DNA of 64,000 nt, taken from IMG/VR virus record IMGVR_UViG_3300007770_001284, positions 124,001 through 188,000 of that record, one strand, 5' to 3'. A program made the position numbers and the translations under genes. The notes below the pieces were generated by a model. That model worked only from the letters and a program-made list of their open reading frames with translations, did no database searches and was not told the DNA's origin. Shown one piece after another: positions 1 to 64,000 of the stretch; positions within the stretch are counted from its first letter, which is position 1, and every line of letters begins with the position of its first letter.

Positions 1-1287
1 GGGACAGCGACAGCAAAGCTCGAATCGAACGTAATAACAACTACAGTGACAGATTTCCCCAAGAATGCAATCTCAGTGGCATTAAGAAGATATAATCTTA
101 CGAATAATTCATATTCTAAAAAGCAAGCACAGACAGGGAGCGGATTCACGCTTGTGGGATCAGGTTCAGTAGATGACCAGATTCAATCCGTGACGTCTGA
201 GGATGATGTAGTGAGTTTCCGTGATAAGCCTCTTCCAGGATCAATGTACAAGTACGTTCCACTGACCTATACACTTTATGGGAAAGAAGTGCTTGGAAAA
301 GCCGCCATTATAGATTTTATTGAATCGCAAGAAGATAACAAGAAAGTTGATATGAAAGTTGGTTCAGCAACGCTGACGTCGACTCAAAATAGTAAATCAG
401 TGAGTTTTTCTATTGCTGGAAGCTTTACTGAATTTGGATTTGAGGAAATTGAGGCAACATTATCTGATGCAAATCAAGCAGGCCTGTTTGGCGGTGATGT
501 TTCTTCGAACCGTGATAAATTCTCTTCTTTAATTGTATTTCTTGTAGAAAGAGAAAATTTTAAAACTGGGGAGGTTGAGTCATTTGGGTCCCAAGAGGCT
601 GGAACATTTACAGATTCACAAGCACTCCAGCAAGAAAAGAATGTCAAACCTCTTGCTGCTGGAACTAGATACGCCTATAAAGTAACAGCGTGCATTCGAC
701 CAGCCGATACTTTGTTTCCTGATTTGGTAACAACAGAAATAGACCAGACAACGCTGCTCTCTTTTTCCAGATCCGTTCAAAAATTTAGGGGGCCAATGCA
801 ATTACGAAAGAGTACACTGGCATCAACAGCTCGCCAGCTTGATGCCAACGCGCCGTCTGCGTTAGAACCGATTGATCCTTTTCTTGCGGGCAAAACCGCC
901 GTTCAAGTAACAACTGAAATAGCAGTTCCAAACTCAATAACGAAGGGCTCTTCCGCCACTGTCGAGAAGCGGATGGACAATAATCTTATAAAGTGGTCAT
1001 ATATTGGCGATATGGCAAGATTAGATCACTTCCAGGTATTCCTTACATCGGCCGGCGGTTTTGAATTGCTAGGAACGGTCCATGCCGATTCTTCTTCAAT
1101 GAATTTTTCATATCGTCACTTCATAAACCGGGAAATACCATATAATTCCAGCTATGCTTACGAGATTAGACCAATTAATATTTCTTTCAAGGAATTATCA
1201 TCTTTGAGAACTACACTCATACCAGCGAATCCTATGGCGGGTTTAACGACTAAAGAACTTCGTAATGTTAGGATTATACAAAGATAA
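1..1287 (+). CDS. 5'-truncated putative virion (tail/baseplate) protein with FN3-like beta-sandwich repeats
   Basis: Frame 1 is open from base 1, so the GTG at 46 is probably not the true start. FN3-like segments: FTD...AAGTRYAYKVTA and LIKWSY...FQVF...YAYEIRPI. First gene of a structural run. Confidence 0.5.
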   Translation, partial: GTATAKLESNVITTTVTDFPKNAISVALRRYNLTNNSYSKKQAQTGSGFTLVGSGSVDDQIQSVTSEDDVVSFRDKPLPGSMYKYVPLTYTLYGKEVLGKAAIIDFIESQEDNKKVDMKVGSATLTSTQNSKSVSFSIAGSFTEFGFEEIEATLSDANQAGLFGGDVSSNRDKFSSLIVFLVERENFKTGEVESFGSQEAGTFTDSQALQQEKNVKPLAAGTRYAYKVTACIRPADTLFPDLVTTEIDQTTLLSFSRSVQKFRGPMQLRKSTLASTARQLDANAPSALEPIDPFLAGKTAVQVTTEIAVPNSITKGSSATVEKRMDNNLIKWSYIGDMARLDHFQVFLTSAGGFELLGTVHADSSSMNFSYRHFINREIPYNSSYAYEIRPINISFKELSSLRTTLIPANPMAGLTTKELRNVRIIQR

Positions 1288-4200
1288 TGGGAAGCCTACT
1301 AGACAACGCTAATCTGTCGCCGCTAACGAGCGTTGACCAAGATGATATAATCAGCTTATCAGAGTTATTATTGGGCGAAGAAAAAATAGAGACTACGATA
1401 ATAAAAAGAGCTGCATCTGTTGAGCCTACAAAAAAGACAAAATCAGGCCGTGCTGCAAGGCTATCTAAGACAAAAAGTTCATCGACAAGTACCAGGGGGA
1501 AAACAGCGGCTCCTATCCAAAGTGCTGAACAACATAGAATAGAGAAAAAAAACCAGCAAGCCGAACGTCAGAGGCTAGAAGCGTATCAATTACAGCAAGG
1601 AAAGAAGAAAAGTGGTACGCCCTCCGCCCCCAGAACTATTGGGTCTAAGAAAAGCTCTACTGCATTATTGACAGAGACTAGAGATAATTCGCTTGTAATC
1701 AATACTACGCTTCGCCCTGTCGTGCTGGGAATGATGGATTTTTTGCCGACGCTTGATCCAACAGGGACAAAAGCAACGTCAGTGGGAAATATTCTAAAAA
1801 TTAATAGAGCAATCAAGGTATTAAATATCGAAAATCTCCCGGAAGGCATTGACATATCTTTGCAAGAAGCCCTGAATCTAGAGTATTTAGAGACATATTC
1901 CCAATACATCAGCCAGCGTGCAGCTTTCTTAAAAAGTTTGGATGCTTCAAATTTTAGTATTTTAGATGACGTAGTTAGTTTTCTTTCTTTAGCTAATGAG
2001 TCTATTGGTGAGGTTTCGAATACTCAATTATTGCTTACTATTTTACGTGACTACGCGCTTTCTGTTGACAATTGTTCTCCTCGACTCCTCGAATCAGAAG
2101 AGCGAGAAATCCCGTCAGACGGATCTAGTTTACCTGACAAGCCCCCTGCAATAACTTCCCTTAAAGATGTGCTAAAGAACGCATCTGCGTTTGATTTTTT
2201 AGATGCGGTTTTGGGCGAAGATCATGAAATCGCCCTTAAGGTTTTAATATATCAAATAAGCTCTGAGCTCAAGCTTTCTTATAATGCCTCAAAATTAGGA
2301 ACAAATCAATCTGCCGCATCGACTCTAGAAGTTAGATTGAACAATAATTCAATTATGCCCGGCAAGAACGCTAGTTTTAATTATCTTGGTTTACGGATGT
2401 TCGCTCATGGCGATGATGGGAGATATACTTTTTCGTTTCCCTTTGAGCCCCGTGACATTCTTCCAGACGATTCCGGTATATTCTTTGATTCTGCTCCAGA
2501 TATAATCAGGAACAAGATTTTAAATTCTTCTTCAAACACCTATGCCGAAATAGCTTCTCACGGAAAAACTGCGCTTTCCATTACAGCGGCATTTTTAGAT
2601 ACTGCTGATTTTTCTTCTGATTATGCTCCTTCTGTCGGCGCATTTATTTTAGTAATCCAAGATGTTATTGTGCCGCTGTTGGATTTGGTTGCAAAAAAAT
2701 CTCCCGCGCGAAAAGACGTGATTGAGTTTCTCTTGTTGGCTATATCTGGTTCAGACCAAAAAATGTTAGCTCAATTGATGTTGTTTTTGGCTGCATTAAA
2801 AGAAGAGCTTTCTAGACCATCGACCGAGAGTAGTCTGAAGACAGCCCAGCGTGCAAAAGTTGTTGGATCACTTGCGTCAACGCCTACTAGATCGACTAGT
2901 ACGTCTAGCAAGGCGAGTGTTGATACAAGCGTAACCGTAGCGCCACTCGCAACATCTTCAACGAAAAAAGTCTCTTCTTTTTCTCCAACCAGATCAATTG
3001 GCGCAGTTACGCTGAGCATGCCCGTCGCATCAACGAAGACGCGAAGAGTACCAGCGACCTCTACCTCATCGAATGTAGGCGCCACTCTCGTTACTGCTGT
3101 AACAAATAGTACTGTAATCGCTGAAACTTCTGCAGCATCCTCAAAATTGGTAACGTCGATGACGTTGGCTCCGATTACAACGACTACTGAGACTACGACC
3201 CCAGCTCTCTCAAGTGGATATATTGAAATTTGTGCAGCTACAGCTGCCCTCCTTCTGGACAGTTTGGGATCCGCCGGTACTACGACCAGCGTGTTGGGTT
3301 CATCAACGACTTTAACTGAATCAAACGTGTACTTAACGCTGCAATCGCTCGTTACTTCTGCGTCTGATGATGATATTTTTATAGCGCTATTAACAATATT
3401 TGACGATTTTATTGAAATGTTTTCGTCGGCCGATGGTTCATGTTTCACCGGTGAAGCTTCTACATATTCTGGTATTCCTCGGGGAAATATCGAAATAGCT
3501 TTTTTCATGTGCATAACAAAAATGCAGATGTTCGCTGCGCAGGGCTGCTATTCGCCAGCTGTAAACGATACAATGGCAGTACCCGGTATGGATATCACGC
3601 TGGATTCTGAGAAATTAACAGACCTTAGTGAAGGGCTCATCGACGCTTTTCAAGAGGAAGTTGACTTGGACGAACTCGCCGCAGTGTCGGATACTTTAGG
3701 TCGCGTGGCAGATAGCTTAGTACAGGAGGAAGCGCTTGTCGCAACGGTGCCTGCTACGTTTTCTGAATTTTTAGATAATACCGCGATAGCCTTTGAGGGC
3801 TTACAAACTGCCCTCTCTACCGACACTGATGCATCTTCGGAAGTTTTGACATTACGAAATCGGATCCAAGAGGGTCTCCCGGTAGCAAGCGATCTAGCTA
3901 TGACCTTAAGTGGGTTTGTTTCTAGCTATAATTCTGATTTTTCAACATTTTCCGGAATAAGGACTAGAGATCCAGCCCTGAGCAATGATGCGCTAACATT
4001 CTTTTCTAGCATGATGAAAGATGAAATATTTTCTGAGCCCAAGAAGTTTATGGCTATTGCATTAACTTCTGGTATGTGTGACGCGTTGTATAACATACCG
4101 GTTTCACTAGAGGATACGTCTAGGGAGTCTTCCGCTCTGTTAACTGACATATTTGAAGTCCAAATTGAGAAGATTGACTTGACAAGACCGATGCTGAAAT

Positions 4201-4970
4201 TTAAAGAAAAAGTTTTTTCGTTTCCTAGAAATCTTCGCTTTACTTCCGTTTCGTCCGTGAGCGATGGTGTGGTGGAAGCAAATTATTCGGTCTTTGATAA
4301 TTCGATGGTAGAAAATACAATGACTGAATGTGATCTTTTGGAAATAGACAGTGGAAATGTTACATCGTCGCACATTGAAAATTTAAAAATAAGTGAAGTA
4401 TTGAAAATATACTCGTCGCTTCTGTATGACGTTGACTTCTCGCCTGCGAATTATCCCCCTGATGATGCTGGAACTTCTAAGCTGATGGAGAAGACAGTAC
4501 GCTTACCCTTCGCAGAGGGTCTTGACACAGAATCATTAAATTTTTTGTCTGGCAGCAATTTGGCATTTGATCCTTCTGAACGGACGCTCGCTTCGTTTAG
4601 TTGGTATGATAGTTCGAATGCAACGCTTGATTTAGAGATTGATTTTAATGGAGATGTTATTGCATTCTCTGTCTGGGAATATTTAAGTGCGATTGGAGCG
4701 GTTGCTAATACTGAGACAATATCAGATCGCTTAACTCTGGGAAGCAAATTTGAGAATATTGTGCTGATTCCATTTGATCCCTATGATTTCGAAATAGAAG
4801 AAGAAACTTCTGGTGATGATGCTGCGATTGAAAATATGATTAACGGCCAATTGACAATAGCTCAAGAAGAGGTGGGCATCGGTTTAGAGACATCACAGGG
4901 TGTTGAACTGGCAACTTTTCGAGTAACGATAGCGTTACCAGAAGAGACGACTGGAGAAGAGGATGAGTAG
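1287..4970 (+). CDS. large hypothetical protein with long Ser/Thr-rich low-complexity linker, probably virion-associated
   Basis: 1227-aa ORF coupled to its neighbours (TAATG at 1285-1289; overlap at 4963-4970). Basic K/S/T-rich N-terminus, S/T/A-rich middle, acidic C-terminus. No family recognised. Confidence 0.6.
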   Translation: MGSLLDNANLSPLTSVDQDDIISLSELLLGEEKIETTIIKRAASVEPTKKTKSGRAARLSKTKSSSTSTRGKTAAPIQSAEQHRIEKKNQQAERQRLEAYQLQQGKKKSGTPSAPRTIGSKKSSTALLTETRDNSLVINTTLRPVVLGMMDFLPTLDPTGTKATSVGNILKINRAIKVLNIENLPEGIDISLQEALNLEYLETYSQYISQRAAFLKSLDASNFSILDDVVSFLSLANESIGEVSNTQLLLTILRDYALSVDNCSPRLLESEEREIPSDGSSLPDKPPAITSLKDVLKNASAFDFLDAVLGEDHEIALKVLIYQISSELKLSYNASKLGTNQSAASTLEVRLNNNSIMPGKNASFNYLGLRMFAHGDDGRYTFSFPFEPRDILPDDSGIFFDSAPDIIRNKILNSSSNTYAEIASHGKTALSITAAFLDTADFSSDYAPSVGAFILVIQDVIVPLLDLVAKKSPARKDVIEFLLLAISGSDQKMLAQLMLFLAALKEELSRPSTESSLKTAQRAKVVGSLASTPTRSTSTSSKASVDTSVTVAPLATSSTKKVSSFSPTRSIGAVTLSMPVASTKTRRVPATSTSSNVGATLVTAVTNSTVIAETSAASSKLVTSMTLAPITTTTETTTPALSSGYIEICAATAALLLDSLGSAGTTTSVLGSSTTLTESNVYLTLQSLVTSASDDDIFIALLTIFDDFIEMFSSADGSCFTGEASTYSGIPRGNIEIAFFMCITKMQMFAAQGCYSPAVNDTMAVPGMDITLDSEKLTDLSEGLIDAFQEEVDLDELAAVSDTLGRVADSLVQEEALVATVPATFSEFLDNTAIAFEGLQTALSTDTDASSEVLTLRNRIQEGLPVASDLAMTLSGFVSSYNSDFSTFSGIRTRDPALSNDALTFFSSMMKDEIFSEPKKFMAIALTSGMCDALYNIPVSLEDTSRESSALLTDIFEVQIEKIDLTRPMLKFKEKVFSFPRNLRFTSVSSVSDGVVEANYSVFDNSMVENTMTECDLLEIDSGNVTSSHIENLKISEVLKIYSSLLYDVDFSPANYPPDDAGTSKLMEKTVRLPFAEGLDTESLNFLSGSNLAFDPSERTLASFSWYDSSNATLDLEIDFNGDVIAFSVWEYLSAIGAVANTETISDRLTLGSKFENIVLIPFDPYDFEIEEETSGDDAAIENMINGQLTIAQEEVGIGLETSQGVELATFRVTIALPEETTGEEDE

Positions 4971-6756
4971 TGAATCAATTGTAAGTCGACCGCTCCATTT
5001 TTTTGATGTACCAGAAGTCACATCACTAACCGCAGGGTTTTCCTATAATTTCTTCGTTTCTGACGAAAAAATAAACGAAACTGGTGCTGAGGCAGTTAAT
5101 GGGAATCTTTCCACCAGGTTTTTACAAAAGGGAACAGTCGATATTACTAATCTAAACGCTCGAATTCCACGATATGTTACGCTTGAGTTTGGGGTTCAAG
5201 ACAGCCCGAAAAGCATGCTAGCGACCAGGAACAGCGCTATTAAGTCGACAAGGGACGAAATTAAGAAAGCGCTTGATGAAGGAAAGATATATACAGAGAC
5301 TCAAGCCGCTGGGATGGATTTTGATTCTTACGTTTTTTCTAATGAGCAATTGCAGACGAATTTAGAAAACTTCTTTCGTAGGAGACTTACCAGTTTTGGT
5401 GAAGAAGAGGCATCTCCACTAGAATTACTGAATATGCTGTCTGAAGAAAGTGAAGTAGACTCAGACCTATTAGAATCGTTATTGCCCCCATCGCTTAAAT
5501 CAGATGAGGCAACAACAGAAACTGTTTTTTTCGAAAAAGAAAAGCGCGAGTATGTGGTCGGCGTACTAAATACAAGTTACGTTCCGCCATTGCTTCGTAA
5601 AGCTGCCGAGGTAGGAAATTCTTTGCGGCTTGATGATACAACACATAAATTTTGTTCAGCGGTTGATGCAATCCAACCAGATTTAAATGAGTATGTTAGC
5701 AATGCTGAGTATTTATTTGATGTGCCGTTTATAGATGTGGAGCTAACGGACGATGCAAACTTTGTTGCTCAAGCTGATGTGGTGGGATTTGTGTTTGAGA
5801 AAACAAGGCTCTATAAGGGGAAAAGATATCCAATGTCACCTGTTATAGCTCTTGGCTCAAATATTAGGACAGCCTATGATTCTGAGGTTGCGTATGGAAT
5901 GACGTATGAATATAGCGCAAGAACGATTGCGAAATTTCGTATTCCCCTTACTGATTACGATAGTGGTGAAGTTTTTATTGGAACATTCTTGCTGGCCTCA
6001 CGGCCTGCGTCAATATCAAAGACAACAATAACAGAAAATCGTCGTCCGGAGCCGCCAAATGATATTAATTTTTATTACAATTATGATGACGACAATCTTT
6101 CTGTGACATGGGCTCCCCCTGTTAATCCCCAGCGTGATGTCAAGTACCTACAGGTTTTTCGACGAACAACGATTAATGAGCCCTTTCAGTTGTTGGCACA
6201 TTACGATTGGGATGATTCGGTGATAAGAACATCGAGCAAGGAAACGATTGATCCTGATTTGATACAAGCCACCCTGCATATGCCGACGTATTACATCGAC
6301 CCTGAATTTGATAAGACAAAAACGTATATTTATGCTCTAGTGGTTATTGATGCGAGGCAGTTAACGTCAGAATACTCAACCCAGATAAGGGTTTCATTTA
6401 GCGAGTCCAAAAATAGAATTACAAAAGAGTTTGTTTCGTACGCCGGCGCGCCGAAGCAATACCCGAATTGGTATTTGAAGGAAAATTTCTTTGTGGATTC
6501 TATGAAAGATAGCTCGCATAGCAATCTTTCGATTTATTTTGACCCAGAAGCGTATACATTAACACGGGGCTCAGGAGAAGATATTCCAGCGTTTTGTACA
6601 ACTTCGATTGATCCGTTATCAAAGTATGTGTTTCAATTAATAAATGTAGACAGATTAGACGAGGCACAGATCAACGTTACAATTGATGAAAGTCGGTTAG
6701 AAAACACGACACCTGCCGCGAAATCACAATTTTCTTCTGAGATAGAGGGGAGTTAA
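4963..6756 (+). CDS. FN3-like domain virion protein
   Basis: PEPPNDINF...NLSVTWAPP...YLQVFRR...YIDPEFDKTKTYIYALVVID...SEYS follows the fibronectin-III pattern. A second YDSEVAYGMTYEYSARTIA segment is also present. Confidence 0.6.
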   Translation: MSSESIVSRPLHFFDVPEVTSLTAGFSYNFFVSDEKINETGAEAVNGNLSTRFLQKGTVDITNLNARIPRYVTLEFGVQDSPKSMLATRNSAIKSTRDEIKKALDEGKIYTETQAAGMDFDSYVFSNEQLQTNLENFFRRRLTSFGEEEASPLELLNMLSEESEVDSDLLESLLPPSLKSDEATTETVFFEKEKREYVVGVLNTSYVPPLLRKAAEVGNSLRLDDTTHKFCSAVDAIQPDLNEYVSNAEYLFDVPFIDVELTDDANFVAQADVVGFVFEKTRLYKGKRYPMSPVIALGSNIRTAYDSEVAYGMTYEYSARTIAKFRIPLTDYDSGEVFIGTFLLASRPASISKTTITENRRPEPPNDINFYYNYDDDNLSVTWAPPVNPQRDVKYLQVFRRTTINEPFQLLAHYDWDDSVIRTSSKETIDPDLIQATLHMPTYYIDPEFDKTKTYIYALVVIDARQLTSEYSTQIRVSFSESKNRITKEFVSYAGAPKQYPNWYLKENFFVDSMKDSSHSNLSIYFDPEAYTLTRGSGEDIPAFCTTSIDPLSKYVFQLINVDRLDEAQINVTIDESRLENTTPAAKSQFSSEIEGS

Positions 6757-6778
6757 TTTACGCCATTTTATTTATGCT

Positions 6779-6785
6779 ATAATTA
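6779..6785 (+). promoter_or_regulatory. ATADTTA motif (putative late promoter element)
   Basis: ATAATTA, 25 nt upstream of the ATG at 6811. The same motif precedes many structural genes. Confidence 0.45.
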
Positions 6786-6810
6786 AACGTGGACGTGTGG
6801 AGATAATATT

Positions 6811-7518
6811 ATGGGATTTTTAGACAATAGCACCAACAATATCATTGTCGATGCAGTTTTAACAGATTACGGAAGACAGCTCCTGGCGAGAAATGACGGA
6901 AGTTTTTCGATTGTAAAATTTGCGCTTGGTGATGATGAAGTTGATTATGCGACTATTAAGAAATTTGGTCGTACGGTAGGTAAAGAAAAGATAGAGAAAA
7001 ATACCCCCGTCTTTGAAGCACAAACGAATCAGAATTTTGCTTTGAAGAATAAACTGCTCAGCCTTTCAAACCCCACCTTGATTAAATTACCTGGTGTGTC
7101 GATTACAGGAGACGTTTCTTCTGGAAAGATGACCTTTAAGAGAACAGGTAGCACTGCATCTCAAGCAATTACGCTGAGCCAGAATGTGTCTGATGAAAAT
7201 ACAATCGATCCAGAGTTGAGGGACCAGGCATTTATTGTGAAACTGCCTTATCGTTTCTTGGAGCTCGACGGCTCAGACAATACTCCGGATTCAATTGACT
7301 CCGATGATATTGCAACATACATCGTGACTAGAGACAGCACGACAACAAGCATTGGCGGTTCGCAGTTGTCTTTAACTATAAAAACGAGATCCATATCTGA
7401 TAGCGTATTTGACTATTACGGCGACGCAGACAATAAATCACAAATATCTTCTACCGTGCAGGTAACCGGCGTACAGTCGGGTGTTGTGTCTGAATTGACC
7501 GTCGCAATAGAGAAGTGA
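6811..7518 (+). CDS. conserved large-phage tail/baseplate protein; N-terminus resembles the tail-fibre attachment (P2 gpH/DUF3751-like) N-terminal half
   Basis: MGFLDNSTNNIIVDAVLTDYGRQLLARNDGSFSIVKFALGDDEVDY. GGAG RBS upstream. Confidence 0.55.
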   Translation: MGFLDNSTNNIIVDAVLTDYGRQLLARNDGSFSIVKFALGDDEVDYATIKKFGRTVGKEKIEKNTPVFEAQTNQNFALKNKLLSLSNPTLIKLPGVSITGDVSSGKMTFKRTGSTASQAITLSQNVSDENTIDPELRDQAFIVKLPYRFLELDGSDNTPDSIDSDDIATYIVTRDSTTTSIGGSQLSLTIKTRSISDSVFDYYGDADNKSQISSTVQVTGVQSGVVSELTVAIEK

Positions 7519-7529
7519 GGTAAGAAAAA

Positions 7530-8786
7530 GTGGCGACATTTAAAGAGATATCAGCAGCAGACGTAAAAACATCCAGATCTGTATTAAACCAGCTAGTAGA
7601 TGTAATTCAAGAAGACATATCTGGTTCTGCGACACGAAAAAAATATCAGTTATTTGTTACTGGCGGCATTGGCCCAGGGGTGACTTCATCTCTATACCAC
7701 ACAGTATACGATCAGGATTTCTCTCTTCAGACGGCTAATGCAATTTTTGATACCACTGTCGGTTTGTACGCGGCGGGTTCCACTGTTGTTTCATCTTCCA
7801 CCGGTATCGATAGTGCTGGTAAATATTTGTTCCCCTCTCAATCAATGATGATGAGAGAAAAGATGGATATATACCAGCAATATGCAGCTAACTTGTTGGG
7901 TAGCGCAGAATCCGCTTTCGTTACACCGTTTGGAAGCGCAGCTACAACTGATATTGTGGATTCTGCATTGTTTATTTCATTCAAGCGTTTGTTCACGCGT
8001 GATAAAATTAAGCGTGAGACGTTTGCGATGCGGATGCACTATTCAGCTTCTAATGCAAACGTTATTCAAAACTTAAATTCTACATCAGAGCTTGATGAAC
8101 GAATTTATACTGACTTTGGTGCTGCATCAAATCGTCGTCGTACGTTTGGCGGCGAGGTTGGTAATTTGGTTAATGCTGCTGACACGACAGATAATGTTGG
8201 GTTAGTGTTCTACGACGCAGGTGCCATTGTGTTGAATGTCGATCGTGTAATCAGCTCGAGCCAAGCTGTGTGGGGCGTTATCTCGGGAATGCGCGATGGT
8301 ATAACAACAGGACCTGCTGGCATCACGATTGACGGAAGCACGGCGGGTTCCTATAACATTCCTACTGGGATGACGACTATAGGTGGACCGGGTACCGGTG
8401 TCGGAACAATAAAGTTTGTTCCCGATCTGATGGTGTCTGCGAGTATTGATGATATTCTTGACCACTTTATGAGTTGCCGCTTTAGCTCTGGTTCTCTTAC
8501 AGCACAGACCTTCCAAAATAATACGAATATCAATTCTACGTTGCTATTCTGTCGCGCTACAGCTGATGAATTCAACTATTCTTCAAATCCCACGTATACC
8601 GATACCACAAACAGGATTGTTGTAATAGATGAGGGTCAAGAAGATGTACAACGTTCTTTTTCGTTCATAACAACAGTGGGCCTTTACGACGCGAATGATA
8701 ACCTTCTTGCTGTCGCAAAATTATCACGTCCAATAGAAAAGAATGATGAGAAGGATTTGACGGTAAGAATCAGGCTTGATTTCTAG
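7530..8786 (+). CDS. tail/baseplate structural protein with C-terminal ITTVGLYD...LLAVAKL domain
   Basis: C-terminus FITTVGLYDANDNLLAVAKLSRPIEK...VRIRLDF. GTG start after GAGG. Confidence 0.55.
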   Translation: MATFKEISAADVKTSRSVLNQLVDVIQEDISGSATRKKYQLFVTGGIGPGVTSSLYHTVYDQDFSLQTANAIFDTTVGLYAAGSTVVSSSTGIDSAGKYLFPSQSMMMREKMDIYQQYAANLLGSAESAFVTPFGSAATTDIVDSALFISFKRLFTRDKIKRETFAMRMHYSASNANVIQNLNSTSELDERIYTDFGAASNRRRTFGGEVGNLVNAADTTDNVGLVFYDAGAIVLNVDRVISSSQAVWGVISGMRDGITTGPAGITIDGSTAGSYNIPTGMTTIGGPGTGVGTIKFVPDLMVSASIDDILDHFMSCRFSSGSLTAQTFQNNTNINSTLLFCRATADEFNYSSNPTYTDTTNRIVVIDEGQEDVQRSFSFITTVGLYDANDNLLAVAKLSRPIEKNDEKDLTVRIRLDF

Positions 8787-8794
8787 GGGGAAGA

Positions 8795-11215
8795 GTGGCC
8801 CTCTTTAAGCTCGACAAGACTTACTTCGATTCGTTTAAGATCTTAACAAAGCCTAAACGAACCTTTGTGTCTTCGTCTGTAAGCGGTGCAACTGGATCTG
8901 TCAAGGTATTTCCGCTTACATCATTGGGGATGAAAGAAATTCCCGCTGATAGTGGTGAAGAAGACGGAGCTCCAATTGCACAAAGCTTGGAGACCGCTCG
9001 ACTAGAAGCTGTCGAATATTTTACAGCCGGGGGTACCGGCCCCTTCACCGGGTCAGTGCTCGCTTATATGGAGGCTGTGCATTCTGCTAGTACCACTGGT
9101 AAGCGAGATAAGCAGGTCGAGGTGCTTCGATTTGAGCCATCCTTTAAATTTACGAGCGATACCCTAAGAAAGAGAGTAATTGAAAAAGTTTTATTTCCAT
9201 TCTATCGACCGAAATATGGCTCTGCTTGTAATTGGGCATTTACGAATTACAATACATTGAATTTTTTTACTGGGTCTGAAGTACCATCTGATTCCGTTTT
9301 GATATATCCTGCGTCATCTTCGTTCGACGTGTCATCGACATATAGACCCTCTGGTTCTTTTTCATTCGAATTTTACATCAACCCTCGCTACACGAGCGAA
9401 ACTAGACGAGGAGCGTATTCAGCAGGGACAATTTTTCATATGTCTAGCAGTTATGCGATATCTTTAGTATCGGGAAGCTCTAAAAATGTAGATGAATTTC
9501 CAGATGGTTTCCGACTAATGTTGCAATTGAGTCACTCTGCAGATATACCACCGTCAGAAATCTCTCTTGATGTTGCTAATAATGCTCGACCAGCTCCGCA
9601 AGATCTAGTGTTTTTATCTAGTGATAATTCTTTGAAATTAAATACCTGGCATTATTGTTGTGTGCGCTGGGGTGGCACGGAAGATATCCAGGATTCAACG
9701 GGCTCATTTTACATCGACGGTGGAGAAAAGGGAACGTTTGATTTGGTTCCGACATTTCTGCAGCAAGCCGATTGGACACAAAAATGGATAGGAGGCTCAC
9801 ATGAGAATGCTGGTGATCCTGATGCATTGTTTGTTGGTAATTTTTATGAGGGAACAAATTCTACTTACGGAGTAGGCGGTGGGTTAATTGCACAATTCTT
9901 TAATGATACAATCGCAACCCGTGACGGATTAATTTCTGCTGGTGATTTTGATGGCGAAGACCCAAATTATTTTGTGTTTAGACATCCACTAAATGCCGAA
10001 TTACATGAGCTGAAAATTTATGACGCTTACCGCGATGATGAAGATATTATGTCTGCCAGCCTTTACGGCGTTGAGGACATTAAGAAAGAACCAAACCTCA
10101 TGTTTTATGTACCTCCCTTCTTTGTGAAAGATACAAGGACTCGCGAGATATTTCAAACACCCTTTCAAACAGCAGTAGGTAATACAAACGACCCATTTAA
10201 TGTTGCGCTATCTTTCGGCGTTGGCGGTCATTATCTAAATTTAGAAAATTTTGTTAAAGAATTTGTAAGAGGCTCATTTCCTCGACTGATGGCTCTATCG
10301 GGATCGACAATTGACGAGTCGACAGACTGGGTTAGCGCAAACGGATTTTTATTCGCAACAGGTAGTGTAAGAAAGCGAAACCTCACTGTATTACCTTGCG
10401 ATAACGGTCGATTACTTCCGAATTTTTCTTTGCTAGAACAAACAGCACCATCTGGGTCAGCAAGCTTAAGTTTGTTCGTGGATGATCTTGGGGTAAGATC
10501 GCTCAGTATGGTATCATTGAACAATCTATTAAGTACAGGGTCTGATTCTTTTCCAGGACTCTTAAATTCCGATGATCCTAACTCGATATCTGCTTTTCTA
10601 GCAGGTTCTTCCCCAGATGACCCATCTCTCCCTGCTGGTTCTGTATTAACGATTTTTAATAGAACAAAAGACCCAACATCGAATGAAGTTGTGTTTTTTG
10701 ATGCTAGTAATCTTTTTTATGGAAACAAAATTGATCCCGGTTCTTATGTTTTAACTGACTCAAGCGTAACTGGCTCGGGAGGTCGGGTACGAATTACATT
10801 AAAAGATAACAAGCGTGGTAGCCTATATCGGGCCGACTGTACAGGGAGCCATCCAGTGTGGTCATCTGCTGGCACGCTATTATATGATGAGGGCCTAGCA
10901 GTTGTAAAGACTCCCACAATCCCATATTTTGGAACCGATCAATTTGATATTAGAATGGCCGGCCAACAGCACATCTACGTCCTTCAGATGAATATCCCTG
11001 CGGACGCAAACTCTTTAAACAGGTCTGAAAATCCAACGTATAAAGACCTGAACCCATCAGATCTTGATGCAGACTTAAATTCATCATTCGCATATGTTAC
11101 AAATGTAAACTTACTCGATGAAAATCTTAATGTTATATGTAAATCGAACTTCGCTCAAGCTATAGTAAAAAGAGAGGATGATCGATTTATGGTTCGAGTG
11201 CGTTTAGATTTTTGA
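8795..11215 (+). CDS. LamG/concanavalin-A-like domain tail protein with a paralogous C-terminal attachment domain
   Basis: LamG pattern FSFEFYINP...LNTWHYCCVRW...FYIDG...LHELKIYD. C-terminus VTNVNLLDENLNVICKSNFAQAIVK...VRVRLDF parallels the previous gene. Confidence 0.6.
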   Translation: MALFKLDKTYFDSFKILTKPKRTFVSSSVSGATGSVKVFPLTSLGMKEIPADSGEEDGAPIAQSLETARLEAVEYFTAGGTGPFTGSVLAYMEAVHSASTTGKRDKQVEVLRFEPSFKFTSDTLRKRVIEKVLFPFYRPKYGSACNWAFTNYNTLNFFTGSEVPSDSVLIYPASSSFDVSSTYRPSGSFSFEFYINPRYTSETRRGAYSAGTIFHMSSSYAISLVSGSSKNVDEFPDGFRLMLQLSHSADIPPSEISLDVANNARPAPQDLVFLSSDNSLKLNTWHYCCVRWGGTEDIQDSTGSFYIDGGEKGTFDLVPTFLQQADWTQKWIGGSHENAGDPDALFVGNFYEGTNSTYGVGGGLIAQFFNDTIATRDGLISAGDFDGEDPNYFVFRHPLNAELHELKIYDAYRDDEDIMSASLYGVEDIKKEPNLMFYVPPFFVKDTRTREIFQTPFQTAVGNTNDPFNVALSFGVGGHYLNLENFVKEFVRGSFPRLMALSGSTIDESTDWVSANGFLFATGSVRKRNLTVLPCDNGRLLPNFSLLEQTAPSGSASLSLFVDDLGVRSLSMVSLNNLLSTGSDSFPGLLNSDDPNSISAFLAGSSPDDPSLPAGSVLTIFNRTKDPTSNEVVFFDASNLFYGNKIDPGSYVLTDSSVTGSGGRVRITLKDNKRGSLYRADCTGSHPVWSSAGTLLYDEGLAVVKTPTIPYFGTDQFDIRMAGQQHIYVLQMNIPADANSLNRSENPTYKDLNPSDLDADLNSSFAYVTNVNLLDENLNVICKSNFAQAIVKREDDRFMVRVRLDF

Positions 11216-11766
11216 TGAAAGTAATTTTGGGATTAGACGTTTCTACGTCTTGTATCGGATGGTGCTTGCTGCAAACTTCTGATGGGTCTCTGGTGGATGC
11301 AGGGTATATTCCATTAAAAGACCTAAGGTGCATGTTCAGCAAGGCACAGAGGGCGCATGAGACACTCATGACGCTGGTTGACAAGTACGGCATAGAAGCT
11401 ATAGCGATCGAGGAAAACCTACAAGCATTTAGACCCGGCTTTTCAAGTGCAAAGACCCTGATTACTCTTGCCAGATTTAATGGTATAGTAAGCTGGTTGT
11501 CGTATAAATGTACGAATCTACAACCAGACTTTATAAATGTGAATCACGCGCGAAAATCGGTAGGCTTAAAAATAGATAGAAAATCTTCGCTTTCTACGAA
11601 AGAGCAAGTATTTGAGTGGGCTCAGAAGAATATGGATGATTTTTCATGGCCCACCAAGACGCTTAAGTCTGGTCCAAGAAAGGGTCATGTAATCTTCGAT
11701 GACTGTTGTTATGATATATCTGATGCTTTTGTAATCGCAAGAGCATATGTGAATGATGAGCGATGA
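11212..11766 (+). CDS. ruvC: RuvC-like Holliday junction resolvase
   Basis: RNase-H-fold acidic motifs ILGLDVSTSCIGW, IAIEENL and DISDAFVIA. Confidence 0.85.
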   Translation: MMKVILGLDVSTSCIGWCLLQTSDGSLVDAGYIPLKDLRCMFSKAQRAHETLMTLVDKYGIEAIAIEENLQAFRPGFSSAKTLITLARFNGIVSWLSYKCTNLQPDFINVNHARKSVGLKIDRKSSLSTKEQVFEWAQKNMDDFSWPTKTLKSGPRKGHVIFDDCCYDISDAFVIARAYVNDER

Positions 11767-12727
11767 TTTAGATATTAAAAAGCGCGTTATGCTAGTTCAG
11801 CGAGCGTTTGGGTCTGTGCTTTTTGATAGAGACGGTGTGAATGTTGCAATTGGATGTGTCAACAAAGACTGTTCTTCTTTTGGAAAGCCAGCGAAAAAGA
11901 AACTAACGTTGCGAGTTGACAATGAGTTTTACCACTGTTGGGTTTGCGGCCTCCGGGGGAAAGGGTTAGCTTATTTCTTTCGAAAGTATAAGCCTAATTT
12001 TTCATCGCATGCCGCTGCCATATTTGAAAAGAAGATTGATGAAATCAAGGAAGAAATTCAGCTTATTCAACTTCCTGAGGAGTTTACGCTATTGGCTCAA
12101 CTAGGGAAGAACGCTGATCCAGATCTTCGAGCATGCAGAAGCTATCTTTACAATCGTGGATTGACACAAAAAGATTTATGGTATTTCAAGATTGGGGCTG
12201 TAACCGGCGGTCGATATCGTCGTAGGGTGATTATCCCATCTTTTGATGGTGAGGGGGTGCTGAATTATTACACTGCTAGAGCTATCGATGGTGAAGTGAA
12301 CAGGAAGTATCTAAATCCAAAAGTACGACGAGCTGACGTGATATTTAACGATATTAATATTGATTGGTCACAAGAGCTCACGTTAGTCGAAGGTCCATTT
12401 GACTTAATTAAATCGAATGAAAACACGACTTGCTTGTTGGGTAGCACGTTGAGTCCCCAACATGAATTATTCAAAAAGATAGTGAAAAACAAGACCCCAG
12501 TAATTCTTGCTCTTGATCCTGATGCGATTAAGAAGACACATGAAATTGCTGCAACTCTTGCTAGGTTTGATATTTGCGTAAAAATATTGAAGTTTGATAA
12601 TTTTTCTGATGTGGGTGAGATGCCGAGAGGACATCTCTCGCAGTTACTACCTCATGCAGAAGAATGGAGTGAGATGGCAAGACTGCGATCGCTTATTGGA
12701 ACGATTCGGTCAGGGTCTTTAATCTAG
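11753..12727 (+). CDS. DNA primase (Zn-binding domain + TOPRIM)
   Basis: CVNKDC...YHCWVCG zinc finger. TOPRIM motifs LVEGPFD, LALDPDA and DVGEM. RVIIPSFD...NYYTARAI. Confidence 0.85.
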   Translation: MMSDDLDIKKRVMLVQRAFGSVLFDRDGVNVAIGCVNKDCSSFGKPAKKKLTLRVDNEFYHCWVCGLRGKGLAYFFRKYKPNFSSHAAAIFEKKIDEIKEEIQLIQLPEEFTLLAQLGKNADPDLRACRSYLYNRGLTQKDLWYFKIGAVTGGRYRRRVIIPSFDGEGVLNYYTARAIDGEVNRKYLNPKVRRADVIFNDINIDWSQELTLVEGPFDLIKSNENTTCLLGSTLSPQHELFKKIVKNKTPVILALDPDAIKKTHEIAATLARFDICVKILKFDNFSDVGEMPRGHLSQLLPHAEEWSEMARLRSLIGTIRSGSLI

Positions 12728-12734
12728 GGGTGTT

Positions 12735-15700
12735 ATGTTTCGGTGCGCGCATTTTGCTGATGTCCACTTTCGTGGGCTGACAAGACATAAAGAATACAGA
12801 GATGTATTTTCAAGATCGTTTGTAGAATTACGAAAGCTACGTCCAGATGCGATCTTTATTGGTGGCGATATTGTCCACTCAAAGACGCAGGGGATCAGTC
12901 CTGAATTAATTCATATTTTGACTTGGTGGTTTAATTCGTTAGCCGAGATTGCTCCTGTTCATGTTATTTTGGGGAACCATGACGGATTGATGTTGAATGA
13001 AGATAGGCTTGACGCTATTACGCCTATTTTAGAAGCATTAGATAATCCAGACATACATCTCTTCAAAGAATCCGGTACATATGATACCGGGGTTGCTGGC
13101 TATAAGTGGAATGTATTCAGCTGTTTTGACATAAGGGGGTGGGATGATGTTGAGCCAGATCCATCTTGTATCAATATCGCAACATTCCACGGTCCTGTGA
13201 ACGGGTCTTTGACCGATCAAGATTGGGAGATTAATGGGGATAGCGTGTCAGTTGATTTTTTCAATAAATTCGATTTTGCTTTTCTCGGTGACATCCACAA
13301 GAGGCAATATTTGACACCAAAAATTGCATATCCTGGTTCAACAATCCAGCAGAATTATGGTGAGACGGTAGAAAAGGGTTTTTTGTTCTGGGAGATTAGG
13401 GATAAAGATGATTTTGATTCAAAGTTTATTCCGCTTAAGAATGAGAAGGCTTTTCGAACGTACCGGTGGAAAGGCACAGTCATAGATACGCTAGATCAAA
13501 TTCCAGAATACGCTTCTGGTGCTAGATTTAGAATTGCGCATGAAGGATTAAACCAAGTTGACTTTAAGCAGCTACAAACAGAGTTACGAGAAACATTTTC
13601 TGCTGAAGAAGTTGTCTCAAAGGATGAATCAAAGGCATTCACTGGGTCAGATGTTGTAATTTCAACCTCTGTAGGTGAAATAAGCAGAACTGATCTACGA
13701 AGTTTCAAATATCAAGATCGGCTTATGACTGACTTTGTATCACGAAATACACTTTCTTCCGACCAACGCGATTCTCTCCGTGCATTGCACAAAGATATTT
13801 TTCATAAGTGCGTTCAACAAGCCAACCAACAAGCACATCAGTGGCGTTTACGAAAGCTCGCGTTTGACAATATGTTCGGGTATGGCGAAGATAACATCAT
13901 AGACTTTGATGCTCTTCACGGTATCACTGGTATTTTTGGTAAAAATCGTTCCGGAAAATCTTCGATTCCTGGGACACTAGTTTACGGATTGTTTAATTCT
14001 TCTGATCGCGGTACGTTGAAAAATTTGCACATTGTGAATAGTCGAAAGAATTTTTGCCGCGCAAGTGTCGATGTCTCGATCGGTAGCAAGATGTATCGTA
14101 TTGACCGGCAAACAATTAAGCGAACAAGCAGAACAGGAGTGGTATCTGCGCCCACGCACTTGAATCTTTACGCGCTAGATGATGACGGGAATATAATAGT
14201 AGACAGTACGGAAGAACAGCGAAGAGAGACTGAAAAAGTTTTACGCGGTCTGGTAGGTACCGTCGATGATTTCTTGATGACGTCATTCGCATCTCAGGGT
14301 GATATGAACGCCTTTATTCGCGAGGGTGCTACAAAGCGAAAAGCAATTCTTACAAGATTTTTAGATCTGCAGATTTTTGATACGATGTTGAGGATGGCAA
14401 AAAATGAAATAACAGAATTAAGAGGCGAGATGAAATCTGCCCCAGATAGAGACTGGAGTACATTGATCACTGAACAGGCAGACGCGTTAATATCTCATAA
14501 GCAAGAAAGAGCAGAGATTGAGGCAGAGTTAGCTGAATTAAAGGAAAAGAGAGATCAACTCAAATTACAGTTGATATCATCTCCGTCCGATACGGTTTAT
14601 ACACAACAAGATATACAGACACAGGTTATTCATTTGCAGACCCTAGAAGAGCGTAACTCTGCTCTGAGCGTAGAGGTGTTACAAACGTGCGAAGAGATGG
14701 ATGTCACTAGAGGAAAAATTACAAAAATTGATATAATTTGTGAACAATTTCCTGTAAAAGAGTTGAAGGAAGAAGCAGAACTACAAAAAGACTTAGCGAA
14801 TCAGATTGAATTAACACAATCAAGACTAGACCTCGAGCAGCAGCGTTTACAGTCACAAACGAAGTCTGCGAAGAAACTTGATACCGTTCCGTGCGGTGAT
14901 CAGTTCCCTAAGTGCCCGTATATTAAAGATGCTCACAAAAGTGCCAAAGAGATCGCCGGACAAAAAAGTGTCATTTCTTCCACCAGGAAAGAATTGGGGG
15001 CGATTAAAAAGAATCTTGAGAAATTAAGGGATAAGGGTCTCGGGGAGAAGCTAGCTAAGTACGAAGAAATGCTGAAAAATGCGCAGCATTTAAGGTTAAA
15101 AAACTCTGACTTAAAGCTCAATTTAAGAGAGCTAGAAAGCGACCAGCAAGCAGTGGTTAGTGAAATTTCACATGGTAAAGAGCTTCTACGTGATATGCGA
15201 CTCCGCTCTGCTGATGAAGAGAAAGATGCAGAAATTATTAAAATGCGGCTTGATCTTAAGCGTTTAGAAAAAAGAATATCAGAAATAGATGCTGAGCGGT
15301 TGTACTTGACAGAACAAATTAGCCTAAGCTCTGCTAGACAAGAAGAGCTACAAACAGAGAAAGAGAAGTTTGGTGCTCTGAAAGACCGCTGGGAAACATA
15401 CTCATTGTTTACGCAGGCAGTCGATAAACGTGGAATTCCACTAACAATCTTATCTCTTCAACTTCCCCGTATCAATGCTGAGCTTACGAAGATTTTGCAG
15501 GGAGTGGTGAATTTCAGCGTTGAGATTGAATCTCGGCTAGACTCAAATAATTTGGACATTTTCATAGATTACGGTGATTCGAAGCGTATTATAGAATGCG
15601 GTTCCGGGATGGAGAAAATGATTTCATCTCTTGCTCTTCGGGTTGCGCTTATTAATATTTGTAATGCCCCAAGAAGTGATGTGTTGATTATTGACGAGGG

Positions 15701-15878
15701 CTTCGGCACGCTAGATGACAAAAACATTGAGGCCTGCTCCCGTTTACTAATGTCTCTTAAGAAATACTTTTCCAATATTCTGATTATTTCACATGTGGAT
15801 GCTGTAAAAGATATCGTAGATAACGTTCTAGACATACAGAAAATAGGGAAAGATGCAAAAATCAGACATTGCGAATAA
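12735..15878 (+). CDS. fused Mre11/SbcD (gp47-like) phosphoesterase + Rad50/SbcC (gp46-like) ABC ATPase
   Basis: Phosphoesterase motifs HFADVH, GGDIVH, LGNHD, FHGPV and LGDIH. Walker A GKNRSGKSS, long coiled coil, Walker B/D-loop IIDEGFGTLD, H-loop IISH. Confidence 0.9.
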   Translation: MFRCAHFADVHFRGLTRHKEYRDVFSRSFVELRKLRPDAIFIGGDIVHSKTQGISPELIHILTWWFNSLAEIAPVHVILGNHDGLMLNEDRLDAITPILEALDNPDIHLFKESGTYDTGVAGYKWNVFSCFDIRGWDDVEPDPSCINIATFHGPVNGSLTDQDWEINGDSVSVDFFNKFDFAFLGDIHKRQYLTPKIAYPGSTIQQNYGETVEKGFLFWEIRDKDDFDSKFIPLKNEKAFRTYRWKGTVIDTLDQIPEYASGARFRIAHEGLNQVDFKQLQTELRETFSAEEVVSKDESKAFTGSDVVISTSVGEISRTDLRSFKYQDRLMTDFVSRNTLSSDQRDSLRALHKDIFHKCVQQANQQAHQWRLRKLAFDNMFGYGEDNIIDFDALHGITGIFGKNRSGKSSIPGTLVYGLFNSSDRGTLKNLHIVNSRKNFCRASVDVSIGSKMYRIDRQTIKRTSRTGVVSAPTHLNLYALDDDGNIIVDSTEEQRRETEKVLRGLVGTVDDFLMTSFASQGDMNAFIREGATKRKAILTRFLDLQIFDTMLRMAKNEITELRGEMKSAPDRDWSTLITEQADALISHKQERAEIEAELAELKEKRDQLKLQLISSPSDTVYTQQDIQTQVIHLQTLEERNSALSVEVLQTCEEMDVTRGKITKIDIICEQFPVKELKEEAELQKDLANQIELTQSRLDLEQQRLQSQTKSAKKLDTVPCGDQFPKCPYIKDAHKSAKEIAGQKSVISSTRKELGAIKKNLEKLRDKGLGEKLAKYEEMLKNAQHLRLKNSDLKLNLRELESDQQAVVSEISHGKELLRDMRLRSADEEKDAEIIKMRLDLKRLEKRISEIDAERLYLTEQISLSSARQEELQTEKEKFGALKDRWETYSLFTQAVDKRGIPLTILSLQLPRINAELTKILQGVVNFSVEIESRLDSNNLDIFIDYGDSKRIIECGSGMEKMISSLALRVALINICNAPRSDVLIIDEGFGTLDDKNIEACSRLLMSLKKYFSNILIISHVDAVKDIVDNVLDIQKIGKDAKIRHCE

Positions 15879-16095
15879 TGACTCGCTGCCAAACTTTGTT
15901 CCGCTAGACTGTCCTCTATGTGGGTTTTTATTTCGTGATTTTCAAGACTGCATGCAATACTTAGAGGTCAAGTGCTGCACAGAGTGTTGGATAAGTTTTT
16001 TGGAGCCAATAAAAAAAATAAATGAAGATGACGACTACGAACCGAACAGTTCAGAGATTGCTGCGTGGCGAGAAAAGGTTTCGTCTGGCGAATAG
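15853..16095 (+). CDS. small hypothetical protein, probable Zn finger
   Basis: CPLCG...KCCTECW; 80 aa or fewer; start uncertain. Confidence 0.5.
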   Translation: MQKSDIANNDSLPNFVPLDCPLCGFLFRDFQDCMQYLEVKCCTECWISFLEPIKKINEDDDYEPNSSEIAAWREKVSSGE

Positions 16096-16098
16096 TTA
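16092..16098 (+). promoter_or_regulatory. ATADTTA motif (putative late promoter element)
   Basis: ATAGTTA, 18 nt upstream of the ATG at 16117, at the head of the packaging/head module. Confidence 0.45.
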
Positions 16099-16116
16099 GT
16101 CTATAGGAGCTTACAA

Positions 16117-16485
16117 ATGTTGACGGTTAATGAAATTCGAGCGTTAGGTGATTGTTTAAATACGACATGGGGAAAGTCTGTCGACAATCTTAAATTATCA
16201 CATCATCTGAACGGTGAAACTTTGAACTTGCGCTTTGATAGTATTGTGCATTTTGCGAGTGAGGCCTCCCTTGATAGTCAAATGACAAATTTAAGAGAGA
16301 TGTCAAACGATATTTTTACTGATGGTGTAAAGAAGATCAAAGCAGAATTTAAAGATATTGCTGGAAGGGCACTTACAGCGACAGAGACTTCACGGGATGA
16401 CAATGTTGAATTGATACAAGCCACCGCGAATTCTCCTCGAAGAGTTGCATATTATCGTGCTTTTTTGACGTTGCAAGTAAGCTAA
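16117..16485 (+). CDS. hypothetical protein upstream of the terminase
   Basis: 122-aa ORF with AGGAG RBS. Confidence 0.65.
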   Translation: MLTVNEIRALGDCLNTTWGKSVDNLKLSHHLNGETLNLRFDSIVHFASEASLDSQMTNLREMSNDIFTDGVKKIKAEFKDIAGRALTATETSRDDNVELIQATANSPRRVAYYRAFLTLQVS

Positions 16486-16494
16486 TAATGCTTG

Positions 16495-18093
16495 ATGCCC
16501 CCACTGACCAAACAGAAACAAGTAGCTGAGATTGTAAAATGCGGTAAAGACCCCGCGTATTTTATTAATCGCTATGTACAGATTCAACACCCCATCCGGG
16601 GGAGAATTCCGTTTCATACATTTTCGTTCCAGGATGATTGCTTAAAGCACTTCAACGATCATCGCTTTAATATTGTGGTTAAATCCAGGCAGCTTGGTCT
16701 GTCTACACTCACTGCTGCATATGCAGTTTGGATGACGTTATTTCGCAAGGATAAAACTGTTCTTGTTATTGCTACTAAGCTTGCCGTTGCTCAAAACTTC
16801 ATTAAAAAAGTTAAAATAGCTCTTTCCGGTGTTCCTCCGTGGATGTGGATTACCGACATAACCACAAAGAACACCCAAGGAATCGAATTTTCAAATGGTT
16901 CTGCGATAAAGGCAATACCAACTTCAGAAGATGCGGGCCGGTCTGAAGCTTTGAGTTTACTGATCGTTGATGAAGCTGCGTTTATTCGAAACTTTGATGA
17001 ATTATGGAAAGGGCTATATCCAACGTTGTCAACTGGTGGGCGAGCCCTAATAGTAAGTACTCCCAACGGTACCGGTGGACAGTATTATGACTTGTGGCAT
17101 CATGCGGTTGAGGGCACGAATGAATTTAACCCAATAAAGCTTCCTTGGGATGTACATCCCGAGCGTGATGATGAATGGTTCAATAAAGAATCTATGAATA
17201 TGAACAAGCAGCAGGTTGCTCAAGAGCTGCTTTGTGATTTTCAAGCCTCGGGTGATACTTTTCTACCAATGGAAGAGATTGAAAAATTACGGTATAAGGT
17301 CCGCGTCCCGTTGGAGAAATGGGGCCCTGAAAACAATGTGTGGGTGTGGAAATATGCATTCCCTGACCATGAATATGTAATATCTTCGGATGTCTCCCGC
17401 GGTGACGGAAATGATTACTCTACATTTCATATTATAGACACTACTATTTCTGAGGTGGTTGCTGAATTTCGAGGTAAGGTCCCACCTGACCAACTTGCGT
17501 ATCTTTTGGTCGAGGCCGCAAATAGATATCATGAAGCGCTCCTGTGTCCTGAAAGTAACACATACGGATATGCTGTGTTAATGAAACTTCAAGAGATTGG
17601 GTACAGAAACATTTATTTTTCTAAAGAAAAAGATAAATTTAACGCATTGTATGGTAATGGACCAATTAGCAAGGCTGGATTTTCAACGCAAGGACCAAGT
17701 CGCGCAAAAATTCTTACGAAATTGGAAGAGATGATAAGGAACGATAAGGTTGACGTGTATTCTGAGCGTCTGGTAAATGAATTAAAGACGTTTGTGTGGA
17801 GCAATAACAAAGCGCAAGCACAGCGCGGGAAGACCGATGACCTTGTGATGTCATTCGCAATTGGTCTTTGGTTATATGACGGAGATAAAGTTAGCTCTAA
17901 AAAAGCCGTGGACGTGAACAAAGCAATGTTGGCTGGTTTTGCGATGAACAAGACAGAAGAATCACAGTCAGATAATAATATGTCACCATTTAATAAGCAG
18001 GTCGGAATATTTACTGCCAAGGGTTGGCCGGTTTCTATGGATTCTGATCACCCAATGATATCTGGGTCGGTGGATTTTAAATGGTTACTTTGA
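16495..18093 (+). CDS. terL: terminase large subunit (T4 gp17-like)
   Basis: KSRQLGLST Walker A, LIVDEAAF Walker B, VSTPNG coupling motif. Nuclease motifs ISSDVSRG, LLCPESN and TDDLVMS. Confidence 0.95.
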   Translation: MPPLTKQKQVAEIVKCGKDPAYFINRYVQIQHPIRGRIPFHTFSFQDDCLKHFNDHRFNIVVKSRQLGLSTLTAAYAVWMTLFRKDKTVLVIATKLAVAQNFIKKVKIALSGVPPWMWITDITTKNTQGIEFSNGSAIKAIPTSEDAGRSEALSLLIVDEAAFIRNFDELWKGLYPTLSTGGRALIVSTPNGTGGQYYDLWHHAVEGTNEFNPIKLPWDVHPERDDEWFNKESMNMNKQQVAQELLCDFQASGDTFLPMEEIEKLRYKVRVPLEKWGPENNVWVWKYAFPDHEYVISSDVSRGDGNDYSTFHIIDTTISEVVAEFRGKVPPDQLAYLLVEAANRYHEALLCPESNTYGYAVLMKLQEIGYRNIYFSKEKDKFNALYGNGPISKAGFSTQGPSRAKILTKLEEMIRNDKVDVYSERLVNELKTFVWSNNKAQAQRGKTDDLVMSFAIGLWLYDGDKVSSKKAVDVNKAMLAGFAMNKTEESQSDNNMSPFNKQVGIFTAKGWPVSMDSDHPMISGSVDFKWLL

Positions 18094-18120
18094 TTTCTAG
18101 TCTACCGAGGGAGTGCACAA

Positions 18121-20118
18121 ATGGCTGATAAAGGAAACATGTTCCAGAGGTTAACAAACCTCTTTAGAGCAGGTCCTGTGGTTAAACGTCGAGTACGTAC
18201 ACAAGGCACTAGCGGCACTTCTTCTTCAGCGGCACTGTTTAAGCGAGCTCATAATGATGTCTACAATACGACCCTCAGCGCATACGGCTCGTTCGACAGG
18301 ATGTCCAGATATTCTGATTTTAGTGAGATGGAAGCCACTCCCGAGATCGCCTCAGCTCTGGACATATATTCAGAAGAAACAGTTAGTCCGGATGAGCATG
18401 GGCGAGTCTTGCATATCTTCTGTGAGAATGATGTTCAGAAAGAGCTGCTAGAAACACTTTTTTATGATACGCTAAATCTAGAATTTAATTTGGTGATGTG
18501 GGTTCGAAATCTCTGTAAATACGGTGATTTTTTTCTCTTTAATGATATTGATCCCGAATTTGGTATTATCAATGCTTATCCTATTCCAATATCAGAAGTA
18601 GAGCGAGAAGAAGGGTTTGATCCTGAGAATCCAGGTGCGGTTCGTTTTCGCTGGTTGACACAAGGGAATTCTACACTAGAAAATTGGCAATTAACACATT
18701 TTCGTCTTTTGGGCAATGATGCGTTTTTGCCGTACGGTTCTTCGGTTCTTGAATCAGCAAGACGAATTTGGCGTCAATTAATATTGATAGAAGATGCGAT
18801 GTTGGTTTATAGAGTTATTCGTTCTCCCGAACGACGTGTTTTTTACATCGATGTTGGAAACGTGCCTCCTGAAGATGTTCCAAATTATCTTGAGCAAGCC
18901 ACAAGTTCGCTGAAGCGCGCTCCAGTTATAGACAAGACCAATGGGAAAGTCGATCTCAGGTTTAACCCACTTAGCGTTGACGAGGATTATTTTATCCCAG
19001 TTCGTGGTGGTGAGTCGGGCACGAAGATTGAGTCATTAGCAGGTGGTGCTAACACCAGCGCGATTGAAGATGTAGAATATATTCAAAAGAAATTATTTGC
19101 TGCGTTGAAAATTCCGCGGGCATATCTTGGGTATGATGAAGACATTGGTGCGAAGGCAACCCTAGCACAAGAAGACATAAGGTTCAGTCGTACGATCCAG
19201 AGAATTCAGAAGACAGTGGTTGCTGAATTGAACAAATTGGCGATGATTCATCTTTTTGTTCACGGCTACGATGGAGAAGACTTAATTGATTTCGAGTTGA
19301 AATTATCAAACCCATCGAGCGTAGCGCAATTACAGAAGCTTGAGTTAATATCTACACGTTTTGACATAGCTGGAAAAGTACCAGAAGGCTTTTACGATCG
19401 TCGATGGGTACAAAAGAACGTATTGGGATTGACAGACAAGGTAATTGAAGAAATTATCGAGGGCAGAAAGGAAGATAAGTTAATAGACGCTGAAGTTGAG
19501 GCTTCCGGTGCCGCAGAAGGCGGCGACGAAGGCGGCGGCGGATTTGACATGGGCGGCGGCGAAGAAGCCGGTGGTGATGAGGGCGGCGGACTCTTTGCTG
19601 CTGATGAACCTGAAGGTCCGCTCTTGACTGCGCATCCTGCTGGTGGAAAAAATCGGCGTGCCACCAGTGATGACGAGGATGAGGACGAAGAAATTGACAT
19701 TTCCAGTCTTTCCATAGACGACCCTGACGCACCCCTAAAAGCACAAGCGTCTGTGAAAAAGGTTTTTGGAAAGCCCACTCCGGGTACCCAAGCAAAACGT
19801 GGTCCTCTCACGACGCACACACCAGACTTTAAAAAGATGGTAACTCATGGCCGTCCACAAGATTCGTTGCGAAAACCTTATGGCGAAGACTATCTTAAGC
19901 CCGCATTTGAGGGCATAGAATGGAATGAGCAGGATACTTACGAAAGTATGTCTAGAACTGTCAAACCAGCCATGACTCCCGAATTGAGGAGAGCGATGCA
20001 ATCGTTGTCGTCAATTTTGGCTCCTGAAGGTGGCGTTCTGTTGTCAGAAGCAGCAGAAAATGAGGAAGATTCATTCGACCTTGATGAATACGATGCCGGA
20101 GATATCGATGAAAGTTAA
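18121..20118 (+). CDS. gp20: portal protein (T4 gp20-like) with acidic/Gly-rich C-terminal extension
   Basis: MEATPEIASALD; LIEDAMLVYRVIRSPERRVFYIDVGNVP; EDYFIPVRGGESGTKIESLAGG; IEDVEYIQKKLFAALKIP. Confidence 0.95.
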   Translation: MADKGNMFQRLTNLFRAGPVVKRRVRTQGTSGTSSSAALFKRAHNDVYNTTLSAYGSFDRMSRYSDFSEMEATPEIASALDIYSEETVSPDEHGRVLHIFCENDVQKELLETLFYDTLNLEFNLVMWVRNLCKYGDFFLFNDIDPEFGIINAYPIPISEVEREEGFDPENPGAVRFRWLTQGNSTLENWQLTHFRLLGNDAFLPYGSSVLESARRIWRQLILIEDAMLVYRVIRSPERRVFYIDVGNVPPEDVPNYLEQATSSLKRAPVIDKTNGKVDLRFNPLSVDEDYFIPVRGGESGTKIESLAGGANTSAIEDVEYIQKKLFAALKIPRAYLGYDEDIGAKATLAQEDIRFSRTIQRIQKTVVAELNKLAMIHLFVHGYDGEDLIDFELKLSNPSSVAQLQKLELISTRFDIAGKVPEGFYDRRWVQKNVLGLTDKVIEEIIEGRKEDKLIDAEVEASGAAEGGDEGGGGFDMGGGEEAGGDEGGGLFAADEPEGPLLTAHPAGGKNRRATSDDEDEDEEIDISSLSIDDPDAPLKAQASVKKVFGKPTPGTQAKRGPLTTHTPDFKKMVTHGRPQDSLRKPYGEDYLKPAFEGIEWNEQDTYESMSRTVKPAMTPELRRAMQSLSSILAPEGGVLLSEAAENEEDSFDLDEYDAGDIDES

Positions 20119-20962
20119 ACATAACAAAAAGAGGAATGTAGGAGTTCTCTTCGCTCAATTATCCGAGTACATTTCCTCGGCATTAGTGGAGGGCCGAGAG
20201 CAAGATTCGCATGTTGCTCTAAGCATATTAAAGAGCCACTTTGTGAAGGGCACTGAATTACATCGAGAATTTCGATTATTTCGAGCTTTGGTAACGACTG
20301 AAGTACCCAGCCCCTCGTTGGCTGTCTCTATAATAAATGAAGCAAAGCAAGCTGCACGTAATATGAATATGACTAGATTACGACAAGAAAAGTCTGCCTT
20401 AATAAGAGACATAAATTATCGTATTGCAGAACCAGACTTCTACAGCAGAAGAGTTACAGAATATAAAGCTTTCGCAACAGTCCAGACGCTGTTGAATAAT
20501 TGGCGAAGCAGAGATCCAGATATAACTGTTACCACCAAGTTTGAGAAGTCTCTACACGAGCATCTGTTAAAAGAGAAAGCTACAACAGACCTCACTGCGC
20601 TAGCCACCCCGGATGTGAATAGGCTTGCCGTCCAGATTATGCAAGAAAAAATGCGTGAGCGTTTTGGAAAAGTGTTAAGTGAAGAACAAACGTTGTTGAT
20701 GAAGCAATATGTTTTTTCAAAACAAAAAGATTCATCAAGTGATATTTCTAACAAGCTCGTTGAAATTCAAAAGACGACCCTTGATAAGCTAACCTCGTTT
20801 GAGCGAGCATGCGAGAATGATATTTTGTGTGAGCAAATTGGTGGGGTAAAAGAAAAAATTAAGAATTTGTCTGCTCTTGAGGTAGATGACTCTGTTATAT
20901 CTCAATATTTAACGTTGATGAAACTCACCGAAGAGTTAACCGCGGGAGATGATAATGGCTGA
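20108..20962 (+). CDS. conserved hypothetical head protein (between portal and protease)
   Basis: The likely start MKVKHNKKRNVG at 20108 overlaps the portal stop. The upstream part of the 20030 ORF call is probably an artefact. Helical protein. Confidence 0.7.
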   Translation: MKVKHNKKRNVGVLFAQLSEYISSALVEGREQDSHVALSILKSHFVKGTELHREFRLFRALVTTEVPSPSLAVSIINEAKQAARNMNMTRLRQEKSALIRDINYRIAEPDFYSRRVTEYKAFATVQTLLNNWRSRDPDITVTTKFEKSLHEHLLKEKATTDLTALATPDVNRLAVQIMQEKMRERFGKVLSEEQTLLMKQYVFSKQKDSSSDISNKLVEIQKTTLDKLTSFERACENDILCEQIGGVKEKIKNLSALEVDDSVISQYLTLMKLTEELTAGDDNG

Positions 20963-21575
20963 ACTTAAGCTTTTGACAGAATGGGCCCCCTTTGAATATA
21001 CTAAAGAGCTCGTGGAACAATCTAAATTAGAAAATGATGGTAAGATTGTGATGAAGGGTGTATTGCAAAAGGCTGACACTCTGAATCAGAATGGTAGAGT
21101 GTACCCCCGCGCGATCTTAGATCGCGAGGTGCGAAATTATCAGAAATTTATTCAAGAGAATCGAGCTCTTGGTGAGTGCGATCATCCTGATAGCTCTGTT
21201 GTTGAATTGAAAAATGCATCCCATATTGTGAGAGAAGCGTATATGGATGGTGATATATGTTATGGAATTGTCGAACTTCTCGATACCCCAGCTGGTGAAA
21301 TTCTTCAGAAGCTTGTCGAAGCAGGAGTAACACTTGGGATATCCAGTAGAGGCGTTGGATCAACAAAGCGAAGTGGAGACACTGACGTTGTGCAAGACGA
21401 TTTTCAACTTATTTGTTGGGATTTTGTATCAGAGCCATCAACTCCTGGCGCATTTATGATGCGTGAGGGACGAGTAGTAAGACAGAATGAGTTAGATGAT
21501 GTGTTCAATCAATCAGATAGAATTTATAGAATGTTTAACGAAATATTAGAGTGGGGTGAAGACGATGAGCTCTAA
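20955..21575 (+). CDS. gp21: prohead core protease (T4 gp21-like)
   Basis: GVLQKADTLNQNGRVYP; ALGECDHP; ASH; GISSRGVGS; WDFVSEPSTPGAF. Confidence 0.95.
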   Translation: MAELKLLTEWAPFEYTKELVEQSKLENDGKIVMKGVLQKADTLNQNGRVYPRAILDREVRNYQKFIQENRALGECDHPDSSVVELKNASHIVREAYMDGDICYGIVELLDTPAGEILQKLVEAGVTLGISSRGVGSTKRSGDTDVVQDDFQLICWDFVSEPSTPGAFMMREGRVVRQNELDDVFNQSDRIYRMFNEILEWGEDDEL

Positions 21576-22122
21576 TTGGCCGAGCCCAGGTTTAGGACAT
21601 GCATCAGCATATCAAGTAAGTGGAACACCGTACGTTACGTCATCAGCAGACGATGAGTGCACAGCTTCGGGGAACGTTGTACAAATTAGTTTTCCTCGTG
21701 TGACTCGATGGTTTCAAATAGCAGTTAGTGGTTCTGACGCAACTTCTGGGAATTTACGTGTTGGATTTTCGCAAAACGGTGTTAACGGTCTTGGTGCGGT
21801 TACAGGATCAGTTCCCACCGGAGAAATACAGACGAATGGAACAGAAAAATATGTGACACCACAACCGGCGCCCTCAGCTGCTGATCAGCAAAACACCCAC
21901 AAGAATTATTTCGTTGTTGGGCCAAATGCTGGTGGGACTGCAGCGGGTGCTGGAATTGTGGGCGCACCTAGCGTTCGGTTTGAACTGGCTTGTACCGATC
22001 TTTTCTTAAGGTCAGACACCAGCGCCGGCGCATGCGGTTTTACAATTATTGCTGGCCTGACAGGCATATCTCGGGACCAGCTTAGTCTAACGGGCTCTTC
22101 TGGTTATCATGGGATTGGGTAA
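21565..22122 (+). CDS. hypothetical Gly-rich beta protein, possible capsid decoration/minor head protein
   Basis: GLGHASAYQVSGTPYVTSS N-terminal motif; beta-rich; located in the head module. Confidence 0.55.
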   Translation: MSSNWPSPGLGHASAYQVSGTPYVTSSADDECTASGNVVQISFPRVTRWFQIAVSGSDATSGNLRVGFSQNGVNGLGAVTGSVPTGEIQTNGTEKYVTPQPAPSAADQQNTHKNYFVVGPNAGGTAAGAGIVGAPSVRFELACTDLFLRSDTSAGACGFTIIAGLTGISRDQLSLTGSSGYHGIG

Positions 22123-22553
22123 TGGCTAAGGTATCACGTTCAACTTTGAAAACGCTGGTAAAAGAGTGTTTATTTGAGATTCTCTTGGAAGCAACAGGAA
22201 CAGAGGACTCTTTAAACGAAGATCGATCGGCAAAGCTGGTAGAGAGATCGAGGAAAACTGTCAAGAAGCAAAAGGTTTCCCGACCTGCATTGGATAATTT
22301 GAAATACGATACTCTTCCCCCACGACGACCGATCGATGTGCAAAATATCACTAGTGATCCGATAATGGCTGCAATTTTTGAAGACACTGCCGCGACGACG
22401 TTACAGGAGCAAGCTGAAGCCGAACAAGGCGCGCCTGTTGGTCGTGGTGATACCGCGACGAGAATAGTAGCTAATAACGATCCCACTGATCTTTTCGGTG
22501 GAGCAGCACAGAATTGGGCAACGCTAGCTTTTAGTGATTCGCCTAAAAAATGA
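22122..22553 (+). CDS. hypothetical head-module protein
   Basis: Coupled via TAATG. N-terminal helix TLKTLVKECLFEILLEA. Confidence 0.65.
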   Translation: MAKVSRSTLKTLVKECLFEILLEATGTEDSLNEDRSAKLVERSRKTVKKQKVSRPALDNLKYDTLPPRRPIDVQNITSDPIMAAIFEDTAATTLQEQAEAEQGAPVGRGDTATRIVANNDPTDLFGGAAQNWATLAFSDSPKK

Positions 22554-22601
22554 TAACAAACTAATTGAGCGAAATAAGTAATATTATTCCGGAGGATTCA
22601 A

Positions 22602-22874
22602 ATGGCAAGACCTACAAAACTTACACCCGCTCTTCTCAAGAAGCTTGTGCTTCAAGAAAAAAGAAGAATTCGAGAAACATTAGAGACTGGAGTGGAAGAC
22701 CCTGAGAAAGTAAAGGCTGAAGAGGTAGAGGGCGATGAGTACGCTGATTCTCTTGAGTCTGATATCGACTGGATGAAAGCTCTTAAAATTCATGAGCGTC
22801 GTCTGTACACGAAGCTCAAGCAAGTCCACGAACGTCGTACAAGATTGCGTCGTAAAATTCTAAAGAAACTATAA
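22602..22874 (+). CDS. hypothetical coiled-coil head-module protein
   Basis: GGAGG RBS; 90 aa. Confidence 0.65.
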   Translation: MARPTKLTPALLKKLVLQEKRRIRETLETGVEDPEKVKAEEVEGDEYADSLESDIDWMKALKIHERRLYTKLKQVHERRTRLRRKILKKL

Positions 22875-22888
22875 AGGAACTATAAAAA

Positions 22889-23365
22889 ATGCCTTCCCAC
22901 AAGCAAAATATGGTAGAAGCTGTTGTGACTGTCGCTGATTTAGGCAGCGCCGACACAACGACAATTCAAGCTAGTTTTCCTGCGTCTCCAATTTATCTCG
23001 GTGATTTAACTGACGATGGCGTGACAGAACAAGGCCAGGCTTTGCTATTAGACGGTGAAGTAAACGATGCTGGTCACACTTTCGGAGTATTCGAACGCGA
23101 TTATACTGAAGCACCTGATTATGGCGACGTCGAAAAAGGAGGTGGCGGTCTGCCTGCTTCTCCATGGGTACCGAACCCTGTTTCTCCTGGACCCGGTAGT
23201 ATGAATCCTGCTGACCAGGCCGATCCGCCTGATGGTTTTGGCCAGACGCCGAATGATCAATGGGGTTCTGGTGTTGGTTCTCAACTTACTCCAGCGGAAT
23301 CTTCCGCCGCGCAATCGACCATGACATTGGGCGATTACGTGATGGGTAAGGCACCGAGTCCCTGA
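22889..23365 (+). CDS. hypothetical Pro/Gly/Asp-rich protein
   Basis: AAGGA RBS; 158 aa; low-complexity C-terminal half. Confidence 0.6.
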   Translation: MPSHKQNMVEAVVTVADLGSADTTTIQASFPASPIYLGDLTDDGVTEQGQALLLDGEVNDAGHTFGVFERDYTEAPDYGDVEKGGGGLPASPWVPNPVSPGPGSMNPADQADPPDGFGQTPNDQWGSGVGSQLTPAESSAAQSTMTLGDYVMGKAPSP

Positions 23366-23371
23366 TTTATA

Positions 23372-23947
23372 ATGAGCAGTCCCGATAACCCGACAAGCAT
23401 AGGTTTACGTCCGGGACGTAGTTATGATGCTAAAAGAGACGCTGGCTACGGTCGAAGCTCGGATCGTTTTCACAAACAAAGAGTAAAGGGCGGAAATTTT
23501 CCGTACGCTGAGCCTGTTTCTTTTGATGATGAAATGTTTATTGAGGATGAAGACCTTATAAAAAGAGTCTTAAATAAAATGCGCGGTACTGCTGACTCGA
23601 CTGATTCGCTAAGTGGGCGAGCAGCCGATCGTTTTGCATTTCAGGGTGGTAACCGAAGAGTTGGTCCCGATTCCGGTTTGAATATAGAGGCAGCTGGTTC
23701 AGGGATGGTTCCTTTCCCGAGTATGTATAAAAACCGCCTGCAGGGCGGCGGCGGCGTAAACACACCGGCTGCATATAATCCAGGCCAATATTCTAGAACT
23801 GGTACATATCGAGGGTGGTCTCAAGCTCCAGTTACATCAGGCGATACTGTAAAATTTTCTGAGATTGAAGACGGCGAAGATCCAACAATCGTGAAACTTC
23901 GAAAAGTAATTGGTGATATTATTAGACAAGAAGAGGAAATTGAGTGA
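23372..23947 (+). CDS. hypothetical protein
   Basis: 191 aa, Gly/Arg-rich and probably disordered. C-terminal helix KLRKVIGDIIRQE. Confidence 0.6.
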   Translation: MSSPDNPTSIGLRPGRSYDAKRDAGYGRSSDRFHKQRVKGGNFPYAEPVSFDDEMFIEDEDLIKRVLNKMRGTADSTDSLSGRAADRFAFQGGNRRVGPDSGLNIEAAGSGMVPFPSMYKNRLQGGGGVNTPAAYNPGQYSRTGTYRGWSQAPVTSGDTVKFSEIEDGEDPTIVKLRKVIGDIIRQEEEIE

Positions 23948-23976
23948 TGCAGAATAGGAATATTCGTTTTAATTGC

Positions 23977-23983
23977 ATATTTA
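23977..23983 (+). promoter_or_regulatory. ATADTTA motif (putative late promoter element)
   Basis: ATATTTA, 24 nt upstream of the scaffold ATG. Confidence 0.5.
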
Positions 23984-24007
23984 GAATGTGCGTTACGGGA
24001 TAATATA

Positions 24008-25774
24008 ATGTCAACAAATCTCTACATGGAAGCGATTCAGGAGGCCCAGCAGCTTAAAGCTATGGCCGAGCAGAACGCTAAGAATAAGATTATAGAAGCT
24101 CTTACCCCGAAAATTCAAGCGATGGTAGAAGCTCAATTGTTGTCTGAGCAGCCAGATGATTTAGAAATTGATGAATTAGAAGACGACAGCCCGCTAGCGG
24201 ATGATGTCGTAGATGCTGTGGTTGACGACGTTGCCGTTGATGTAGGGGAAGTGGAAGCGCTTCCTGCCATTGATGATGTCGCTGTCGACCCCCTTGATCA
24301 AATGGAGCTAGAATTAATGGCTCCCGATGAATTAGTTGACGATGAGGATGATGTCGAACTCGACAATGATGCTTCTGTCGTCGTAAATGCTCAAGGAGAC
24401 GTGAACGTAAGCGTTTCCGAAAATTCTTCTCTCTCACGAGAGAGCGTTTCATCCAGGCGAAAGATGAAACGCAATAACTCTAAGTCTTCCAACGTAAATA
24501 AGCTGATTGAGAGAAATATACAGCTTCGACGGAAGGTTAAGAGAATGGATGCATTGTTGGAGGGGGTCGAATATCGTCGATTGTCCCGAAGGCAACGCGC
24601 TGTAATTAAAAAGTCATATACAAAACTTTTAGACGAAATGATCAATTTGCGTAGGGAGTCAATAGTTATCCCTAACAACAATGAGAAAAAGGTTCGTCTT
24701 GTACTTTTCGAAACTTTAAAGGAGATGAAACAAATGACTGACCGACGCAGCCGCGCCATTTTCAACCGTCTATTCGAGGCTGGAGATGGCATGGAAGAAC
24801 TAGATGAAATGGACCTCTTCCTAGCAGAAGAGGACCTCGATGATCTCGAAGGAGATGAAGCAGCTCTTGGAGATGAAGGAGTTGCTGACGAGGAAGCAGT
24901 GGAGGGTGAGGTCGAACTAGACGCCGCTCAAACTGCAATAGAAGACCTTGGCGTAGCACTCGGATTAGACGTTGTTGTCGAACCTGAGGGTGAAGTTGAA
25001 GACGAAGAAGGACTTGAGGACGAAGAAGGCCTCGAGGGTGAGGAAGATCTTGGAGACCTCGGTGAGGTTTATGAGATTGACCCCCGCATGCTTAAGCGTG
25101 AACTTCGACGCCTCCGTGCCCGTCGTCTCCAGGAGCAGGAAGTTGGCAGAGCAGCCGCCGCCGATCCAGCGCTTGCACACGGTGGAGATGATGAAGGTGA
25201 CGTTATTCTTGATGTTGATGAGGATGACCTTATTAACGCACTGGCTGATGAGCTTGGTGATCCTGGTGTTCCGACACCTGAGGTTGGTCCCCCGGTTCCT
25301 GCTGGTGATGCAATGCCGGAATCCTATCGTCGTCGTAGAGCAGCTCGTCGCCGCCGCGTAGCCGAAAGTCGTCGTAGAGCAGCAGCTCAGAGACGCTCAT
25401 CCGGCCGACGCACACAATCCGTATCCCGGAAGGTTACAGTTGAGAACAAAGTTCTTAAGCGTAAGCTTTCCGAAATGAATCTTTTTAACGCAAAATTGCT
25501 TTATGTGAATAAACTGATGCAAAATCGTAATGTAAGTTCGAAGCAGCAGCGTGCCATTGTCGAGGCTTTAGATAGTGCCAAGACCATTAGAGAAGCCAAG
25601 CTTGTTTATGACAGCTTGACTCGCTCACTTAAGAGAAGGTCCCTATCCGAGGGATCGTCAGGGAGAAGAGTTCTCGGTTCCGCATCCAGACCCACTCGCA
25701 GCGCAGGTAGCGTCGCAGAGGGTGCTGAGCACCAGGATCGTTGGGCAGTTCTTGCTGGCATCGACACCAAATAG
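24008..25774 (+). CDS. prohead core scaffolding protein (T4 gp22-like position)
   Basis: Immediately upstream of the MCP. Highly acidic, with coiled coils. C-terminal LSEMNLFNAKLLYVNKL...LDSAKTIREAKLVYDSL and DRWAVLAGI. Confidence 0.8.
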   Translation: MSTNLYMEAIQEAQQLKAMAEQNAKNKIIEALTPKIQAMVEAQLLSEQPDDLEIDELEDDSPLADDVVDAVVDDVAVDVGEVEALPAIDDVAVDPLDQMELELMAPDELVDDEDDVELDNDASVVVNAQGDVNVSVSENSSLSRESVSSRRKMKRNNSKSSNVNKLIERNIQLRRKVKRMDALLEGVEYRRLSRRQRAVIKKSYTKLLDEMINLRRESIVIPNNNEKKVRLVLFETLKEMKQMTDRRSRAIFNRLFEAGDGMEELDEMDLFLAEEDLDDLEGDEAALGDEGVADEEAVEGEVELDAAQTAIEDLGVALGLDVVVEPEGEVEDEEGLEDEEGLEGEEDLGDLGEVYEIDPRMLKRELRRLRARRLQEQEVGRAAAADPALAHGGDDEGDVILDVDEDDLINALADELGDPGVPTPEVGPPVPAGDAMPESYRRRRAARRRRVAESRRRAAAQRRSSGRRTQSVSRKVTVENKVLKRKLSEMNLFNAKLLYVNKLMQNRNVSSKQQRAIVEALDSAKTIREAKLVYDSLTRSLKRRSLSEGSSGRRVLGSASRPTRSAGSVAEGAEHQDRWAVLAGIDTK

Positions 25775-25801
25775 ACGCTACTTTCTAAAGGAGAAAAAAA
25801 C

Positions 25802-27709
25802 ATGTCTAAGAAGTTCACACTCGATCAACTGACGGAAGGTATCCGTCAGCGTCACATGGGCAGCCATGGACGTCGTTTGACAGAAAAGTGGACTCGGACC
25901 GGTCTCCTGCGAGGTCTCGACGGCGTCCATCGTGAAAACATGGCACAGCTACTCGAGAACCAGGCAGGTCAGATACTCCGGGAGCAAAACACTCTCGGTG
26001 GTGGTGGGATGAGCCCCTCCGCTTCATCTGGTGACATCCGAGGTTTCACTAACATCGCATTCCCAATCGTACGCCGAGTTTTCGGTGGGCTGGTTGCGAA
26101 TGAGCTAGTATCAATTCAGCCAATGAGCTTACCTTCTGGTCTGCTCTTCTATCTGGATTACACATATGGCACCAACATTGGTGGTACGGCTACCACAGGT
26201 ATCGGTACATCGTCCAAGTCGATCTACACGAAAGGTCAGTCCATATATAATAACCCCGTAGGTAAGGGTATCCAGTCTGGATCTCTTGGTACCGGTGGGC
26301 AGTATGACCTTGCTGGCTCTGGTTATTCTAGAGTCCACGCTCGTAGTAACATCACAACCGTCGCGAACGCATGCTTCGTACTTGGTAGTTCTGCTACACA
26401 GAGTCGTTCAACGTCTGCCGGCGGGATTGCATCTGCTGGTGCAGACGGTCGTTTCGCACAGTTTGATCCTACGGTCACAACTAAGGTTGATAGCGAGAGT
26501 GGCAAGTTCCGCTTCTTGGCTGTCAATCTCGGAGCACTGGGTTCCGACTTCGATCCTACCGCGGTTAAGGAATGTGCATTGTTACTAACCGGTACCGCTG
26601 GTTTCAACAGTACCTCAACGGACCTTGCTGTTCCTGGCGACATATACCAGGGCGGAGCGGGTGTGTATAACATCCGTCGTCTCAACCAGCTGATTACGTC
26701 ATCCTCTGCGGGTGGTGCAATCACAGCAGCTCCAATGGCCACGCGATCCACCTCTGGTGCAGCGTTGTTGATGGTACTTTCTGGTACCGCGTTGGGTAGC
26801 ACAGACCTGAAGGCCTTCTGCGTTTCGTATCCGAAGGGCAATAGTCTCGATGTTACATCTGGTGTTGGCGATACTCTTGTCGTGCCGGTGTTCGAGTCTG
26901 ATTTCGGTACATCACCGAAGCCTCAGATTCCTGAGATCGATATCAAGATTGAGAGTATCTCAGTCGTCGCTCAGACCCGTAAGTTGCGTGCCCGTTGGTC
27001 TCCCGAGCTTGCTCAGGACCTGAATGCCTACCACAGCCTGGACGCTGAGGTTGAGCTTACTCAGATCCTCTCCGAGCAGATTGCTCTAGAGATTGACCGT
27101 GAGATCCTTAACGATCTCTTGGTAGAAGCCGATACAGCTTATTACTGGTCACGTCAGCCCGGTCGTTTCGTCAACAAGAAGACTGGTGCTCTAGTCGAGA
27201 ATCGTTCAACCCAAGCAGGACATGCATCCTTTACTGGTACAGTCCGCGAGTGGTACGAGACTCTTGTAGAGACAGTTATCGATGTGGCGAACGAAATCCA
27301 TCGTAAGACCCTTAGAGGCTCTGCAAACTTCATGGTCGTAAGTCCTGATGTTGCTACTATCCTCGAGGCTTCTGTCCTCTATCGTCCTGCTTACACCCTT
27401 GATGGTGATGGCCAGGTCGCGGGCGGAATGACGTTGGGTTGTGAGAAGGTTGGTACGCTTAGCAATCGCTTCACAGTCTATAAGGATCCTTACTTCCCAC
27501 GCAACAAGATTCTTGTTGGGTACAAGGGTGGTAGCTATCTGGAGACTGGGTATGTGTACGCTCCGTATGTACCGCTAATCGTTACTCCCACTATCTTCGC
27601 TCCTGAGGATTTCACCCCCCGCAAGGGCGTGATGACTCGCTATGGTAAGAAGATGGTCCGTAACGACTTCTACGGCACAGTGACTGTCCAGAACATGGAC
27701 GTAATCTAA
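25802..27709 (+). CDS. gp23: major capsid protein (T4 gp23-like)
   Basis: IQPMSLPSGLLFYLD; TRKLRARWSPELAQDLNAYHSLDAEVELTQILSEQIALEIDREIL; GYKGGSYLETGYVYAPYVPL; PRKGVMTRYG. Strong AAAGGAG RBS. Confidence 0.97.
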   Translation: MSKKFTLDQLTEGIRQRHMGSHGRRLTEKWTRTGLLRGLDGVHRENMAQLLENQAGQILREQNTLGGGGMSPSASSGDIRGFTNIAFPIVRRVFGGLVANELVSIQPMSLPSGLLFYLDYTYGTNIGGTATTGIGTSSKSIYTKGQSIYNNPVGKGIQSGSLGTGGQYDLAGSGYSRVHARSNITTVANACFVLGSSATQSRSTSAGGIASAGADGRFAQFDPTVTTKVDSESGKFRFLAVNLGALGSDFDPTAVKECALLLTGTAGFNSTSTDLAVPGDIYQGGAGVYNIRRLNQLITSSSAGGAITAAPMATRSTSGAALLMVLSGTALGSTDLKAFCVSYPKGNSLDVTSGVGDTLVVPVFESDFGTSPKPQIPEIDIKIESISVVAQTRKLRARWSPELAQDLNAYHSLDAEVELTQILSEQIALEIDREILNDLLVEADTAYYWSRQPGRFVNKKTGALVENRSTQAGHASFTGTVREWYETLVETVIDVANEIHRKTLRGSANFMVVSPDVATILEASVLYRPAYTLDGDGQVAGGMTLGCEKVGTLSNRFTVYKDPYFPRNKILVGYKGGSYLETGYVYAPYVPLIVTPTIFAPEDFTPRKGVMTRYGKKMVRNDFYGTVTVQNMDVI

Positions 27710-27737
27710 AGTTTAGATAGTTCGTTCGTAAAAATCT

Positions 27738-27768
27738 GGCGGGGTCCTTTCGAGGACCCCGCCTTTTT
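27738..27768 (+). terminator. rho-independent terminator after the MCP
   Basis: 11-bp stem GGCGGGGTCCT / TTCG loop / AGGACCCCGCC, followed by T5. Confidence 0.9.
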
Positions 27769-27808
27769 AATTTCATCGTGATTGACATGATTTTTATGCT
27801 CTAGTTCT

Positions 27809-27815
27809 ATAGTTA
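27809..27815 (+). promoter_or_regulatory. ATADTTA motif (putative late promoter element)
   Basis: ATAGTTA just downstream of the terminator, 14 nt before the neck gene ATG. Confidence 0.5.
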
Positions 27816-27829
27816 GAACAGGGTGTGAT

Positions 27830-28999
27830 ATGCCGACTTTCGCTTTTACCAGAAATCCGACACCATTCGGTTTTTTCGACACAGACACAGCGTTTCAAAC
27901 GGAAGCTGATTCTGTGATTACGTTTGTCAAACAGAAGTTGGGCGATGATATATTAAGCGTCGAATTAACGAAAAAACAAATTTGGGCATGTTTAGAAGAA
28001 TCATTCTTAGAATATGGAAGAATTGTTAATGAGGCGAACGCTCTTTCACAAACTCCGAATCTTCTTGGTATGCCGACCGGAAGTGGTGATGAAGTAACTG
28101 GATTGTTTCCAAAGCAAAATCTTGAATATCTCCTAAGGATGGCTGAGCCCTATGCAATGGAGGGCGGTGTAGGGGGTTCGTATAACGAATTCTCAGGGTC
28201 CATAGCACTAAACACCGGTTCTCAAGATTATGACATTTATGAAACGTTAAAAGACAATGGTGGCAACCTCATGGTGTCTAGTAGCTTGAACGATCCTCGA
28301 ACAAAGATGCGGATAAAAGAAGTATTTCACTTCTCTCCGCAAGCCGCTTACAGATTTTTTGACACAACTTCATCTGTGAATTATTTAAACAATGAATTTA
28401 GTTTTGAATCATTTACTCCAGAGACTGTATTTTACGTTTTGCCGGTTTTTGAAGATGTCCTTCGGGCTGGCCAGATGGGTGTGTCAAATAGAGTTCGAAG
28501 ATCAAATTATTCATATAAAATAATCGGTAGTAAGATAAGGATATTTCCGAAGCCAACGGGGGATAATCCTGGAAAGCTGTGGATACGTATTGCATATAGC
28601 CCAAATCCAATTAGTCCAGATATTAGAGATGATACGATATACGGTGTCTCTGATATTTCAAATGTTCCATTTGGGCGCTTTACTTATGACAATGTTAATT
28701 CTATAGGACGCCAATGGGTAAGACAATATGCTAAAGCCTTGTGCGAAGAATTATTAGGACAGGTAAGATCGAAATTCTCTGCCGTTCCAATCCCGTCTGG
28801 TGATCTTCAGCTCAATGGCGCTGATTTGATAGGTCGAGGCCGAGAAGACCAAACAAGGCTCCGCGACCAATTAAAAGAATTATTGGAAAATTTGACGTAT
28901 AGTAAGATATTGGAGGCTCAAGCGGCAGATTCCGACAATATACAGACAGCGCTTAAGAAGATTCCAATACCCGCTGGCAAATCGATCATAATAGCATGA
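27830..28999 (+). CDS. neck protein (T4 gp13-like)
   Basis: VKQKLGDDILSVELTKKQIWACLEES; WVRQYAKALCEELLGQVRSKF...LNGADL. First gene after the MCP. Confidence 0.8.
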   Translation: MPTFAFTRNPTPFGFFDTDTAFQTEADSVITFVKQKLGDDILSVELTKKQIWACLEESFLEYGRIVNEANALSQTPNLLGMPTGSGDEVTGLFPKQNLEYLLRMAEPYAMEGGVGGSYNEFSGSIALNTGSQDYDIYETLKDNGGNLMVSSSLNDPRTKMRIKEVFHFSPQAAYRFFDTTSSVNYLNNEFSFESFTPETVFYVLPVFEDVLRAGQMGVSNRVRRSNYSYKIIGSKIRIFPKPTGDNPGKLWIRIAYSPNPISPDIRDDTIYGVSDISNVPFGRFTYDNVNSIGRQWVRQYAKALCEELLGQVRSKFSAVPIPSGDLQLNGADLIGRGREDQTRLRDQLKELLENLTYSKILEAQAADSDNIQTALKKIPIPAGKSIIIA

Positions 29000-29009
29000 G
29001 GAGGGTAGC

Positions 29010-29693
29010 ATGGCTCGTCTCTTCATAACTCCAAGAGAAGTCGATTTAATAGCTGACATCACCAAGGAGGTCATAAAAGACGTCGTTGGCCAGAAGATAT
29101 ACTATTACCGTGTACGAGAAGACTTAACAACAATTCATGACGTATACGAAGAAGCGATGGAGAAGGTTTTTGATCTGCCCATAGAGATTTGTGCTCAGGT
29201 GGAATGGAATGCTCCAGAAATTACGACGACTAGATTTGGTGTAAATTCCGGCCAGATCGTCGGTGCATATCTCCATTATCGAGACTTAATAGACAAGGAT
29301 ATTGAGGTCCGAGAGGGTGATTATTTCAGCTACGGCGAGACATTTTTTGAGATAACACAACTTCAATGGCAGTCAACAATCTATGGTGAAGTTGAGCACA
29401 TGACGGGTGTGAAATTACAAGGAAAACAAGCGCGTCAAGGCCTAATTAATAAAGATCCGCACGGTCCGACTGACGAAGGTTATTCAGACTCTGATGCTGT
29501 GCAAGACACGTTTGTACAACAACGCGGGTTTGCGGAAAATAGGCTTGGCGAAACGGGAGATAAAAGGGCATTGATTGAGCAAGGGAAAATGGAATTACCA
29601 GCTAGCCCCGCACCTGTGGAGGTGTCGCCTAAAGGAGATCCCGCAACAATCAGTTCTTCTTTTTATGATGAGATTTCTTACAACAATGGTTAA
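29010..29693 (+). CDS. neck/head-closure protein (T4 gp14-like)
   Basis: VVGQKIYYY...YEEAMEKVF...REGDYFSYG...FFEI; position after gp13-like gene. Confidence 0.7.
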   Translation: MARLFITPREVDLIADITKEVIKDVVGQKIYYYRVREDLTTIHDVYEEAMEKVFDLPIEICAQVEWNAPEITTTRFGVNSGQIVGAYLHYRDLIDKDIEVREGDYFSYGETFFEITQLQWQSTIYGEVEHMTGVKLQGKQARQGLINKDPHGPTDEGYSDSDAVQDTFVQQRGFAENRLGETGDKRALIEQGKMELPASPAPVEVSPKGDPATISSSFYDEISYNNG

Positions 29694-29707
29694 GGTGGAG
29701 AGCAAAA

Positions 29708-31051
29708 ATGCCAACGCGCTATAATACGACTACTTACAAGAACGGTTCATTAGACCTTGGTTATTCAAGCGAAGATATCCCTGAGGATTTCTCTATCCCG
29801 TCTTGTACCATTGAGGATGTAGACAGAGCTTTATTTAATTTTTTTAATGAAGAAATTCCGCTTTTTTACAAGCGCAGAAAGGCAATAAAGCGGGTTCCCA
29901 TTATTTTCGCTACTGGCGAGCGATTCGCAATTTTGGCAAGGAAAAAGCCGCTACGAGACAAAACCGGTGCGATTATATTACCACTTGTTTCGATACTCCG
30001 CAGTGGTATTGATCAAACAAACGCAAAGGGCGCTGCTCATGGTCAAGGAAGCCCGATGTTGATTAAAGTTAGAATTTCCAAAGAAGATCCACGATACCAG
30101 CGTCTTCAAAATAGATTCGGGTTTGAAAACGCTGATGATATAGCAGTTAGCGCTGGAAATAAGACTGATGCTGGGCTTGGGGGAGGAACTGATGGTGGTC
30201 GTATTGCAACCCGACGAACAGTCTTTCCTACGCCAATAGCTGTAAGTGGCGGAACAATACTCGAGCCGCACACTGCCAAAAACATAATTGAATTTATTGA
30301 AATTCCTCCAATCAAACAATACACTGCGAATTATGAGATTACTTTTTGGACCCAGTACACTCAAGAAATGAATTCGCTATTGACAACTGTTATGGGCGGG
30401 TATACCCAAAATCATCAACGAACATTCTTAATAACTACAAAATCAGGGTATAAATTTTCCGCTTATATTGACGCCGCGTTAAACCCAAGCAATAATTTTG
30501 ATGATTTTTCTGATGATGAAAGACTAGTTAAGTATAGTTTTAGTGTGAGTGTGCCGGCTTATGTTGTTGCACCGCAAGAGCCCGGACTGCCTGTGCCATT
30601 TAGAAGATCAATTTCTGCTCCAGATATTAATTTTGGAGTCTCAGAATTAAGTTCCCATATGAATACTGGTGCTCCGTCTTCTGTCGCCGCAGGTGAGCCG
30701 GGCCATTTCATATTGGAAGATATTGATACTGATGATATGGGAATTCCGGGGCAAGCGATGCCTGTAGGGTCAAATAGCGTATTAACTACCGGATTTCCGG
30801 GTGCCGTAACTGTTGTCTCAAACAACGTTAACATCGGCTCGACAAATTCGGATTCAACAAGTACGGGTGCTACGTATCCGAACAGACCGAAAGTAATAAT
30901 TACTAAAAGAAACCCCTTTACTGGGAAGGATGAAACATCACAATACAACGTGTTATATGCGAACAACAAGAAGGGAGAGACGGTTTTTCGACAGTCAAAA
31001 TACCCATCGTATGGATTATCTATCGATTTAGGCGATCTCTTCAAGGATTGA
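29708..31051 (+). CDS. tail completion/sheath stabilizer (T4 gp15-like)
   Basis: IKRVPIIFATGERF...IILPLVSILRSGI; YEITFWTQYTQEMNSLL; located immediately before the sheath. Confidence 0.7.
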   Translation: MPTRYNTTTYKNGSLDLGYSSEDIPEDFSIPSCTIEDVDRALFNFFNEEIPLFYKRRKAIKRVPIIFATGERFAILARKKPLRDKTGAIILPLVSILRSGIDQTNAKGAAHGQGSPMLIKVRISKEDPRYQRLQNRFGFENADDIAVSAGNKTDAGLGGGTDGGRIATRRTVFPTPIAVSGGTILEPHTAKNIIEFIEIPPIKQYTANYEITFWTQYTQEMNSLLTTVMGGYTQNHQRTFLITTKSGYKFSAYIDAALNPSNNFDDFSDDERLVKYSFSVSVPAYVVAPQEPGLPVPFRRSISAPDINFGVSELSSHMNTGAPSSVAAGEPGHFILEDIDTDDMGIPGQAMPVGSNSVLTTGFPGAVTVVSNNVNIGSTNSDSTSTGATYPNRPKVIITKRNPFTGKDETSQYNVLYANNKKGETVFRQSKYPSYGLSIDLGDLFKD

Positions 31052-31075
31052 TGTGACATTTACCCTTTGCACGAA

Positions 31076-31082
31076 ATAGTTA
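31076..31082 (+). promoter_or_regulatory. ATADTTA motif (putative late promoter element)
   Basis: ATAGTTA, 34 nt upstream of sheath 1. Confidence 0.45.
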
Positions 31083-31116
31083 TTTGTGATGAAAGTAGAT
31101 CCAGGAGACCTGACTC

Positions 31117-34100
31117 ATGGCAGAACAGACATTTAGATCCCCGGGCTTTTTTGAACGCGAAATAGACGCGTCGACGAGAAAGACCGAAATAACGGGTGTT
31201 CCAGCAGGAATCGTAGGTACTGCTGAGAAGGGACCGGCATTTGTGCCCGTAACAGTCGGCAGTTTTCAAGATTTTTTGAATCGCTTTGGAGACATTGACC
31301 CCGACCGCTTTGGACCGTATGCAGTCCAAGCATTCCTACAAAATAGAACAGCAGTAACGTACATGCGCGTTTTAGGTGCCGGTGCGAATGAATCCACAAC
31401 TAACATAACAAACACTCAAACCTACGGCACAGTGGTAAACGCAGGATTTGTCTTGTCGGGGAATATATCTGCTTCCCCGCCCACGAATAAGGCTCAGAAT
31501 GGCGTGGTGCAATTTTTAGTTGCAAAGCACGATGCAGTCGCGAATGAAGCTGCAGCGATGCCGGAATTTACTGATAACCCAAGTTTCAGTAATTCAAGCG
31601 CTCTTCATATAGTGAGAGGTGTTATTTTTAGTTCGGTCAACGCAAGAATACAAGTGATGGATGTCGGTGACTCTTGGGCTAACCACATGACCGATGGATG
31701 CGCTCCCACCGCTGCAGCCAACAATATTGGTGGTAATTTCTTGCTTGCGATTTCTTCTTCGCTTGGGTCAGCTTTCTGTAATCAGCTTCCAAGCTATCCC
31801 GGTGTTAAAGTTGTAACTGCGTCACTTGATCCTGCAAGTGACGCGTATATTGCGAACGTTTTGAACACTGATCCTACGAAGTTTTACACGAACCAGCACC
31901 TTCTTTACATGGATTTTGCTGTAGAAAATGAGATCGCTCCTGTTCTTGAAACCGCGGGGTCTATTGCCATTCTTTCAGGTTCTGGAAATTATGGCCGAAC
32001 ATTAAGCTCGGGCGCGGGCAACGAGTTTACAATGTTGTTCGGTCGTTACGACACACGATATACAACTCCTACGTCTCCCGCTATACTATCACAACCATAC
32101 GGAAGCACAGAATATAAATTATTCAATTTTGAAGCCCTGTCGGACGGAGCATACGGGAATAATAAAGTCAAGGTTTCTATTGCGAATTTGCGGGCTAGCT
32201 CAAATAAGAATTACCCATTTGGTACGTTTGAGGTTCAGGTCCGTCGGTTTGGCGACACCGATTTAGATCCCGAGGTACTGGAAAGCTATCCTGCATGCAC
32301 TTTAGATCCCAACTCAGAAAGCTTTGTCGGTAGAAAAATTGGTGACTATAAGGCACGGTACAATTTCGATGCAGAAAACGACGATGAAAGAAGAATTGTC
32401 GTTAGTGGAAAATATCCTAATCAATCTGTACATATTAGAGTTGTTATAGAAGAAGCTGTTTATAGGGAGCAAGTACCGTCAGATGCTTTACCGTTCGGTT
32501 TCGCTGGGATCCCTGCTATAAAGACGTCAGACGCTCTGACAGACTCGCTCAAGGGTGCTCTTGAGTTTGATGGAGTGACGTACGGACAACTCGACAACCC
32601 GCGTCTCGCGGGTCGCGTCACATCGGCGCTGACAGGCTCAATTGTTCCTCCTCTTCCGATGCGCTTTAAGATTACCCGTGGTGCGGTCAACGCATCACCG
32701 TGGTTCTCTGGGCTGCCTGGTGACGACGAGCGTGTTGATGGGAGGCTCTACTGGGGTACAAAGTTTGAAAGATGCCCGAAGGAGAACGACCTTTCCAGTG
32801 CTGTTTTGGACCAGAATGTGTCTTCTCTGCCAAACCCGACAGTTTCAGCATATACGAAGTTCCAGGGAATTCAAAAGCTTGATACTTTAGTTTCTGGCTC
32901 TGCAGTCGCTACATTTAACGCTAACAAGTTTTCACTTGCCAAAGTCACGATCGCCACAGCAGGTTCAAATTCTGCAACATTACTACAATATGTAACTGGT
33001 TCTGCAAAGGAGCACATGCTTGAGGCATCATATATTCGAAATGGTGTACCTGATTCGCAAACCTATGTGGTAAATGATCCAGACGGTGCAGGAAATAGAG
33101 TTACTTTTGCTTCGCTTGTTAATTCATCGTCAGTGCATTTTAATCGTTTTACGAGTTACCTTAAGTTCACGACTCCGCTATACGGTGGATTCGACGGCTT
33201 GAATATTCTTGATAAAGACATGTCATTAATGAACGATCGAGCTACGTCGACCGACGCGTCTGGTGAAACAGGGAAGGCTGCTGATGAATTTAGCGCTTCT
33301 ACAATTGGTCTTAGTACTAATCCCGCTGGATCCGGTCGTCTCAACAATAATATATTTGCGTATAAAGAAGCTGCTCGTATCATGACAGATCCCATGACGG
33401 TACGTAGCAACATCCTAACAATACCCGGTATAAGAGACACATTTGTCACTGATTGGGCTGCCAATAGAGTCCGTGATTATTCAATGGCCATTTACTTAAT
33501 GGACATTCCGTCATGGTCAGAGAGCTCCACACGCCTATTTGGAGATGAAGATAGGACGTTGATTCAGAGCGCCTCCAACTCCACCCCCGACGTGAGGGAA
33601 ACAGCAGAGCAATTCGAGTCAAGGGCGGTTGACAACAATTATTGCGCCGCGTACTTCCCTGATGTTTATATCAACGACTCAAACACCGGCGAGGCAGTCC
33701 GCGTTCCATCGTCTATTGCTGCTCTTGCAGCGTTAGCGTACAACGATGCTGTTGCATATCCTTGGTTTGCTCCTGCTGGATTTAATAGAGGTGGGTTAGG
33801 AATTGTTACGAACACCGATGTTAGGTTGACCGCAAGCGATAGAGATGATTTATACGATAATCGAATTAACCCGATTGCGAACTTTCCGAATGGTGGATTT
33901 GTAATATTTGGCCAAAAGACGATGCAGCTTACTCAATCTGCGTTGGATCGAGTGAATGTCCGTAGGATGTTGCTTGAACTCAAGCGTCAGGTTGTTGGCG
34001 TTGCTAATAAGATTCTTTTTGAGCCGAATAACGCTGCTACAAGAGCACGATTCATAAATCTAGTTACACCGATGCTAGCTGCGATTCAGGCGCAGCAGGG

Positions 34101-34260
34101 TATAGAGTCTTTCAAGGTTGTTATGGATGACACCAACAATACTTCCGAAGATGTTGAAAGCAACAAGCTGAATGGTCGAATCGTTATTGTGCCGACAAGG
34201 GCAATCGAATTTATTGCGATAGATTTTATCATCACAAACAGCGGTGTAGATTTTGCGTGA
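31117..34260 (+). CDS. gp18: tail sheath protein, copy 1
   Basis: FRSPGFFEREID; GTAEKGPAFVPV; AYPWFAPAGFNRG; LYDNRINPI; FGQKT...SALDRVNVRRMLL; FEPNN; VPTRAIEFIAIDF. Confidence 0.95.
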   Translation: MAEQTFRSPGFFEREIDASTRKTEITGVPAGIVGTAEKGPAFVPVTVGSFQDFLNRFGDIDPDRFGPYAVQAFLQNRTAVTYMRVLGAGANESTTNITNTQTYGTVVNAGFVLSGNISASPPTNKAQNGVVQFLVAKHDAVANEAAAMPEFTDNPSFSNSSALHIVRGVIFSSVNARIQVMDVGDSWANHMTDGCAPTAAANNIGGNFLLAISSSLGSAFCNQLPSYPGVKVVTASLDPASDAYIANVLNTDPTKFYTNQHLLYMDFAVENEIAPVLETAGSIAILSGSGNYGRTLSSGAGNEFTMLFGRYDTRYTTPTSPAILSQPYGSTEYKLFNFEALSDGAYGNNKVKVSIANLRASSNKNYPFGTFEVQVRRFGDTDLDPEVLESYPACTLDPNSESFVGRKIGDYKARYNFDAENDDERRIVVSGKYPNQSVHIRVVIEEAVYREQVPSDALPFGFAGIPAIKTSDALTDSLKGALEFDGVTYGQLDNPRLAGRVTSALTGSIVPPLPMRFKITRGAVNASPWFSGLPGDDERVDGRLYWGTKFERCPKENDLSSAVLDQNVSSLPNPTVSAYTKFQGIQKLDTLVSGSAVATFNANKFSLAKVTIATAGSNSATLLQYVTGSAKEHMLEASYIRNGVPDSQTYVVNDPDGAGNRVTFASLVNSSSVHFNRFTSYLKFTTPLYGGFDGLNILDKDMSLMNDRATSTDASGETGKAADEFSASTIGLSTNPAGSGRLNNNIFAYKEAARIMTDPMTVRSNILTIPGIRDTFVTDWAANRVRDYSMAIYLMDIPSWSESSTRLFGDEDRTLIQSASNSTPDVRETAEQFESRAVDNNYCAAYFPDVYINDSNTGEAVRVPSSIAALAALAYNDAVAYPWFAPAGFNRGGLGIVTNTDVRLTASDRDDLYDNRINPIANFPNGGFVIFGQKTMQLTQSALDRVNVRRMLLELKRQVVGVANKILFEPNNAATRARFINLVTPMLAAIQAQQGIESFKVVMDDTNNTSEDVESNKLNGRIVIVPTRAIEFIAIDFIITNSGVDFA

Positions 34261-34261
34261 T

Positions 34262-34268
34262 ATAGTTA
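34262..34268 (+). promoter_or_regulatory. ATADTTA motif (putative late promoter element)
   Basis: ATAGTTA, 25 nt upstream of the sheath 2 ATG. Confidence 0.5.
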
Positions 34269-34293
34269 AGAGAGAAACAGGAGATTTTTGGAA

Positions 34294-37200
34294 ATGGCTG
34301 AACTGACATTTAAGAGTCCTGGGGTTTCCACAAGGGAAATCGACCTATCAGGCCCAACAAAGGCTGCGCCTACAGGTACACCTGCTGGTGTTATAGGTAC
34401 GGCTGATCAGGGTCGAGCATTTGTTCCTATTACGGTAGCAACTTTTGCTGATTTCGTCGCTGAATTTGGAAATACGGACGGTGTAAAGTTTGGACCGATG
34501 GCGATGCGTCAGTGGCTAAACTACGCGAAGGCTGGAACCTATTTAAGGCTTCTTGGCGCCGGCGACGGAAAGAAAAGAAATAGCGGCGGTGATGTGACAA
34601 ACGCCGGCTTCACGGTCGGAGCGCAAGAAGCCAAAGCAAATGGACTAATCGGACCGAACGCATATGCGGGCTCAACAGTCGCGGGTGCTGGGAACGCCGG
34701 GGTTCTTGGACGTACTCACCTTCTTGGTGTTATCATGGAAGAGTCTGGAAGTTCCGCGGCATTCACTGATGCTGGCTTGGGAACTGTCCAACCGATTTTA
34801 CGCGGTGTTGTTATGGTTCCCTCGGGAGTTGTATGCGCCCTCAGTGCGTCTAGATCGACTGTTACAAACAATACGCCATTGGGCTCCCCCTCAGCCAACA
34901 ATTACGCCGCGGGTAGCTCTTTTGGGACGGGCGGTGCGGATAATGCAGGATCATCAAACGGGGCTGTGAACCTTGCTGGCGGCCGTCAAGAATTCGTGAT
35001 GCTGCTGAATGGTCATACCCATACAGACGCTTACCCCACGATTATCACAGCTTCTTTTGATCCGAATGTACCGAATTATTTCGCAAATGTTTTGAATACA
35101 GACCCAACAAAGCTCCAGAATGCAGGACATTACCTATACGCCCACTGGGATGTTTACCCGGCAATCGCATATCCGACTGGGTCAAGTCTGGTGTCATCGA
35201 CGTACGCCGCAGCGACTGCCGGCGGCACAGTTAGTAATGAGGACATTGCATTCCTTATGACATCTTCGATATCTCGGGCGAATTCAACTGACGCAAACGT
35301 ACCAGATTTTGACAGCTATAAAGACAGGTTCCGTACCGCTGTTTCTCCCTATGTTATATCTCAGAAGTATGGTGGAAAAAACAACAATCTTTTCCGAATC
35401 CATGCTTTAGATGATGGTGCGATAGGAAATACTAGGGTAAAGATTTCTATTGAGAATATTGTTAAGTCCACAAACGTAAATCAACCATTTGGAGCGTTCG
35501 ATTTATTAGTGAGAGATTACAACGATAGTGACACCGAGCCGGTCGTCATAGAGAAATTTTCTAAGCTTTCTTTGGATCCAGGTTCTGATCGATATGTTGC
35601 TAGGCAAATTGGAGATTATCATTTGTATTATGACTTCGATAAGCGCGTTGGATCTCAGAAATTGATTTTGGAAGGTGCTTATCCCAACAAGTCGAATTAT
35701 ATTCGCGTTGAGACAAACACTCAACTTGATAAGGGGAAGCTTCCCGCGGATTGCCTGCCAGTCGGATTCCGCGGTCCGCAGCATCTAGTTACCTCTGGAT
35801 CTTCGATATTTGGTCAGCCAGGCGATTCTGCTACACCACTTCTCAATTCGTCTGTCGCTTCTCGTCTTGTTCAATATCCGGTGCCATATCGAGCGACAGT
35901 CTCTAAGAATGTTACTCCGAAAAAGGCACTCGCCGCTGAGCTTTACTGGGGCGTCCAATTTGAGGTGAAGGATCTCGTAGCTGAGCCTAACAAGAACGTA
36001 AAACTCGACCCATCAATCAAGCACTACTCGACATATTTCGCAAATTATTCGCAATCTGGTCGTAAAGCGATGGTGGGTAATAATGAGGGTACAGCTGATA
36101 GCAGTGGCACTGTTTTAGACGCCGATAAATTTAACAACAATTTGTTCAGTCTGGAAAACATCCAGGTTTGTACAACCACCGATTCCACTCCGGTTGCTGA
36201 TTCGAAGCAATGGGCCGCTGCAGTGTACCGCAGATCTGGTGTCGCCGCATCGAGTATACCGGATATCGATGGTACCGCAAGAACCCTAAATGCCTCCGGA
36301 GGCTCGCGCTTGTTATCTGTAGCGAATGATTTCGGTCTTTCCTCTGCTCGCCGTTTTCTTAAGTTCTCTTTCATAGTTCAGGGGGGCTTTGATGGAGTCA
36401 ATATATTCAATAATGAGAAAGCTAAGTTCTCCAATATTGCTGTGACAAAGGAGATGGCAGATGTAACGTTACAGGGCGGGGTAACGGGGCCAACAGTCGC
36501 CGCGTATCGTAAGGCAATGGACGTTCTTGCTGAAAGATCCGATGTTGATATTCAGCTTTTGGCAGTTCCAGGTATCCGTCACAAGTCGGTGTCTGACTAC
36601 GTAATACAGTCTGTTGAGGAAAGATTCGACGCAATGTACATTATGGACATTGAGAATAAGGACACGTATAACGAGGTAGTCACCGGATCTGCGCAGCTAA
36701 CAAGCGTTACGAACACGGTCAATACATTTTCTGGTCGAAACCTCGACAGCTCGTTTGCAGCTGCATATTTCCCCGATGTTATTATGACTGACGTAGGCAC
36801 ATCCACAAACGTGCAGGTACCACCGAGTGTGGCTGTTCTTGGTGCGTTTGCGCTAAATGATTCTGTCGCATATCCGTGGTTCGCCCCCGCCGGTTTTACG
36901 CGGGGCGCATTGAAGAACGTTTTAGAGTCTCAAGTGAAGCTGAGTAGAGCAAATCTTGATGCGCTATACGACGTTGATATTAACCCAATCACCGCATTCC
37001 CCCAAACCAAGGGAGAGGTTGTTGTTTTCGGTCAGAAAACGCTCCTTGCAGCGCAGTCAGCGTTGGATAGAGTGAACGTACGTCGTCTTTTGATTGAGAT
37101 TAGACGTCAAGTTCGCGCAATCGGTGATACATTCCTCTTCGAACCGAATAGAGAATCTACTCTTGCTCGCTTTTCAGCGGCAGTGAATCCTGTATTGGCA

Positions 37201-37377
37201 AGAATTCAGGCGCAGCAAGGCCTGGATCGGTTCAAGGTACAAATTGATACTACCACGACTACTCAAGCAGACGTGGAAAACAATACGGTTCGAGGGAAAA
37301 TCTTCCTTCAACCGACGCGATCCGTGGAATTCATTTCGCTTGATTTCGTTGTTACTAACGCTGGAACAGAAATTTAA
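34294..37377 (+). CDS. gp18: tail sheath protein, copy 2
   Basis: FKSPGVSTREID; GTADQGRAFVP; AYPWFAPAGFTRG; FGQKT...SALDRVNVRRLL; FEPNR; QPTRSVEFISLDF. Confidence 0.95.
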   Translation: MAELTFKSPGVSTREIDLSGPTKAAPTGTPAGVIGTADQGRAFVPITVATFADFVAEFGNTDGVKFGPMAMRQWLNYAKAGTYLRLLGAGDGKKRNSGGDVTNAGFTVGAQEAKANGLIGPNAYAGSTVAGAGNAGVLGRTHLLGVIMEESGSSAAFTDAGLGTVQPILRGVVMVPSGVVCALSASRSTVTNNTPLGSPSANNYAAGSSFGTGGADNAGSSNGAVNLAGGRQEFVMLLNGHTHTDAYPTIITASFDPNVPNYFANVLNTDPTKLQNAGHYLYAHWDVYPAIAYPTGSSLVSSTYAAATAGGTVSNEDIAFLMTSSISRANSTDANVPDFDSYKDRFRTAVSPYVISQKYGGKNNNLFRIHALDDGAIGNTRVKISIENIVKSTNVNQPFGAFDLLVRDYNDSDTEPVVIEKFSKLSLDPGSDRYVARQIGDYHLYYDFDKRVGSQKLILEGAYPNKSNYIRVETNTQLDKGKLPADCLPVGFRGPQHLVTSGSSIFGQPGDSATPLLNSSVASRLVQYPVPYRATVSKNVTPKKALAAELYWGVQFEVKDLVAEPNKNVKLDPSIKHYSTYFANYSQSGRKAMVGNNEGTADSSGTVLDADKFNNNLFSLENIQVCTTTDSTPVADSKQWAAAVYRRSGVAASSIPDIDGTARTLNASGGSRLLSVANDFGLSSARRFLKFSFIVQGGFDGVNIFNNEKAKFSNIAVTKEMADVTLQGGVTGPTVAAYRKAMDVLAERSDVDIQLLAVPGIRHKSVSDYVIQSVEERFDAMYIMDIENKDTYNEVVTGSAQLTSVTNTVNTFSGRNLDSSFAAAYFPDVIMTDVGTSTNVQVPPSVAVLGAFALNDSVAYPWFAPAGFTRGALKNVLESQVKLSRANLDALYDVDINPITAFPQTKGEVVVFGQKTLLAAQSALDRVNVRRLLIEIRRQVRAIGDTFLFEPNRESTLARFSAAVNPVLARIQAQQGLDRFKVQIDTTTTTQADVENNTVRGKIFLQPTRSVEFISLDFVVTNAGTEI

Positions 37378-37389
37378 TCTTGCTGATGT

Positions 37390-37396
37390 ATATTTA
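37390..37396 (+). promoter_or_regulatory. ATADTTA motif (putative late promoter element)
   Basis: ATATTTA, 22 nt upstream of the tube gene ATG. Confidence 0.5.
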
Positions 37397-37418
37397 AGCA
37401 CGTATAGGAGAAAACAAA

Positions 37419-37907
37419 ATGGCAGAAACTCTTTCAGTTACCGACATGCTGCCCAATAAATTTGAGCCGAAAAGGAAATTTAGATGGGTATTTGCTTGTG
37501 AGGGTATTGATGCGTTTTTGATTAAGACCGCCGCTCGACCCACAATTAACACAGGTGAAATGGAAATTTCCTACATGAACTCAACTCGCTGGGTTGCTGG
37601 CAAAACGAAGTTCGACGCCTTATCGGTAACCTTACACGATCCGATCGCGCCTTCCGGTGCACAGCAGGTGATGGAATGGGTTCGTACACACTTCGAATCA
37701 GTTTCTGGTCGTGGTGGGTATGCCGATTTCTATAAGCGCGACTGTCAAGTTAAGATGCTCGATCCTGTTGGAACAGTTGTTGAATTATGGGATTTCAAGG
37801 GATGCTTCCTGACCTCGGCTGGGTTTGGCGATCTGGATTATGGCGCTGAAGATCCGATGGAGCTATCTCTCACGATCAGGTTTGACAACTGCGTATTACA
37901 GTATTAG
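37419..37907 (+). CDS. gp19: tail tube protein (T4 gp19-like)
   Basis: FEPKRKFRW; VAGKTKFDALSVTLHDPIAPSGAQQVMEW; GGYADFYKRD; LSLTIRFD. Confidence 0.9.
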   Translation: MAETLSVTDMLPNKFEPKRKFRWVFACEGIDAFLIKTAARPTINTGEMEISYMNSTRWVAGKTKFDALSVTLHDPIAPSGAQQVMEWVRTHFESVSGRGGYADFYKRDCQVKMLDPVGTVVELWDFKGCFLTSAGFGDLDYGAEDPMELSLTIRFDNCVLQY

Positions 37908-37938
37908 ATTATTTGACGCACGTCAATAACGTATCAAG

Positions 37939-37970
37939 AAAACGTCCCAATTTTACTTGGGACGTTTTTT
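37939..37970 (+). terminator. rho-independent terminator after the tail tube gene
   Basis: AAAACGTCCCAA / TTTTAC / TTGGGACGTTTT hairpin with T tail; A-tract on the left could make it bidirectional. Confidence 0.85.
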
Positions 37971-37971
37971 A

Positions 37972-37999
37972 TTTACACTGATTTCTGCAACTATAAGAT
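37972..37999 (+). promoter_or_regulatory. possible sigma70-like promoter
   Basis: TTTACA-N16-TAAGAT upstream of the tail chaperone gene. Confidence 0.3.
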
Positions 38000-38028
38000 T
38001 TATGGAGTGCTAATTGTGAGGTTTGTCT

Positions 38029-38877
38029 ATGTCCACTAAGAAAGAGGGTACCGGTCGAAGCGAAATTTTTGGTGATATGAAAGAGCATATGCCATCATCG
38101 AATGTTATGAAAGATGATTTCGGCTTCGAAATACCAGTTGAAAATGTTCCGCTCCCATCAATGGGGCGATGTTATGCTGGGGATTCCCCTCTAGCGAATC
38201 AAGAAACAATACAGATTCGTGCCATGACGGCCAGAGAAGAAGACATTCTTACTTCTAAAGCCCTTATCAAGAAGGGAACCGTTATATCTCATCTGCTGAA
38301 GTCTTGTATGCTCAATAAGGCTATTGAACCAGATCAAATGTTGGCCGGTGATAGAAACGCAGTAATGATTGCATTACGAGTGACAGGCTACGGTGCGGAG
38401 TACAAAGTAGAAGTTGATTGTCCAGCATGCCAGCAACGATCGAAGCAAGCTTTTGATCTTGGCGGCTTAGAGATCAATCGCCTTGGTATCGATCCTGTGT
38501 CGGTCGGGGTAAATCTTTTCGAATTGCAGCTTCCTGTAACTAAGGCGAAGGTACGCTTTAAGTTCTTGACCGGTGCCGATGAGCAAGATATCATGGTCGA
38601 ACAGGAGCGTCGAAAGAAACAGGGTCAACAGTCTGAGAATTTAATTACTTCTCGTCTGCGCTACTCCATCGTGTCGGTCAACGGTGTCACCGATAAGTCA
38701 AAGCTTGACCTCTTTATTCGTAGCATGCCTGCCAGAGATTCTTTAGCGTTCAGAACTCATCTTGATAAAAATGAGCCCGGAATTCAAATGAGAAGTTGGA
38801 TGGATTGTACATCTTGTTTGGAACATTCGGAGGTACGGCTGCCCCTCGGGGCCGCGTTTTTTTGGCCTGACGAGTGA
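38029..38877 (+). CDS. tail assembly chaperone / baseplate hub assembly protein (T4 gp26-like, lambda gpG analogue)
   Basis: LPSMGRCY...IRAMTAREEDIL; AGDRNAVMIALR; CPAC; RFKFLTGADE; CTSC; ends LGAAFFWPDE. Lies between tube and tape measure. Confidence 0.8.
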   Translation: MSTKKEGTGRSEIFGDMKEHMPSSNVMKDDFGFEIPVENVPLPSMGRCYAGDSPLANQETIQIRAMTAREEDILTSKALIKKGTVISHLLKSCMLNKAIEPDQMLAGDRNAVMIALRVTGYGAEYKVEVDCPACQQRSKQAFDLGGLEINRLGIDPVSVGVNLFELQLPVTKAKVRFKFLTGADEQDIMVEQERRKKQGQQSENLITSRLRYSIVSVNGVTDKSKLDLFIRSMPARDSLAFRTHLDKNEPGIQMRSWMDCTSCLEHSEVRLPLGAAFFWPDE

Positions 38878-39115
38878 CCACAAAGAGGCCTTTCTAGAGC
38901 ACATCTTTGCCCTGATGTATTATATGGGGTTTTCGTACGTAGAGGTGTACAACATCCCCATATGGCAGCGCATATGGTTTATCCAACGCTTGAACAAAGA
39001 GCTTAAGAAAGCCAATGGTGATTCCAGGGCAGCACATGCAAATTCCGCTGATGCCAGGGCATTAATGGGCAAACATCGTGCACAAGTCCCGTCAAAATTA
39101 CGTAGATTCACATAA
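38858..39115 (+). CDS. downstream chaperone part (T4 gp51-like, lambda T analogue), probably expressed as a frameshift fusion
   Basis: The +1 frame is open from 38792 and reads FFGLTSDHKEAFLEHIFALMYYMGFSYVEVYNIPIWQRIWFIQRL through a T7 run. No RBS before the ATG at 38915. Confidence 0.7.
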   Translation, partial: FFGLTSDHKEAFLEHIFALMYYMGFSYVEVYNIPIWQRIWFIQRLNKELKKANGDSRAAHANSADARALMGKHRAQVPSKLRRFT

Positions 39116-39118
39116 TTA
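39112..39118 (+). promoter_or_regulatory. ATADTTA motif (putative late promoter element)
   Basis: ATAATTA, 16 nt upstream of the ATG at 39135. Confidence 0.4.
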
Positions 39119-39134
39119 AATGTTGAGGTGCCAG

Positions 39135-39386
39135 ATGCAAAACGATAGAAAAGAATTTTTGTGTGATTGTGCTAGATATATTCGCGGTGAAGTAGAAGAA
39201 ATTCGACTCCACGGAAAGAAGAAGGATGTGCTGCTGTTCGCAGATACCCTTAGAGAGTCCCGCGGTTTATTTCAGTGCCTAAATGAAAAAGAACCGCATG
39301 TTTCTAAAGTGCTCACTGCTCTTACGAAGAAAAGAACCGCTTCAAGGAAGTTGAAACAAGCCACTGGCTTTTCGTGGCCCTTTTAA
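39135..39386 (+). CDS. hypothetical protein between chaperone and tape measure
   Basis: GAGGTG RBS before the ATG at 39135; 83 aa. Confidence 0.6.
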   Translation: MQNDRKEFLCDCARYIRGEVEEIRLHGKKKDVLLFADTLRESRGLFQCLNEKEPHVSKVLTALTKKRTASRKLKQATGFSWPF

Positions 39387-39415
39387 TCGATAGCTAGCGC
39401 AGATTTCGAACTGCC

Positions 39416-39422
39416 ATATTTA
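39416..39422 (+). promoter_or_regulatory. ATADTTA motif (putative late promoter element)
   Basis: ATATTTA, 25 nt upstream of the tape-measure GTG. Confidence 0.5.
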
Positions 39423-39447
39423 TATGAGAAAGAGGCGGTAAAAAAGC

Positions 39448-42400
39448 GTGGCTGACTCCAAAGAACTTCAGAATCAATTACAGATCCAGCAGGGTATCAA
39501 TAAAGTCCTGCAAGATCGACAGAAGATTCTGGAGAAACAGCAGAAGTATTTATCATCGCAGGTAGACACTGCTGTTCAGCTTTGTAAGGCCCTGGAGTGT
39601 AAGGGCCTGGACGACATCCAGCAACGCATGAAAGAGGTCCAGGCAGGCCTGGCGGGGGCTGCACAAGAGGCCGGTGATGTCACCGATCGAATCGGTGAAG
39701 TGAATGACGCTCTCGATGACACAAATAAAAAAGCAGAGACGTCAGTAAAATCATTCGGTGAGCTGGTAGGGAAAATCAAGGAAACGAATGTGGCCTTGGC
39801 TGGCTTTGCCGTGGGCGCTGCAAAGGGCTTTAAAAGTGCGATAGCTGATATCAAGATGATGGGAGGTGCGATAGGCACCGCTATCAATGGTATCTTTAAT
39901 ATCGGCAAAGCTATTATCGCTATTCCGTTTCAGATGTTTAGTGGCTTGCTTGGCATGGCCAATAATTTGGCATCTGCCACAAATGTACTAGGCGAAGCCG
40001 TCGAAGAAGTTAGAAAAGAGTTTGGAAATCTTCACTCGAATGAGGGTAAGGCCCTCATGTCAGGGATGAGGGATCTCCAGTCGAGCGCTAGCGACCTGGG
40101 GGGCACAGGTGTAAGTCTTGGTAAAGTATACGGTGTCGGCCCCGGCGGCGTCGCCGCGGCGATGAAAGATCTTCAAGGTATCGCTAGCGCGTTGGGCTCG
40201 AAGTTCGGAATGCTTTCGGAGGAATTTGCGAATTCTGCTGGGGAAATTCTAGCGTTCAAAAAAGGAATGGGTCTGTCCGACGACGCGATGTCTGGATTTG
40301 CAACTAGAGCAATTTCCTCTGGTAAGAGTCTAACAAATACTTTACAAGATGTCGGAAATTACTCCATCCAGTTAGGCGACAAATTTGGCGTTTCTTCAAA
40401 GCTCATATCGAGAGACATGGGTGAGATGGCCGCTGATTTCAAGAACTTCGGAACGCTGTCGACTAAGGAAATGGCTGCCGCCTCAGTGTACGCACGTAAG
40501 CTCGGAATTGATGTTAAGGGTCTCCAAGGCGTTATTGGTCAATTTGACGATTTCGAGGGCGCAGCGGATTCCGTGTCTCAACTGAATCAAGCATTTGGAA
40601 TTCAGCTGGATACCATGGCGATGATGAACGCCGAAAATCCTGCTGAGCGCATCGATATGATGAAGAATGCCTTCCATGAGGCAGGCAAGTCTGTCGAAGA
40701 CATGACGCGTCAAGAACGTGCGCTGCTCGCAGAGCAAACCGGTCTTAGCGAAGAGGCTCTTGCCACTGCATTTTCACAAGAGAATATGGGCACTTCTTAT
40801 GAGGACATCGCCGCCGGAGCAGATGAAGCAGAGGAGAAGCAACTTTCCCAGACGGAGGTCATGAATAAACTCGCTGATACGCTAGACCGAGTATTCAACT
40901 CCGGTCGGCAGTTCACGGGCGTATTCGATGCATTGGCTCAAGGTTTTTCCAAGGGTCTGAGTGACAACAAGGAATTCAGAGACCTCTTGAAGCAGATTAG
41001 AGAAGCCATGCAGGTGGTCTTTGACTTTGGTCGAGAGCTAGGTCAGATGTTCGCAAATCTTCTCGGCGATATGGGCGTTTTTTCTGCCATCAAAGATCTT
41101 TTCAATATTGACGACATTAAGAATCTTCTCGGTATAGGCGGAACGGGTGGAGTCTTAGGGATATTCAAGAAATTTAAGGATTCCATTACTGGTAAGGGGG
41201 ACTATAGCCCTCAACAAATGGCTCAAGAGCTCACTGATTTATTTAAGAATTTCTTCGCAGCAAAATCAGGCCCCCTGGGAAAACTAAGCAAGATGATCGA
41301 GCAGGGGATTATATTCCTCGGTGAGCAGATCGCGAAGATGATTCCGTGGGTAGCCGACAAGTTTGTCGCCATGATTCATGGAATAATAGACGTAGTAAGG
41401 AATCCCGATGCTGTTAGGGACGCCGCGAAGGACGGGATCGGCGGTGCGATGTCCCAGGCCATGAGCCAGATCGTTCCTGCGCTGATGTCAGCAGTCGGAG
41501 ATATGATAGGGGCGTTAGTTGAGCTGATAGGGGCTGTCTTATGGGAGAATAAGGGCAAGTTAGCCGCAGTCGGCGCTGTAATGATGGCGTGGGTTTTCGG
41601 AAAGATGATAGTTCTGGGTGCAATGAATGCAATCGGAGCAGCTGTCGGTGCGGTTGCCGTGAAGAAGCTGACTGACTGGATCTTGTCAATGGTGGGAGAT
41701 GTCGCTGAGCAGACCGAACAACAGATGCCCGATCCAAGACAAATGGAACAGATGGGCGAGAGCGTCGGCGCAGGCCTGAAGTCCGCGATCGAACAGATCA
41801 ATCAATTGGAAGAGGGCGATATGATGAAGGCGGGCTGGAAATTAGCTGTGCTTGTTGCTTCATTCATTCCCGCTGTTATTGCATTTTCAATTGCCATTGC
41901 CATAGCCGCCGGGATTATTGGAATGGTATCGTGGTCTAGCCTCGGTAAGCTGATGGTAACAATGGCTGTAATGATTCCATTCCTTGCTCTGGTAATGATA
42001 GCCGCAAAATTCTTAGACCCCGGAACGATGTTATCTTCTGCTGTCAATATGGCTTTAGCTGCCGTTGCAATAGGGCTCGGGATGATTCCGTTCGCCGCGG
42101 CCCTGTGGGCTGTCCACGCGTTGATAGGCGGAATCCCATTTAAAGAAATTGCAAAGATAATGGCCATTATGGGTTTGGCAGTTTTAGCGGTATTTGTTAT
42201 CTCTAAACTCGGTCTTTTGTTGGCACCACCAGTAACAATCCCAGGTCTAGCGTTTATGGCTCTAGCTGGTTTAGCGATGTCGGTTAGTATGGTGATCTTC
42301 GCCGTTGCATTACGCGTCGTTCACGCGATATTAGCGCCATTGCCCTTCAAGGAAATTGTTAAGGTGTTCGCTATGCTCGGTCTGGCTATTGTCGCCACTA

Positions 42401-44106
42401 TTGCCCTTGCTGCGACTGCGTTAGCTGGTCTTGCAATCGCTGCAATGTTCCCGGCGATGGTGGTCGGGCTGTTAGCCGCCGCGGCATTTCTAACTGTGGG
42501 CGTTGCCATCTTCGCTGGTGCGTTATTCCTTGTTTCAAAGATTCCCCTGCCTGATATTTCGACGACTGCTGAGATATTTGCATCGATAGGAATTGCGCTC
42601 CTGGCTCTTGTTGCGCTCTCCGTTGCTGGTATAGCTTTCGCCGTAATAATGCCCTTGCTCCCTATCATGACAGTCGGCTTGATAGCCGCAGCGGCCTTTT
42701 TTACCGCTGGTGTTACAATTTTCGTGACAGCACTCGCGCAAGCAGAAAAAATGGCAGGTGCGACAATCAGCTCCCCAGCAATACAAGCAATGATAGACAC
42801 CATGATCAACGTGATTCTAGCCATGAAAATGTTGATACCCTTGGCTGTCGTATTTACGGCTCTATCTCCCATTCTTCCGATCTTGGGGATTGGCTTAAGG
42901 GCAATGGGCAAGTTCTTTGTCAGCGCCGCTGAATCAGTGGCATCGATGATTACAGCCGCAGAGGGAATTCCTATGAAAGACCCCGAGGACCTTGCAAAAA
43001 GACTAGAGGTAGTCGGTCACATCGCGAAGGCTCTTCAAGCGCTGGGTGGTCTTGCCATCGACGCCGCGAAATTAGGCGTTGCTTCTGAATTGATGGGTGG
43101 ACCATCGATGTCAGAGGTGTTCGAGGCGATGGGTGGCTTCTTAGATAAGATCAAGGATACTTTGGTCTCCACCGTCGAAACCCTTGTCAAGATGGCGATG
43201 GGTTTCAGCAAGTCGCAACTTGAGAAAGCGTCGGTTGTAGCGTCAGTCGTCGAAGCGGTTGCTAGTTTCGCCGCAGCCATGGCGGAACCGCTGAAAGTGG
43301 TGCAATCAATGACAGGGTTTTTCAACCCCAGCGTAGCGAGTAATATGGCTGTTGTAATCAGTGGTCTCGGTGACATTATGGATATGTTGGCCGAGAAATT
43401 ACCAATGATAATCGGTGGGCTTGTTAAGGCTGGTGAGGGCATTCCTTCGGGCTTTGGAGAGAAAGCAGAAGCGATGAAGATCATGTTTGAGGCCCTTGGT
43501 CCAATGATGAATGCGTTGGCCAAGGTTCAAGAGATCATGGAGGCCTCCCTTGAGGGTATAAACGGCCCGCAGATTGATGAGCTTTTTGGAGGTATGGCCG
43601 GCGCGCTTACAGCAATTACAGGTGTGATGCCTGGAGTCGTCGCGGACTTGAACGCGCTAGTAGGTGCCGAGCAGATGCAGGAGCAGGTTGCGAAACTAGA
43701 GACGATGTTTACAGCCACTGAGGCGTTAGCGAATGTATTAGGAAAATTTGCAGAGTTCGCTGAAGGACAAAGCCCTGGACTCATGGGTAAGGCGGGCGCT
43801 GCCATCGCTGGCCTTTTTGGAGGGGGTGAAGCGGAGACACCTGCCGTCGCGGTGATCAAGTCTATGGTGGATGACATGGTTAAAATCAATGATGTCATGG
43901 CCACTTTACCGGAAGTCAACATCGCCGCGAATCTCCAGCAGATTGCAGACGCTTTTGGTGTTACTGAGAGCATAGCAGTTGAAAATAAGCCAGTTAATAT
44001 TACGATTAACTTGAGCGTCACTATGGATGCGAATAAGGTGGGCGCGGTACTCGTCGACAAGTCAGTTATGACAACGGCCCTCGCCACAGCAGGAGGAGCA
44101 GCATAA
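39448..44106 (+). CDS. tape measure protein
   Basis: 1552 aa, Ala/Gly/Met-rich and helical, with a long hydrophobic middle. Follows tube and chaperone genes. Confidence 0.9.
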   Translation: MADSKELQNQLQIQQGINKVLQDRQKILEKQQKYLSSQVDTAVQLCKALECKGLDDIQQRMKEVQAGLAGAAQEAGDVTDRIGEVNDALDDTNKKAETSVKSFGELVGKIKETNVALAGFAVGAAKGFKSAIADIKMMGGAIGTAINGIFNIGKAIIAIPFQMFSGLLGMANNLASATNVLGEAVEEVRKEFGNLHSNEGKALMSGMRDLQSSASDLGGTGVSLGKVYGVGPGGVAAAMKDLQGIASALGSKFGMLSEEFANSAGEILAFKKGMGLSDDAMSGFATRAISSGKSLTNTLQDVGNYSIQLGDKFGVSSKLISRDMGEMAADFKNFGTLSTKEMAAASVYARKLGIDVKGLQGVIGQFDDFEGAADSVSQLNQAFGIQLDTMAMMNAENPAERIDMMKNAFHEAGKSVEDMTRQERALLAEQTGLSEEALATAFSQENMGTSYEDIAAGADEAEEKQLSQTEVMNKLADTLDRVFNSGRQFTGVFDALAQGFSKGLSDNKEFRDLLKQIREAMQVVFDFGRELGQMFANLLGDMGVFSAIKDLFNIDDIKNLLGIGGTGGVLGIFKKFKDSITGKGDYSPQQMAQELTDLFKNFFAAKSGPLGKLSKMIEQGIIFLGEQIAKMIPWVADKFVAMIHGIIDVVRNPDAVRDAAKDGIGGAMSQAMSQIVPALMSAVGDMIGALVELIGAVLWENKGKLAAVGAVMMAWVFGKMIVLGAMNAIGAAVGAVAVKKLTDWILSMVGDVAEQTEQQMPDPRQMEQMGESVGAGLKSAIEQINQLEEGDMMKAGWKLAVLVASFIPAVIAFSIAIAIAAGIIGMVSWSSLGKLMVTMAVMIPFLALVMIAAKFLDPGTMLSSAVNMALAAVAIGLGMIPFAAALWAVHALIGGIPFKEIAKIMAIMGLAVLAVFVISKLGLLLAPPVTIPGLAFMALAGLAMSVSMVIFAVALRVVHAILAPLPFKEIVKVFAMLGLAIVATIALAATALAGLAIAAMFPAMVVGLLAAAAFLTVGVAIFAGALFLVSKIPLPDISTTAEIFASIGIALLALVALSVAGIAFAVIMPLLPIMTVGLIAAAAFFTAGVTIFVTALAQAEKMAGATISSPAIQAMIDTMINVILAMKMLIPLAVVFTALSPILPILGIGLRAMGKFFVSAAESVASMITAAEGIPMKDPEDLAKRLEVVGHIAKALQALGGLAIDAAKLGVASELMGGPSMSEVFEAMGGFLDKIKDTLVSTVETLVKMAMGFSKSQLEKASVVASVVEAVASFAAAMAEPLKVVQSMTGFFNPSVASNMAVVISGLGDIMDMLAEKLPMIIGGLVKAGEGIPSGFGEKAEAMKIMFEALGPMMNALAKVQEIMEASLEGINGPQIDELFGGMAGALTAITGVMPGVVADLNALVGAEQMQEQVAKLETMFTATEALANVLGKFAEFAEGQSPGLMGKAGAAIAGLFGGGEAETPAVAVIKSMVDDMVKINDVMATLPEVNIAANLQQIADAFGVTESIAVENKPVNITINLSVTMDANKVGAVLVDKSVMTTALATAGGAA

Positions 44107-44288
44107 TGAGTAAAGAAGAAAGTGTCGGTTTCAGTCCTGAAGATTTGGAATATTTGCAAAGCTGTATGAAGCACAGTGATGAGATGATGGCAAGTGTCGA
44201 AAGAATCATGGAGATAATAGAAGAATTAAAACAGCATCCCGAAGCTGTGCAAAAAGCTCTAGAAGAGGTACTTAAGAATAGTGGCTGA
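44106..44288 (+). CDS. small hypothetical protein
   Basis: 60 aa, coupled to both neighbours (TAATG). Confidence 0.5.
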   Translation: MSKEESVGFSPEDLEYLQSCMKHSDEMMASVERIMEIIEELKQHPEAVQKALEEVLKNSG

Positions 44289-47200
44289 TGACGTTACAGA
44301 TGTTGACTTCGCTCCAGCTGGTACGGGAGGAAGCGGTGTTGTTCAGGAGGGCGATGACTTAAAGGAGTCGTCAAGGAACACTCTTGCCTCTTATATGAGC
44401 TCGCTGACGACGAACGCACGAACTCGTAATGCGTATCCGGTAGAGGATTCCACGTACATTGAGACGTCATATTTGAACGCTGATGGCTCACCTGCATCTA
44501 TCGAGATGGGTGGTCAAGATGCTGCGACGGCAGGATATACCGATACGCTCGGAGGTAATAGCGAGCAAGCATCTGCTGCAAGAACATCTTTCGATATGCT
44601 GAGCAATTCTGGGAAGTTTGATGAAGCAAGTCCCACCGCGCAACCCTTGTCATCGTTCATGGATAAAAACAACCAACTTGACGGACATGCAGTACTGTCT
44701 GATATCCAGGGGACAAGACCACCATTTGAACCGGGTGTTGGAAATCAATACGGTGAAAAGCGAATAGAGATACCGACGTACGCACCGGTCCAGCAGAAAA
44801 AAATATCCGCGATCCTCACTAGCCATAATCGGTTTAATCCAGATGGTGAATCTCCCTATATCGAAGATGGACAGTTCACTCACGCAACTGCGATAGAGCA
44901 ACCTGAGTTCGGAGTACACGCTAACGAGGGTGATGAAATTTTATTTAGCGAACTCCGAAAGGTCGCTGCGTCGTTGTTGCTACGTCAAACAGGTCACGCA
45001 AAAGAAGATGACGCAGATCCAGATAGCGCTCTGCAAGTCATTGCATCGCTACTTCCGACCGGTGAACAGTCTGGTCATACAAAAATAACGATGGACTTTT
45101 TGAGGGCTGCCAACGCTTACGGTGCGCCCGATAAACCGTCGCTGGATGCTGAGTTACTTTACGATGAGATGGGTAATCCTCTTCTAGCGTCAAAGAGCTT
45201 TGGCGCTCTAAATTCACATTTGGAGCCTTTCACTGGTAAAAACCGCACCGCTATGCTTGCTGTCGCTCTTAGCGGCATGACTGGAGTAATTCTGGGTGCG
45301 GCCGCAATCGCCGCAGTGATGCTGTTACTAGACACTGGCGGCGGAAGCCCTGTTCCCACAATTCCATCAGCGATGCGGATGGGCTCTCACCGAATTGAAT
45401 CTCAAAGAACACGAATAATGCGGATGATTGGCATCCCTGCGCTTAAACACGATTTTACCTTATGTGTTATTATGGGTATCATAGAGTTTTTGGGGCTAGG
45501 AAATGCTGTCGATCCTCCTGACCCCAGGGTCGCGACCGCAGGTTGGCCTGGCATTATTTTATGGTGGGAGAGCCTGGGTTCGAATATAGACCAGATTGCC
45601 GAGAATGTAGTTTTGACTTCTGGTAATTTCGCAAACTTATTCAGGGTTCTTAATCGTGATATCGTTCGATTTGTCATGGCTATAGATGATATCGTTCTTG
45701 ATTCTCTTGATGTGAACCCACTTTTAGTTGCTTATCAATTGGTGACAAGTCTACTTTCTTTTCCTTCATTTCGGTTTATCATGGTTCTTGCTGTTATTGG
45801 CGATATCGCTGTAATGAGAGCTAGAAGGTCTTTTCCATTAGGTGGTCGAGGTGGCAACCCGCTGGAGCAGATGCCTGATAATGGACAAACACGCCAGGCC
45901 AAAAGCAGAATAGCAAGAGACAAATCAGAGCTGGCATGGCGCCACCGCTCTGCTCCCGGTCGGTTCCTTTTACCAACGAAATTAAAGTCTGCGTTCTCTG
46001 TCTTTGATATGGGATTTGGGACACCTGATACGTTGATGGCTCTGGTAGGTGATACTAAGGGAGATACAGGGGACAGTTTTCCGGATCAGAACGCAGACAC
46101 AACAAGACATTGGGATAAGCAACAGCGAAAGGGGCTGTTGTCTCAAGTTAGTAGGCTTCCACAAGAAATGGTGTCGCAATTAGAGGACCAATTTGAAATA
46201 GAGTATATGCCCTTTTATTTTCATGATCTTCGTACAAACGAAATTGTGGGATTTCATGGGTTCCTGTCAAACATCAAGGACTCGTACTCTGTCAGCTATC
46301 AGGATTCCAGCGGTTACGGTCGAATTGATAAGGTTAAAATTTATCAGAGCACTGAGCGTAGCATTTCTATTGATTTTTGGATTGTGTCTACATCACCCCA
46401 AGACTTTGATTCGATGTGGTGGAGCGTCAATAAGCTAATCACATTACTATATCCACAGTGGTCGATGGGAAAACAGGTGCAGGCTGGCGAAAAGCATTTT
46501 ATTATGCCCTTTTCACAAATTCCCACTGCTTCCCCCATGATACGATTACGAGTGGGGGATGTTATAAGAAGCAATTACACAAGGTTTAACTTGGCGCGGT
46601 TATTCGGTATTGCGGAATCTGCTGATTTGGAAGGCGGCCGCCAAGATGCACCATCCGGTGCACCATTTGATGTTGTAACGATTGAGCGGGTATCTCAGGC
46701 CGATCAAGAGGCTCATGATGCTGAGATAGCAGCATTTAATGAGAGATTCTCGCGTGAACCCTCCGCGCCCAGCGACGAGGCTCATGGCTTCGCTGTTGGA
46801 GATATAGCGATATTAAAAGCATCTTCAAGGGGATACACGACATGGGATACTGGTGCAAAGCCCGGGCTCCCAACCCCTGTTGGAGCAACTCACGTTGAGC
46901 AAACTCCATTTCTTAGTAGGACAACCGCAAATGGAACGGTAGAAATTATGGGGCGTACGTGGATTGGTGGTGGTGATTACGACCCAACGGACGTCGATGG
47001 CGACGGTACCATCGATCAGTGGGATAGCGATGTGCAATTATCAATGGGGGAAGGTAGTCATAACATCGAATATGCGGTCCAGTATGTAGACCGGGATGAT
47101 GTTGGTGATCCGTACGGTCCAGTGAGCGCAAAAGGTCATTATCATTCTTATTTTGTTTTGCAAGAAGACCTAATTCCGATTGGTCCAGCTGACCCGAACC

Positions 47201-47679
47201 CAACACCCACGACGCTGGAAGAACAGATGCAGGAAATTTCCGATTTCTTTGATCCGAAAAATAACGCTATTGTAAGTTCGTTCGAAGCCGCCGGCGGACG
47301 AGGGCTAGCTGGGTTTATTACATCATTCGATATGGATTATGGAGATGCGATGTGGGACATGGAATCGATGGGCCGACGGGCACCTACTGCAATGAAGATA
47401 TCAATCCAATTTGCACCGATACACGATATCCCGCCGGGTATAGACAACAACGGCTTTACAAGGGCGATAAATTATCCTGTTGGTGAAATTGCTGGAATGT
47501 TTGGAACTGATCAATACGATCGGGGCTCTGCTGGTACTGTACCTGTTTCCGATATAGGCTCAGGAGCTGCTCGCCGGACTGGAGGAGTCGATGCTGGAAA
47601 AATTACACGAGATCGTTTCCAAGCTGCTGTCCGTGAGGCATTTGGTCGAGCCGGTGGAAGAATTGACGAAGGAGAATAA
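44281..47679 (+). CDS. large baseplate protein containing a tail-tube-initiator-like (gp48/gp54/CIS tube-like) domain
   Basis: FLSNIKDSYSVSY...GYGRIDKVKIYQSTERSISIDFWI...WSVNKLITLLYP...PMIRLRVGDVI, then GFITSFDMDY...W...P...KISIQFAPI. Confidence 0.7.
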   Translation: MADDVTDVDFAPAGTGGSGVVQEGDDLKESSRNTLASYMSSLTTNARTRNAYPVEDSTYIETSYLNADGSPASIEMGGQDAATAGYTDTLGGNSEQASAARTSFDMLSNSGKFDEASPTAQPLSSFMDKNNQLDGHAVLSDIQGTRPPFEPGVGNQYGEKRIEIPTYAPVQQKKISAILTSHNRFNPDGESPYIEDGQFTHATAIEQPEFGVHANEGDEILFSELRKVAASLLLRQTGHAKEDDADPDSALQVIASLLPTGEQSGHTKITMDFLRAANAYGAPDKPSLDAELLYDEMGNPLLASKSFGALNSHLEPFTGKNRTAMLAVALSGMTGVILGAAAIAAVMLLLDTGGGSPVPTIPSAMRMGSHRIESQRTRIMRMIGIPALKHDFTLCVIMGIIEFLGLGNAVDPPDPRVATAGWPGIILWWESLGSNIDQIAENVVLTSGNFANLFRVLNRDIVRFVMAIDDIVLDSLDVNPLLVAYQLVTSLLSFPSFRFIMVLAVIGDIAVMRARRSFPLGGRGGNPLEQMPDNGQTRQAKSRIARDKSELAWRHRSAPGRFLLPTKLKSAFSVFDMGFGTPDTLMALVGDTKGDTGDSFPDQNADTTRHWDKQQRKGLLSQVSRLPQEMVSQLEDQFEIEYMPFYFHDLRTNEIVGFHGFLSNIKDSYSVSYQDSSGYGRIDKVKIYQSTERSISIDFWIVSTSPQDFDSMWWSVNKLITLLYPQWSMGKQVQAGEKHFIMPFSQIPTASPMIRLRVGDVIRSNYTRFNLARLFGIAESADLEGGRQDAPSGAPFDVVTIERVSQADQEAHDAEIAAFNERFSREPSAPSDEAHGFAVGDIAILKASSRGYTTWDTGAKPGLPTPVGATHVEQTPFLSRTTANGTVEIMGRTWIGGGDYDPTDVDGDGTIDQWDSDVQLSMGEGSHNIEYAVQYVDRDDVGDPYGPVSAKGHYHSYFVLQEDLIPIGPADPNPTPTTLEEQMQEISDFFDPKNNAIVSSFEAAGGRGLAGFITSFDMDYGDAMWDMESMGRRAPTAMKISIQFAPIHDIPPGIDNNGFTRAINYPVGEIAGMFGTDQYDRGSAGTVPVSDIGSGAARRTGGVDAGKITRDRFQAAVREAFGRAGGRIDEGE

Positions 47680-47978
47680 TGATGACTGTGCAAAGATATA
47701 GAAGGGCTCCGAAGTTAAAGAGAGGAAAATTTTATGGGACTTTCTCACCCGGGCTTCACATTTATCGAGCGGTACAGCGTAACAAGATAAAAGTAACCTC
47801 ATACACAACATCAGAAACAGAGCGTTTAGATGTTTTAGCAGGTAAATATTACGGAGATGGAACGTTGTGGTGGGTCATCGCTGCAGCTAGTGGGATTGGG
47901 TGGAATTTACAGGTGCCGCCCGGGACGTATTTGGCAATTCCGCTTGACATAACCCAGATAAATAGCATGCTAGGATGA
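47679..47978 (+). CDS. LysM-domain baseplate protein (gp53/tail X-like)
   Basis: YTTSETERLDVLAGKYYGDGTLWWVIAAASG...VPPGTYLAIP. Confidence 0.9.
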   Translation: MMTVQRYRRAPKLKRGKFYGTFSPGLHIYRAVQRNKIKVTSYTTSETERLDVLAGKYYGDGTLWWVIAAASGIGWNLQVPPGTYLAIPLDITQINSMLG

Positions 47979-47985
47979 CAGGTGG

Positions 47986-50900
47986 ATGGCGTTAGTTGAC
48001 GACAAGCTTTCTTTTGTTGTGGAGGCTCTTGGGAGATATTTTTCTATAATATCGAAAGAAGAATTTATTTCTGTTTTAGCTTTTGGTGGAGAAGAAGATC
48101 TTGCTGAATTTGGTACTACTTCATTTACTGACAATGATCCATTACGGAAGCTGGTCCGTCTATTAATGAACACAACAGAGGGCGGTGTTATTCAATACGA
48201 CATCGTTAAAGAACTGGGTGATATGTTGTCTGGTGACGATGCTGCTGACCAAGACATAGCAGCTTCTTTATACAAGTTTGTAGGAGAGCCCGACTCATTT
48301 GAGACTATGGGTATAAGTGGTATGCCTGCCTCAAGCGTATCTATTAAGGAGATGATTGGTGGGAGTATATTAAACCAAGTTTTTGCTTCGCCCCAAAAAT
48401 CCGACCCTAATCTTACTGCAACGTGCGTTTTCCCCGTCCGACTAACCCCAGCGCAACGAGACACTGGTGCTGTGGCACTTTTTATGAACGCAATTCCAAC
48501 ATTAGAATTTTCTCGATGTATTCCTTATCTTGATATAACACTAATAACGCCAAATAAGCCTGTAAGCGATGATGGTAGAATTCAAACAATATCGTTAATG
48601 CAATTTTTAATAGGTCAAGCGAAGCTAGAGGAAGACTCGGTGAATGAGTACCTTCAGTCCGCGACAAGCATGGACGCGATTAGCGATTTTGTCGAAACTC
48701 AGGATGCTGCGATGGCATCCGGAGATGAGGAGCTGCTGGAAGAAGTAGCGGCAGGAATTTCTACTGCAGGTATGGAATTATTCACTGCTCCTCAAACGCT
48801 GGTTCCCATGAATGAAACGTATGATGATTTTACGGTTGACCCCGAGGCAACGACAGACGATGAAGTCGATTCGGGAGAAAAATTACCCAGTTATGGTGGT
48901 ACCAGGGGAGCTCCGATCATTGATCGAACAAGGCCGTTCATGTCGATTAATGACTTTAACATAACTGTTACGCCGTCTAAAGGGATGATGTCTCACAAGA
49001 CAGCTGACCTATCGTTAACGCTGCACGACAGATCGAGATTGTCTGAGATAGCTGAATTTGTAAAGCCGGACTTGTATGGAAGAACAGAGCTCATGATAAC
49101 TTATGGGTGGTCTCATCCAGACGATTCAGCAGCCAGTGCAGATGCTGGATTATCTGGTAATTTCTTTGGGTCTTTTTTAAACGCATTGAAGATATCAGAG
49201 AAATATGGTATTGTTAATAGCTCATTTTCCTTTGACGAAGTTGGTCAGGTTAAGATTAAGCTCAAATTATCGATGAAGGGATCAAGCGCGGTTAATACCA
49301 CGAATATCAGCAAGGGCGAGGGTGTTGACGATATTATGGAAACAATAAGAGACCTCACCGAAGCGATATCTGTGTTAAGACGCCAGATATTGGGAAGCTC
49401 TAGCGGTGCATCAGAAGATGTCGGTGGCTCGACATTCTTGGGTGCAGCATCAGACACCAGTTCTGCTTTGACGATTGACGAAGAGACGTCAAAAGCTATA
49501 GCAAAATTTCTTGGTAATAATAGAAATCCGGAAGAGGGCTCTGCGACAGATGAAATGGTAGATAATTTAACAGCATTATTCGGCAGTGACGGAAAATCAG
49601 GTGTAGTAGCAGATGCGAAGGCAACAATCGCCGGTGCCGTACAGAATAAATTATCTATTGCAAAGAGGCTCCGGGGACGAGGGCTCGATCCGTTTCCAAG
49701 GACATTCACAGGTATGGGCGGGTCATCGACGTATGTGTATATTCATGGCCAAAATAAACGGTATATCAGTCTTGGCGCTCTATTGTTATATTTCGTGGGA
49801 AAACCTCTAGCTGCGACACATAGGTTTGATGAGGTACAGTTTGTTTTTTATGCGTTTAATGACAAGTCTTCATATCTGACTGGTACAAATATTTCTGAAT
49901 TTCCAATAAAATTCGAAGAGTTTTCAAAGAAATTTAAAGAAATGACTGAAACTACTGCAAATATTCCATTAGGTCGTTTTATAAGCTTCTTAAACAAGGA
50001 ATTTGTTCATAATCAAGCCTCTGCTGCGTATGGCTTGACAAAGCTATATGAAACAGACGATGAGGGAAATCAGAAAATGAAAGAATCTATCTCTGAAGAT
50101 GCTACTGCGCTGTACAATGAAAAAGTTAAGCGCTTAGAGGATGCGTACGGGGAGTCTGCAGACCAAGAATTTAAAATGCCACGACTCACAATGCATATAG
50201 AAGCCGTTCCTATGAGAACGGGTATTGAAGACGGCCAGGGCAGGCAAGGGACAATTTTACGGATTCATCTTTTCGATAGCCAAGCGACAAAATATAGCGC
50301 GCTGGGGAAAATGATGCTAGCCTCCCGGGGCAATTCTCTTGGAATGCTGTCTTCTGCCGCATCTCAGTCCGCTAGAGAGCCAGACCCCGAAGAGGAAACC
50401 GCACAAGCAGACCATGAGGCAGAGTTTATCGATTTACTTTCTCAAGCATTAGACGCCGGTCTTCTAGAGGCAGTGCCTGAGCTAGTCGGCGCAACAGTTG
50501 ATGGGAATGGAGCGATTACAAGCGTAGATCCGGAAGAGTTCGCAAGAAATTATTTTCGTCTTAAGGGTGGTTTTAGAGCGCTAAAAGCGTTTGTGTCTAA
50601 ATCGATGCCATCTATCATTTATGGCTCACAAAATTCTGCGGTTATTTCCGCTGATCTTTCTTCGATGAATAATTCAAAGTTGGCAACAGTCAATATGCAA
50701 CGCGGCGGCCTTGGCGGGGGCACAACAGCCCAGGGCGCTAGAGACGCGGGACTCCCCCTACAGACGGCACCAACATCACTTTCAATGACAACGCTTGGTT
50801 GTCCTGTGATAGAATATGGTCAGCATCTTTTTGTAGATTTCGGAACGGGCACGTCTGTCGACAATGTGTATGTTGTAAGCGGGATAGGCCACACAATATC

Positions 50901-51021
50901 GCAAGGGAAGTTTGAGACGAAACTTAAGTGCACACAGGTAGACGCATTTGGAAAATATATCAGCACGTTCCAATCTATCGAAAAAGCTCTTACTGCGATG
51001 ACAGAGACAGAAGAATCGTGA
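47986..51021 (+). CDS. baseplate hub-like protein (gp27/gpD-like fold) with large insertions
   Basis: C-terminal LSMTTLGCPVIEYGQHLFVDF...YVVSGIGHTISQGKFETKLKC is typical of hub/late-control-D folds; follows the LysM gene. Confidence 0.65.
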   Translation: MALVDDKLSFVVEALGRYFSIISKEEFISVLAFGGEEDLAEFGTTSFTDNDPLRKLVRLLMNTTEGGVIQYDIVKELGDMLSGDDAADQDIAASLYKFVGEPDSFETMGISGMPASSVSIKEMIGGSILNQVFASPQKSDPNLTATCVFPVRLTPAQRDTGAVALFMNAIPTLEFSRCIPYLDITLITPNKPVSDDGRIQTISLMQFLIGQAKLEEDSVNEYLQSATSMDAISDFVETQDAAMASGDEELLEEVAAGISTAGMELFTAPQTLVPMNETYDDFTVDPEATTDDEVDSGEKLPSYGGTRGAPIIDRTRPFMSINDFNITVTPSKGMMSHKTADLSLTLHDRSRLSEIAEFVKPDLYGRTELMITYGWSHPDDSAASADAGLSGNFFGSFLNALKISEKYGIVNSSFSFDEVGQVKIKLKLSMKGSSAVNTTNISKGEGVDDIMETIRDLTEAISVLRRQILGSSSGASEDVGGSTFLGAASDTSSALTIDEETSKAIAKFLGNNRNPEEGSATDEMVDNLTALFGSDGKSGVVADAKATIAGAVQNKLSIAKRLRGRGLDPFPRTFTGMGGSSTYVYIHGQNKRYISLGALLLYFVGKPLAATHRFDEVQFVFYAFNDKSSYLTGTNISEFPIKFEEFSKKFKEMTETTANIPLGRFISFLNKEFVHNQASAAYGLTKLYETDDEGNQKMKESISEDATALYNEKVKRLEDAYGESADQEFKMPRLTMHIEAVPMRTGIEDGQGRQGTILRIHLFDSQATKYSALGKMMLASRGNSLGMLSSAASQSAREPDPEEETAQADHEAEFIDLLSQALDAGLLEAVPELVGATVDGNGAITSVDPEEFARNYFRLKGGFRALKAFVSKSMPSIIYGSQNSAVISADLSSMNNSKLATVNMQRGGLGGGTTAQGARDAGLPLQTAPTSLSMTTLGCPVIEYGQHLFVDFGTGTSVDNVYVVSGIGHTISQGKFETKLKCTQVDAFGKYISTFQSIEKALTAMTETEES

Positions 51022-51027
51022 TAATTC

Positions 51028-51056
51028 TTGAACATACTACTTGTGTGCTCTAATTT
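51028..51056 (+). promoter_or_regulatory. sigma70-like promoter for the polymerase gene
   Basis: TTGAAC-N17-TAATTT. The predicted +1 coincides with the ATG at 51064. Confidence 0.45.
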
Positions 51057-51063
51057 TGCTCTA

Positions 51064-52266
51064 ATGTCTATTTTTGTTTGTAAAGATGCTATAGGAACAG
51101 GACAGAGCTTATTACTTGAAGATGGCCAAGCATGTTGGGTCACCGATGAATATCCGGCAACATTCACTTATGGCTGTGGTGATAGAATCAATGCGTCTGA
51201 GCCTCTGTTCCAGCTTTTTGATATCACTTTACCAGAATTGATACCAGCAGAATTTATTCAAGCAATGCGAACATGCGGGATCGACAAGGGTGTTCCGTGG
51301 GCTCATATATTGCCAAAAAGGAAATTTATGGAGAGGTTTAAAAACTTCATCAATGCCCTTTCAGCCGCAGAAGAAAATATAGCGAATAATGAATATTCTA
51401 ATTTTTTTATTGAAACGAACAGAATTTTAAATAAACTATACTCATGTCAGCTCGACATGGACAAAGCTAAGCACGAACTGGAAATGACTACCTCTGCTGC
51501 TTTGACTAGCTTTTTGAAAGCTAGCAAAAACGCCATAATTGAACCGCCACAATATAGCAGAGTTTCTACTAAAACAGGACGTCTTACAATTAAAACTGGT
51601 CCGCAAATTTTAACTCTAAAAAAAGAATATCGTGAAGTTTTAAGAAGCAGGTTTGATGGTGGGTCTTTATTTGAAGTCGACTTTACATCACTAGAGCCAA
51701 GAGTCGCGTTTAATATCACTGCTGGGGAGAAGTTGCTACCGGGGGAAAAGAGTCCAACAGATCTATACCAATTCTTTATAGAGAAATCTAATATTCAAAT
51801 TCAGCGAGACACTGCGAAGCTAGCTGTGCTGTGTTCGCTTTACGGCGCAGGCACCTCTAAGTTGAGGTCAGTTTTGCAGAAAGACGGAAGCACATTTTCT
51901 GCTGACATGCTGGTCAAGAGGGTCGAGTCGTTTTTTGGCTTAAAAGAGATATTCAAAATGTTGAATGACCAAGCACAATCCGGGTATATTACCAATTTTT
52001 ATGGTCGACCTATCGAAGTCACCGACACTCGTCGCAATATTTTAGTCAATAATTTTCTACAATCAACAGCTGTTGACGTCGCTCTAGCGGGTTTTTGCCA
52101 GATTGTCGAAAATATTCCTTCGTGTAGGCCGGTCTTTATTATTCATGATGCCCTAATTATGGATGTGCCAAACGGACAGGAAGACAAGTTGCAAGACATA
52201 GTCGCTAAAGGATTTTCTGATGAGAAGATGGGTCACTTTCCCCTCAAGCTTACGAGGTTAAAATGA
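51064..52266 (+). CDS. polA: short family A DNA polymerase (polymerase domain only)
   Basis: TKTGRLT; motif A VDFTSLEPRV; motif B RDTAKLAVLCSLYG; NNFLQSTAVD; motif C FIIHDALIMDV. No exonuclease motifs. The ATG at 51064 is preferred over the TTG at 51028. Confidence 0.85.
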   Translation: MSIFVCKDAIGTGQSLLLEDGQACWVTDEYPATFTYGCGDRINASEPLFQLFDITLPELIPAEFIQAMRTCGIDKGVPWAHILPKRKFMERFKNFINALSAAEENIANNEYSNFFIETNRILNKLYSCQLDMDKAKHELEMTTSAALTSFLKASKNAIIEPPQYSRVSTKTGRLTIKTGPQILTLKKEYREVLRSRFDGGSLFEVDFTSLEPRVAFNITAGEKLLPGEKSPTDLYQFFIEKSNIQIQRDTAKLAVLCSLYGAGTSKLRSVLQKDGSTFSADMLVKRVESFFGLKEIFKMLNDQAQSGYITNFYGRPIEVTDTRRNILVNNFLQSTAVDVALAGFCQIVENIPSCRPVFIIHDALIMDVPNGQEDKLQDIVAKGFSDEKMGHFPLKLTRLK

Positions 52267-52745
52267 ACGAAGAAAAATTACGACAGCATATTCGTAAGAT
52301 TCTGTTAGAAGAAAGAGAATATACCAAGGGTGACGTTGTAGTTTCTGGAGCTCGAGGCCGGCCGAGTAAGCTTACAATGGAAGCCGGTGCATTGGCAGAA
52401 AGTGATCCAAAGAAATTGATGAAAAACCTTAAAGTCACCAGCTCAGAGCGTGGTAACTTCGACGGTTTGTCAGGCATTATAAAGCAAGCGATTTCAGGGA
52501 CAGAAGCAATGCAGCGCGCTTTCGGTGCCACCAAGTTAATTAAGTCAAAAAATGACTTAAAAGGTATTCAGGTTGCCCAAGGTGAATTGAAGCTTGGAAC
52601 AGCCGCGAAATTTTTGAATTATTCGCTTGTTGGGGCTGTGAAGTCTAGAATGATAGTCCCTGAAGAGGTAATCCAAATAAAGGTACTGTCTGGAATCGGA
52701 CTTGTGGTTTATTTATCGAAAACCAAGAGCTGGGAATCACGGTAA
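52263..52745 (+). CDS. hypothetical basic protein
   Basis: 160 aa; N-terminal KLRQHIRKILLEE helix. Confidence 0.65.
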   Translation: MNEEKLRQHIRKILLEEREYTKGDVVVSGARGRPSKLTMEAGALAESDPKKLMKNLKVTSSERGNFDGLSGIIKQAISGTEAMQRAFGATKLIKSKNDLKGIQVAQGELKLGTAAKFLNYSLVGAVKSRMIVPEEVIQIKVLSGIGLVVYLSKTKSWESR

Positions 52746-52798
52746 ATAACCCTGTACATTATTTCCTAAAATACTAATATTTTTAGTTAGGAAAAGTA

Positions 52799-53638
52799 AT
52801 GAAACACCTTGAGAACAGTGATAATTTAGTTGTATTAACCAGGTTAAAGGGCCTTGAACCACCAGATCGTGGTCCGATCAAGGGAGATGTCCCAGCAGTC
52901 GTTCTGGACGTAGAAACGACAGGCTTAAATTCGGATAAAAATGAAATAATCCAGATTGCTGTACGACCTTTTTTTGTGAACCCTGAAACAGGTGAAATAT
53001 CTGGCATTAAGAAATGTATTGAGTTTCTTCAGCAACCGAGTTTTCCTCTTCCCGAAGAAATTCGCGATATTACTGGTTTTTCTGATGAAGATCTTGCTGG
53101 TCATGAGATTGACTGGAAGAAAGTCTCAAAAATTCTGAATTCTTGCCAATTTATCATTGCGCATAACGCTAGCTTTGATCGTGAGTGGATAGATAAGAAC
53201 CTTAAGAGGAACGGCTATCAGCCTCCTCCAGATGCCATCTGGTGTTGCTCTCTGTCACAAGTCAATTGGAACAATGTCTGTCGACCGTCTAAGGCTCTGG
53301 AGGTCCTCTGCGCTTGGCATGGGTTTTTTTATGATTCCCATAATGCGATTGCCGACATCGACGCGACATTACACTTGTTAAGGTCTGCTGGGAGGATGCA
53401 AGAACTTCTTTCAGCCGCCGTTGAGTCTGATTATCATGTGTTTGCTGTGGGTTCTCAACGGGATGAAAATCCGCTGCTTAAAGCACGTCGATATCGCTGG
53501 AATCCTGACTTAGTATGTTGGTGGAAGTCTACACCATCCCAAAATGCCGCTGAAAATGAGTGCGAGTGGTTGCAGCAGAATCTAAAGAAAGTAGAACCAC
53601 AATTTTTTGAGGTAGAACCACAACTACGTTTTTCTTGA
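52799..53638 (+). CDS. DEDDh 3'-5' exonuclease (DNA Pol III epsilon-like)
   Basis: ExoI VLDVETTGL, ExoII IAHNASFD, ExoIII HNAIADIDAT. C-terminal KARRYRWNP...WWK domain. Confidence 0.9.
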   Translation: MKHLENSDNLVVLTRLKGLEPPDRGPIKGDVPAVVLDVETTGLNSDKNEIIQIAVRPFFVNPETGEISGIKKCIEFLQQPSFPLPEEIRDITGFSDEDLAGHEIDWKKVSKILNSCQFIIAHNASFDREWIDKNLKRNGYQPPPDAIWCCSLSQVNWNNVCRPSKALEVLCAWHGFFYDSHNAIADIDATLHLLRSAGRMQELLSAAVESDYHVFAVGSQRDENPLLKARRYRWNPDLVCWWKSTPSQNAAENECEWLQQNLKKVEPQFFEVEPQLRFS

Positions 53639-53652
53639 GATAATTAAGGTTA

Positions 53653-53946
53653 ATGGCTAATGAACAAAAAGAAAGACTGCGAACCCTGATTAGGTTTCTT
53701 CTAGAAGATGCTGAAATTCTTGGTGAGCCTGATTTCATTGATGGTCGAGATGACGACGACGATGAAGGACATCATGATGAAGCCTCTGCTGGAGGCGTTC
53801 CTGGTCCCGCAATGCCACTTGGTGTTGGACCATCATATCCAGCGACAGGTCGTCGTCGGAAGAAAAGAAAACCCGCGTGGAAAGCAAATGCTAGCGGTTT
53901 CGGTGGCGCAGCACCGTATACGAAGCCTAAAAAAAATAAGAATTAA
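53653..53946 (+). CDS. hypothetical protein
   Basis: 97 aa; RLRTLIRFLLED helix, acidic stretch, basic C-terminus. Confidence 0.6.
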   Translation: MANEQKERLRTLIRFLLEDAEILGEPDFIDGRDDDDDEGHHDEASAGGVPGPAMPLGVGPSYPATGRRRKKRKPAWKANASGFGGAAPYTKPKKNKN

Positions 53947-53948
53947 AT

Positions 53949-53977
53949 TTGAACATTAACAGTTTGTTTATTAAGTT
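53949..53977 (+). promoter_or_regulatory. sigma70-like promoter for the SSB gene
   Basis: TTGAAC-N17-TAAGTT. Confidence 0.45.
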
Positions 53978-54046
53978 TTACTTGTCCTTAGGGACACCCG
54001 TAGTGGGAATTTGAATATTGCATATTAAAAATTGGAGATTAAAAAA

Positions 54047-54841
54047 ATGGCAATTGATTTTGAAGCGCTTCGCAAGAAGCTAGGCCAGCTTTCTGGCAAT
54101 AATTCTCGTCGCAATACGATGTGGCGACCTCAAGAGGGAGAAGAAGCGATCGTTCGTATGTTGGCGTTTGACAACGAAGACGGTCTTCCCTTTTCTGAAC
54201 GATGGTTCTATTATAACATCGGAAATAATCCGGGTCTGTTGGCTCCCTATCAATTCGGAAACCCCGACCCGATTCAAGAGCTTATCACAACGTTGCGCGA
54301 TGAAGGTACGAAAGAGTCTTATGAGCTTTGCAAGAAGCTTTATCCCAAGCCTCGGTACTACGCTCCTGTGATTGTTCGAGGAGAAGAAGATCGTGGCGTT
54401 CGTCTGTGGGCATTTGGAAAGACTGTGTACCAGTCATTGCTAAATGTTATGCTCGATGAAGACTATGGCGATATTACGGACCCAGTAGACGGTCGTGATG
54501 TGAAGGTCGTTTGTACAAAGCAACCCGGTCGGCTTTATGCCACGACTGAAGTTCGTCCCCGTGGAAAGCAATCTAAGCTGGCTTCATCTGCAAAGCAGAT
54601 GAAGGAATGGACGGAAGCGCTCCCTAATCTTGATGAGCTTTACGAAGCAAAGTCTTATGATGCGCTTTCTAAGATTGTCAACGATTGGCTAAATGAGGGC
54701 GACACTGAAGCAGCCGAGTCGACAGGTACATCTCGCGGGTTTGACAATAATCAGAGCAAGAGCGGTTCAAGTGATCAGGTTGCATCGAAGTTTAAGAGTT
54801 TGGACGATGCGTTTGCTGATTTGGAAGAAGATGATTTTTGA
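54047..54841 (+). CDS. gp32: single-stranded DNA-binding protein (T4 gp32-like)
   Basis: MAIDFEALRKKL basic N-terminal helix; WRPQEG...VRML; KKLYPKPRYYAPVIVRGEE...VRLWAFGKTVY; DITDPVDGRDV; acidic tail FADLEEDDF. Confidence 0.88.
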   Translation: MAIDFEALRKKLGQLSGNNSRRNTMWRPQEGEEAIVRMLAFDNEDGLPFSERWFYYNIGNNPGLLAPYQFGNPDPIQELITTLRDEGTKESYELCKKLYPKPRYYAPVIVRGEEDRGVRLWAFGKTVYQSLLNVMLDEDYGDITDPVDGRDVKVVCTKQPGRLYATTEVRPRGKQSKLASSAKQMKEWTEALPNLDELYEAKSYDALSKIVNDWLNEGDTEAAESTGTSRGFDNNQSKSGSSDQVASKFKSLDDAFADLEEDDF

Positions 54842-54867
54842 TTTATAGGACGAAAGTACTATTTTTC

Positions 54868-54899
54868 ATGGGGACGAAGCAATTCGTCCCCATTTTTTT
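54868..54899 (+). terminator. rho-independent terminator after the SSB gene
   Basis: ATGGGGACGAA / GCAA / TTCGTCCCCAT followed by a T run. Confidence 0.88.
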
Positions 54900-54925
54900 G
54901 AAAAATTATTGGATTGATTTTATAA
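54898..54925 (+). promoter_or_regulatory. sigma70-like promoter for recA
   Basis: TTGAAA-N16-TATAAT. Confidence 0.5.
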
Positions 54926-54944
54926 TCTTTTCACGGGGATCTAA

Positions 54945-56135
54945 ATGGCAAGAAAGAAAAAAGAAGAAGTTGATTTCACCAGTGACTTGATTAAGTCTTT
55001 AAATAAGGAGCACGGCTCTCGTGTTGCATACAATTTATCACAAGATGAATCTCCTACACACGTGAAACGCTGGATCGGTACAGGTTCTAAACAATTAGAT
55101 TATATTATCTCTAATAGACCCAATGGTGGATTACCAGAGGGTCGAATTGTGGAAATATTTGGACCGCCCTCGATTGGCAAGTCTCATATTGCAATTCAGA
55201 TTGCTCGTTCCACCCAAGAGATGGGTGGAATTGTTGTTTATATCGACACAGAAAATGCTACTTCTGTAGAAAATCTCAGTCTTCTGGGTGTTGATATCAC
55301 TAAGCGTTTTGTGTATGTTGACACTCACTGTACTGAAGAAGTATTATCGATTGCAGAGGCTACAATTATGAAAGCAAAGGCGATGGATAAGGATGTTCCG
55401 ATTACGATCGTCTGGGATTCAGTCGCTGCTTCGTCACCAAAGGCTGAATTGGTAGGAGATTATGACCAAAACTCGATTGGCCTGCAGGCAAGAGCTATTT
55501 CTAAAGGGATGCGAAAAATTACAGGTGTAATCGGTAATCAAAATGTTTTGTTTGTTATTCTAAATCAGATTCGAACTAAGATCGGTGTGATGTATGGTGA
55601 TCCAACAGTTACGCCGGGAGGAAAAGCGATTCCATTTCATTCCTCCGTACGTATTAAGCTTGGTGCCGGCCAAAAGATTGAAAACAAGAATAAAGAAGTT
55701 GTCGGGATTCACGTTTCTGCAAAGACAATCAAGAATAAAGTCGCTGCTCCATTTCGTACTTGTAATTTCGAGATTCATTTTGGGAAAGGAATTCAAGAAC
55801 ATGAGCAAGTTTTTGATGAATTACGAAAATTCGGGGCAGGTATTGTAGACGGAAATGAAATTTGTATTAAGGGGACATCCGCTTGGAAAAACCTCACAGT
55901 CGCAGACGTTTCCACCGGGGAAATTTTGGTGGAAAAGAAGTTTTATAAAGCGGATTTCAATGATGTGTGGAAAGACCCGCAATATCGAAAGTATATTGAT
56001 GCTTTGCTTGAGCTTTGTATGATTCGAAAACTAGAAGACCCCAATGCTGCCGAGCTAGACACTGAATCGTATGAAGAGGTTCGCTCTGCCGTGATGGAGC
56101 TAAACCTTGAAGACATGCCAGATTTAGATGTATGA
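54945..56135 (+). CDS. recA: RecA/UvsX recombinase
   Basis: GGLPEGRIVEIFGPPSIGKS Walker A; VYIDTENA; VWDSVAA; LNQIRTKIGVMYGDPTVTPGGKAIPFHSSVRI; KNKVAAPF. Confidence 0.96.
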   Translation: MARKKKEEVDFTSDLIKSLNKEHGSRVAYNLSQDESPTHVKRWIGTGSKQLDYIISNRPNGGLPEGRIVEIFGPPSIGKSHIAIQIARSTQEMGGIVVYIDTENATSVENLSLLGVDITKRFVYVDTHCTEEVLSIAEATIMKAKAMDKDVPITIVWDSVAASSPKAELVGDYDQNSIGLQARAISKGMRKITGVIGNQNVLFVILNQIRTKIGVMYGDPTVTPGGKAIPFHSSVRIKLGAGQKIENKNKEVVGIHVSAKTIKNKVAAPFRTCNFEIHFGKGIQEHEQVFDELRKFGAGIVDGNEICIKGTSAWKNLTVADVSTGEILVEKKFYKADFNDVWKDPQYRKYIDALLELCMIRKLEDPNAAELDTESYEEVRSAVMELNLEDMPDLDV

Positions 56136-57078
56136 TAGACCTATACTAATAGTCGATGGGTTAAATTGTTTTTTTAGACACTTTGTAGCAAATCCTTCGC
56201 TAAGCGAAAACGGGGATCCAGTTGGGGGTATTGTGGGTTTTTTGAAAGGCCTGCAGCTTTTGCTTGAGAGGTATAACCCAACCCGTGTTATTGTTGTTTG
56301 GGAAGGCGGCGGCTCCCCCCGCCGCAGGGCGATCGATCCCAATTATAAAGCGGGCCGCCGTCCGGAAAAATTAAACAGGTTCTATTCTGAAGATATTCCA
56401 GACACTGTTTCAAATCGAAATGAGCAACTTTCAAAGCTTGTTAAAATCTTACGACATACTCCTGTTTCGCAATTTTACGTTTCCGATTGCGAAGCAGATG
56501 ATATAATCGCAAGGTTAGTGAATGTTAATTTTAAAAATGAAAAATGTGTAATCGTATCGACAGATAAAGACCTTTATCAATTGATCTCACCCAGAGTAAA
56601 ACAATGGTCCCCTGGTCAAAAAGCAGAGCTCGACCCACGTGTAATTTTAGAGAAATTTGGTATTCATCCTGAAAATTTTTGTGTTGCTCGTTGTTTTATT
56701 GGTGACGGCTCAGATGGGTTAAAAGGTGTACGTGGCGCTGGGTTTAAAGCCATGGCAAAGCGCTTTCCCGAGCTTAAATCTTCTTCATTTGTGAGTGTTG
56801 AAGTTATACTTAGCTTATGTCGAGAACGGCGGGAACAAAAGAGGTTAAAGCTTTATGATAATATCGTGTCTGATCAAGAAATTGTCAAAAAAAATTGGAA
56901 ACTCATGTACCTCGGAAGCGGAAACCTCTCCGGCACTCAAGTTCAAAAAATAGACGACATTATTTCGATGCAAGCTGGGAAAAGGGACAAATTGGGTTTC
57001 ATGCGTTGCTTAATTCAGCTGTGTATAAAAAATTTCGATACAGATAGACTTTTTATGACTTTTAAAGCATTAAATTAG
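56128..57078 (+). CDS. 5'-3' exonuclease / flap endonuclease (T4 RNase H-like)
   Basis: LIVDGLN; NYKAGR; CEADDIIA; VSTDKDLYQL; GDGSDGLKGVRGAGFK. Confidence 0.92.
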   Translation: MYDRPILIVDGLNCFFRHFVANPSLSENGDPVGGIVGFLKGLQLLLERYNPTRVIVVWEGGGSPRRRAIDPNYKAGRRPEKLNRFYSEDIPDTVSNRNEQLSKLVKILRHTPVSQFYVSDCEADDIIARLVNVNFKNEKCVIVSTDKDLYQLISPRVKQWSPGQKAELDPRVILEKFGIHPENFCVARCFIGDGSDGLKGVRGAGFKAMAKRFPELKSSSFVSVEVILSLCRERREQKRLKLYDNIVSDQEIVKKNWKLMYLGSGNLSGTQVQKIDDIISMQAGKRDKLGFMRCLIQLCIKNFDTDRLFMTFKALN

Positions 57079-57087
57079 GAAAAAATT

Positions 57088-58494
57088 ATGACATCACCAG
57101 CTTTTGCATTGCTTGACTCGGTCCAACCGGGTCAATTCTCCCAATACAACAAGAATTTTCAAGAGAAAATTTTGCAAGGGCTACTATCAGACAAACAATG
57201 GGCAGTACAGATGGTCGAGATTATGCGACCAGATTTTTTTGAGCTCAGGTACCTTGAGTACCTTTGTGAGAAGTACTTTGCGTATTTTTCAGAGTACAGA
57301 TGTTTTCCGACGCAGCTCCTTCTTATAAGCATTATCAAAGATGCGCTGAATGAGGAAGGTGATGTCTTGCTACGGGATCAAATTGTTTCTTACCTTGTGA
57401 GAATGAAGGAAAATCCCAACCCAAATGATCTTGCATATGTTAAAGAAAAGTCTCTTGACTTTTGTAAAAGGCAAGCGTTTAAAGAGGCTCTTGAAGAGTC
57501 GGTTAATTTGATTTCTACAGGTGAGTTCGAGAGCGTAATTACGCTAATGAAGAATGCGGTGTCAATTGGTCTTCCAAACACTGTAGGTCATGATTTTTTT
57601 GAAGATATGGAAGCTAGATTTCAAAAGATTAATCGATGTGTTTGCCCAACAGGGATTTATGAGCTAGACTCGAAAGATATATTGAACGGCGGCTTGGGAA
57701 GAGGAGAAATTGGCGTTGTTACTGCAAATACCGGTGTTGGAAAATCACATTGGCTAGTGGCAATGGGTGCGAACGCAATGCGATGCGGAAAAAATGTACT
57801 TCACTATACATTTGAATTGACAGAGCAAGCTGTTGGCCTGCGATACGACGCAAATCTTTGTAACATATCTGCTTCCAACGTGATAGATGAGAAAGAAGTT
57901 GTTCGAGACTTTTACGAGAAAAATGATGAGCTTGGTAGGTTGATTATAAAAGAATACCCAACTGGGTCAGCGTCGGTTGTTACGATTAAGAACCACATAG
58001 AGAAATTGTCACTTAGAAATTTTAAGCCAAGTGTAATAATCGTAGATTATGCCGACATTATGCGGTCTACACGATCATATGATTCTCTACGTCATGAATT
58101 AAAGCTAATTTACGAGGAGCTTAGAAACCTTGCAATGGAACTGAATATTCCAGTCTGGACAGCCTCACAAGCGAACAGGGATTCTGCGAATTCCGACATT
58201 GTTGGGCTAGAGAACATGTCAGAAGCATACGGGAAAGCTATGGTAGCCGACTTTGTTGTCTCACTCTCTAGAAAGGCAACAGAAAAAGCCTCCGGTTCAG
58301 GCCGTCTATTCATCGCAAAAAATAGGGCCGGAAAAGATGGGATCGTTTTTCCTATTCACATCGACACGGCTCTTTCTAAGATAGCTATATTGGATGAAGA
58401 TGTGTCAACACTCGCAGAAGCTGTTGAAAATGATGAAAAAGAAATAAAAAGCGCGCTTAGAGAAAAATGGAAGTCAATCACCAACATTGGGTAA
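57088..58494 (+). CDS. gp41: DnaB-like replicative helicase (T4 gp41-like)
   Basis: GEIGVVTANTGVGKS; YTFEL; LIIKEYPTG; IIVDYAD; VWTASQANR; IAKNRAG. Confidence 0.93.
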   Translation: MTSPAFALLDSVQPGQFSQYNKNFQEKILQGLLSDKQWAVQMVEIMRPDFFELRYLEYLCEKYFAYFSEYRCFPTQLLLISIIKDALNEEGDVLLRDQIVSYLVRMKENPNPNDLAYVKEKSLDFCKRQAFKEALEESVNLISTGEFESVITLMKNAVSIGLPNTVGHDFFEDMEARFQKINRCVCPTGIYELDSKDILNGGLGRGEIGVVTANTGVGKSHWLVAMGANAMRCGKNVLHYTFELTEQAVGLRYDANLCNISASNVIDEKEVVRDFYEKNDELGRLIIKEYPTGSASVVTIKNHIEKLSLRNFKPSVIIVDYADIMRSTRSYDSLRHELKLIYEELRNLAMELNIPVWTASQANRDSANSDIVGLENMSEAYGKAMVADFVVSLSRKATEKASGSGRLFIAKNRAGKDGIVFPIHIDTALSKIAILDEDVSTLAEAVENDEKEIKSALREKWKSITNIG

Positions 58495-58505
58495 AGGGTA
58501 ATACG

Positions 58506-61019
58506 ATGGCATGTGATTACGAAACTGCGATAAAAGAGTCACTAGAATTTTTTGAAGGTGATGAATTAGCTGCTAACGTTGTGGTCACTAAATACCTTCT
58601 AACGGATGCTGACGGAAATTATCTTGAATCATCCCCAGCCCAAATGCATGCTCGACTAGCGACGGAATTTCATAGAATCGAATCAAAATATGAAAACCCA
58701 TTGACATATGATGAAATTTACGAACTGCTGGATGGTTTTAGTCAGGTAGTCCCACAAGGTTCCCCAATGGCGGGAATCGGGAATGATTGTAAGCTACAGT
58801 CTATATCTAATTGTTTCGTTATTCCCGCTCCAGAAGACAGTTACGGCGGAATTCTCTCCACAGATCAGCGACTAGTCCAAATTGCTAAGCGTAGAGGAGG
58901 GGTTGGGTTTGATATAAGCACAATTCGCCCGAAGGGCCTATCTACTGCGAATGCTGCAAAAACCACTGATGGAATCGAGGTTTTTATGGATCGTTTTTCA
59001 AACTCATGCCGGGAAGTTGCTCAAGGCGGCCGTCGGGGTGCTTTAATGTTAACGATATCAGTCCATCATCCCCAGATTAGGGATTTTATAAAGATCAAGC
59101 AAGATTTAACTCGTGTGACCGGCGCAAATATTTCTGTAAGAATTTCTGACGAGTTTATGAGTGCCGTACGTGATAATTCAACTGTGCATTTACGTTGGCC
59201 TGTAGACTCTAAAAAGCCGGAAATTTCTGAGTATGTGAATGCTTCAGAATTGTGGCATGAGATTATTGAGAGTGCACATGCAACAGCTGAGCCGGGGTTA
59301 TTATTCTGGGACACTGCAAAAAAGATGACCCCAGCCGACATCTATAAAGATGAAGGGTTTAGTTCATCTTCGACGAACCCATGCGGCGAAATTATCTTGT
59401 CTCCGTATGACAGTTGTCGATTGATGCTTATTAATTTGACAAGCTTTGTACAAAACAAATGGCAAAAATCGTCAAAATTTGATTTTGAAGGTTTTGGAAA
59501 TGCTGTCCAAAAAGCGCAACGCTTGATGGACGATATGGTTGATTTGGAAATTGAGCAAGTTGAAAAAATTATTGCAAAAATTGATGGTGATCCAGAGTCT
59601 GCTGAAGTCAAGCAAATCGAAAAAAGCTTGTGGCAAAATATCAAGACAATGGCACAGCAGGGCCGACGAACCGGGCTTGGTATAACGGGCTTGGGAGATG
59701 TATTAGCGATGCTTGGTCATCGTTATGGAAGCAAGAAGAGTATTAAGGTTACAGAAGAGATTTATAAGGGCCTCGCCGTAAATTCATATTATTCGTCAGC
59801 TGTTTTGGCAAAAGAGCGAGGTGCTTTTCCCGTCCACGACCATGCTAAAGAAGATGGTCATCCATTTCTAGAGAGAATTTGGAAAGAAAAGCCTGAGATT
59901 AAGAAGTTGAATGAACAGTTCGGTCGTAGAAATATTTCCCTGACTACAACAGCACCGGCCGGATCAGTCTCAGTGTTAACACAAACGACATCTGGGATCG
60001 AGCCAGCTTACATGCTTCATTATACCCGTAGAAAAAAGATAACGGGCCAGGATGAGGATGCTCAAGTTGATTTTATTGATGATAGCGGTGACAAGTGGCA
60101 AGAATATGCAGTTTATCATCATGGCTTTAGGCAGTGGATGAATGCCACCAATGTCGATGGCGGTACAACTATGGACAATGAAAAGCTTGTTGCAATGAGC
60201 CCGTACGCCGGCTCAACAGCAGCAGAAATTGATTGGGTGGCGAAAGTAAAGATGCAGGCCGCCGCACAAAAATGGGTTTGCCACGCCATTTCAAATACTA
60301 CAAATTTACCTGCAGATGCAGATGTTGAAACAGTTAAGAACGTTTACATGACAGGATGGGAATCTGGATGTAAAGGAGTGACAGTTTATAGAGACGGTTG
60401 TCGAGCCGGCGTTCTTGTTGCTGCTGAGGAGGAGGACGTGTCCGCTCGTGATAGCGAGAGGATTATTACGCGGTCTGCCCCGAGACGTCCCATCTTACTT
60501 GAGTGTGATATCCATCAAGCCACTATTAAGGGTGAAGAATGGACAGTGATGGTGGGTCTCATGGAAGGTACGCCCTATGAGGTCATTGGCGGATTGTCTG
60601 AGTACATTGAAATTCCTCGTCGATATGAGCGCGGGAAAATAAGGAGACGCGCTCGGAAATCTATGCCATCGAAATATGACTTAATATTCGGCGAAAATGG
60701 TAACGAAATAGCTATAAAAGATATTGTGAAAGTCTTTGACAACCCCAACCACTCAGCGTTTACTAGAACCATTTCTCTTGCTCTACGCCACGGCGTTCCC
60801 ACCCAGTATCTGGTTGAACAATTATTGAAGGATAGAGACGCTGATCTTTTTTGCTTTTCAAAAGTTATTGCAAGATGCCTTAAAAAGTACATCGCAGACG
60901 GCACAAAAGTAAGCAATGGCGTCCTTGATTGTGAGTGTGAGGTTCCCGAATATAGCAACATTGTGTATCAGGAAGGGTGTGCAACTTGTCTTACCTGTGG
61001 CACCGCGAAGTGTGGATGA
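58506..61019 (+). CDS. nrdJ: class II (adenosylcobalamin-dependent) ribonucleotide reductase
   Basis: ISNCFV; RRGGGVG; QGGRRGA; TNPCGEI; TAPAGSVS; GCKGVTVYRDG (no class-I YY pair). C-terminal TSCPD-like/Zn-ribbon CATCLTCG. No nrdB nearby. Confidence 0.92.
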   Translation: MACDYETAIKESLEFFEGDELAANVVVTKYLLTDADGNYLESSPAQMHARLATEFHRIESKYENPLTYDEIYELLDGFSQVVPQGSPMAGIGNDCKLQSISNCFVIPAPEDSYGGILSTDQRLVQIAKRRGGVGFDISTIRPKGLSTANAAKTTDGIEVFMDRFSNSCREVAQGGRRGALMLTISVHHPQIRDFIKIKQDLTRVTGANISVRISDEFMSAVRDNSTVHLRWPVDSKKPEISEYVNASELWHEIIESAHATAEPGLLFWDTAKKMTPADIYKDEGFSSSSTNPCGEIILSPYDSCRLMLINLTSFVQNKWQKSSKFDFEGFGNAVQKAQRLMDDMVDLEIEQVEKIIAKIDGDPESAEVKQIEKSLWQNIKTMAQQGRRTGLGITGLGDVLAMLGHRYGSKKSIKVTEEIYKGLAVNSYYSSAVLAKERGAFPVHDHAKEDGHPFLERIWKEKPEIKKLNEQFGRRNISLTTTAPAGSVSVLTQTTSGIEPAYMLHYTRRKKITGQDEDAQVDFIDDSGDKWQEYAVYHHGFRQWMNATNVDGGTTMDNEKLVAMSPYAGSTAAEIDWVAKVKMQAAAQKWVCHAISNTTNLPADADVETVKNVYMTGWESGCKGVTVYRDGCRAGVLVAAEEEDVSARDSERIITRSAPRRPILLECDIHQATIKGEEWTVMVGLMEGTPYEVIGGLSEYIEIPRRYERGKIRRRARKSMPSKYDLIFGENGNEIAIKDIVKVFDNPNHSAFTRTISLALRHGVPTQYLVEQLLKDRDADLFCFSKVIARCLKKYIADGTKVSNGVLDCECEVPEYSNIVYQEGCATCLTCGTAKCG

Positions 61020-61026
61020 ATATTTA
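61020..61026 (+). promoter_or_regulatory. ATADTTA motif (putative late promoter element)
   Basis: ATATTTA, only 5 nt before the iscU ATG. Confidence 0.3.
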
Positions 61027-61031
61027 GGGTT

Positions 61032-61418
61032 ATGGCGTATTCAGACAAAGTTATAGATCATTTTGACAACCCACGAAACATAGGTTCGCTGGACAAAGAT
61101 GCTTTCGATGTGGGTACAGGAATCGTCGGCGCCCCAGAATGTGGGGATGTAATGAAACTGCAATTAAAAATTAGTAATAACGGTGTTATTGAAGATGCAA
61201 AATTTAAAACATTTGGTTGCGGATCTGCAATAGCGTCTAGTAGTTTGGTTACAGAGTGGGTAAAGGGAAAGAGCATCGAGGATGCTAATAAAATTAAGAA
61301 TTCTGAAATAGCTCTAGAGCTTTGTTTACCACCAGTTAAAATTCACTGCTCTGTATTGGCTGAAGATGCCATTAAAGCTGCGATTAAAGACTATAGAGAC
61401 AAGTATGACAAGGAATGA
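61032..61418 (+). CDS. iscU: Fe-S cluster scaffold IscU
   Basis: MAYSDKVIDHFDNPRN; GAPECGDVM; FKTFGCGSAIASSS; LPPVKIHCSVLAEDA. Confidence 0.97.
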   Translation: MAYSDKVIDHFDNPRNIGSLDKDAFDVGTGIVGAPECGDVMKLQLKISNNGVIEDAKFKTFGCGSAIASSSLVTEWVKGKSIEDANKIKNSEIALELCLPPVKIHCSVLAEDAIKAAIKDYRDKYDKE

Positions 61419-61668
61419 AATAGAAGAGTTTATTGCCGCCGATATAAATCCAGCTCTTGAAATGCATGGTGGTTATCTTTCGATAGAGGGTTATAACGAA
61501 GATGATAAGATTCTTCATGTTGTAATGGGTGGTGGCTGTCAAGGGTGCGCATCTTCTAGCATAACGTTGAAATTACAAATAGAAGCTACACTTAAAGAAC
61601 AATTTCCAGAGCTAACTCAGGTCATAGATACAACAGATCACACTTCCGGTATAAATCCGTACTATTAG
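61405..61668 (+). CDS. Nfu/NifU-C-terminal Fe-S carrier domain protein
   Basis: INPALEMHGG...MGGGCQGCASSSITLK...IE...D.TDH..G.NPYY. The ATG at 61405 overlaps the end of iscU. Confidence 0.92.
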   Translation: MTRNEIEEFIAADINPALEMHGGYLSIEGYNEDDKILHVVMGGGCQGCASSSITLKLQIEATLKEQFPELTQVIDTTDHTSGINPYY

Positions 61669-61679
61669 GTTAACACAAC

Positions 61680-62012
61680 ATGGCAATTACGATGACAGAT
61701 TTTGCGATTGATCGAATTTCATCATTGATTGTAAGAAATCAAATGACGGTTGAAGAAGCTTATTTAAAGATCGGCCTCCGCGGGGGTGGTTGTTCTGGCT
61801 ATTCTTATTCATTTGATTTCGTTACAGAGCCTGACGAACATGATAAGGTGCTTGATTTCGATTCAGTGAAGATTTGCATTGACAAAAAGTCTTATCTGTT
61901 TTTGAACGGGACGGAAATTGATTACGAAGAAACACCGTTTAAGTCTGGAATAAAATTAAATAACCCGCTTGTAACCAGAACCTGTGGCTGCGGCGAATCG
62001 GTCGCGTTTTAG
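61680..62012 (+). CDS. iscA: A-type Fe-S carrier IscA/HesB
   Basis: GLRGGGCSGYSY; DKKSYLFLNGTEIDY; NP...TCGCGES. Confidence 0.95.
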   Translation: MAITMTDFAIDRISSLIVRNQMTVEEAYLKIGLRGGGCSGYSYSFDFVTEPDEHDKVLDFDSVKICIDKKSYLFLNGTEIDYEETPFKSGIKLNNPLVTRTCGCGESVAF

Positions 62013-62020
62013 GAGAGAAA

Positions 62021-62623
62021 GTGCATTGGACATCAGAAATTGATAACAAGATAGAGAAAGTTGAGTTACGAAAAAGCCCGCTCATTGTGAGAGTCAACAA
62101 ATTCGATGAAGAATCCGCTAAGAAATTTAGCGATGAGATGGCTTTGGCTCACAATACAGGACAAGACATTATTCCAGTGGTCATTGATTCCTACGGTGGC
62201 CAAGTTTATAGTCTTATGGCAATGATAAGTGCGATTAAGCATTCAGAGCTTCCGGTAGCGACGATTGTTGAGGGAAAAGCAATGTCATGTGGCGCTATTT
62301 TGTTTTCTTTCGGTGAACAAGGCCGCAGGTTCATGGACCCAGACGCGACTTTAATGATTCATGACGTTTCTTCAATGGACATGGGGAAAGTGGAAGAGCT
62401 AAAGGCTGGTGCCAAGGAAGCTGATCGGTTAAATGAAATTGTTTATAAGATGATGGCGCAAAACTGCGGAAAAGCAGATGATTATTTTATGCACATTGTT
62501 GATAAAAAGAAACATGCTGACTGGTTCTTAGATGCAAAGCAGGCGAAGCGGCATGGGTTAGCAAATCAGCTCCGTGTTCCAAAGTTAAGCATAAAAGTTA
62601 CTGTTGACATTGATTTTGAATAA
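62021..62623 (+). CDS. clpP: ClpP-family serine protease
   Basis: IDSYGGQV; GKAMSCGA (Ser); LMIHDVS (His); DWFLDAKQAKRHGL (Asp). Confidence 0.88.
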   Translation: MHWTSEIDNKIEKVELRKSPLIVRVNKFDEESAKKFSDEMALAHNTGQDIIPVVIDSYGGQVYSLMAMISAIKHSELPVATIVEGKAMSCGAILFSFGEQGRRFMDPDATLMIHDVSSMDMGKVEELKAGAKEADRLNEIVYKMMAQNCGKADDYFMHIVDKKKHADWFLDAKQAKRHGLANQLRVPKLSIKVTVDIDFE

Positions 62624-63036
62624 TGCTAGCTTACAGAACCAGGCGACTGGTAAAAACAGAAGACTTAAATTCAAGGGGAACTTTGTTCGGTGGTCGACTC
62701 CTGGAGTGGATTGATGAAGAGGCTTCGATTTTTTGCTTTTGTCAATTAGGGACTAGAAATATCGTAACAGTTCACATGTCAGAGATCAATTTTAGACACC
62801 CTGCAAAATTGGGTGATGTTATTGAATTCGGTACTGACATGGTTTCATTTGGCAACTCTTCCATAACACTTAAAATGATTGTAAGGAATAAGAGAACAAA
62901 GAAGACTCTTTTATCTGTTGAGAAGATTGTATTTGTGGCTTTGAATGAATTTGGTGAACCAGCGCCGCATGGAGTAACGAAATTTTCAGAACGAGGTAGA
63001 TGGAAACAACTTAAAAAAGGGAACGAAGATGGATAA
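62623..63036 (+). CDS. hot-dog-fold acyl-CoA thioesterase
   Basis: VKTEDLNSRGTLFGGRLLEWIDEEA; SEINFRHPAKLGDVIEF; IVFVALNEFGEP. Confidence 0.9.
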   Translation: MLAYRTRRLVKTEDLNSRGTLFGGRLLEWIDEEASIFCFCQLGTRNIVTVHMSEINFRHPAKLGDVIEFGTDMVSFGNSSITLKMIVRNKRTKKTLLSVEKIVFVALNEFGEPAPHGVTKFSERGRWKQLKKGNEDG

Positions 63037-63979
63037 AGACTTTTATAATAGTTCAAGTGCGGCAAAGCTGGGGTGGGAACCATCGTGGTTCGGCTGTGAT
63101 GAGTTCGATATTGATCTTGTGAAAGCAGTCAAGAAGTGGCAACGCGGTAACGGACTGACAGCAGACGGTCTTGTTGGCCCCATGACATATCGTAGAGTGT
63201 GGACAGAAAGAGAAGCAAGCATTTCTGACTGGATGGATACTCTTCCGTTAAAGAAAAGTTATAGACAAGGCGAAAAATATATTGTTCATAATGGTCATTT
63301 TATCCCTATAGAGTGGGATAATGTAATTTTATGGGACGAACCCAGTGGCCATAAGTCTAAGAAGGGATGTTACACAGATTATTCTGGGAGAGAAGATAGG
63401 GCTCCTACGTTTTTTGTTAATCATTGGGACGTGTGCCTAAGCGCAGATAGCTGCGCGAAAGTCTTGAATAAGCGCGGTATCTCTGTGCATTTTTTAATTG
63501 ATAATGATGGAACGATTTTTCAAATGCTGGATACGCAACACAAGGCATGGCACGCTGGTATACCGAATGGTGTCGGGGGAAATTCAAAAGGGATTGGTGT
63601 GGAAATTTCGAATGCTTATTATACAAAGTACCAAGACTGGTATGTTAAGCATGGCTATGGCGAACGGCCCATTCAAGAGCATGGTTACGTTCATGGCTCC
63701 ACGCGGGAGCCATTTCTAGATTTCTATCCAATCCAACTTGAGGCTTTAAAGGCGCTATGGAAGGCTGTCCACGTCGGGTTAGGCATTCCACTGGAGTATC
63801 CGAAAAATTCGTCGGGGCATATCGAGACCAGCGTGCATAAAGAATGTGTACGAGGAAAATTTCAGGGATTCTGTAATCACTACAATTTTATTAGAACAAA
63901 AATTGATTGCGCTGGCCTGGATCTTCCCGCTCTTTTAGAGGAAGTTAAAAAAACGCCGATGTACTGTTTAGATAAATAG
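63029..63979 (+). CDS. endolysin: peptidoglycan-binding domain + N-acetylmuramoyl-L-alanine amidase
   Basis: VKAVKKWQRGNGLTADGLVGPMT (PG-binding-1). Amidase_2 motifs VNHWD, SVHFLID, AWHAG, IGVEISN and NHYNF...KIDC. Confidence 0.88.
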   Translation: MDKDFYNSSSAAKLGWEPSWFGCDEFDIDLVKAVKKWQRGNGLTADGLVGPMTYRRVWTEREASISDWMDTLPLKKSYRQGEKYIVHNGHFIPIEWDNVILWDEPSGHKSKKGCYTDYSGREDRAPTFFVNHWDVCLSADSCAKVLNKRGISVHFLIDNDGTIFQMLDTQHKAWHAGIPNGVGGNSKGIGVEISNAYYTKYQDWYVKHGYGERPIQEHGYVHGSTREPFLDFYPIQLEALKALWKAVHVGLGIPLEYPKNSSGHIETSVHKECVRGKFQGFCNHYNFIRTKIDCAGLDLPALLEEVKKTPMYCLDK

Positions 63980-64000
63980 CATATAATTGGTGTCATCAGG

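What the first reader, a model, noticed from the sequence alone, without database searches (positions are those of the whole stretch)
51064..57078. Pol I in three pieces: thumb-truncated, Leu762 family-A polymerase plus stand-alone 3'-5' and 5'-3' exonucleases
Seen: the 400-aa PolA keeps motifs A, B and C but has no exonuclease domain. Only ~42 aa separate the QLD helix (51448) from TGRL (51574), where Klenow-type enzymes have roughly 110 aa of thumb. Motif B (RDTAKLAVLCSLYG) places Leu at the E. coli F762-equivalent (codon 51829-31), and motif C is HDA instead of HDE. A DEDDh exonuclease (52799) and a FEN-type 5'-3' exonuclease (56128) are separate genes nearby. Established: the thumb confers DNA grip and processivity; residue 762 affects nucleotide discrimination; T4-like replisomes normally use PolB. 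Inference: a minimal, low-processivity gap-filling polymerase working with trans-acting nucleases, or one that needs an unknown processivity partner (52263?). The main replicase is probably elsewhere.
Basis: partly seen in the sequence, partly recalled or inferred. Interest (0 to 1): 0.68.

Follow-up and report, generated by a model that had tools for sequence, protein, structure and literature searches.

The report
Thumb-less accessory PolA in DnaE jumbo phage
A marine jumbo phage with a bacterial-type DnaE polymerase also carries a conserved 400-residue family-A polymerase with almost no thumb and a dead exonuclease stub, and it fits the recently described 'divPolA1' class rather than being a Pol I broken into three genes.

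Summary
Window 51064-52266 encodes a 400-aa family-A polymerase. Motifs TGR, A and B are intact, Leu sits at the F762 site, and motif C is an invariant HDA. Only 39 residues lie where E. coli Pol I has 117 residues of thumb.

It is neither a fragment nor an artefact. An exhaustive profile search found 615 clusters at 50% identity (E<=1e-30), and the 150 best are all stand-alone proteins of 270-430 aa, mostly about 400. The N-terminal ~105 aa are a vestigial, acid-less remnant of the exonuclease domain, so "no exo domain" is only functionally true.

The record is a 254.7-kb phage with a T4-like head and a full DnaE (1266 aa) about 17 kb downstream of the mini-PolA gene. Ten of 14 related records also carry DnaE, and none carries PolB.

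The gene order mini-PolA, SSB, RecA, FEN, DnaB, RNR is conserved in about 80 loci. It equals that of 'divPolA1' in Flavobacterium phage immuto (Yutin et al. 2024).

The DEDDh exonuclease is DnaQ-type, not Pol I-type, and occurs only in one subclade. The 160-aa neighbour has no clamp-like fold and carries a T4-style capsid-targeting-like N-terminus.

Best reading: a distributive gap-filling polymerase that works with the FEN beside a DnaE replicase. It is a new member of a known kind.

The parts
51064..52266 (+). Mini family-A DNA polymerase (400 aa, divPolA1-like). It has a vestigial exo remnant (aa 1 to ~105), helix G plus the QLD strand (aa 110-131), a two-helix thumb stub (aa 132-153), TGRL (aa 171-174), motif A (aa 206-213), motif B (aa 248-261) and motif C HDA (aa 361-363).
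   Evidence: Pfam DNA_pol_A E 2e-13. Family alignment A1 and its invariant residues. AlphaFold model pLDDT 91.7. VIA-align Z 22-23 to Bst, Taq, Klenow and T7 large fragments. 615 clusters at E<=1e-30, best 150 of 270-430 aa.
51457..51522 (+). Thumb stub: two short helices (aa 132-141 and 145-153) replace helices H, H1, H2, the tip and most of helix I.
   Evidence: DSSP of the model. 39 versus 117 residues between the palm strand and TGRL. Pfam profile positions 3-86 unmatched. Spacer of 34-43 aa in 95 members.
51829..51831 (+). Leu256 codon at the E. coli F762 (motif B position B3) site.
   Evidence: HMM and hhalign alignments to E. coli Pol I. L in 83 and I in 12 of 95 members.
52144..52152 (+). 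Motif C H361-D362-A363, with the E883 equivalent replaced by Ala.
   Evidence: Invariant in A1. Ala in 94 of 95 members. The immuto divPolA1 family also has D-A at this site.
52263..52745 (+). p160, a conserved small protein directly downstream whose start overlaps the polymerase stop. It has an N-terminal amphipathic helix ending in (L/I)xE, a variable linker that is Lys-rich in most homologues, and an alpha/beta domain (aa 31-155) of unknown fold.
   Evidence: No Pfam, PHROG or NCBIfam hit. Homologue detected in the same position in about half of the 80 related loci. Model pLDDT 88. Best PDB match Z 6.2, within noise.
52799..53638 (+). DnaQ/PolC-type DEDDh 3'-5' exonuclease (279 aa) with a C-terminal extension. 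It is subclade-specific.
   Evidence: PF00929 E 7e-16, phrog_192 E 4e-34, NF006615 E 2e-60. Catalytic D37, E39, D127, H181 and D186 invariant. It is the only RNase_T match in the genome. It is absent from 3 DnaE-bearing relatives.
53653..53946 (+). p97, a small acidic-then-basic protein with the same N-terminal (L/I)xE-ending motif as p160.
54032..54841 (+). gp32-like single-strand DNA-binding protein with an acidic C-terminal tail.
   Evidence: PF08804 E 4e-12, phrog_1192 E 1e-22. Sequence.
54945..56135 (+). RecA/UvsX-like recombinase.
   Evidence: PF00154 E 3e-63, phrog_97 E 2e-72.
56128..57078 (+). Stand-alone Pol I-type 5'-3' (flap) nuclease, linked to the mini-PolA in every related locus long enough to show it.
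   Evidence: PF02739 E 2e-30; NF004397 E 1.7e-35 over Pol I positions 2-240. Synteny.
57088..58494 (+). DnaB-family replicative helicase.
   Evidence: PF03796 E 3e-20, phrog_19 E 1e-76.
58467..61019 (+). Ribonucleotide reductase large-subunit-type protein, which closes the conserved module.
   Evidence: PF02867 E 9e-90. Synteny.
50998..51025 (+). Promoter-like site just upstream of the polymerase gene (consensus match only).
54868..54893 (+). Strong terminator-like hairpin after the SSB gene, followed by a promoter-like site at 54898-54926. Together they suggest that PolA, p160, exo, p97 and SSB form one transcription unit.
   Evidence: pattern scan only.
11753..12727 (+). DnaG-like primase candidate (weak match).
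   Evidence: TIGR01391 E 3e-6 plus 0.0016. PF08275 E 6.5e-5, below its cut-off.

Best explanation
The gene encodes an accessory, non-proofreading, distributive family-A DNA polymerase. It is a member, or the closest sister, of the 'divPolA1' lineage of large phages. It is encoded in addition to the phage's main replicase, a bacterial-type DnaE. The palm and fingers are catalytically complete for templated dNTP addition. The thumb is reduced to a two-helix stub and the exonuclease domain to an inactive scaffold. The enzyme should therefore bind primer-template weakly and add few nucleotides per binding event. It heads a conserved module of SSB, RecA/UvsX, Pol I-type flap nuclease, DnaB and RNR. 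Its most likely job is the Pol I job done by two separate proteins: short-gap filling and limited strand displacement at primers, with the stand-alone FEN cutting the flaps. Gap filling at recombination intermediates made by the RecA-like protein is a likely second job. Shown here: sequence, fold, conservation, synteny and co-occurrence with DnaE. Inferred: activity, low processivity and the division of labour. The DnaQ-type exonuclease and the two small proteins between the polymerase and the SSB are later or unrelated insertions, not the other 'pieces' of a Pol I.
For: Catalytic core: TGR, D705, E710 (steric gate), R754, K758, Y766, Q849, H881 and D882 equivalents are invariant in 95 unique members. 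Fold: Z 22-23 to Klenow-type large fragments over the whole chain. Thumb: 39 versus 117 residues, and 34-43 in all members. Exo remnant: no conserved carboxylate set. Real, selected gene: 520 word-search hits of 391-407 aa over 33-100% identity. The exhaustive search gave 615 clusters at E<=1e-30, the best 150 all 270-430 aa. Three independent IMG/VR contigs are 100% identical over the gene. Second polymerase: DnaE of 1266 aa in the same record, and in 10 of 14 related records including the 92%-complete 280.9-kb one. None has PolB and each has only one PolA match. In the four records without DnaE, the polymerase lies within 0.2-19 kb of the contig end towards which the gene runs, so the expected DnaE position about 20 kb downstream falls off the contig. 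Module: PolA, SSB, RecA, FEN, DnaB, RNR is conserved in about 80 loci. The order is the same in Flavobacterium phage immuto, whose first gene is the published divPolA1 (PMC11348598). Profile-profile comparison of the two families gives E 2.4e-5 over motifs A to C, and both carry D-A in motif C. The published description of divPolA1 matches: an extra PolA, truncated thumb, inactivated exo domain and conserved replication genes downstream.
Against: No biochemistry exists for any member. The invariant Ala at the E883 site may mean low catalytic rate; as far as I recall, E883A lowers kcat in Klenow, but this was not checked here. The family profile scores mycobacteriophage and E. coli PolA (45.8 and 28 bits) higher than the immuto divPolA1 (5 bits). 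Membership in divPolA1 therefore rests on synteny, shared architecture and a 75%-probability profile match. The published reference proteins CAB4155247 and QDP51333 were not available for comparison. No DNA ligase was found in this or seven related records, so the phage does not encode a complete Okazaki-maturation kit. Yutin et al. note that the replication-gene context is tighter around divPolA1 than around the 'regular' polymerase, which leaves room for a more central replicative role.
Confidence: 0.6

Rival explanations
1. The mini-PolA is the phage's true replicative polymerase, working with DnaB, SSB and primase, and DnaE has another or redundant role.
For: It heads the conserved replication module, while DnaE sits about 17-20 kb away among metabolic genes such as glutamine-synthetase-like, ThyA, UDP-galactopyranose mutase and an epimerase. 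Yutin et al. make the same point about context. No phage clamp or clamp loader for DnaE was found.
Against: The thumb is missing and there is no proofreading, yet the genome is 250-300 kb. The trans exonuclease is absent from part of the clade. A regular polymerase is retained in every sufficiently complete relative, and in all published divPolA1 genomes.
Confidence: 0.12
2. A Pol I holoenzyme split into three cooperating genes. The polymerase binds the 279-aa DEDDh exonuclease as a trans proofreader and the FEN as its 5' nuclease.
For: All three activities are encoded within 6 kb on one strand. phrog_192 is annotated 'DNA polymerase exonuclease subunit'. Split exo/pol PolAs exist in S-SBP1-like phages.
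Against: The exonuclease is DnaQ/PolC-type, not Pol I-type. It is present only in one subclade. The polymerase still carries its own exo remnant where an exo domain would dock. No unsplit relatives were found.
Confidence: 0.1
3. The polymerase works with the 160-aa downstream protein as an obligate partner, either a processivity factor or, by analogy with CCPol-MP of SCCmec elements, a factor that allows primer-independent initiation.
For: A p160 homologue is found directly downstream of the polymerase in about half of the related loci, down to ~30% polymerase identity, often with overlapping stop and start codons. CCPol-MP is a precedent for an exo-truncated PolA with a small partner.
Against: The p160 fold is not a beta-barrel, clamp, OB fold or thioredoxin; the best match is Z 6.2, within noise. 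Its conserved N-terminal helix ending in (L/I)xE is shared with p97 and three unrelated small ORFs. In a phage with T4-type gp20, gp21 and gp23, that points to a capsid-targeted internal protein. The immuto phage has no p160 homologue. A DnaG-like primase candidate exists.
Confidence: 0.08

Closest known systems
divPolA1 (Yutin et al. [quoted passage not shown]
   Same: It is an extra divergent PolA beside a regular polymerase of family A, B or C. The thumb is truncated and the exo domain is dead. It heads the same module of SSB, RecA, 5'-3' exonuclease, DnaB and RNR. Both have D-A instead of D-E in motif C.
   Different: Sequence similarity is very weak: hhalign E 2.4e-5, and the A1 profile scores the immuto protein at only 5 bits. 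The immuto protein has 441 aa, Phe at position 762 and His at the E710 site. The immuto phage pairs it with a regular PolA, whereas here the partner is DnaE. There is no p160 homologue in immuto.
Klenow-type Pol I large fragment (E. coli, Bst, KlenTaq)
   Same: The overall fold matches (Z 22-23), and the palm and fingers motifs and the steric-gate Glu are shared.
   Different: About 78 thumb residues are missing. The exo domain is cut to about 105 aa with no catalytic acids. E883 is replaced by Ala and F762 by Leu or Ile. The 5' nuclease is a separate gene four genes away.
Split exo/pol T7-like PolA of S-SBP1-type cyanophages (Czernecki et al. 2023, PMC10201439)
   Same: The polymerase and an exonuclease are encoded as separate neighbouring genes.
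   Different: There, a recent frameshift split a normal T7-type exo from its pol, and unsplit relatives exist. Here the exonuclease is of another family (DnaQ-type), is subclade-specific, and no unsplit relatives exist.
'Broken-thumb' Leu-B3 PolA supercluster (SPO2-like, KPP25-like, APEX, CHEAP; PMC10201439)
   Same: It shares Leu at position B3 (762), an altered thumb and an auxiliary role beside another polymerase. The best NCBIfam model is the actinobacterial 'bifunctional exo/pol' NF011538, E 2e-10.
   Different: Those enzymes are about 550-650 aa with full-length, though bent, thumb helices and a full-size exo domain. Relatedness was not tested by a tree here.
CCPol-MP of staphylococcal SCCmec elements
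   Same: An exo-truncated family-A polymerase followed by a small conserved gene.
   Different: The p160 model is an alpha/beta domain, not the five-stranded barrel predicted for MP. The phage has a DnaG-like primase candidate. No sequence or fold link was found.

Membership tests
Family A DNA polymerase (PF00476) | Klenow-like palm, fingers and thumb fold | tested here: met
   Pfam E 2e-13, above the cut-off. Foldseek E about 1e-12 and VIA-align Z 22-23 to Bst, Taq, Klenow and T7. The thumb is present only as a stub.
Family A DNA polymerase (PF00476) | Motifs TGR, A (D..E), B (R...K...[FYL]...YG) and C (HD[E]) | tested here: met
   All are invariant in 95 members except the third residue of motif C, which is Ala.
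divPolA1 (Yutin et al. 2024) | Encoded in addition to a regular DNA polymerase in a large phage genome | tested here: met
   DnaE in the same record and in 10 of 14 relatives.
divPolA1 (Yutin et al. 2024) | Truncated thumb, and an exo domain present but with its catalytic acids replaced | tested here: met
divPolA1 (Yutin et al. 2024) | Conserved replication genes downstream (SSB, RecA, 5'-3' exo, DnaB, RNR) | tested here: met
   Same order in the window, in 80 IMG/VR loci and in MW353176.
divPolA1 (Yutin et al. 2024) | Sequence grouping with the published members (CAB4155247, QDP51333, immuto gene 1) | tested here: inconclusive
   Against the immuto family, hhalign gives probability 75% and E 2.4e-5, but the HMM score is only 5 bits. 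The other two reference records are not in the collections.
Bacterial Pol I split into three genes | 3'-5' exonuclease piece homologous to the Pol I exo domain (PF01612) | tested here: not met
   The protein belongs to PF00929 and NF006615 (DnaQ/PolC type). PF01612 scores 16.7 bits, below its cut-off of 23.6.
Bacterial Pol I split into three genes | 5' nuclease piece homologous to the Pol I N-terminal domain | tested here: met
   NF004397 E 1.7e-35 over positions 2-240; PF02739 E 2e-30.
Bacterial Pol I split into three genes | Close unsplit relatives or other trace of gene fission | tested here: not met
   The best 150 of 615 strong clusters are all 270-430 aa. The three genes are not contiguous.
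Pol III epsilon (DnaQ) proofreading subunit, for the 279-aa exonuclease | DEDDh catalytic motifs | tested here: met
   D37, E39, D127, H181 and D186 are invariant in 14 homologues.
Pol III epsilon (DnaQ) proofreading subunit, for the 279-aa exonuclease | Obligate co-occurrence with, and binding to, a DnaE alpha subunit | tested here: not met
   Three relatives with DnaE (G004, G005, G010) have no RNase_T-family gene in the available record. Binding was not tested.
CCPol-MP primase-polymerase | Small beta-barrel partner that replaces the missing part of the exo domain | tested here: not met
   The p160 model is an alpha/beta domain with no significant match. Interaction with the polymerase was not tested.

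The most novel reading that the evidence does not exclude
Thumb-less mini-PolAs could be the dedicated second polymerase of a hybrid two-polymerase phage replisome. In that reading, DnaE borrows the host clamp for bulk synthesis, and the mini-PolA is recruited, for example by the acidic tail of the gp32-like SSB or by DnaB, for lagging-strand primer processing and recombination-primed starts. It would then gain DNA grip from a partner rather than from its own thumb. That would be a new solution to polymerase processivity and a widespread one, given 615 clusters at 50% identity.
Probability: 0.12. Interest if true: 0.7.

Novelty: new member of a known kind. Interest (0 to 1): 0.38.

Why it matters
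The family is among the smallest natural family-A polymerases that keep every nucleotide-selection residue, and it is very common in marine viromes. If active, it shows how far the thumb and exo scaffold can be cut back. It would also be a natural test case for the roles of the thumb, of E883 and of position 762. It documents a phage lineage with a T4-type head but a bacterial-style polymerase set: a DnaE replicase plus a 'Pol I function' spread over separate genes. For annotation, these genes should not be called truncated or split Pol I. The neighbouring DnaQ-type exonuclease should not be assumed to be the polymerase's proofreader.

Tried and rejected
1. Complex prediction of the polymerase with the 279-aa exonuclease gave ipSAE 0.00 in both runs. 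The tool's verdict was 'no answer', so this counts neither for nor against binding.

2. p160 function. There was no Pfam, PHROG or NCBIfam hit and no usable ESM Atlas hit. Foldseek found nothing at E<=0.001, and an all-PDB VIA-align gave a best Z of 6.2, within the tool's stated noise.

3. Direct comparison with the published divPolA1 proteins was not possible. Accessions MK892584, LR796625, MK892766, LR796859 and MK892784 are not in the phage collection. The paper's held supplement has no sequences. Cluster look-ups gave no GenBank accessions.

4. tblastn of the polymerase and of the RecA-like protein against 50,697 phage records found no close relative of this phage. The best polymerase hit was a mycobacteriophage PolA at 24% identity.

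5. A permissive hhalign (mact 0.05) of the N-terminal half against single E. coli or Gilberta sequences gave conflicting, low-confidence registers upstream of TGRL. I did not use it. I relied instead on the Pfam register, the model's secondary structure and the [I/L]-D strand signature.

No read-level or expression check was made, and read laying was not used.

7. Searches for a phage sliding clamp (PF00712, PF02768, PF09116), clamp loader (PF13177), ligase (PF01653, PF01068), Toprim_2 and Prim-Pol were all negative. The records are incomplete (28-92%), so this is weak evidence of absence.

Full report
**What is there**

The window is bases 124001-188000 of a 254,743-bp IMG/VR virus record (linear, about 75% complete). 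Nearly all genes lie on the + strand.

The virion genes are T4-like:
- large terminase
- gp20 portal, PF07230 E 3e-73
- gp21 prohead protease, PF03420 E 1.6e-24
- gp23 major capsid protein, PF07068 E 1e-77

After two large unannotated proteins, the region of the finding reads as follows:
- 51064-52266: PolA-like, 400 aa
- 52263-52745: p160, no family
- 52799-53638: RNase_T/DnaQ-type exonuclease, 279 aa
- 53653-53946: p97
- 54032-54841: gp32-like SSB
- 54945-56135: RecA/UvsX
- 56128-57078: Pol I-type 5'-3' nuclease
- 57088-58494: DnaB helicase
- 58467-61019: RNR

**Check of the observation**

- Pfam aligns residues 138-388 to DNA_pol_A profile positions 87-361. E. coli Pol I fills the profile from position 3 at residue 551.
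- Between the palm strand (QLD, 129-131) and TGRL (171-174) lie 39 residues. E. coli has 117 between D548 and T666.
- The AlphaFold model (pLDDT 91.7, pTM 0.89) shows only two short helices there, 132-141 and 145-153.
- In 95 unique relatives this spacer is 34-43 residues.
- The equivalents of R668, D705, E710, R754, K758, Y766, Q849, H881 and D882 are invariant.
- Position 762 is Leu in 83 members and Ile in 12. Position 883 is Ala in 94 of 95.

One point needs correction. The protein is not simply a bare polymerase domain. VIA-align superposes residues 1-400 on whole large fragments, starting at Klenow 350, Bst 314, Taq 303 and T7 residue 1 (Z 22-23, 350-387 residues aligned). Residues 1 to about 105 are therefore a shrunken exonuclease-domain remnant. 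It has a single conserved acidic position and no DEDD set, so it is a scaffold and not an enzyme.

**Not an artefact or pseudogene**

- The word-indexed search gave 520 relatives, the best 120 nearly all 391-407 aa, over 33-100% identity. They sit on contigs of up to 308 kb.
- The exhaustive, length-blind profile search of 1.84 billion representatives gave 5,993 hits at E<=0.001, 1,298 at E<=1e-10 and 615 at E<=1e-30. The best 150 are all 270-430 aa and match the profile end to end.
- No longer fusion or unsplit Pol I-like relative appears among them.
- Three independent IMG/VR contigs are 100% identical over the gene.

**Genome context: the main replicase**

The same record encodes a complete DnaE at G000:C1:193403-197203, which is 1266 aa with PHP, Pol3-alpha, fingers and HhH domains (TIGR00594 E 5e-176). 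It has no PolB and no second PolA.

Fourteen larger related IMG/VR records were searched:
- Ten carry a DnaE of 1209-1232 aa, about 20-30 kb downstream of the mini-PolA. One of them is the 92%-complete 280.9-kb record.
- None has PolB.
- Each has exactly one PolA match, the mini one.
- In the four without DnaE, the polymerase lies 0.2-19 kb from the contig end towards which the gene runs. The expected DnaE position therefore falls off the contig.

DnaE in marine jumbo phages is known; it marks group PGC_A of Weinheimer and Aylward 2022. No phage clamp, clamp loader or ligase was detected, in records that are incomplete. A weak DnaG-like primase candidate lies at window 11753-12727.

**Synteny**

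In 80 IMG/VR loci plus two ENA contigs, the order is large structural protein, mini-PolA, SSB, RecA, FEN, DnaB, RNR. It is invariant down to 29% polymerase identity.

A p160 homologue follows the polymerase in about half of the 80 loci, down to about 30% polymerase identity.

The 279-aa exonuclease is found only in the subclade with at least about 36% polymerase identity. Three related records that have both DnaE and the mini-PolA (G004, G005, G010) have no RNase_T-family gene at all.

**The two nucleases**

The 3'-5' exonuclease has all DEDDh residues. However, it belongs to the DnaQ/PolC-exo family:
- NF006615, E 2e-60
- PolC and epsilon models, E 1e-15 to 1e-8
- PDB best hits are PolC and DnaQ exonuclease domains

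The Pol I exo family PF01612 scores below its cut-off. This exonuclease is therefore not a detached piece of Pol I. It is not obligatorily tied to either polymerase, and which polymerase it serves, if either, is open.

The FEN is a true homologue of the Pol I 5' nuclease domain, and it is always in the module.

**The proposed partner p160**

- It folds confidently (pLDDT 88) into an N-terminal helix plus an alpha/beta domain.
- It has no significant structural neighbour. The best is Z 6.2, below the tool's noise level, and nothing resembles a clamp, OB fold or thioredoxin.
- Its N-terminus carries a motif of the form [FL][IL]R..[IV]R..[IL].xE. The motif is conserved in all p160 and p97 homologues, and it is shared with three otherwise unrelated small ORFs of the genome.
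- The motif ends in (L/I)xE. From my own knowledge, not a tool result, that is the cleavage motif of the T4 gp21 prohead protease and the end of the capsid-targeting sequence of T4 internal proteins.
- This phage has gp20, gp21 and gp23 homologues. I therefore read p160 and p97 as probable capsid-targeted internal proteins, at about 50% confidence, rather than as polymerase partners.

**Comparison with what is known**

Yutin et al. 2024 (PMC11348598) described 'divPolA1' as follows:
- It is a divergent PolA encoded in addition to a regular polymerase of family A, B or C.
- It occurs in 14 phages of 155-190 kb, namely Flavobacterium phage immuto, GOV bins and uncultured Caudovirales.
- The thumb is truncated and the exo domain is inactivated.
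- A conserved set of replication genes lies downstream.

The immuto record shows this order: divPolA1 (441 aa), two small hypothetical proteins, SSB, RecA, 5'-3' exonuclease, DnaB, RNR. That is the same order as in the window. It also has a regular PolA elsewhere in the genome.

Profile-profile comparison of my family with an immuto-type alignment gives E 2.4e-5 (probability 75%) across motifs A to C. Both share D-A in motif C and a similar C-terminal G.[FY]P[LV]K.

By plain HMM score, however, the family is nearer to mycobacteriophage PolA (45.8 bits) and E. coli Pol I (28 bits) than to the immuto protein (5 bits). The other published reference proteins could not be fetched. I therefore file the gene as a member or sister of divPolA1 on architecture and synteny, with sequence membership left inconclusive.

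Leu at position 762 is the commonest state in aquatic viral PolA (Nasko et al. 2018). It also marks several subfamilies, including the 'broken-thumb' supercluster (Czernecki et al. 2023). It is not a special feature here. Split exo/pol genes (S-SBP1) and the CCPol-MP pair are known precedents, but they differ in the ways listed under Closest known systems.

**Mechanism**

Shown:
- an intact nucleotidyl-transfer and dNTP-selection core
- almost no thumb
- a dead exo scaffold
- strict linkage to SSB, RecA, FEN and DnaB
- co-occurrence with DnaE

Inferred:
- the enzyme is active but distributive
- it does the short-patch synthesis that Pol I does in bacteria, with the flap nuclease as a separate protein
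- it probably also fills gaps at recombination intermediates
- DnaE, probably using the host clamp, does bulk synthesis

The invariant E883-to-Ala change and the missing thumb argue against a fast, processive replicase.

Pattern scans suggest one transcription unit running from a promoter-like site at 50998-51025 to a strong terminator-like hairpin at 54868-54893. This is unverified.

**Verdict**

The 'three pieces of Pol I' framing and the guess about a partner at 52263 are not supported. The kind of enzyme was described computationally in 2024. What is added here:
- the size and uniformity of the family
- the invariant motif-C Ala
- the constant pairing with DnaE in this clade
- the non-Pol-I nature and patchy distribution of the exonuclease

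Interest is moderate, because no member has been studied biochemically.

Noticed in passing
window 52263-52320 and 53653-53715; also G000:C1 27321-27617, 236865-237368, 237365-238009: Five otherwise unrelated small proteins begin with the same amphipathic motif, [FL][IL]R..[IV]R..[IL].xE, which ends in (L/I)xE. It is conserved in all p160 and p97 homologues of related phages. In a phage with T4-type gp20, gp21 and gp23, it looks like a capsid-targeting and prohead-protease cleavage signal of internal (injected) proteins.
   Followed up: partly
G000:C1:193403-197203 (outside the window, about 5.4 kb past its end): Full-length DnaE-type Pol III alpha (1266 aa) with a PHP domain. It is embedded among metabolic genes: glutamine-synthetase-like, a DnaJ-domain protein, ThyA, UDP-galactopyranose mutase, an NAD-dependent epimerase and a DHH/DHHA1 phosphoesterase. 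No phage clamp or clamp loader was found.
   Followed up: partly
window 12735-15878: A 1047-aa fusion of an Mre11-like phosphoesterase with a Rad50/SbcC-like ATPase in one ORF. It lies next to a weak DnaG-like primase candidate at 11753-12727.
   Followed up: no
window 61032-62012: Three consecutive Fe-S cluster assembly genes (NifU_N/IscU-like, NifU C-terminal-like, IscA/HesB-like) lie right after the RNR gene. A ClpP-family protease, a 4HBT thioesterase and a peptidoglycan amidase follow. The Fe-S genes are also present in the relative L007.
   Followed up: no
window 54800-54841: The gp32-like SSB ends in an acidic tail with a terminal aromatic residue. It is reminiscent of the partner-recruiting C-terminal tip of bacterial SSB and could be a docking site for the thumb-less polymerase or the FEN.
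   Followed up: no
L069 11709-14289; L088 7620-10333; L091 12284-14997: In three related loci the RecA-like gene is detected as two pieces 0.9-1.5 kb apart. This suggests an inserted element, such as an intron, intein or homing endonuclease, in recA.
   Followed up: no
window 54868-54926: An 11-bp-stem terminator-like hairpin with a T-run is followed immediately by a near-consensus sigma-70-like promoter (TTGAAA, 17 nt, TATAAT) between the SSB and RecA genes.
   Followed up: no

What the first reader, a model, noticed from the sequence alone, without database searches (positions are those of the whole stretch)
61032..62012. Phage-encoded Fe-S cluster assembly mini-operon (IscU scaffold + Nfu carrier + IscA carrier) without a desulfurase
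Seen: three adjacent genes with all cluster ligands intact (IscU three Cys plus His and the LPPVK chaperone-binding motif; Nfu CxxC; IscA C...CGC). They are coupled directly behind nrdJ. No IscS, ferredoxin or HscA/B is in the window. Established: IscU builds clusters with IscS and releases them via HscA binding LPPVK; Nfu and A-type carriers deliver them; class II RNR itself needs no Fe-S. Inference: the phage supplies the scaffold-to-carrier relay while borrowing host IscS/HscAB, redirecting cluster flux to phage Fe-S clients (e.g. radical-SAM or Cas4-like enzymes elsewhere in the genome) or sustaining host B12/respiratory metabolism. A three-component relay in a virus is a candidate undescribed auxiliary system.
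Basis: partly seen in the sequence, partly recalled or inferred. Interest (0 to 1): 0.72.

Follow-up and report, generated by a model that had tools for sequence, protein, structure and literature searches.

The report
Phage iron-sulfur scaffold and carrier operon
A marine T4-like jumbo phage carries a conserved three-gene operon (IscU scaffold, small Nfu carrier, A-type carrier) for building and delivering iron-sulfur clusters but no sulfur-donating enzyme; this extends an already described class of phage metabolic genes and is not a new kind of system.

Summary
Window 61032-62012 encodes an IscU (above NCBIfam's IscU cut-off), an 87-aa Nfu-domain protein and an A-type carrier. All cluster ligands are present and the genes sit directly behind a class II RNR (nrdJ).

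- **Not an assembly artefact.** The same junctions occur in assemblies from several studies and in a strain about 3-4% diverged.
- **Phage context.** The record is a 254.7-kb T4-like jumbo myovirus from seawater.
- **Conserved as a unit.** The trio recurs in diverged marine phage contigs, once in a different order and context. Ligands are invariant and synonymous sites are saturated.
- **No desulfurase.** None of 95 viral IscU loci has IscS beside IscU, against 78 of 80 cellular loci. The phage record also lacks HscA/B, ferredoxin, frataxin and glutaredoxin.
- **Candidate clients.** The phage encodes an XPD/DinG-like helicase and a Cas4/Dna2-like nuclease, each with four invariant cysteines. 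It has no radical-SAM genes.

The "undescribed system" claim is overstated. IscU and A-type carriers in marine T4-like phage genomes, alongside Cas4 and ClpP, were described in 2017. Most viral IscU loci I sampled (54 of 80) already pair IscU with an A-type carrier. The new elements are the standalone NfuA-type Nfu and the fixed trio. I rate it a new variant of a known kind, of moderate interest.

The parts
58467..61019 (+). nrdJ, class II (adenosylcobalamin) ribonucleotide reductase with a Cys-rich C-terminal tail; the upstream neighbour in the same tightly packed gene string
   Evidence: TIGR02504 at 503 bits against a cut-off of 400. PF02867 plus a weak TSCPD hit at residues 759-788. The FEN-DnaB-NrdJ-IscU order is conserved in L001, L006, L012, L101, L105, L111 and L219.
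61032..61418 (+). iscU, Fe-S assembly scaffold (128 aa)
   Evidence: TIGR01999 at 221.3 bits against a cut-off of 192.4. Gapless alignment to E. coli and H. influenzae IscU with Cys37, Asp39, Cys63, His105, Cys106 and LPPVK. These residues are invariant in 12 viral homologues. pN/pS is 0.13-0.26 with synonymous sites saturated.
61405..61668 (+). nfu, standalone NfuA-type Nfu domain (87 aa); its start overlaps the iscU stop by 14 nt
   Evidence: PF01106 at 69.1 bits. It matches positions 108-190 of the 190-position NfuA model TIGR03341 at 76.7 bits, far below the cut-off of 269. The CxxC aligns to solved Nfu proteins. The GGCxGCAS motif is invariant in 12 viral homologues. The family comprises 61 metagenome-only clusters.
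61680..62012 (+). A-type Fe-S carrier (IscA/SufA/ErpA family, subclass unresolved; 110 aa)
   Evidence: TIGR00049 at 102.7 bits against a cut-off of 58.8. It falls below the SufA, IscA and ErpA equivalog cut-offs. Cys38, Cys102 and Cys104 align to E. coli IscA Cys35, Cys99 and Cys101 and are invariant in viral homologues.
62021..62623 (+). ClpP-like serine protease (200 aa); conserved downstream neighbour and not the head-maturation protease
   Evidence: PF00574 at 91.5 bits. It is below all NCBIfam ClpP cut-offs. A gp21-type prohead protease (PF03420) lies at 20949-21575 between the portal and major head genes. It follows the cassette in L006, L012, L019, L101, L105, L111 and L219.
62623..63036 (+). 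4HBT-fold thioesterase; next gene in the string (context only)
   Evidence: PF03061 at 54.4 bits; phrog_18230.

Best explanation
This is an auxiliary Fe-S cluster assembly and delivery operon of a marine T4-like jumbo phage. Shown: three intact, selectively maintained genes for an ISC-type scaffold (IscU), a small NfuA-type Nfu carrier and an A-type carrier. They are packed with 12-nt, -14-nt and 11-nt junctions in the replication/nucleotide module, and the phage has no cysteine desulfurase, HscA/B, ferredoxin or frataxin. Inferred: during infection the phage IscU docks on the host's IscS, which implies a host with an ISC system, most likely a proteobacterium. It receives persulfide sulfur and iron and builds [2Fe-2S]/[4Fe-4S] clusters. 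Host HscA/HscB release them through the retained LPPVK motif. The clusters then pass to the phage Nfu and A-type carrier, which insert them into apo-proteins. The likeliest dedicated clients are the phage's own DNA enzymes with four invariant Cys: an XPD/DinG/YoaA-like helicase and a Cas4/Dna2-like nuclease. Host Fe-S enzymes probably benefit too. The selective benefit would be to keep Fe-S supply up when host isc expression falls after takeover, or when iron is scarce or oxidative stress is high in surface seawater. From my own knowledge, NfuA and A-type carriers matter most in E. coli under just those conditions.
For: Family membership and ligands.
Real locus: the exact IscU protein lies on at least 24 contigs from ENA, JGI and Logan with the same gene order. 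Contigs from a second study cover the stretch with no differences, and a strain about 3-4% diverged from a third study bridges the nrdJ/iscU and iscU/nfu/iscA/clpP junctions.
Phage context: portal, major head, sheath, gp21-type protease, T4-type terminase, gp32 and UvsX-like RecA.
Conservation as a unit: IscU-Nfu-IscA occurs in L101, L105, L106, L107, L108, L109, L111, L034 and L219 at 45-65% Nfu identity. L220 has the order IscA-IscU-Nfu with different neighbours. Ligands are invariant. pN/pS is 0.13-0.51 with pS 0.6-0.97.
Systematic lack of a desulfurase: 0 of 95 viral loci against 78 of 80 cellular loci have IscS next to IscU. No Aminotran_5 was found in this record or in five other jumbo-phage records, one of them rated 100% complete.
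IscS docking: ipSAE 0.64 against a best control of 0.00. That mark was reached by 51 of 78 solved complexes and 2 of 108 mismatched pairs. The interface uses IscU residues 3, 11, 31-42 and 59-64.
Clients: the helicase at G000:C1:33156-34784 has Helicase_C_2, with best hits to YoaA, DinG and XPD. Cys107, 115, 135 and 139 lie between Walker A and the DEAH box and are conserved in 19-20 of 20 homologues. The nuclease at C1:85939-86811 is PF12705, with Cys29, 276, 279 and 287 invariant in 18 homologues, some of which also carry the Dna2 domain. In L109 a homologous nuclease lies about 950 nt downstream of the trio.
Against: Nothing here is biochemical: no cluster binding, transfer or expression was measured. 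The only 'metatranscriptomic' run that holds the locus is flagged as probably DNA.
The host is unknown and the IscU tree gives no donor.
The IscS-IscU fold may be recalled from the solved E. coli complex, so it shows likeness and not binding.
The link to clients is weak. G004 has both client homologues but no Nfu in its 78%. G001 (100% complete, with IscU and a carrier) has neither client.
Parts of the cassette are dispensable. L012 has IscU alone, L006 has an Nfu homologue without the CxxC, and L034 has its carrier in two frames.
The record is 75% complete, so genes reported absent could lie in the missing quarter.
Confidence: 0.62

Rival explanations
1. Host-metabolism booster only. The cassette raises Fe-S supply to host respiratory, TCA and biosynthetic enzymes to sustain energy and dNTP production under iron limitation, and phage proteins are not its specific targets. 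This is the standard reading of viral Fe-S assembly genes as auxiliary metabolic genes.
For: This is the published interpretation of viral IscU and A-type-carrier genes (PMC5332604, PMC10721903). IscU plus a carrier occurs in many unrelated viral contigs (54 of 80), including a 100%-complete 374-kb record that lacks the helicase and nuclease homologues. A related 308-kb phage contig carries malate synthase and isocitrate lyase about 1 kb downstream of the cassette block. From my own knowledge, that shunt is associated with iron limitation in marine bacteria.
Against: The cassette sits in the replication module, not among other metabolic genes. The phage encodes two DNA enzymes with Fe-S-type Cys quartets. 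In L109 the nuclease lies beside the trio. The two readings are not mutually exclusive.
Confidence: 0.28
2. Regulatory or competitive hijack. Over-produced phage IscU and carriers alter the host's Fe-S status sensors (IscR, Fur) or monopolise IscS, diverting sulfur away from host pathways such as tRNA thiolation, and do not mainly serve cluster delivery.
For: IscS is a shared sulfur hub (PMC11446229 abstract). E. coli Fur activation requires IscU (PMC11001641 title and abstract). The phage IscU is predicted to occupy the IscS docking site.
Against: A decoy would not need every cluster ligand, the LPPVK motif and two downstream carriers kept invariant across diverged lineages. No direct evidence exists.
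Confidence: 0.06
3. A functional tie to the adjacent class II RNR. The scaffold and carriers load a metal or cluster site in the NrdJ C-terminal IscU-like domain and Cys-rich tail.
For: The nrdJ-iscU adjacency is conserved in this lineage. Of 80 viral IscU loci, 16 have an RNR-like gene within 6 kb, against 0 of 80 cellular loci within 4 kb. Long class II RNR C-termini contain an IscU-like fold plus a zinc finger (bioRxiv 10.1101/2022.04.23.489257). There is a weak TSCPD hit at NrdJ 759-788.
Against: [quoted passage not shown] The trio also occurs away from nrdJ (L220). The adjacency is expected if both genes simply belong to the nucleotide/replication module. The TSCPD hit is below the Pfam cut-off.
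Confidence: 0.03
4. Artefact: a host isc operon fragment joined to phage DNA by mis-assembly, or a recent non-functional passenger.
For: The IscU is about 75-80% identical to many bacterial IscUs.
Against: Identical junctions appear in independent assemblies and in a diverged strain. There is no IscS, HscBA or Fdx beside it, unlike 78 of 80 cellular loci. It is conserved across diverged phages under purifying selection.
Confidence: 0.01

Closest known systems
Viral Fe-S cluster assembly auxiliary genes (IscU and A-type carrier) of marine T4-like environmental viral genomes (Nishimura et al. 2017, PMC5332604)
   Same: These are marine T4-like phage genomes that carry IscU and/or an A-type carrier without the rest of the ISC operon. 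Cas4-like nucleases and ClpP are noted in the same genomes.
   Different: That paper does not mention any Nfu/NifU-domain gene (0 occurrences) or a fixed three-gene operon. This genome has no radical-SAM, glutaredoxin or PaaD-like genes.
Bacterial ISC operon (iscR-iscS-iscU-iscA-hscB-hscA-fdx)
   Same: IscU is an equivalog-level match with all functional residues. An A-type carrier follows it on the same strand, as in bacteria.
   Different: IscR, IscS, HscB, HscA and Fdx are all absent. An Nfu gene is inserted between iscU and the carrier. The carrier is only 39% identical to a Colwellia IscA and scores below the IscA, SufA and ErpA cut-offs.
NfuA of Gammaproteobacteria (degenerate A-type domain fused to an Nfu domain)
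   Same: The phage Nfu matches the C-terminal Nfu half of the NfuA model to its last position, with the CxxC. A full-length NfuA-like fusion exists in a related viral contig (L110).
   Different: The phage protein lacks the N-terminal domain. The neighbouring A-type protein is a separate gene, lies downstream instead of N-terminal, and keeps all three Cys, whereas (from my own knowledge) the NfuA A-type domain is degenerate.
NifU-domain genes of cyanophages P-SSM2, P-SSM5 and P-TIM68
   Same: A small Nfu-type domain is encoded by a T4-like marine phage.
   Different: Identity is only 31-36%. No IscU was found in those records, and none of them matched the A-type carrier.

Membership tests
IscU (TIGR01999, ISC-type scaffold) | Score above the curated equivalog cut-off | tested here: met
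   221.3 bits against a cut-off of 192.4.
IscU (TIGR01999, ISC-type scaffold) | Cluster ligands Cys37, Cys63 and Cys106 plus Asp39 and His105, and the HscA-binding LPPVK motif | tested here: met
   Gapless alignment to E. coli (2l4x) and H. influenzae (1q48) IscU. These residues are invariant in 12 viral homologues.
IscU (TIGR01999, ISC-type scaffold) | Binds the cysteine desulfurase IscS | tested here: inconclusive
   Predicted complex with E. coli IscS: ipSAE 0.64 against a best control of 0.00. The mark was reached by 51 of 78 solved and 2 of 108 mismatched pairs, and the result may reflect memory of the solved complex. The host IscS is unknown.
IscU (TIGR01999, ISC-type scaffold) | Assembles [2Fe-2S]/[4Fe-4S] clusters | not testable with these tools
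   This needs reconstitution and spectroscopy.
Complete ISC system (operon) | A cysteine desulfurase IscS encoded with the scaffold | tested here: not met
   No Aminotran_5 in the record. 0 of 95 viral loci against 78 of 80 cellular loci.
Complete ISC system (operon) | HscB/HscA chaperones and Fdx | tested here: not met
   No HSP70, HSCB_C or Fer2. tblastn with Colwellia HscB, HscA and Fdx found nothing.
Nfu domain (PF01106) | Domain score above the cut-off, and the CxxC motif | tested here: met
   69.1 bits against a cut-off of 27. The CxxC aligns to 2z51, 2jnv and 1veh and is invariant in 12 viral homologues.
NfuA (TIGR03341) | Two-domain architecture (N-terminal A-type-like domain plus Nfu) and a score above the cut-off | tested here: not met
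   76.7 bits against a cut-off of 269; only model positions 108-190 are matched.
A-type carrier (TIGR00049 / PF01521) | Score above the cut-off, and three conserved Cys (C-x(n)-C-G-C) | tested here: met
   102.7 bits against a cut-off of 58.8. Cys38, Cys102 and Cys104 align to E. coli IscA Cys35, Cys99 and Cys101.
IscA, SufA or ErpA equivalogs | Score above the respective equivalog cut-off | tested here: not met
   SufA 98.1 against 136.2; IscA 90.7 against 150.6; ErpA 79.4 against 117. The subclass is unresolved.
Phage auxiliary metabolic gene | Encoded inside a bona fide phage genome, flanked by phage genes, and conserved among related phages | tested here: met
   Hallmark genes, flanks, relatives.
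Phage auxiliary metabolic gene | Expressed during infection | tested here: inconclusive
   A contig from a library labelled metatranscriptomic spans the nrdJ end, iscU and the nfu start (60909-61601), but the run is flagged as probably DNA.
XPD/DinG-type Fe-S helicase (candidate client, G000:C1:33156-34784) | Helicase_C_2 domain, and four Cys between Walker A and the DEAH box | tested here: met
   PF13307 at 71.9 bits. XPD hits at E 3e-10. Cys107, 115, 135 and 139 are conserved in 19-20 of 20 homologues. It is below the YoaA and DinG equivalog cut-offs. The cluster itself was not tested.
Cas4/AddB/Dna2-type 'iron-staple' nuclease (candidate client, G000:C1:85939-86811) | PD-(D/E)XK core plus one N-terminal and three C-terminal Cys | tested here: met
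   PF12705 at 72.3 bits. Cys29, 276, 279 and 287 are invariant in 18 homologues, some with PF08696 Dna2. There was no significant PDB sequence hit. The cluster itself was not tested.

The most novel reading that the evidence does not exclude
A clade of marine jumbo phages has evolved a self-contained delivery branch: a standalone Nfu plus a fully liganded A-type carrier acting as a split, two-cluster analogue of NfuA, fed by a phage IscU. This branch would be dedicated to maturing the phage's own Fe-S DNA enzymes (XPD/DinG-like helicase, Cas4/Dna2-like nuclease), with the adjacent ClpP-like protease acting on the same pathway. That would be a virus-specific Fe-S trafficking route, as opposed to a general boost to the host.
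Probability: 0.15. Interest if true: 0.6.

Novelty: new variant of a known kind. Interest (0 to 1): 0.38.

Why it matters
Fe-S supply is a bottleneck for respiration and DNA metabolism in iron-poor surface oceans. Here a widespread lineage of marine jumbo phages keeps a scaffold and two carriers under purifying selection and never the desulfurase. That pinpoints which steps of Fe-S biogenesis limit a phage during infection: scaffold and delivery capacity, not sulfur mobilisation. It also gives a compact, testable three-protein set. The IscU is close enough to E. coli IscU for complementation and transfer assays, and the same genome supplies two candidate viral client enzymes. It does not open a new category, because viral IscU and A-type-carrier genes are already recognised.

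Tried and rejected
- **IscU phylogeny to find a donor or host.** With 126 columns only 5 of 154 inner branches were well supported. The syntenic viral IscUs cluster loosely and no donor could be named.
- **GenBank phage records.** Many hits are host contigs filed as phage, for example the multi-contig 'Acinetobacter phage MD-2021a' and Salmonella WGS records. Genuine phage hits carry single genes only.
- **Searches of the whole record.** No match for radical SAM, HSP70, Fer2, glutaredoxin, HscB, frataxin, DUF59/PaaD-like or Aminotran_5.
- **Cys-motif scan.** The only CxxxCxxC hit is a thymidine kinase-like zinc site. The HhH-GPD glycosylase just outside the window has no Fe-S loop cysteines.
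- **Sigma-70 promoter and terminator scan and the T4 late-promoter motif.** Promoter-like sites and the late-promoter motif were no more frequent than in shuffles. Terminator-like sites were about twice the shuffle mean (13 found, 6.3 expected), but none lies in the short gaps between nrdJ and clpP. Co-transcription is therefore inferred from spacing only.
- **dN/dS.** Synonymous sites are saturated, so only upper bounds (pN/pS) can be given.
- **PDB sequence search for the nuclease.** Nothing significant.
- **ClpP-like gene as the head protease.** Rejected, because a gp21-type protease lies in the head module.
- **Expression.** The 'metatranscriptomic' run is flagged as probably DNA, so I make no claim.
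Full report
**1. What is there**

Window 61032-62012 holds three + strand ORFs, exactly as described.
- **IscU (61032-61418, 128 aa).** It scores 221.3 bits on NCBIfam's IscU equivalog (cut-off 192.4) and 178.9 bits on PF01592.
- **Nfu-domain protein.** The gene callers of three public collections start it at the ATG at 61405 (87 aa), 14 nt inside iscU. The first in-frame ATG at 61366 is not used. It scores 69.1 bits on PF01106. It matches only the C-terminal half (positions 108-190) of the NfuA model, far below that model's cut-off.
- **A-type carrier (61680-62012, 110 aa).** It scores 102.7 bits on TIGR00049 (cut-off 58.8) but falls below the IscA, SufA and ErpA equivalog cut-offs, so its subclass is open.

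- IscU aligns without a gap to E. coli and H. influenzae IscU, with Cys37, Asp39, Cys63, His105, Cys106 and LPPVK.
- The Nfu CxxC aligns with that of plant and human Nfu proteins.
- Carrier Cys38, Cys102 and Cys104 align with E. coli IscA Cys35, Cys99 and Cys101.

The upstream gene is a true adenosylcobalamin RNR: TIGR02504 at 503 bits against a cut-off of 400. The junctions are 12 nt (nrdJ-iscU), -14 nt (iscU-nfu), 11 nt (nfu-carrier) and 8 nt (carrier-clpP-like). Promoter-like sites are no more frequent than chance. Terminator-like sites run at about twice the shuffle mean, but none falls in these gaps. Co-transcription is inferred from spacing, not shown.

**2. It is a phage and the locus is not an assembly artefact**

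The window is bases 124001-188000 of a 254,743-bp IMG/VR virus record, linear and rated 75% complete. The window and its flanks carry these phage genes:
- a T4-type large terminase, a portal, a gp21-type prohead protease, a major head protein and a tail sheath;
- an SbcCD-like nuclease, gp32, a RecA/UvsX-like recombinase, a FEN and DnaB;
- pieces of PolA and a PolIII-alpha.

This is a marine T4-like jumbo myovirus.

The exact IscU protein is found on at least 24 contigs in ENA, JGI and Logan assemblies, all with the same gene order. Laying contigs on 58400-63100 gave three independent lines:
- a 13.5-kb contig with no differences;
- two contigs from a second study that cover the whole stretch with no differences;
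- contigs from a third study, about 3-4% diverged, that bridge the nrdJ/iscU and iscU/nfu/carrier/clpP junctions.

All holding runs are marine or seawater metagenomes.

**3. Distribution and selection**

IMG/VR holds more than 590 contigs with a close IscU relative. I examined the 80 best.
- 54 have an A-type carrier within 1.5 kb on the same strand.
- 16 have an RNR-like gene in the locus.
- Only 3 have an Nfu.

None of the 95 viral loci I fetched has IscS next to IscU. Of 80 cellular loci fetched the same way, 78 do, and 72 also have HscA. So 'IscU plus carrier, never the desulfurase' is a general viral pattern and not a peculiarity of this window.

The full trio is narrower.
- It occurs in the window's own lineage and in diverged relatives: L101, L105, L106, L107, L108 (same contig as L019), L109, L111, L034 and L219. 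Nfu identity among these is 45-65%.
- In a 274-kb contig it occurs in the order carrier-IscU-Nfu with unrelated neighbours (L220). The three genes therefore travel together independently of nrdJ and clpP.
- The standalone 87-aa Nfu family has 61 clusters, all from metagenomes, on contigs up to 308 kb.
- The 120 nearest carrier relatives are likewise all unnamed metagenomic proteins.

Ligand residues are invariant in every intact viral homologue. Synonymous sites are saturated (pS 0.60-0.97), while pN is 0.11-0.19 for IscU, 0.23-0.36 for Nfu and 0.11-0.29 for the carrier. That means purifying selection on all three.

The cassette is nevertheless not indivisible:
- L012 has IscU followed directly by the ClpP-like gene.
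- L006 has an Nfu homologue that has lost the CxxC.
- L034 has its carrier split over two frames.
- L102-L104 have carrier-Nfu without IscU.
- L110 has a fused NfuA-like protein.

**4. What is missing, and candidate clients**

The whole record has no match to Aminotran_5, HSP70, HSCB_C, Fer2, frataxin, glutaredoxin, DUF59 or Radical_SAM. tblastn with a Colwellia IscR, IscS, HscB, HscA and Fdx set finds only the carrier. Five other jumbo-phage records, one of them 374 kb and rated 100% complete, also lack Aminotran_5.

A cysteine-cluster scan of all ORFs, followed by Pfam, gave two credible Fe-S clients.
- **Helicase (G000:C1:33156-34784, 542 aa).** It has Helicase_C_2 and ResIII domains. Its best matches are YoaA, DinG and archaeal XPD. 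Cys107, 115, 135 and 139 are conserved in 19-20 of 20 viral homologues down to 43% identity. They lie between Walker A and the DEAH box, where this family holds its 4Fe-4S domain.
- **Nuclease (C1:85939-86811, 290 aa).** It is a PD-(D/E)XK nuclease. Cys29, Cys276, Cys279 and Cys287 are invariant in 18 homologues of 49-72% identity, some of which also carry the Dna2 domain. This is the one-plus-three 'iron staple' layout of Cas4, AddB and Dna2.
- In L109 a homologous nuclease with the same Cys layout lies about 950 nt downstream of the trio.

Co-occurrence is not strict. G004 has both clients but no Nfu in its 78%, and G001 has IscU and a carrier but neither client.

**5. Mechanism**

Shown: an intact ISC-type scaffold and two carrier types, selectively maintained, with no sulfur donor, chaperones or reductant in the phage.

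Inferred:
- The phage IscU uses host IscS. A fold of E. coli IscS with the phage IscU scored ipSAE 0.64 against a best control of 0.00. That mark was reached by 51 of 78 solved complexes and 2 of 108 mismatched pairs. The interface involves IscU residues 3, 11, 31-42 and 59-64. Because the E. coli complex is solved, this shows likeness and not proof of binding.
- Release would go through host HscA/HscB via LPPVK. Delivery would go through the phage Nfu and carrier to the phage helicase and nuclease, and probably also to host enzymes.
- From my own knowledge of E. coli, NfuA and A-type carriers become important under iron starvation and oxidative stress. That fits a surface-ocean phage.
- A related phage carries malate synthase and isocitrate lyase just downstream of the same block, which points the same way.

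The rivals are in the Rival explanations section: a host-only booster, a regulatory or IscS-competition effect, a tie to the NrdJ C-terminal IscU-like domain, and an artefact.

**6. Comparison with what is known**

- Nishimura et al. 2017 (PMC5332604) reported 6 marine environmental viral genomes with IscU and 14 with an A-type carrier, several of them T4-like. They noted Cas4, radical-SAM enzymes, Grx, PaaD and ClpP in the same genomes, and proposed support of both host and viral Fe-S proteins. They cite earlier virome work that identified sufA and iscU as auxiliary metabolic genes.
- PHROGs lists phrog_8429 as 'NifU-like Fe-S cluster assembly protein' in its 'moron, auxiliary metabolic gene and host takeover' category.
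- NifU-domain genes are annotated in cyanophages P-SSM2 and P-SSM5.
- I did not find Nfu mentioned with IscU and a carrier in any phage paper. The two PHROG families that match the Nfu, and the one that matches the carrier, are labelled 'unknown function'.

The finding is therefore a new variant of a known kind. The standalone NfuA-type Nfu and the fixed three-gene unit are new. The concept is not.

**7. Verdict**

The novelty is modest. Interest 0.38.

Noticed in passing
window 59317-59925 (inside nrdJ): In the diverged strain of run X7, a contig replaces 607 nt of nrdJ with 1537 other letters. This may be an intein or homing-endonuclease-type insertion in the RNR gene of a sister strain.
   Followed up: no
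L219:7195-9993 and L218:7197-9995: In a related 308-kb phage contig, malate synthase and isocitrate lyase (glyoxylate shunt) follow the IscU-Nfu-carrier-ClpP-amidase block. An aceBA operon in a marine viral genome was reported in PMC5332604.
   Followed up: partly
window 62021-62623: A ClpP-like protease is conserved immediately downstream of the Fe-S genes, even where Nfu and the carrier are missing (L012). The phage has a separate gp21-type prohead protease at 20949-21575, so this is an extra protease of unknown role.
   Followed up: partly
L006:6388-6626; L034:6618-6930; L012:6001-6400: The cassette decays in relatives. L006 has an Nfu homologue without the CxxC. L034 has its A-type carrier in two reading frames. 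L012 has IscU only.
   Followed up: yes
L110:5671-6273: A viral contig encodes a 200-aa fusion of an A-type-like domain and an Nfu domain (NfuA architecture), followed by a separate A-type carrier.
   Followed up: partly
window 61323-61325 (IscU residue 98): There is an extra cysteine directly before LPPVK (Glu in E. coli). It is shared with L006, L012 and L034 but not with the other relatives.
   Followed up: partly
window 60741-61019 (NrdJ C-terminus): There is a weak TSCPD (IscU-like fold) hit at residues 759-788 and a Cys-rich tail (Cys822, 824, 838, 841, 844, 849). A preprint reports IscU-like domains plus zinc fingers in long class II RNR C-termini.
   Followed up: partly
window 63987-64000 and beyond (G000:C1:187987-189015): A GlnII-like glutamine synthetase (269 bits against a cut-off of 500) starts at the window's end. 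A small HhH-GPD glycosylase without Fe-S loop cysteines lies at C1:189694-190167.
   Followed up: partly
window 12735-15878: A single 1047-aa ORF combines an SbcD-like N-terminus with an SbcC-like C-terminus.
   Followed up: no
G000:C1:13661-14344, 42527-42991, 83334-83792 (outside the window): Three ORFs with clustered cysteines have no Pfam match. They could be further metal or Fe-S proteins.
   Followed up: no
G000:C1:69306-70535 and 78887-79636 (outside the window): A UDP-glucose/GDP-mannose dehydrogenase and a PfkB-family kinase are encoded by the phage.
   Followed up: no
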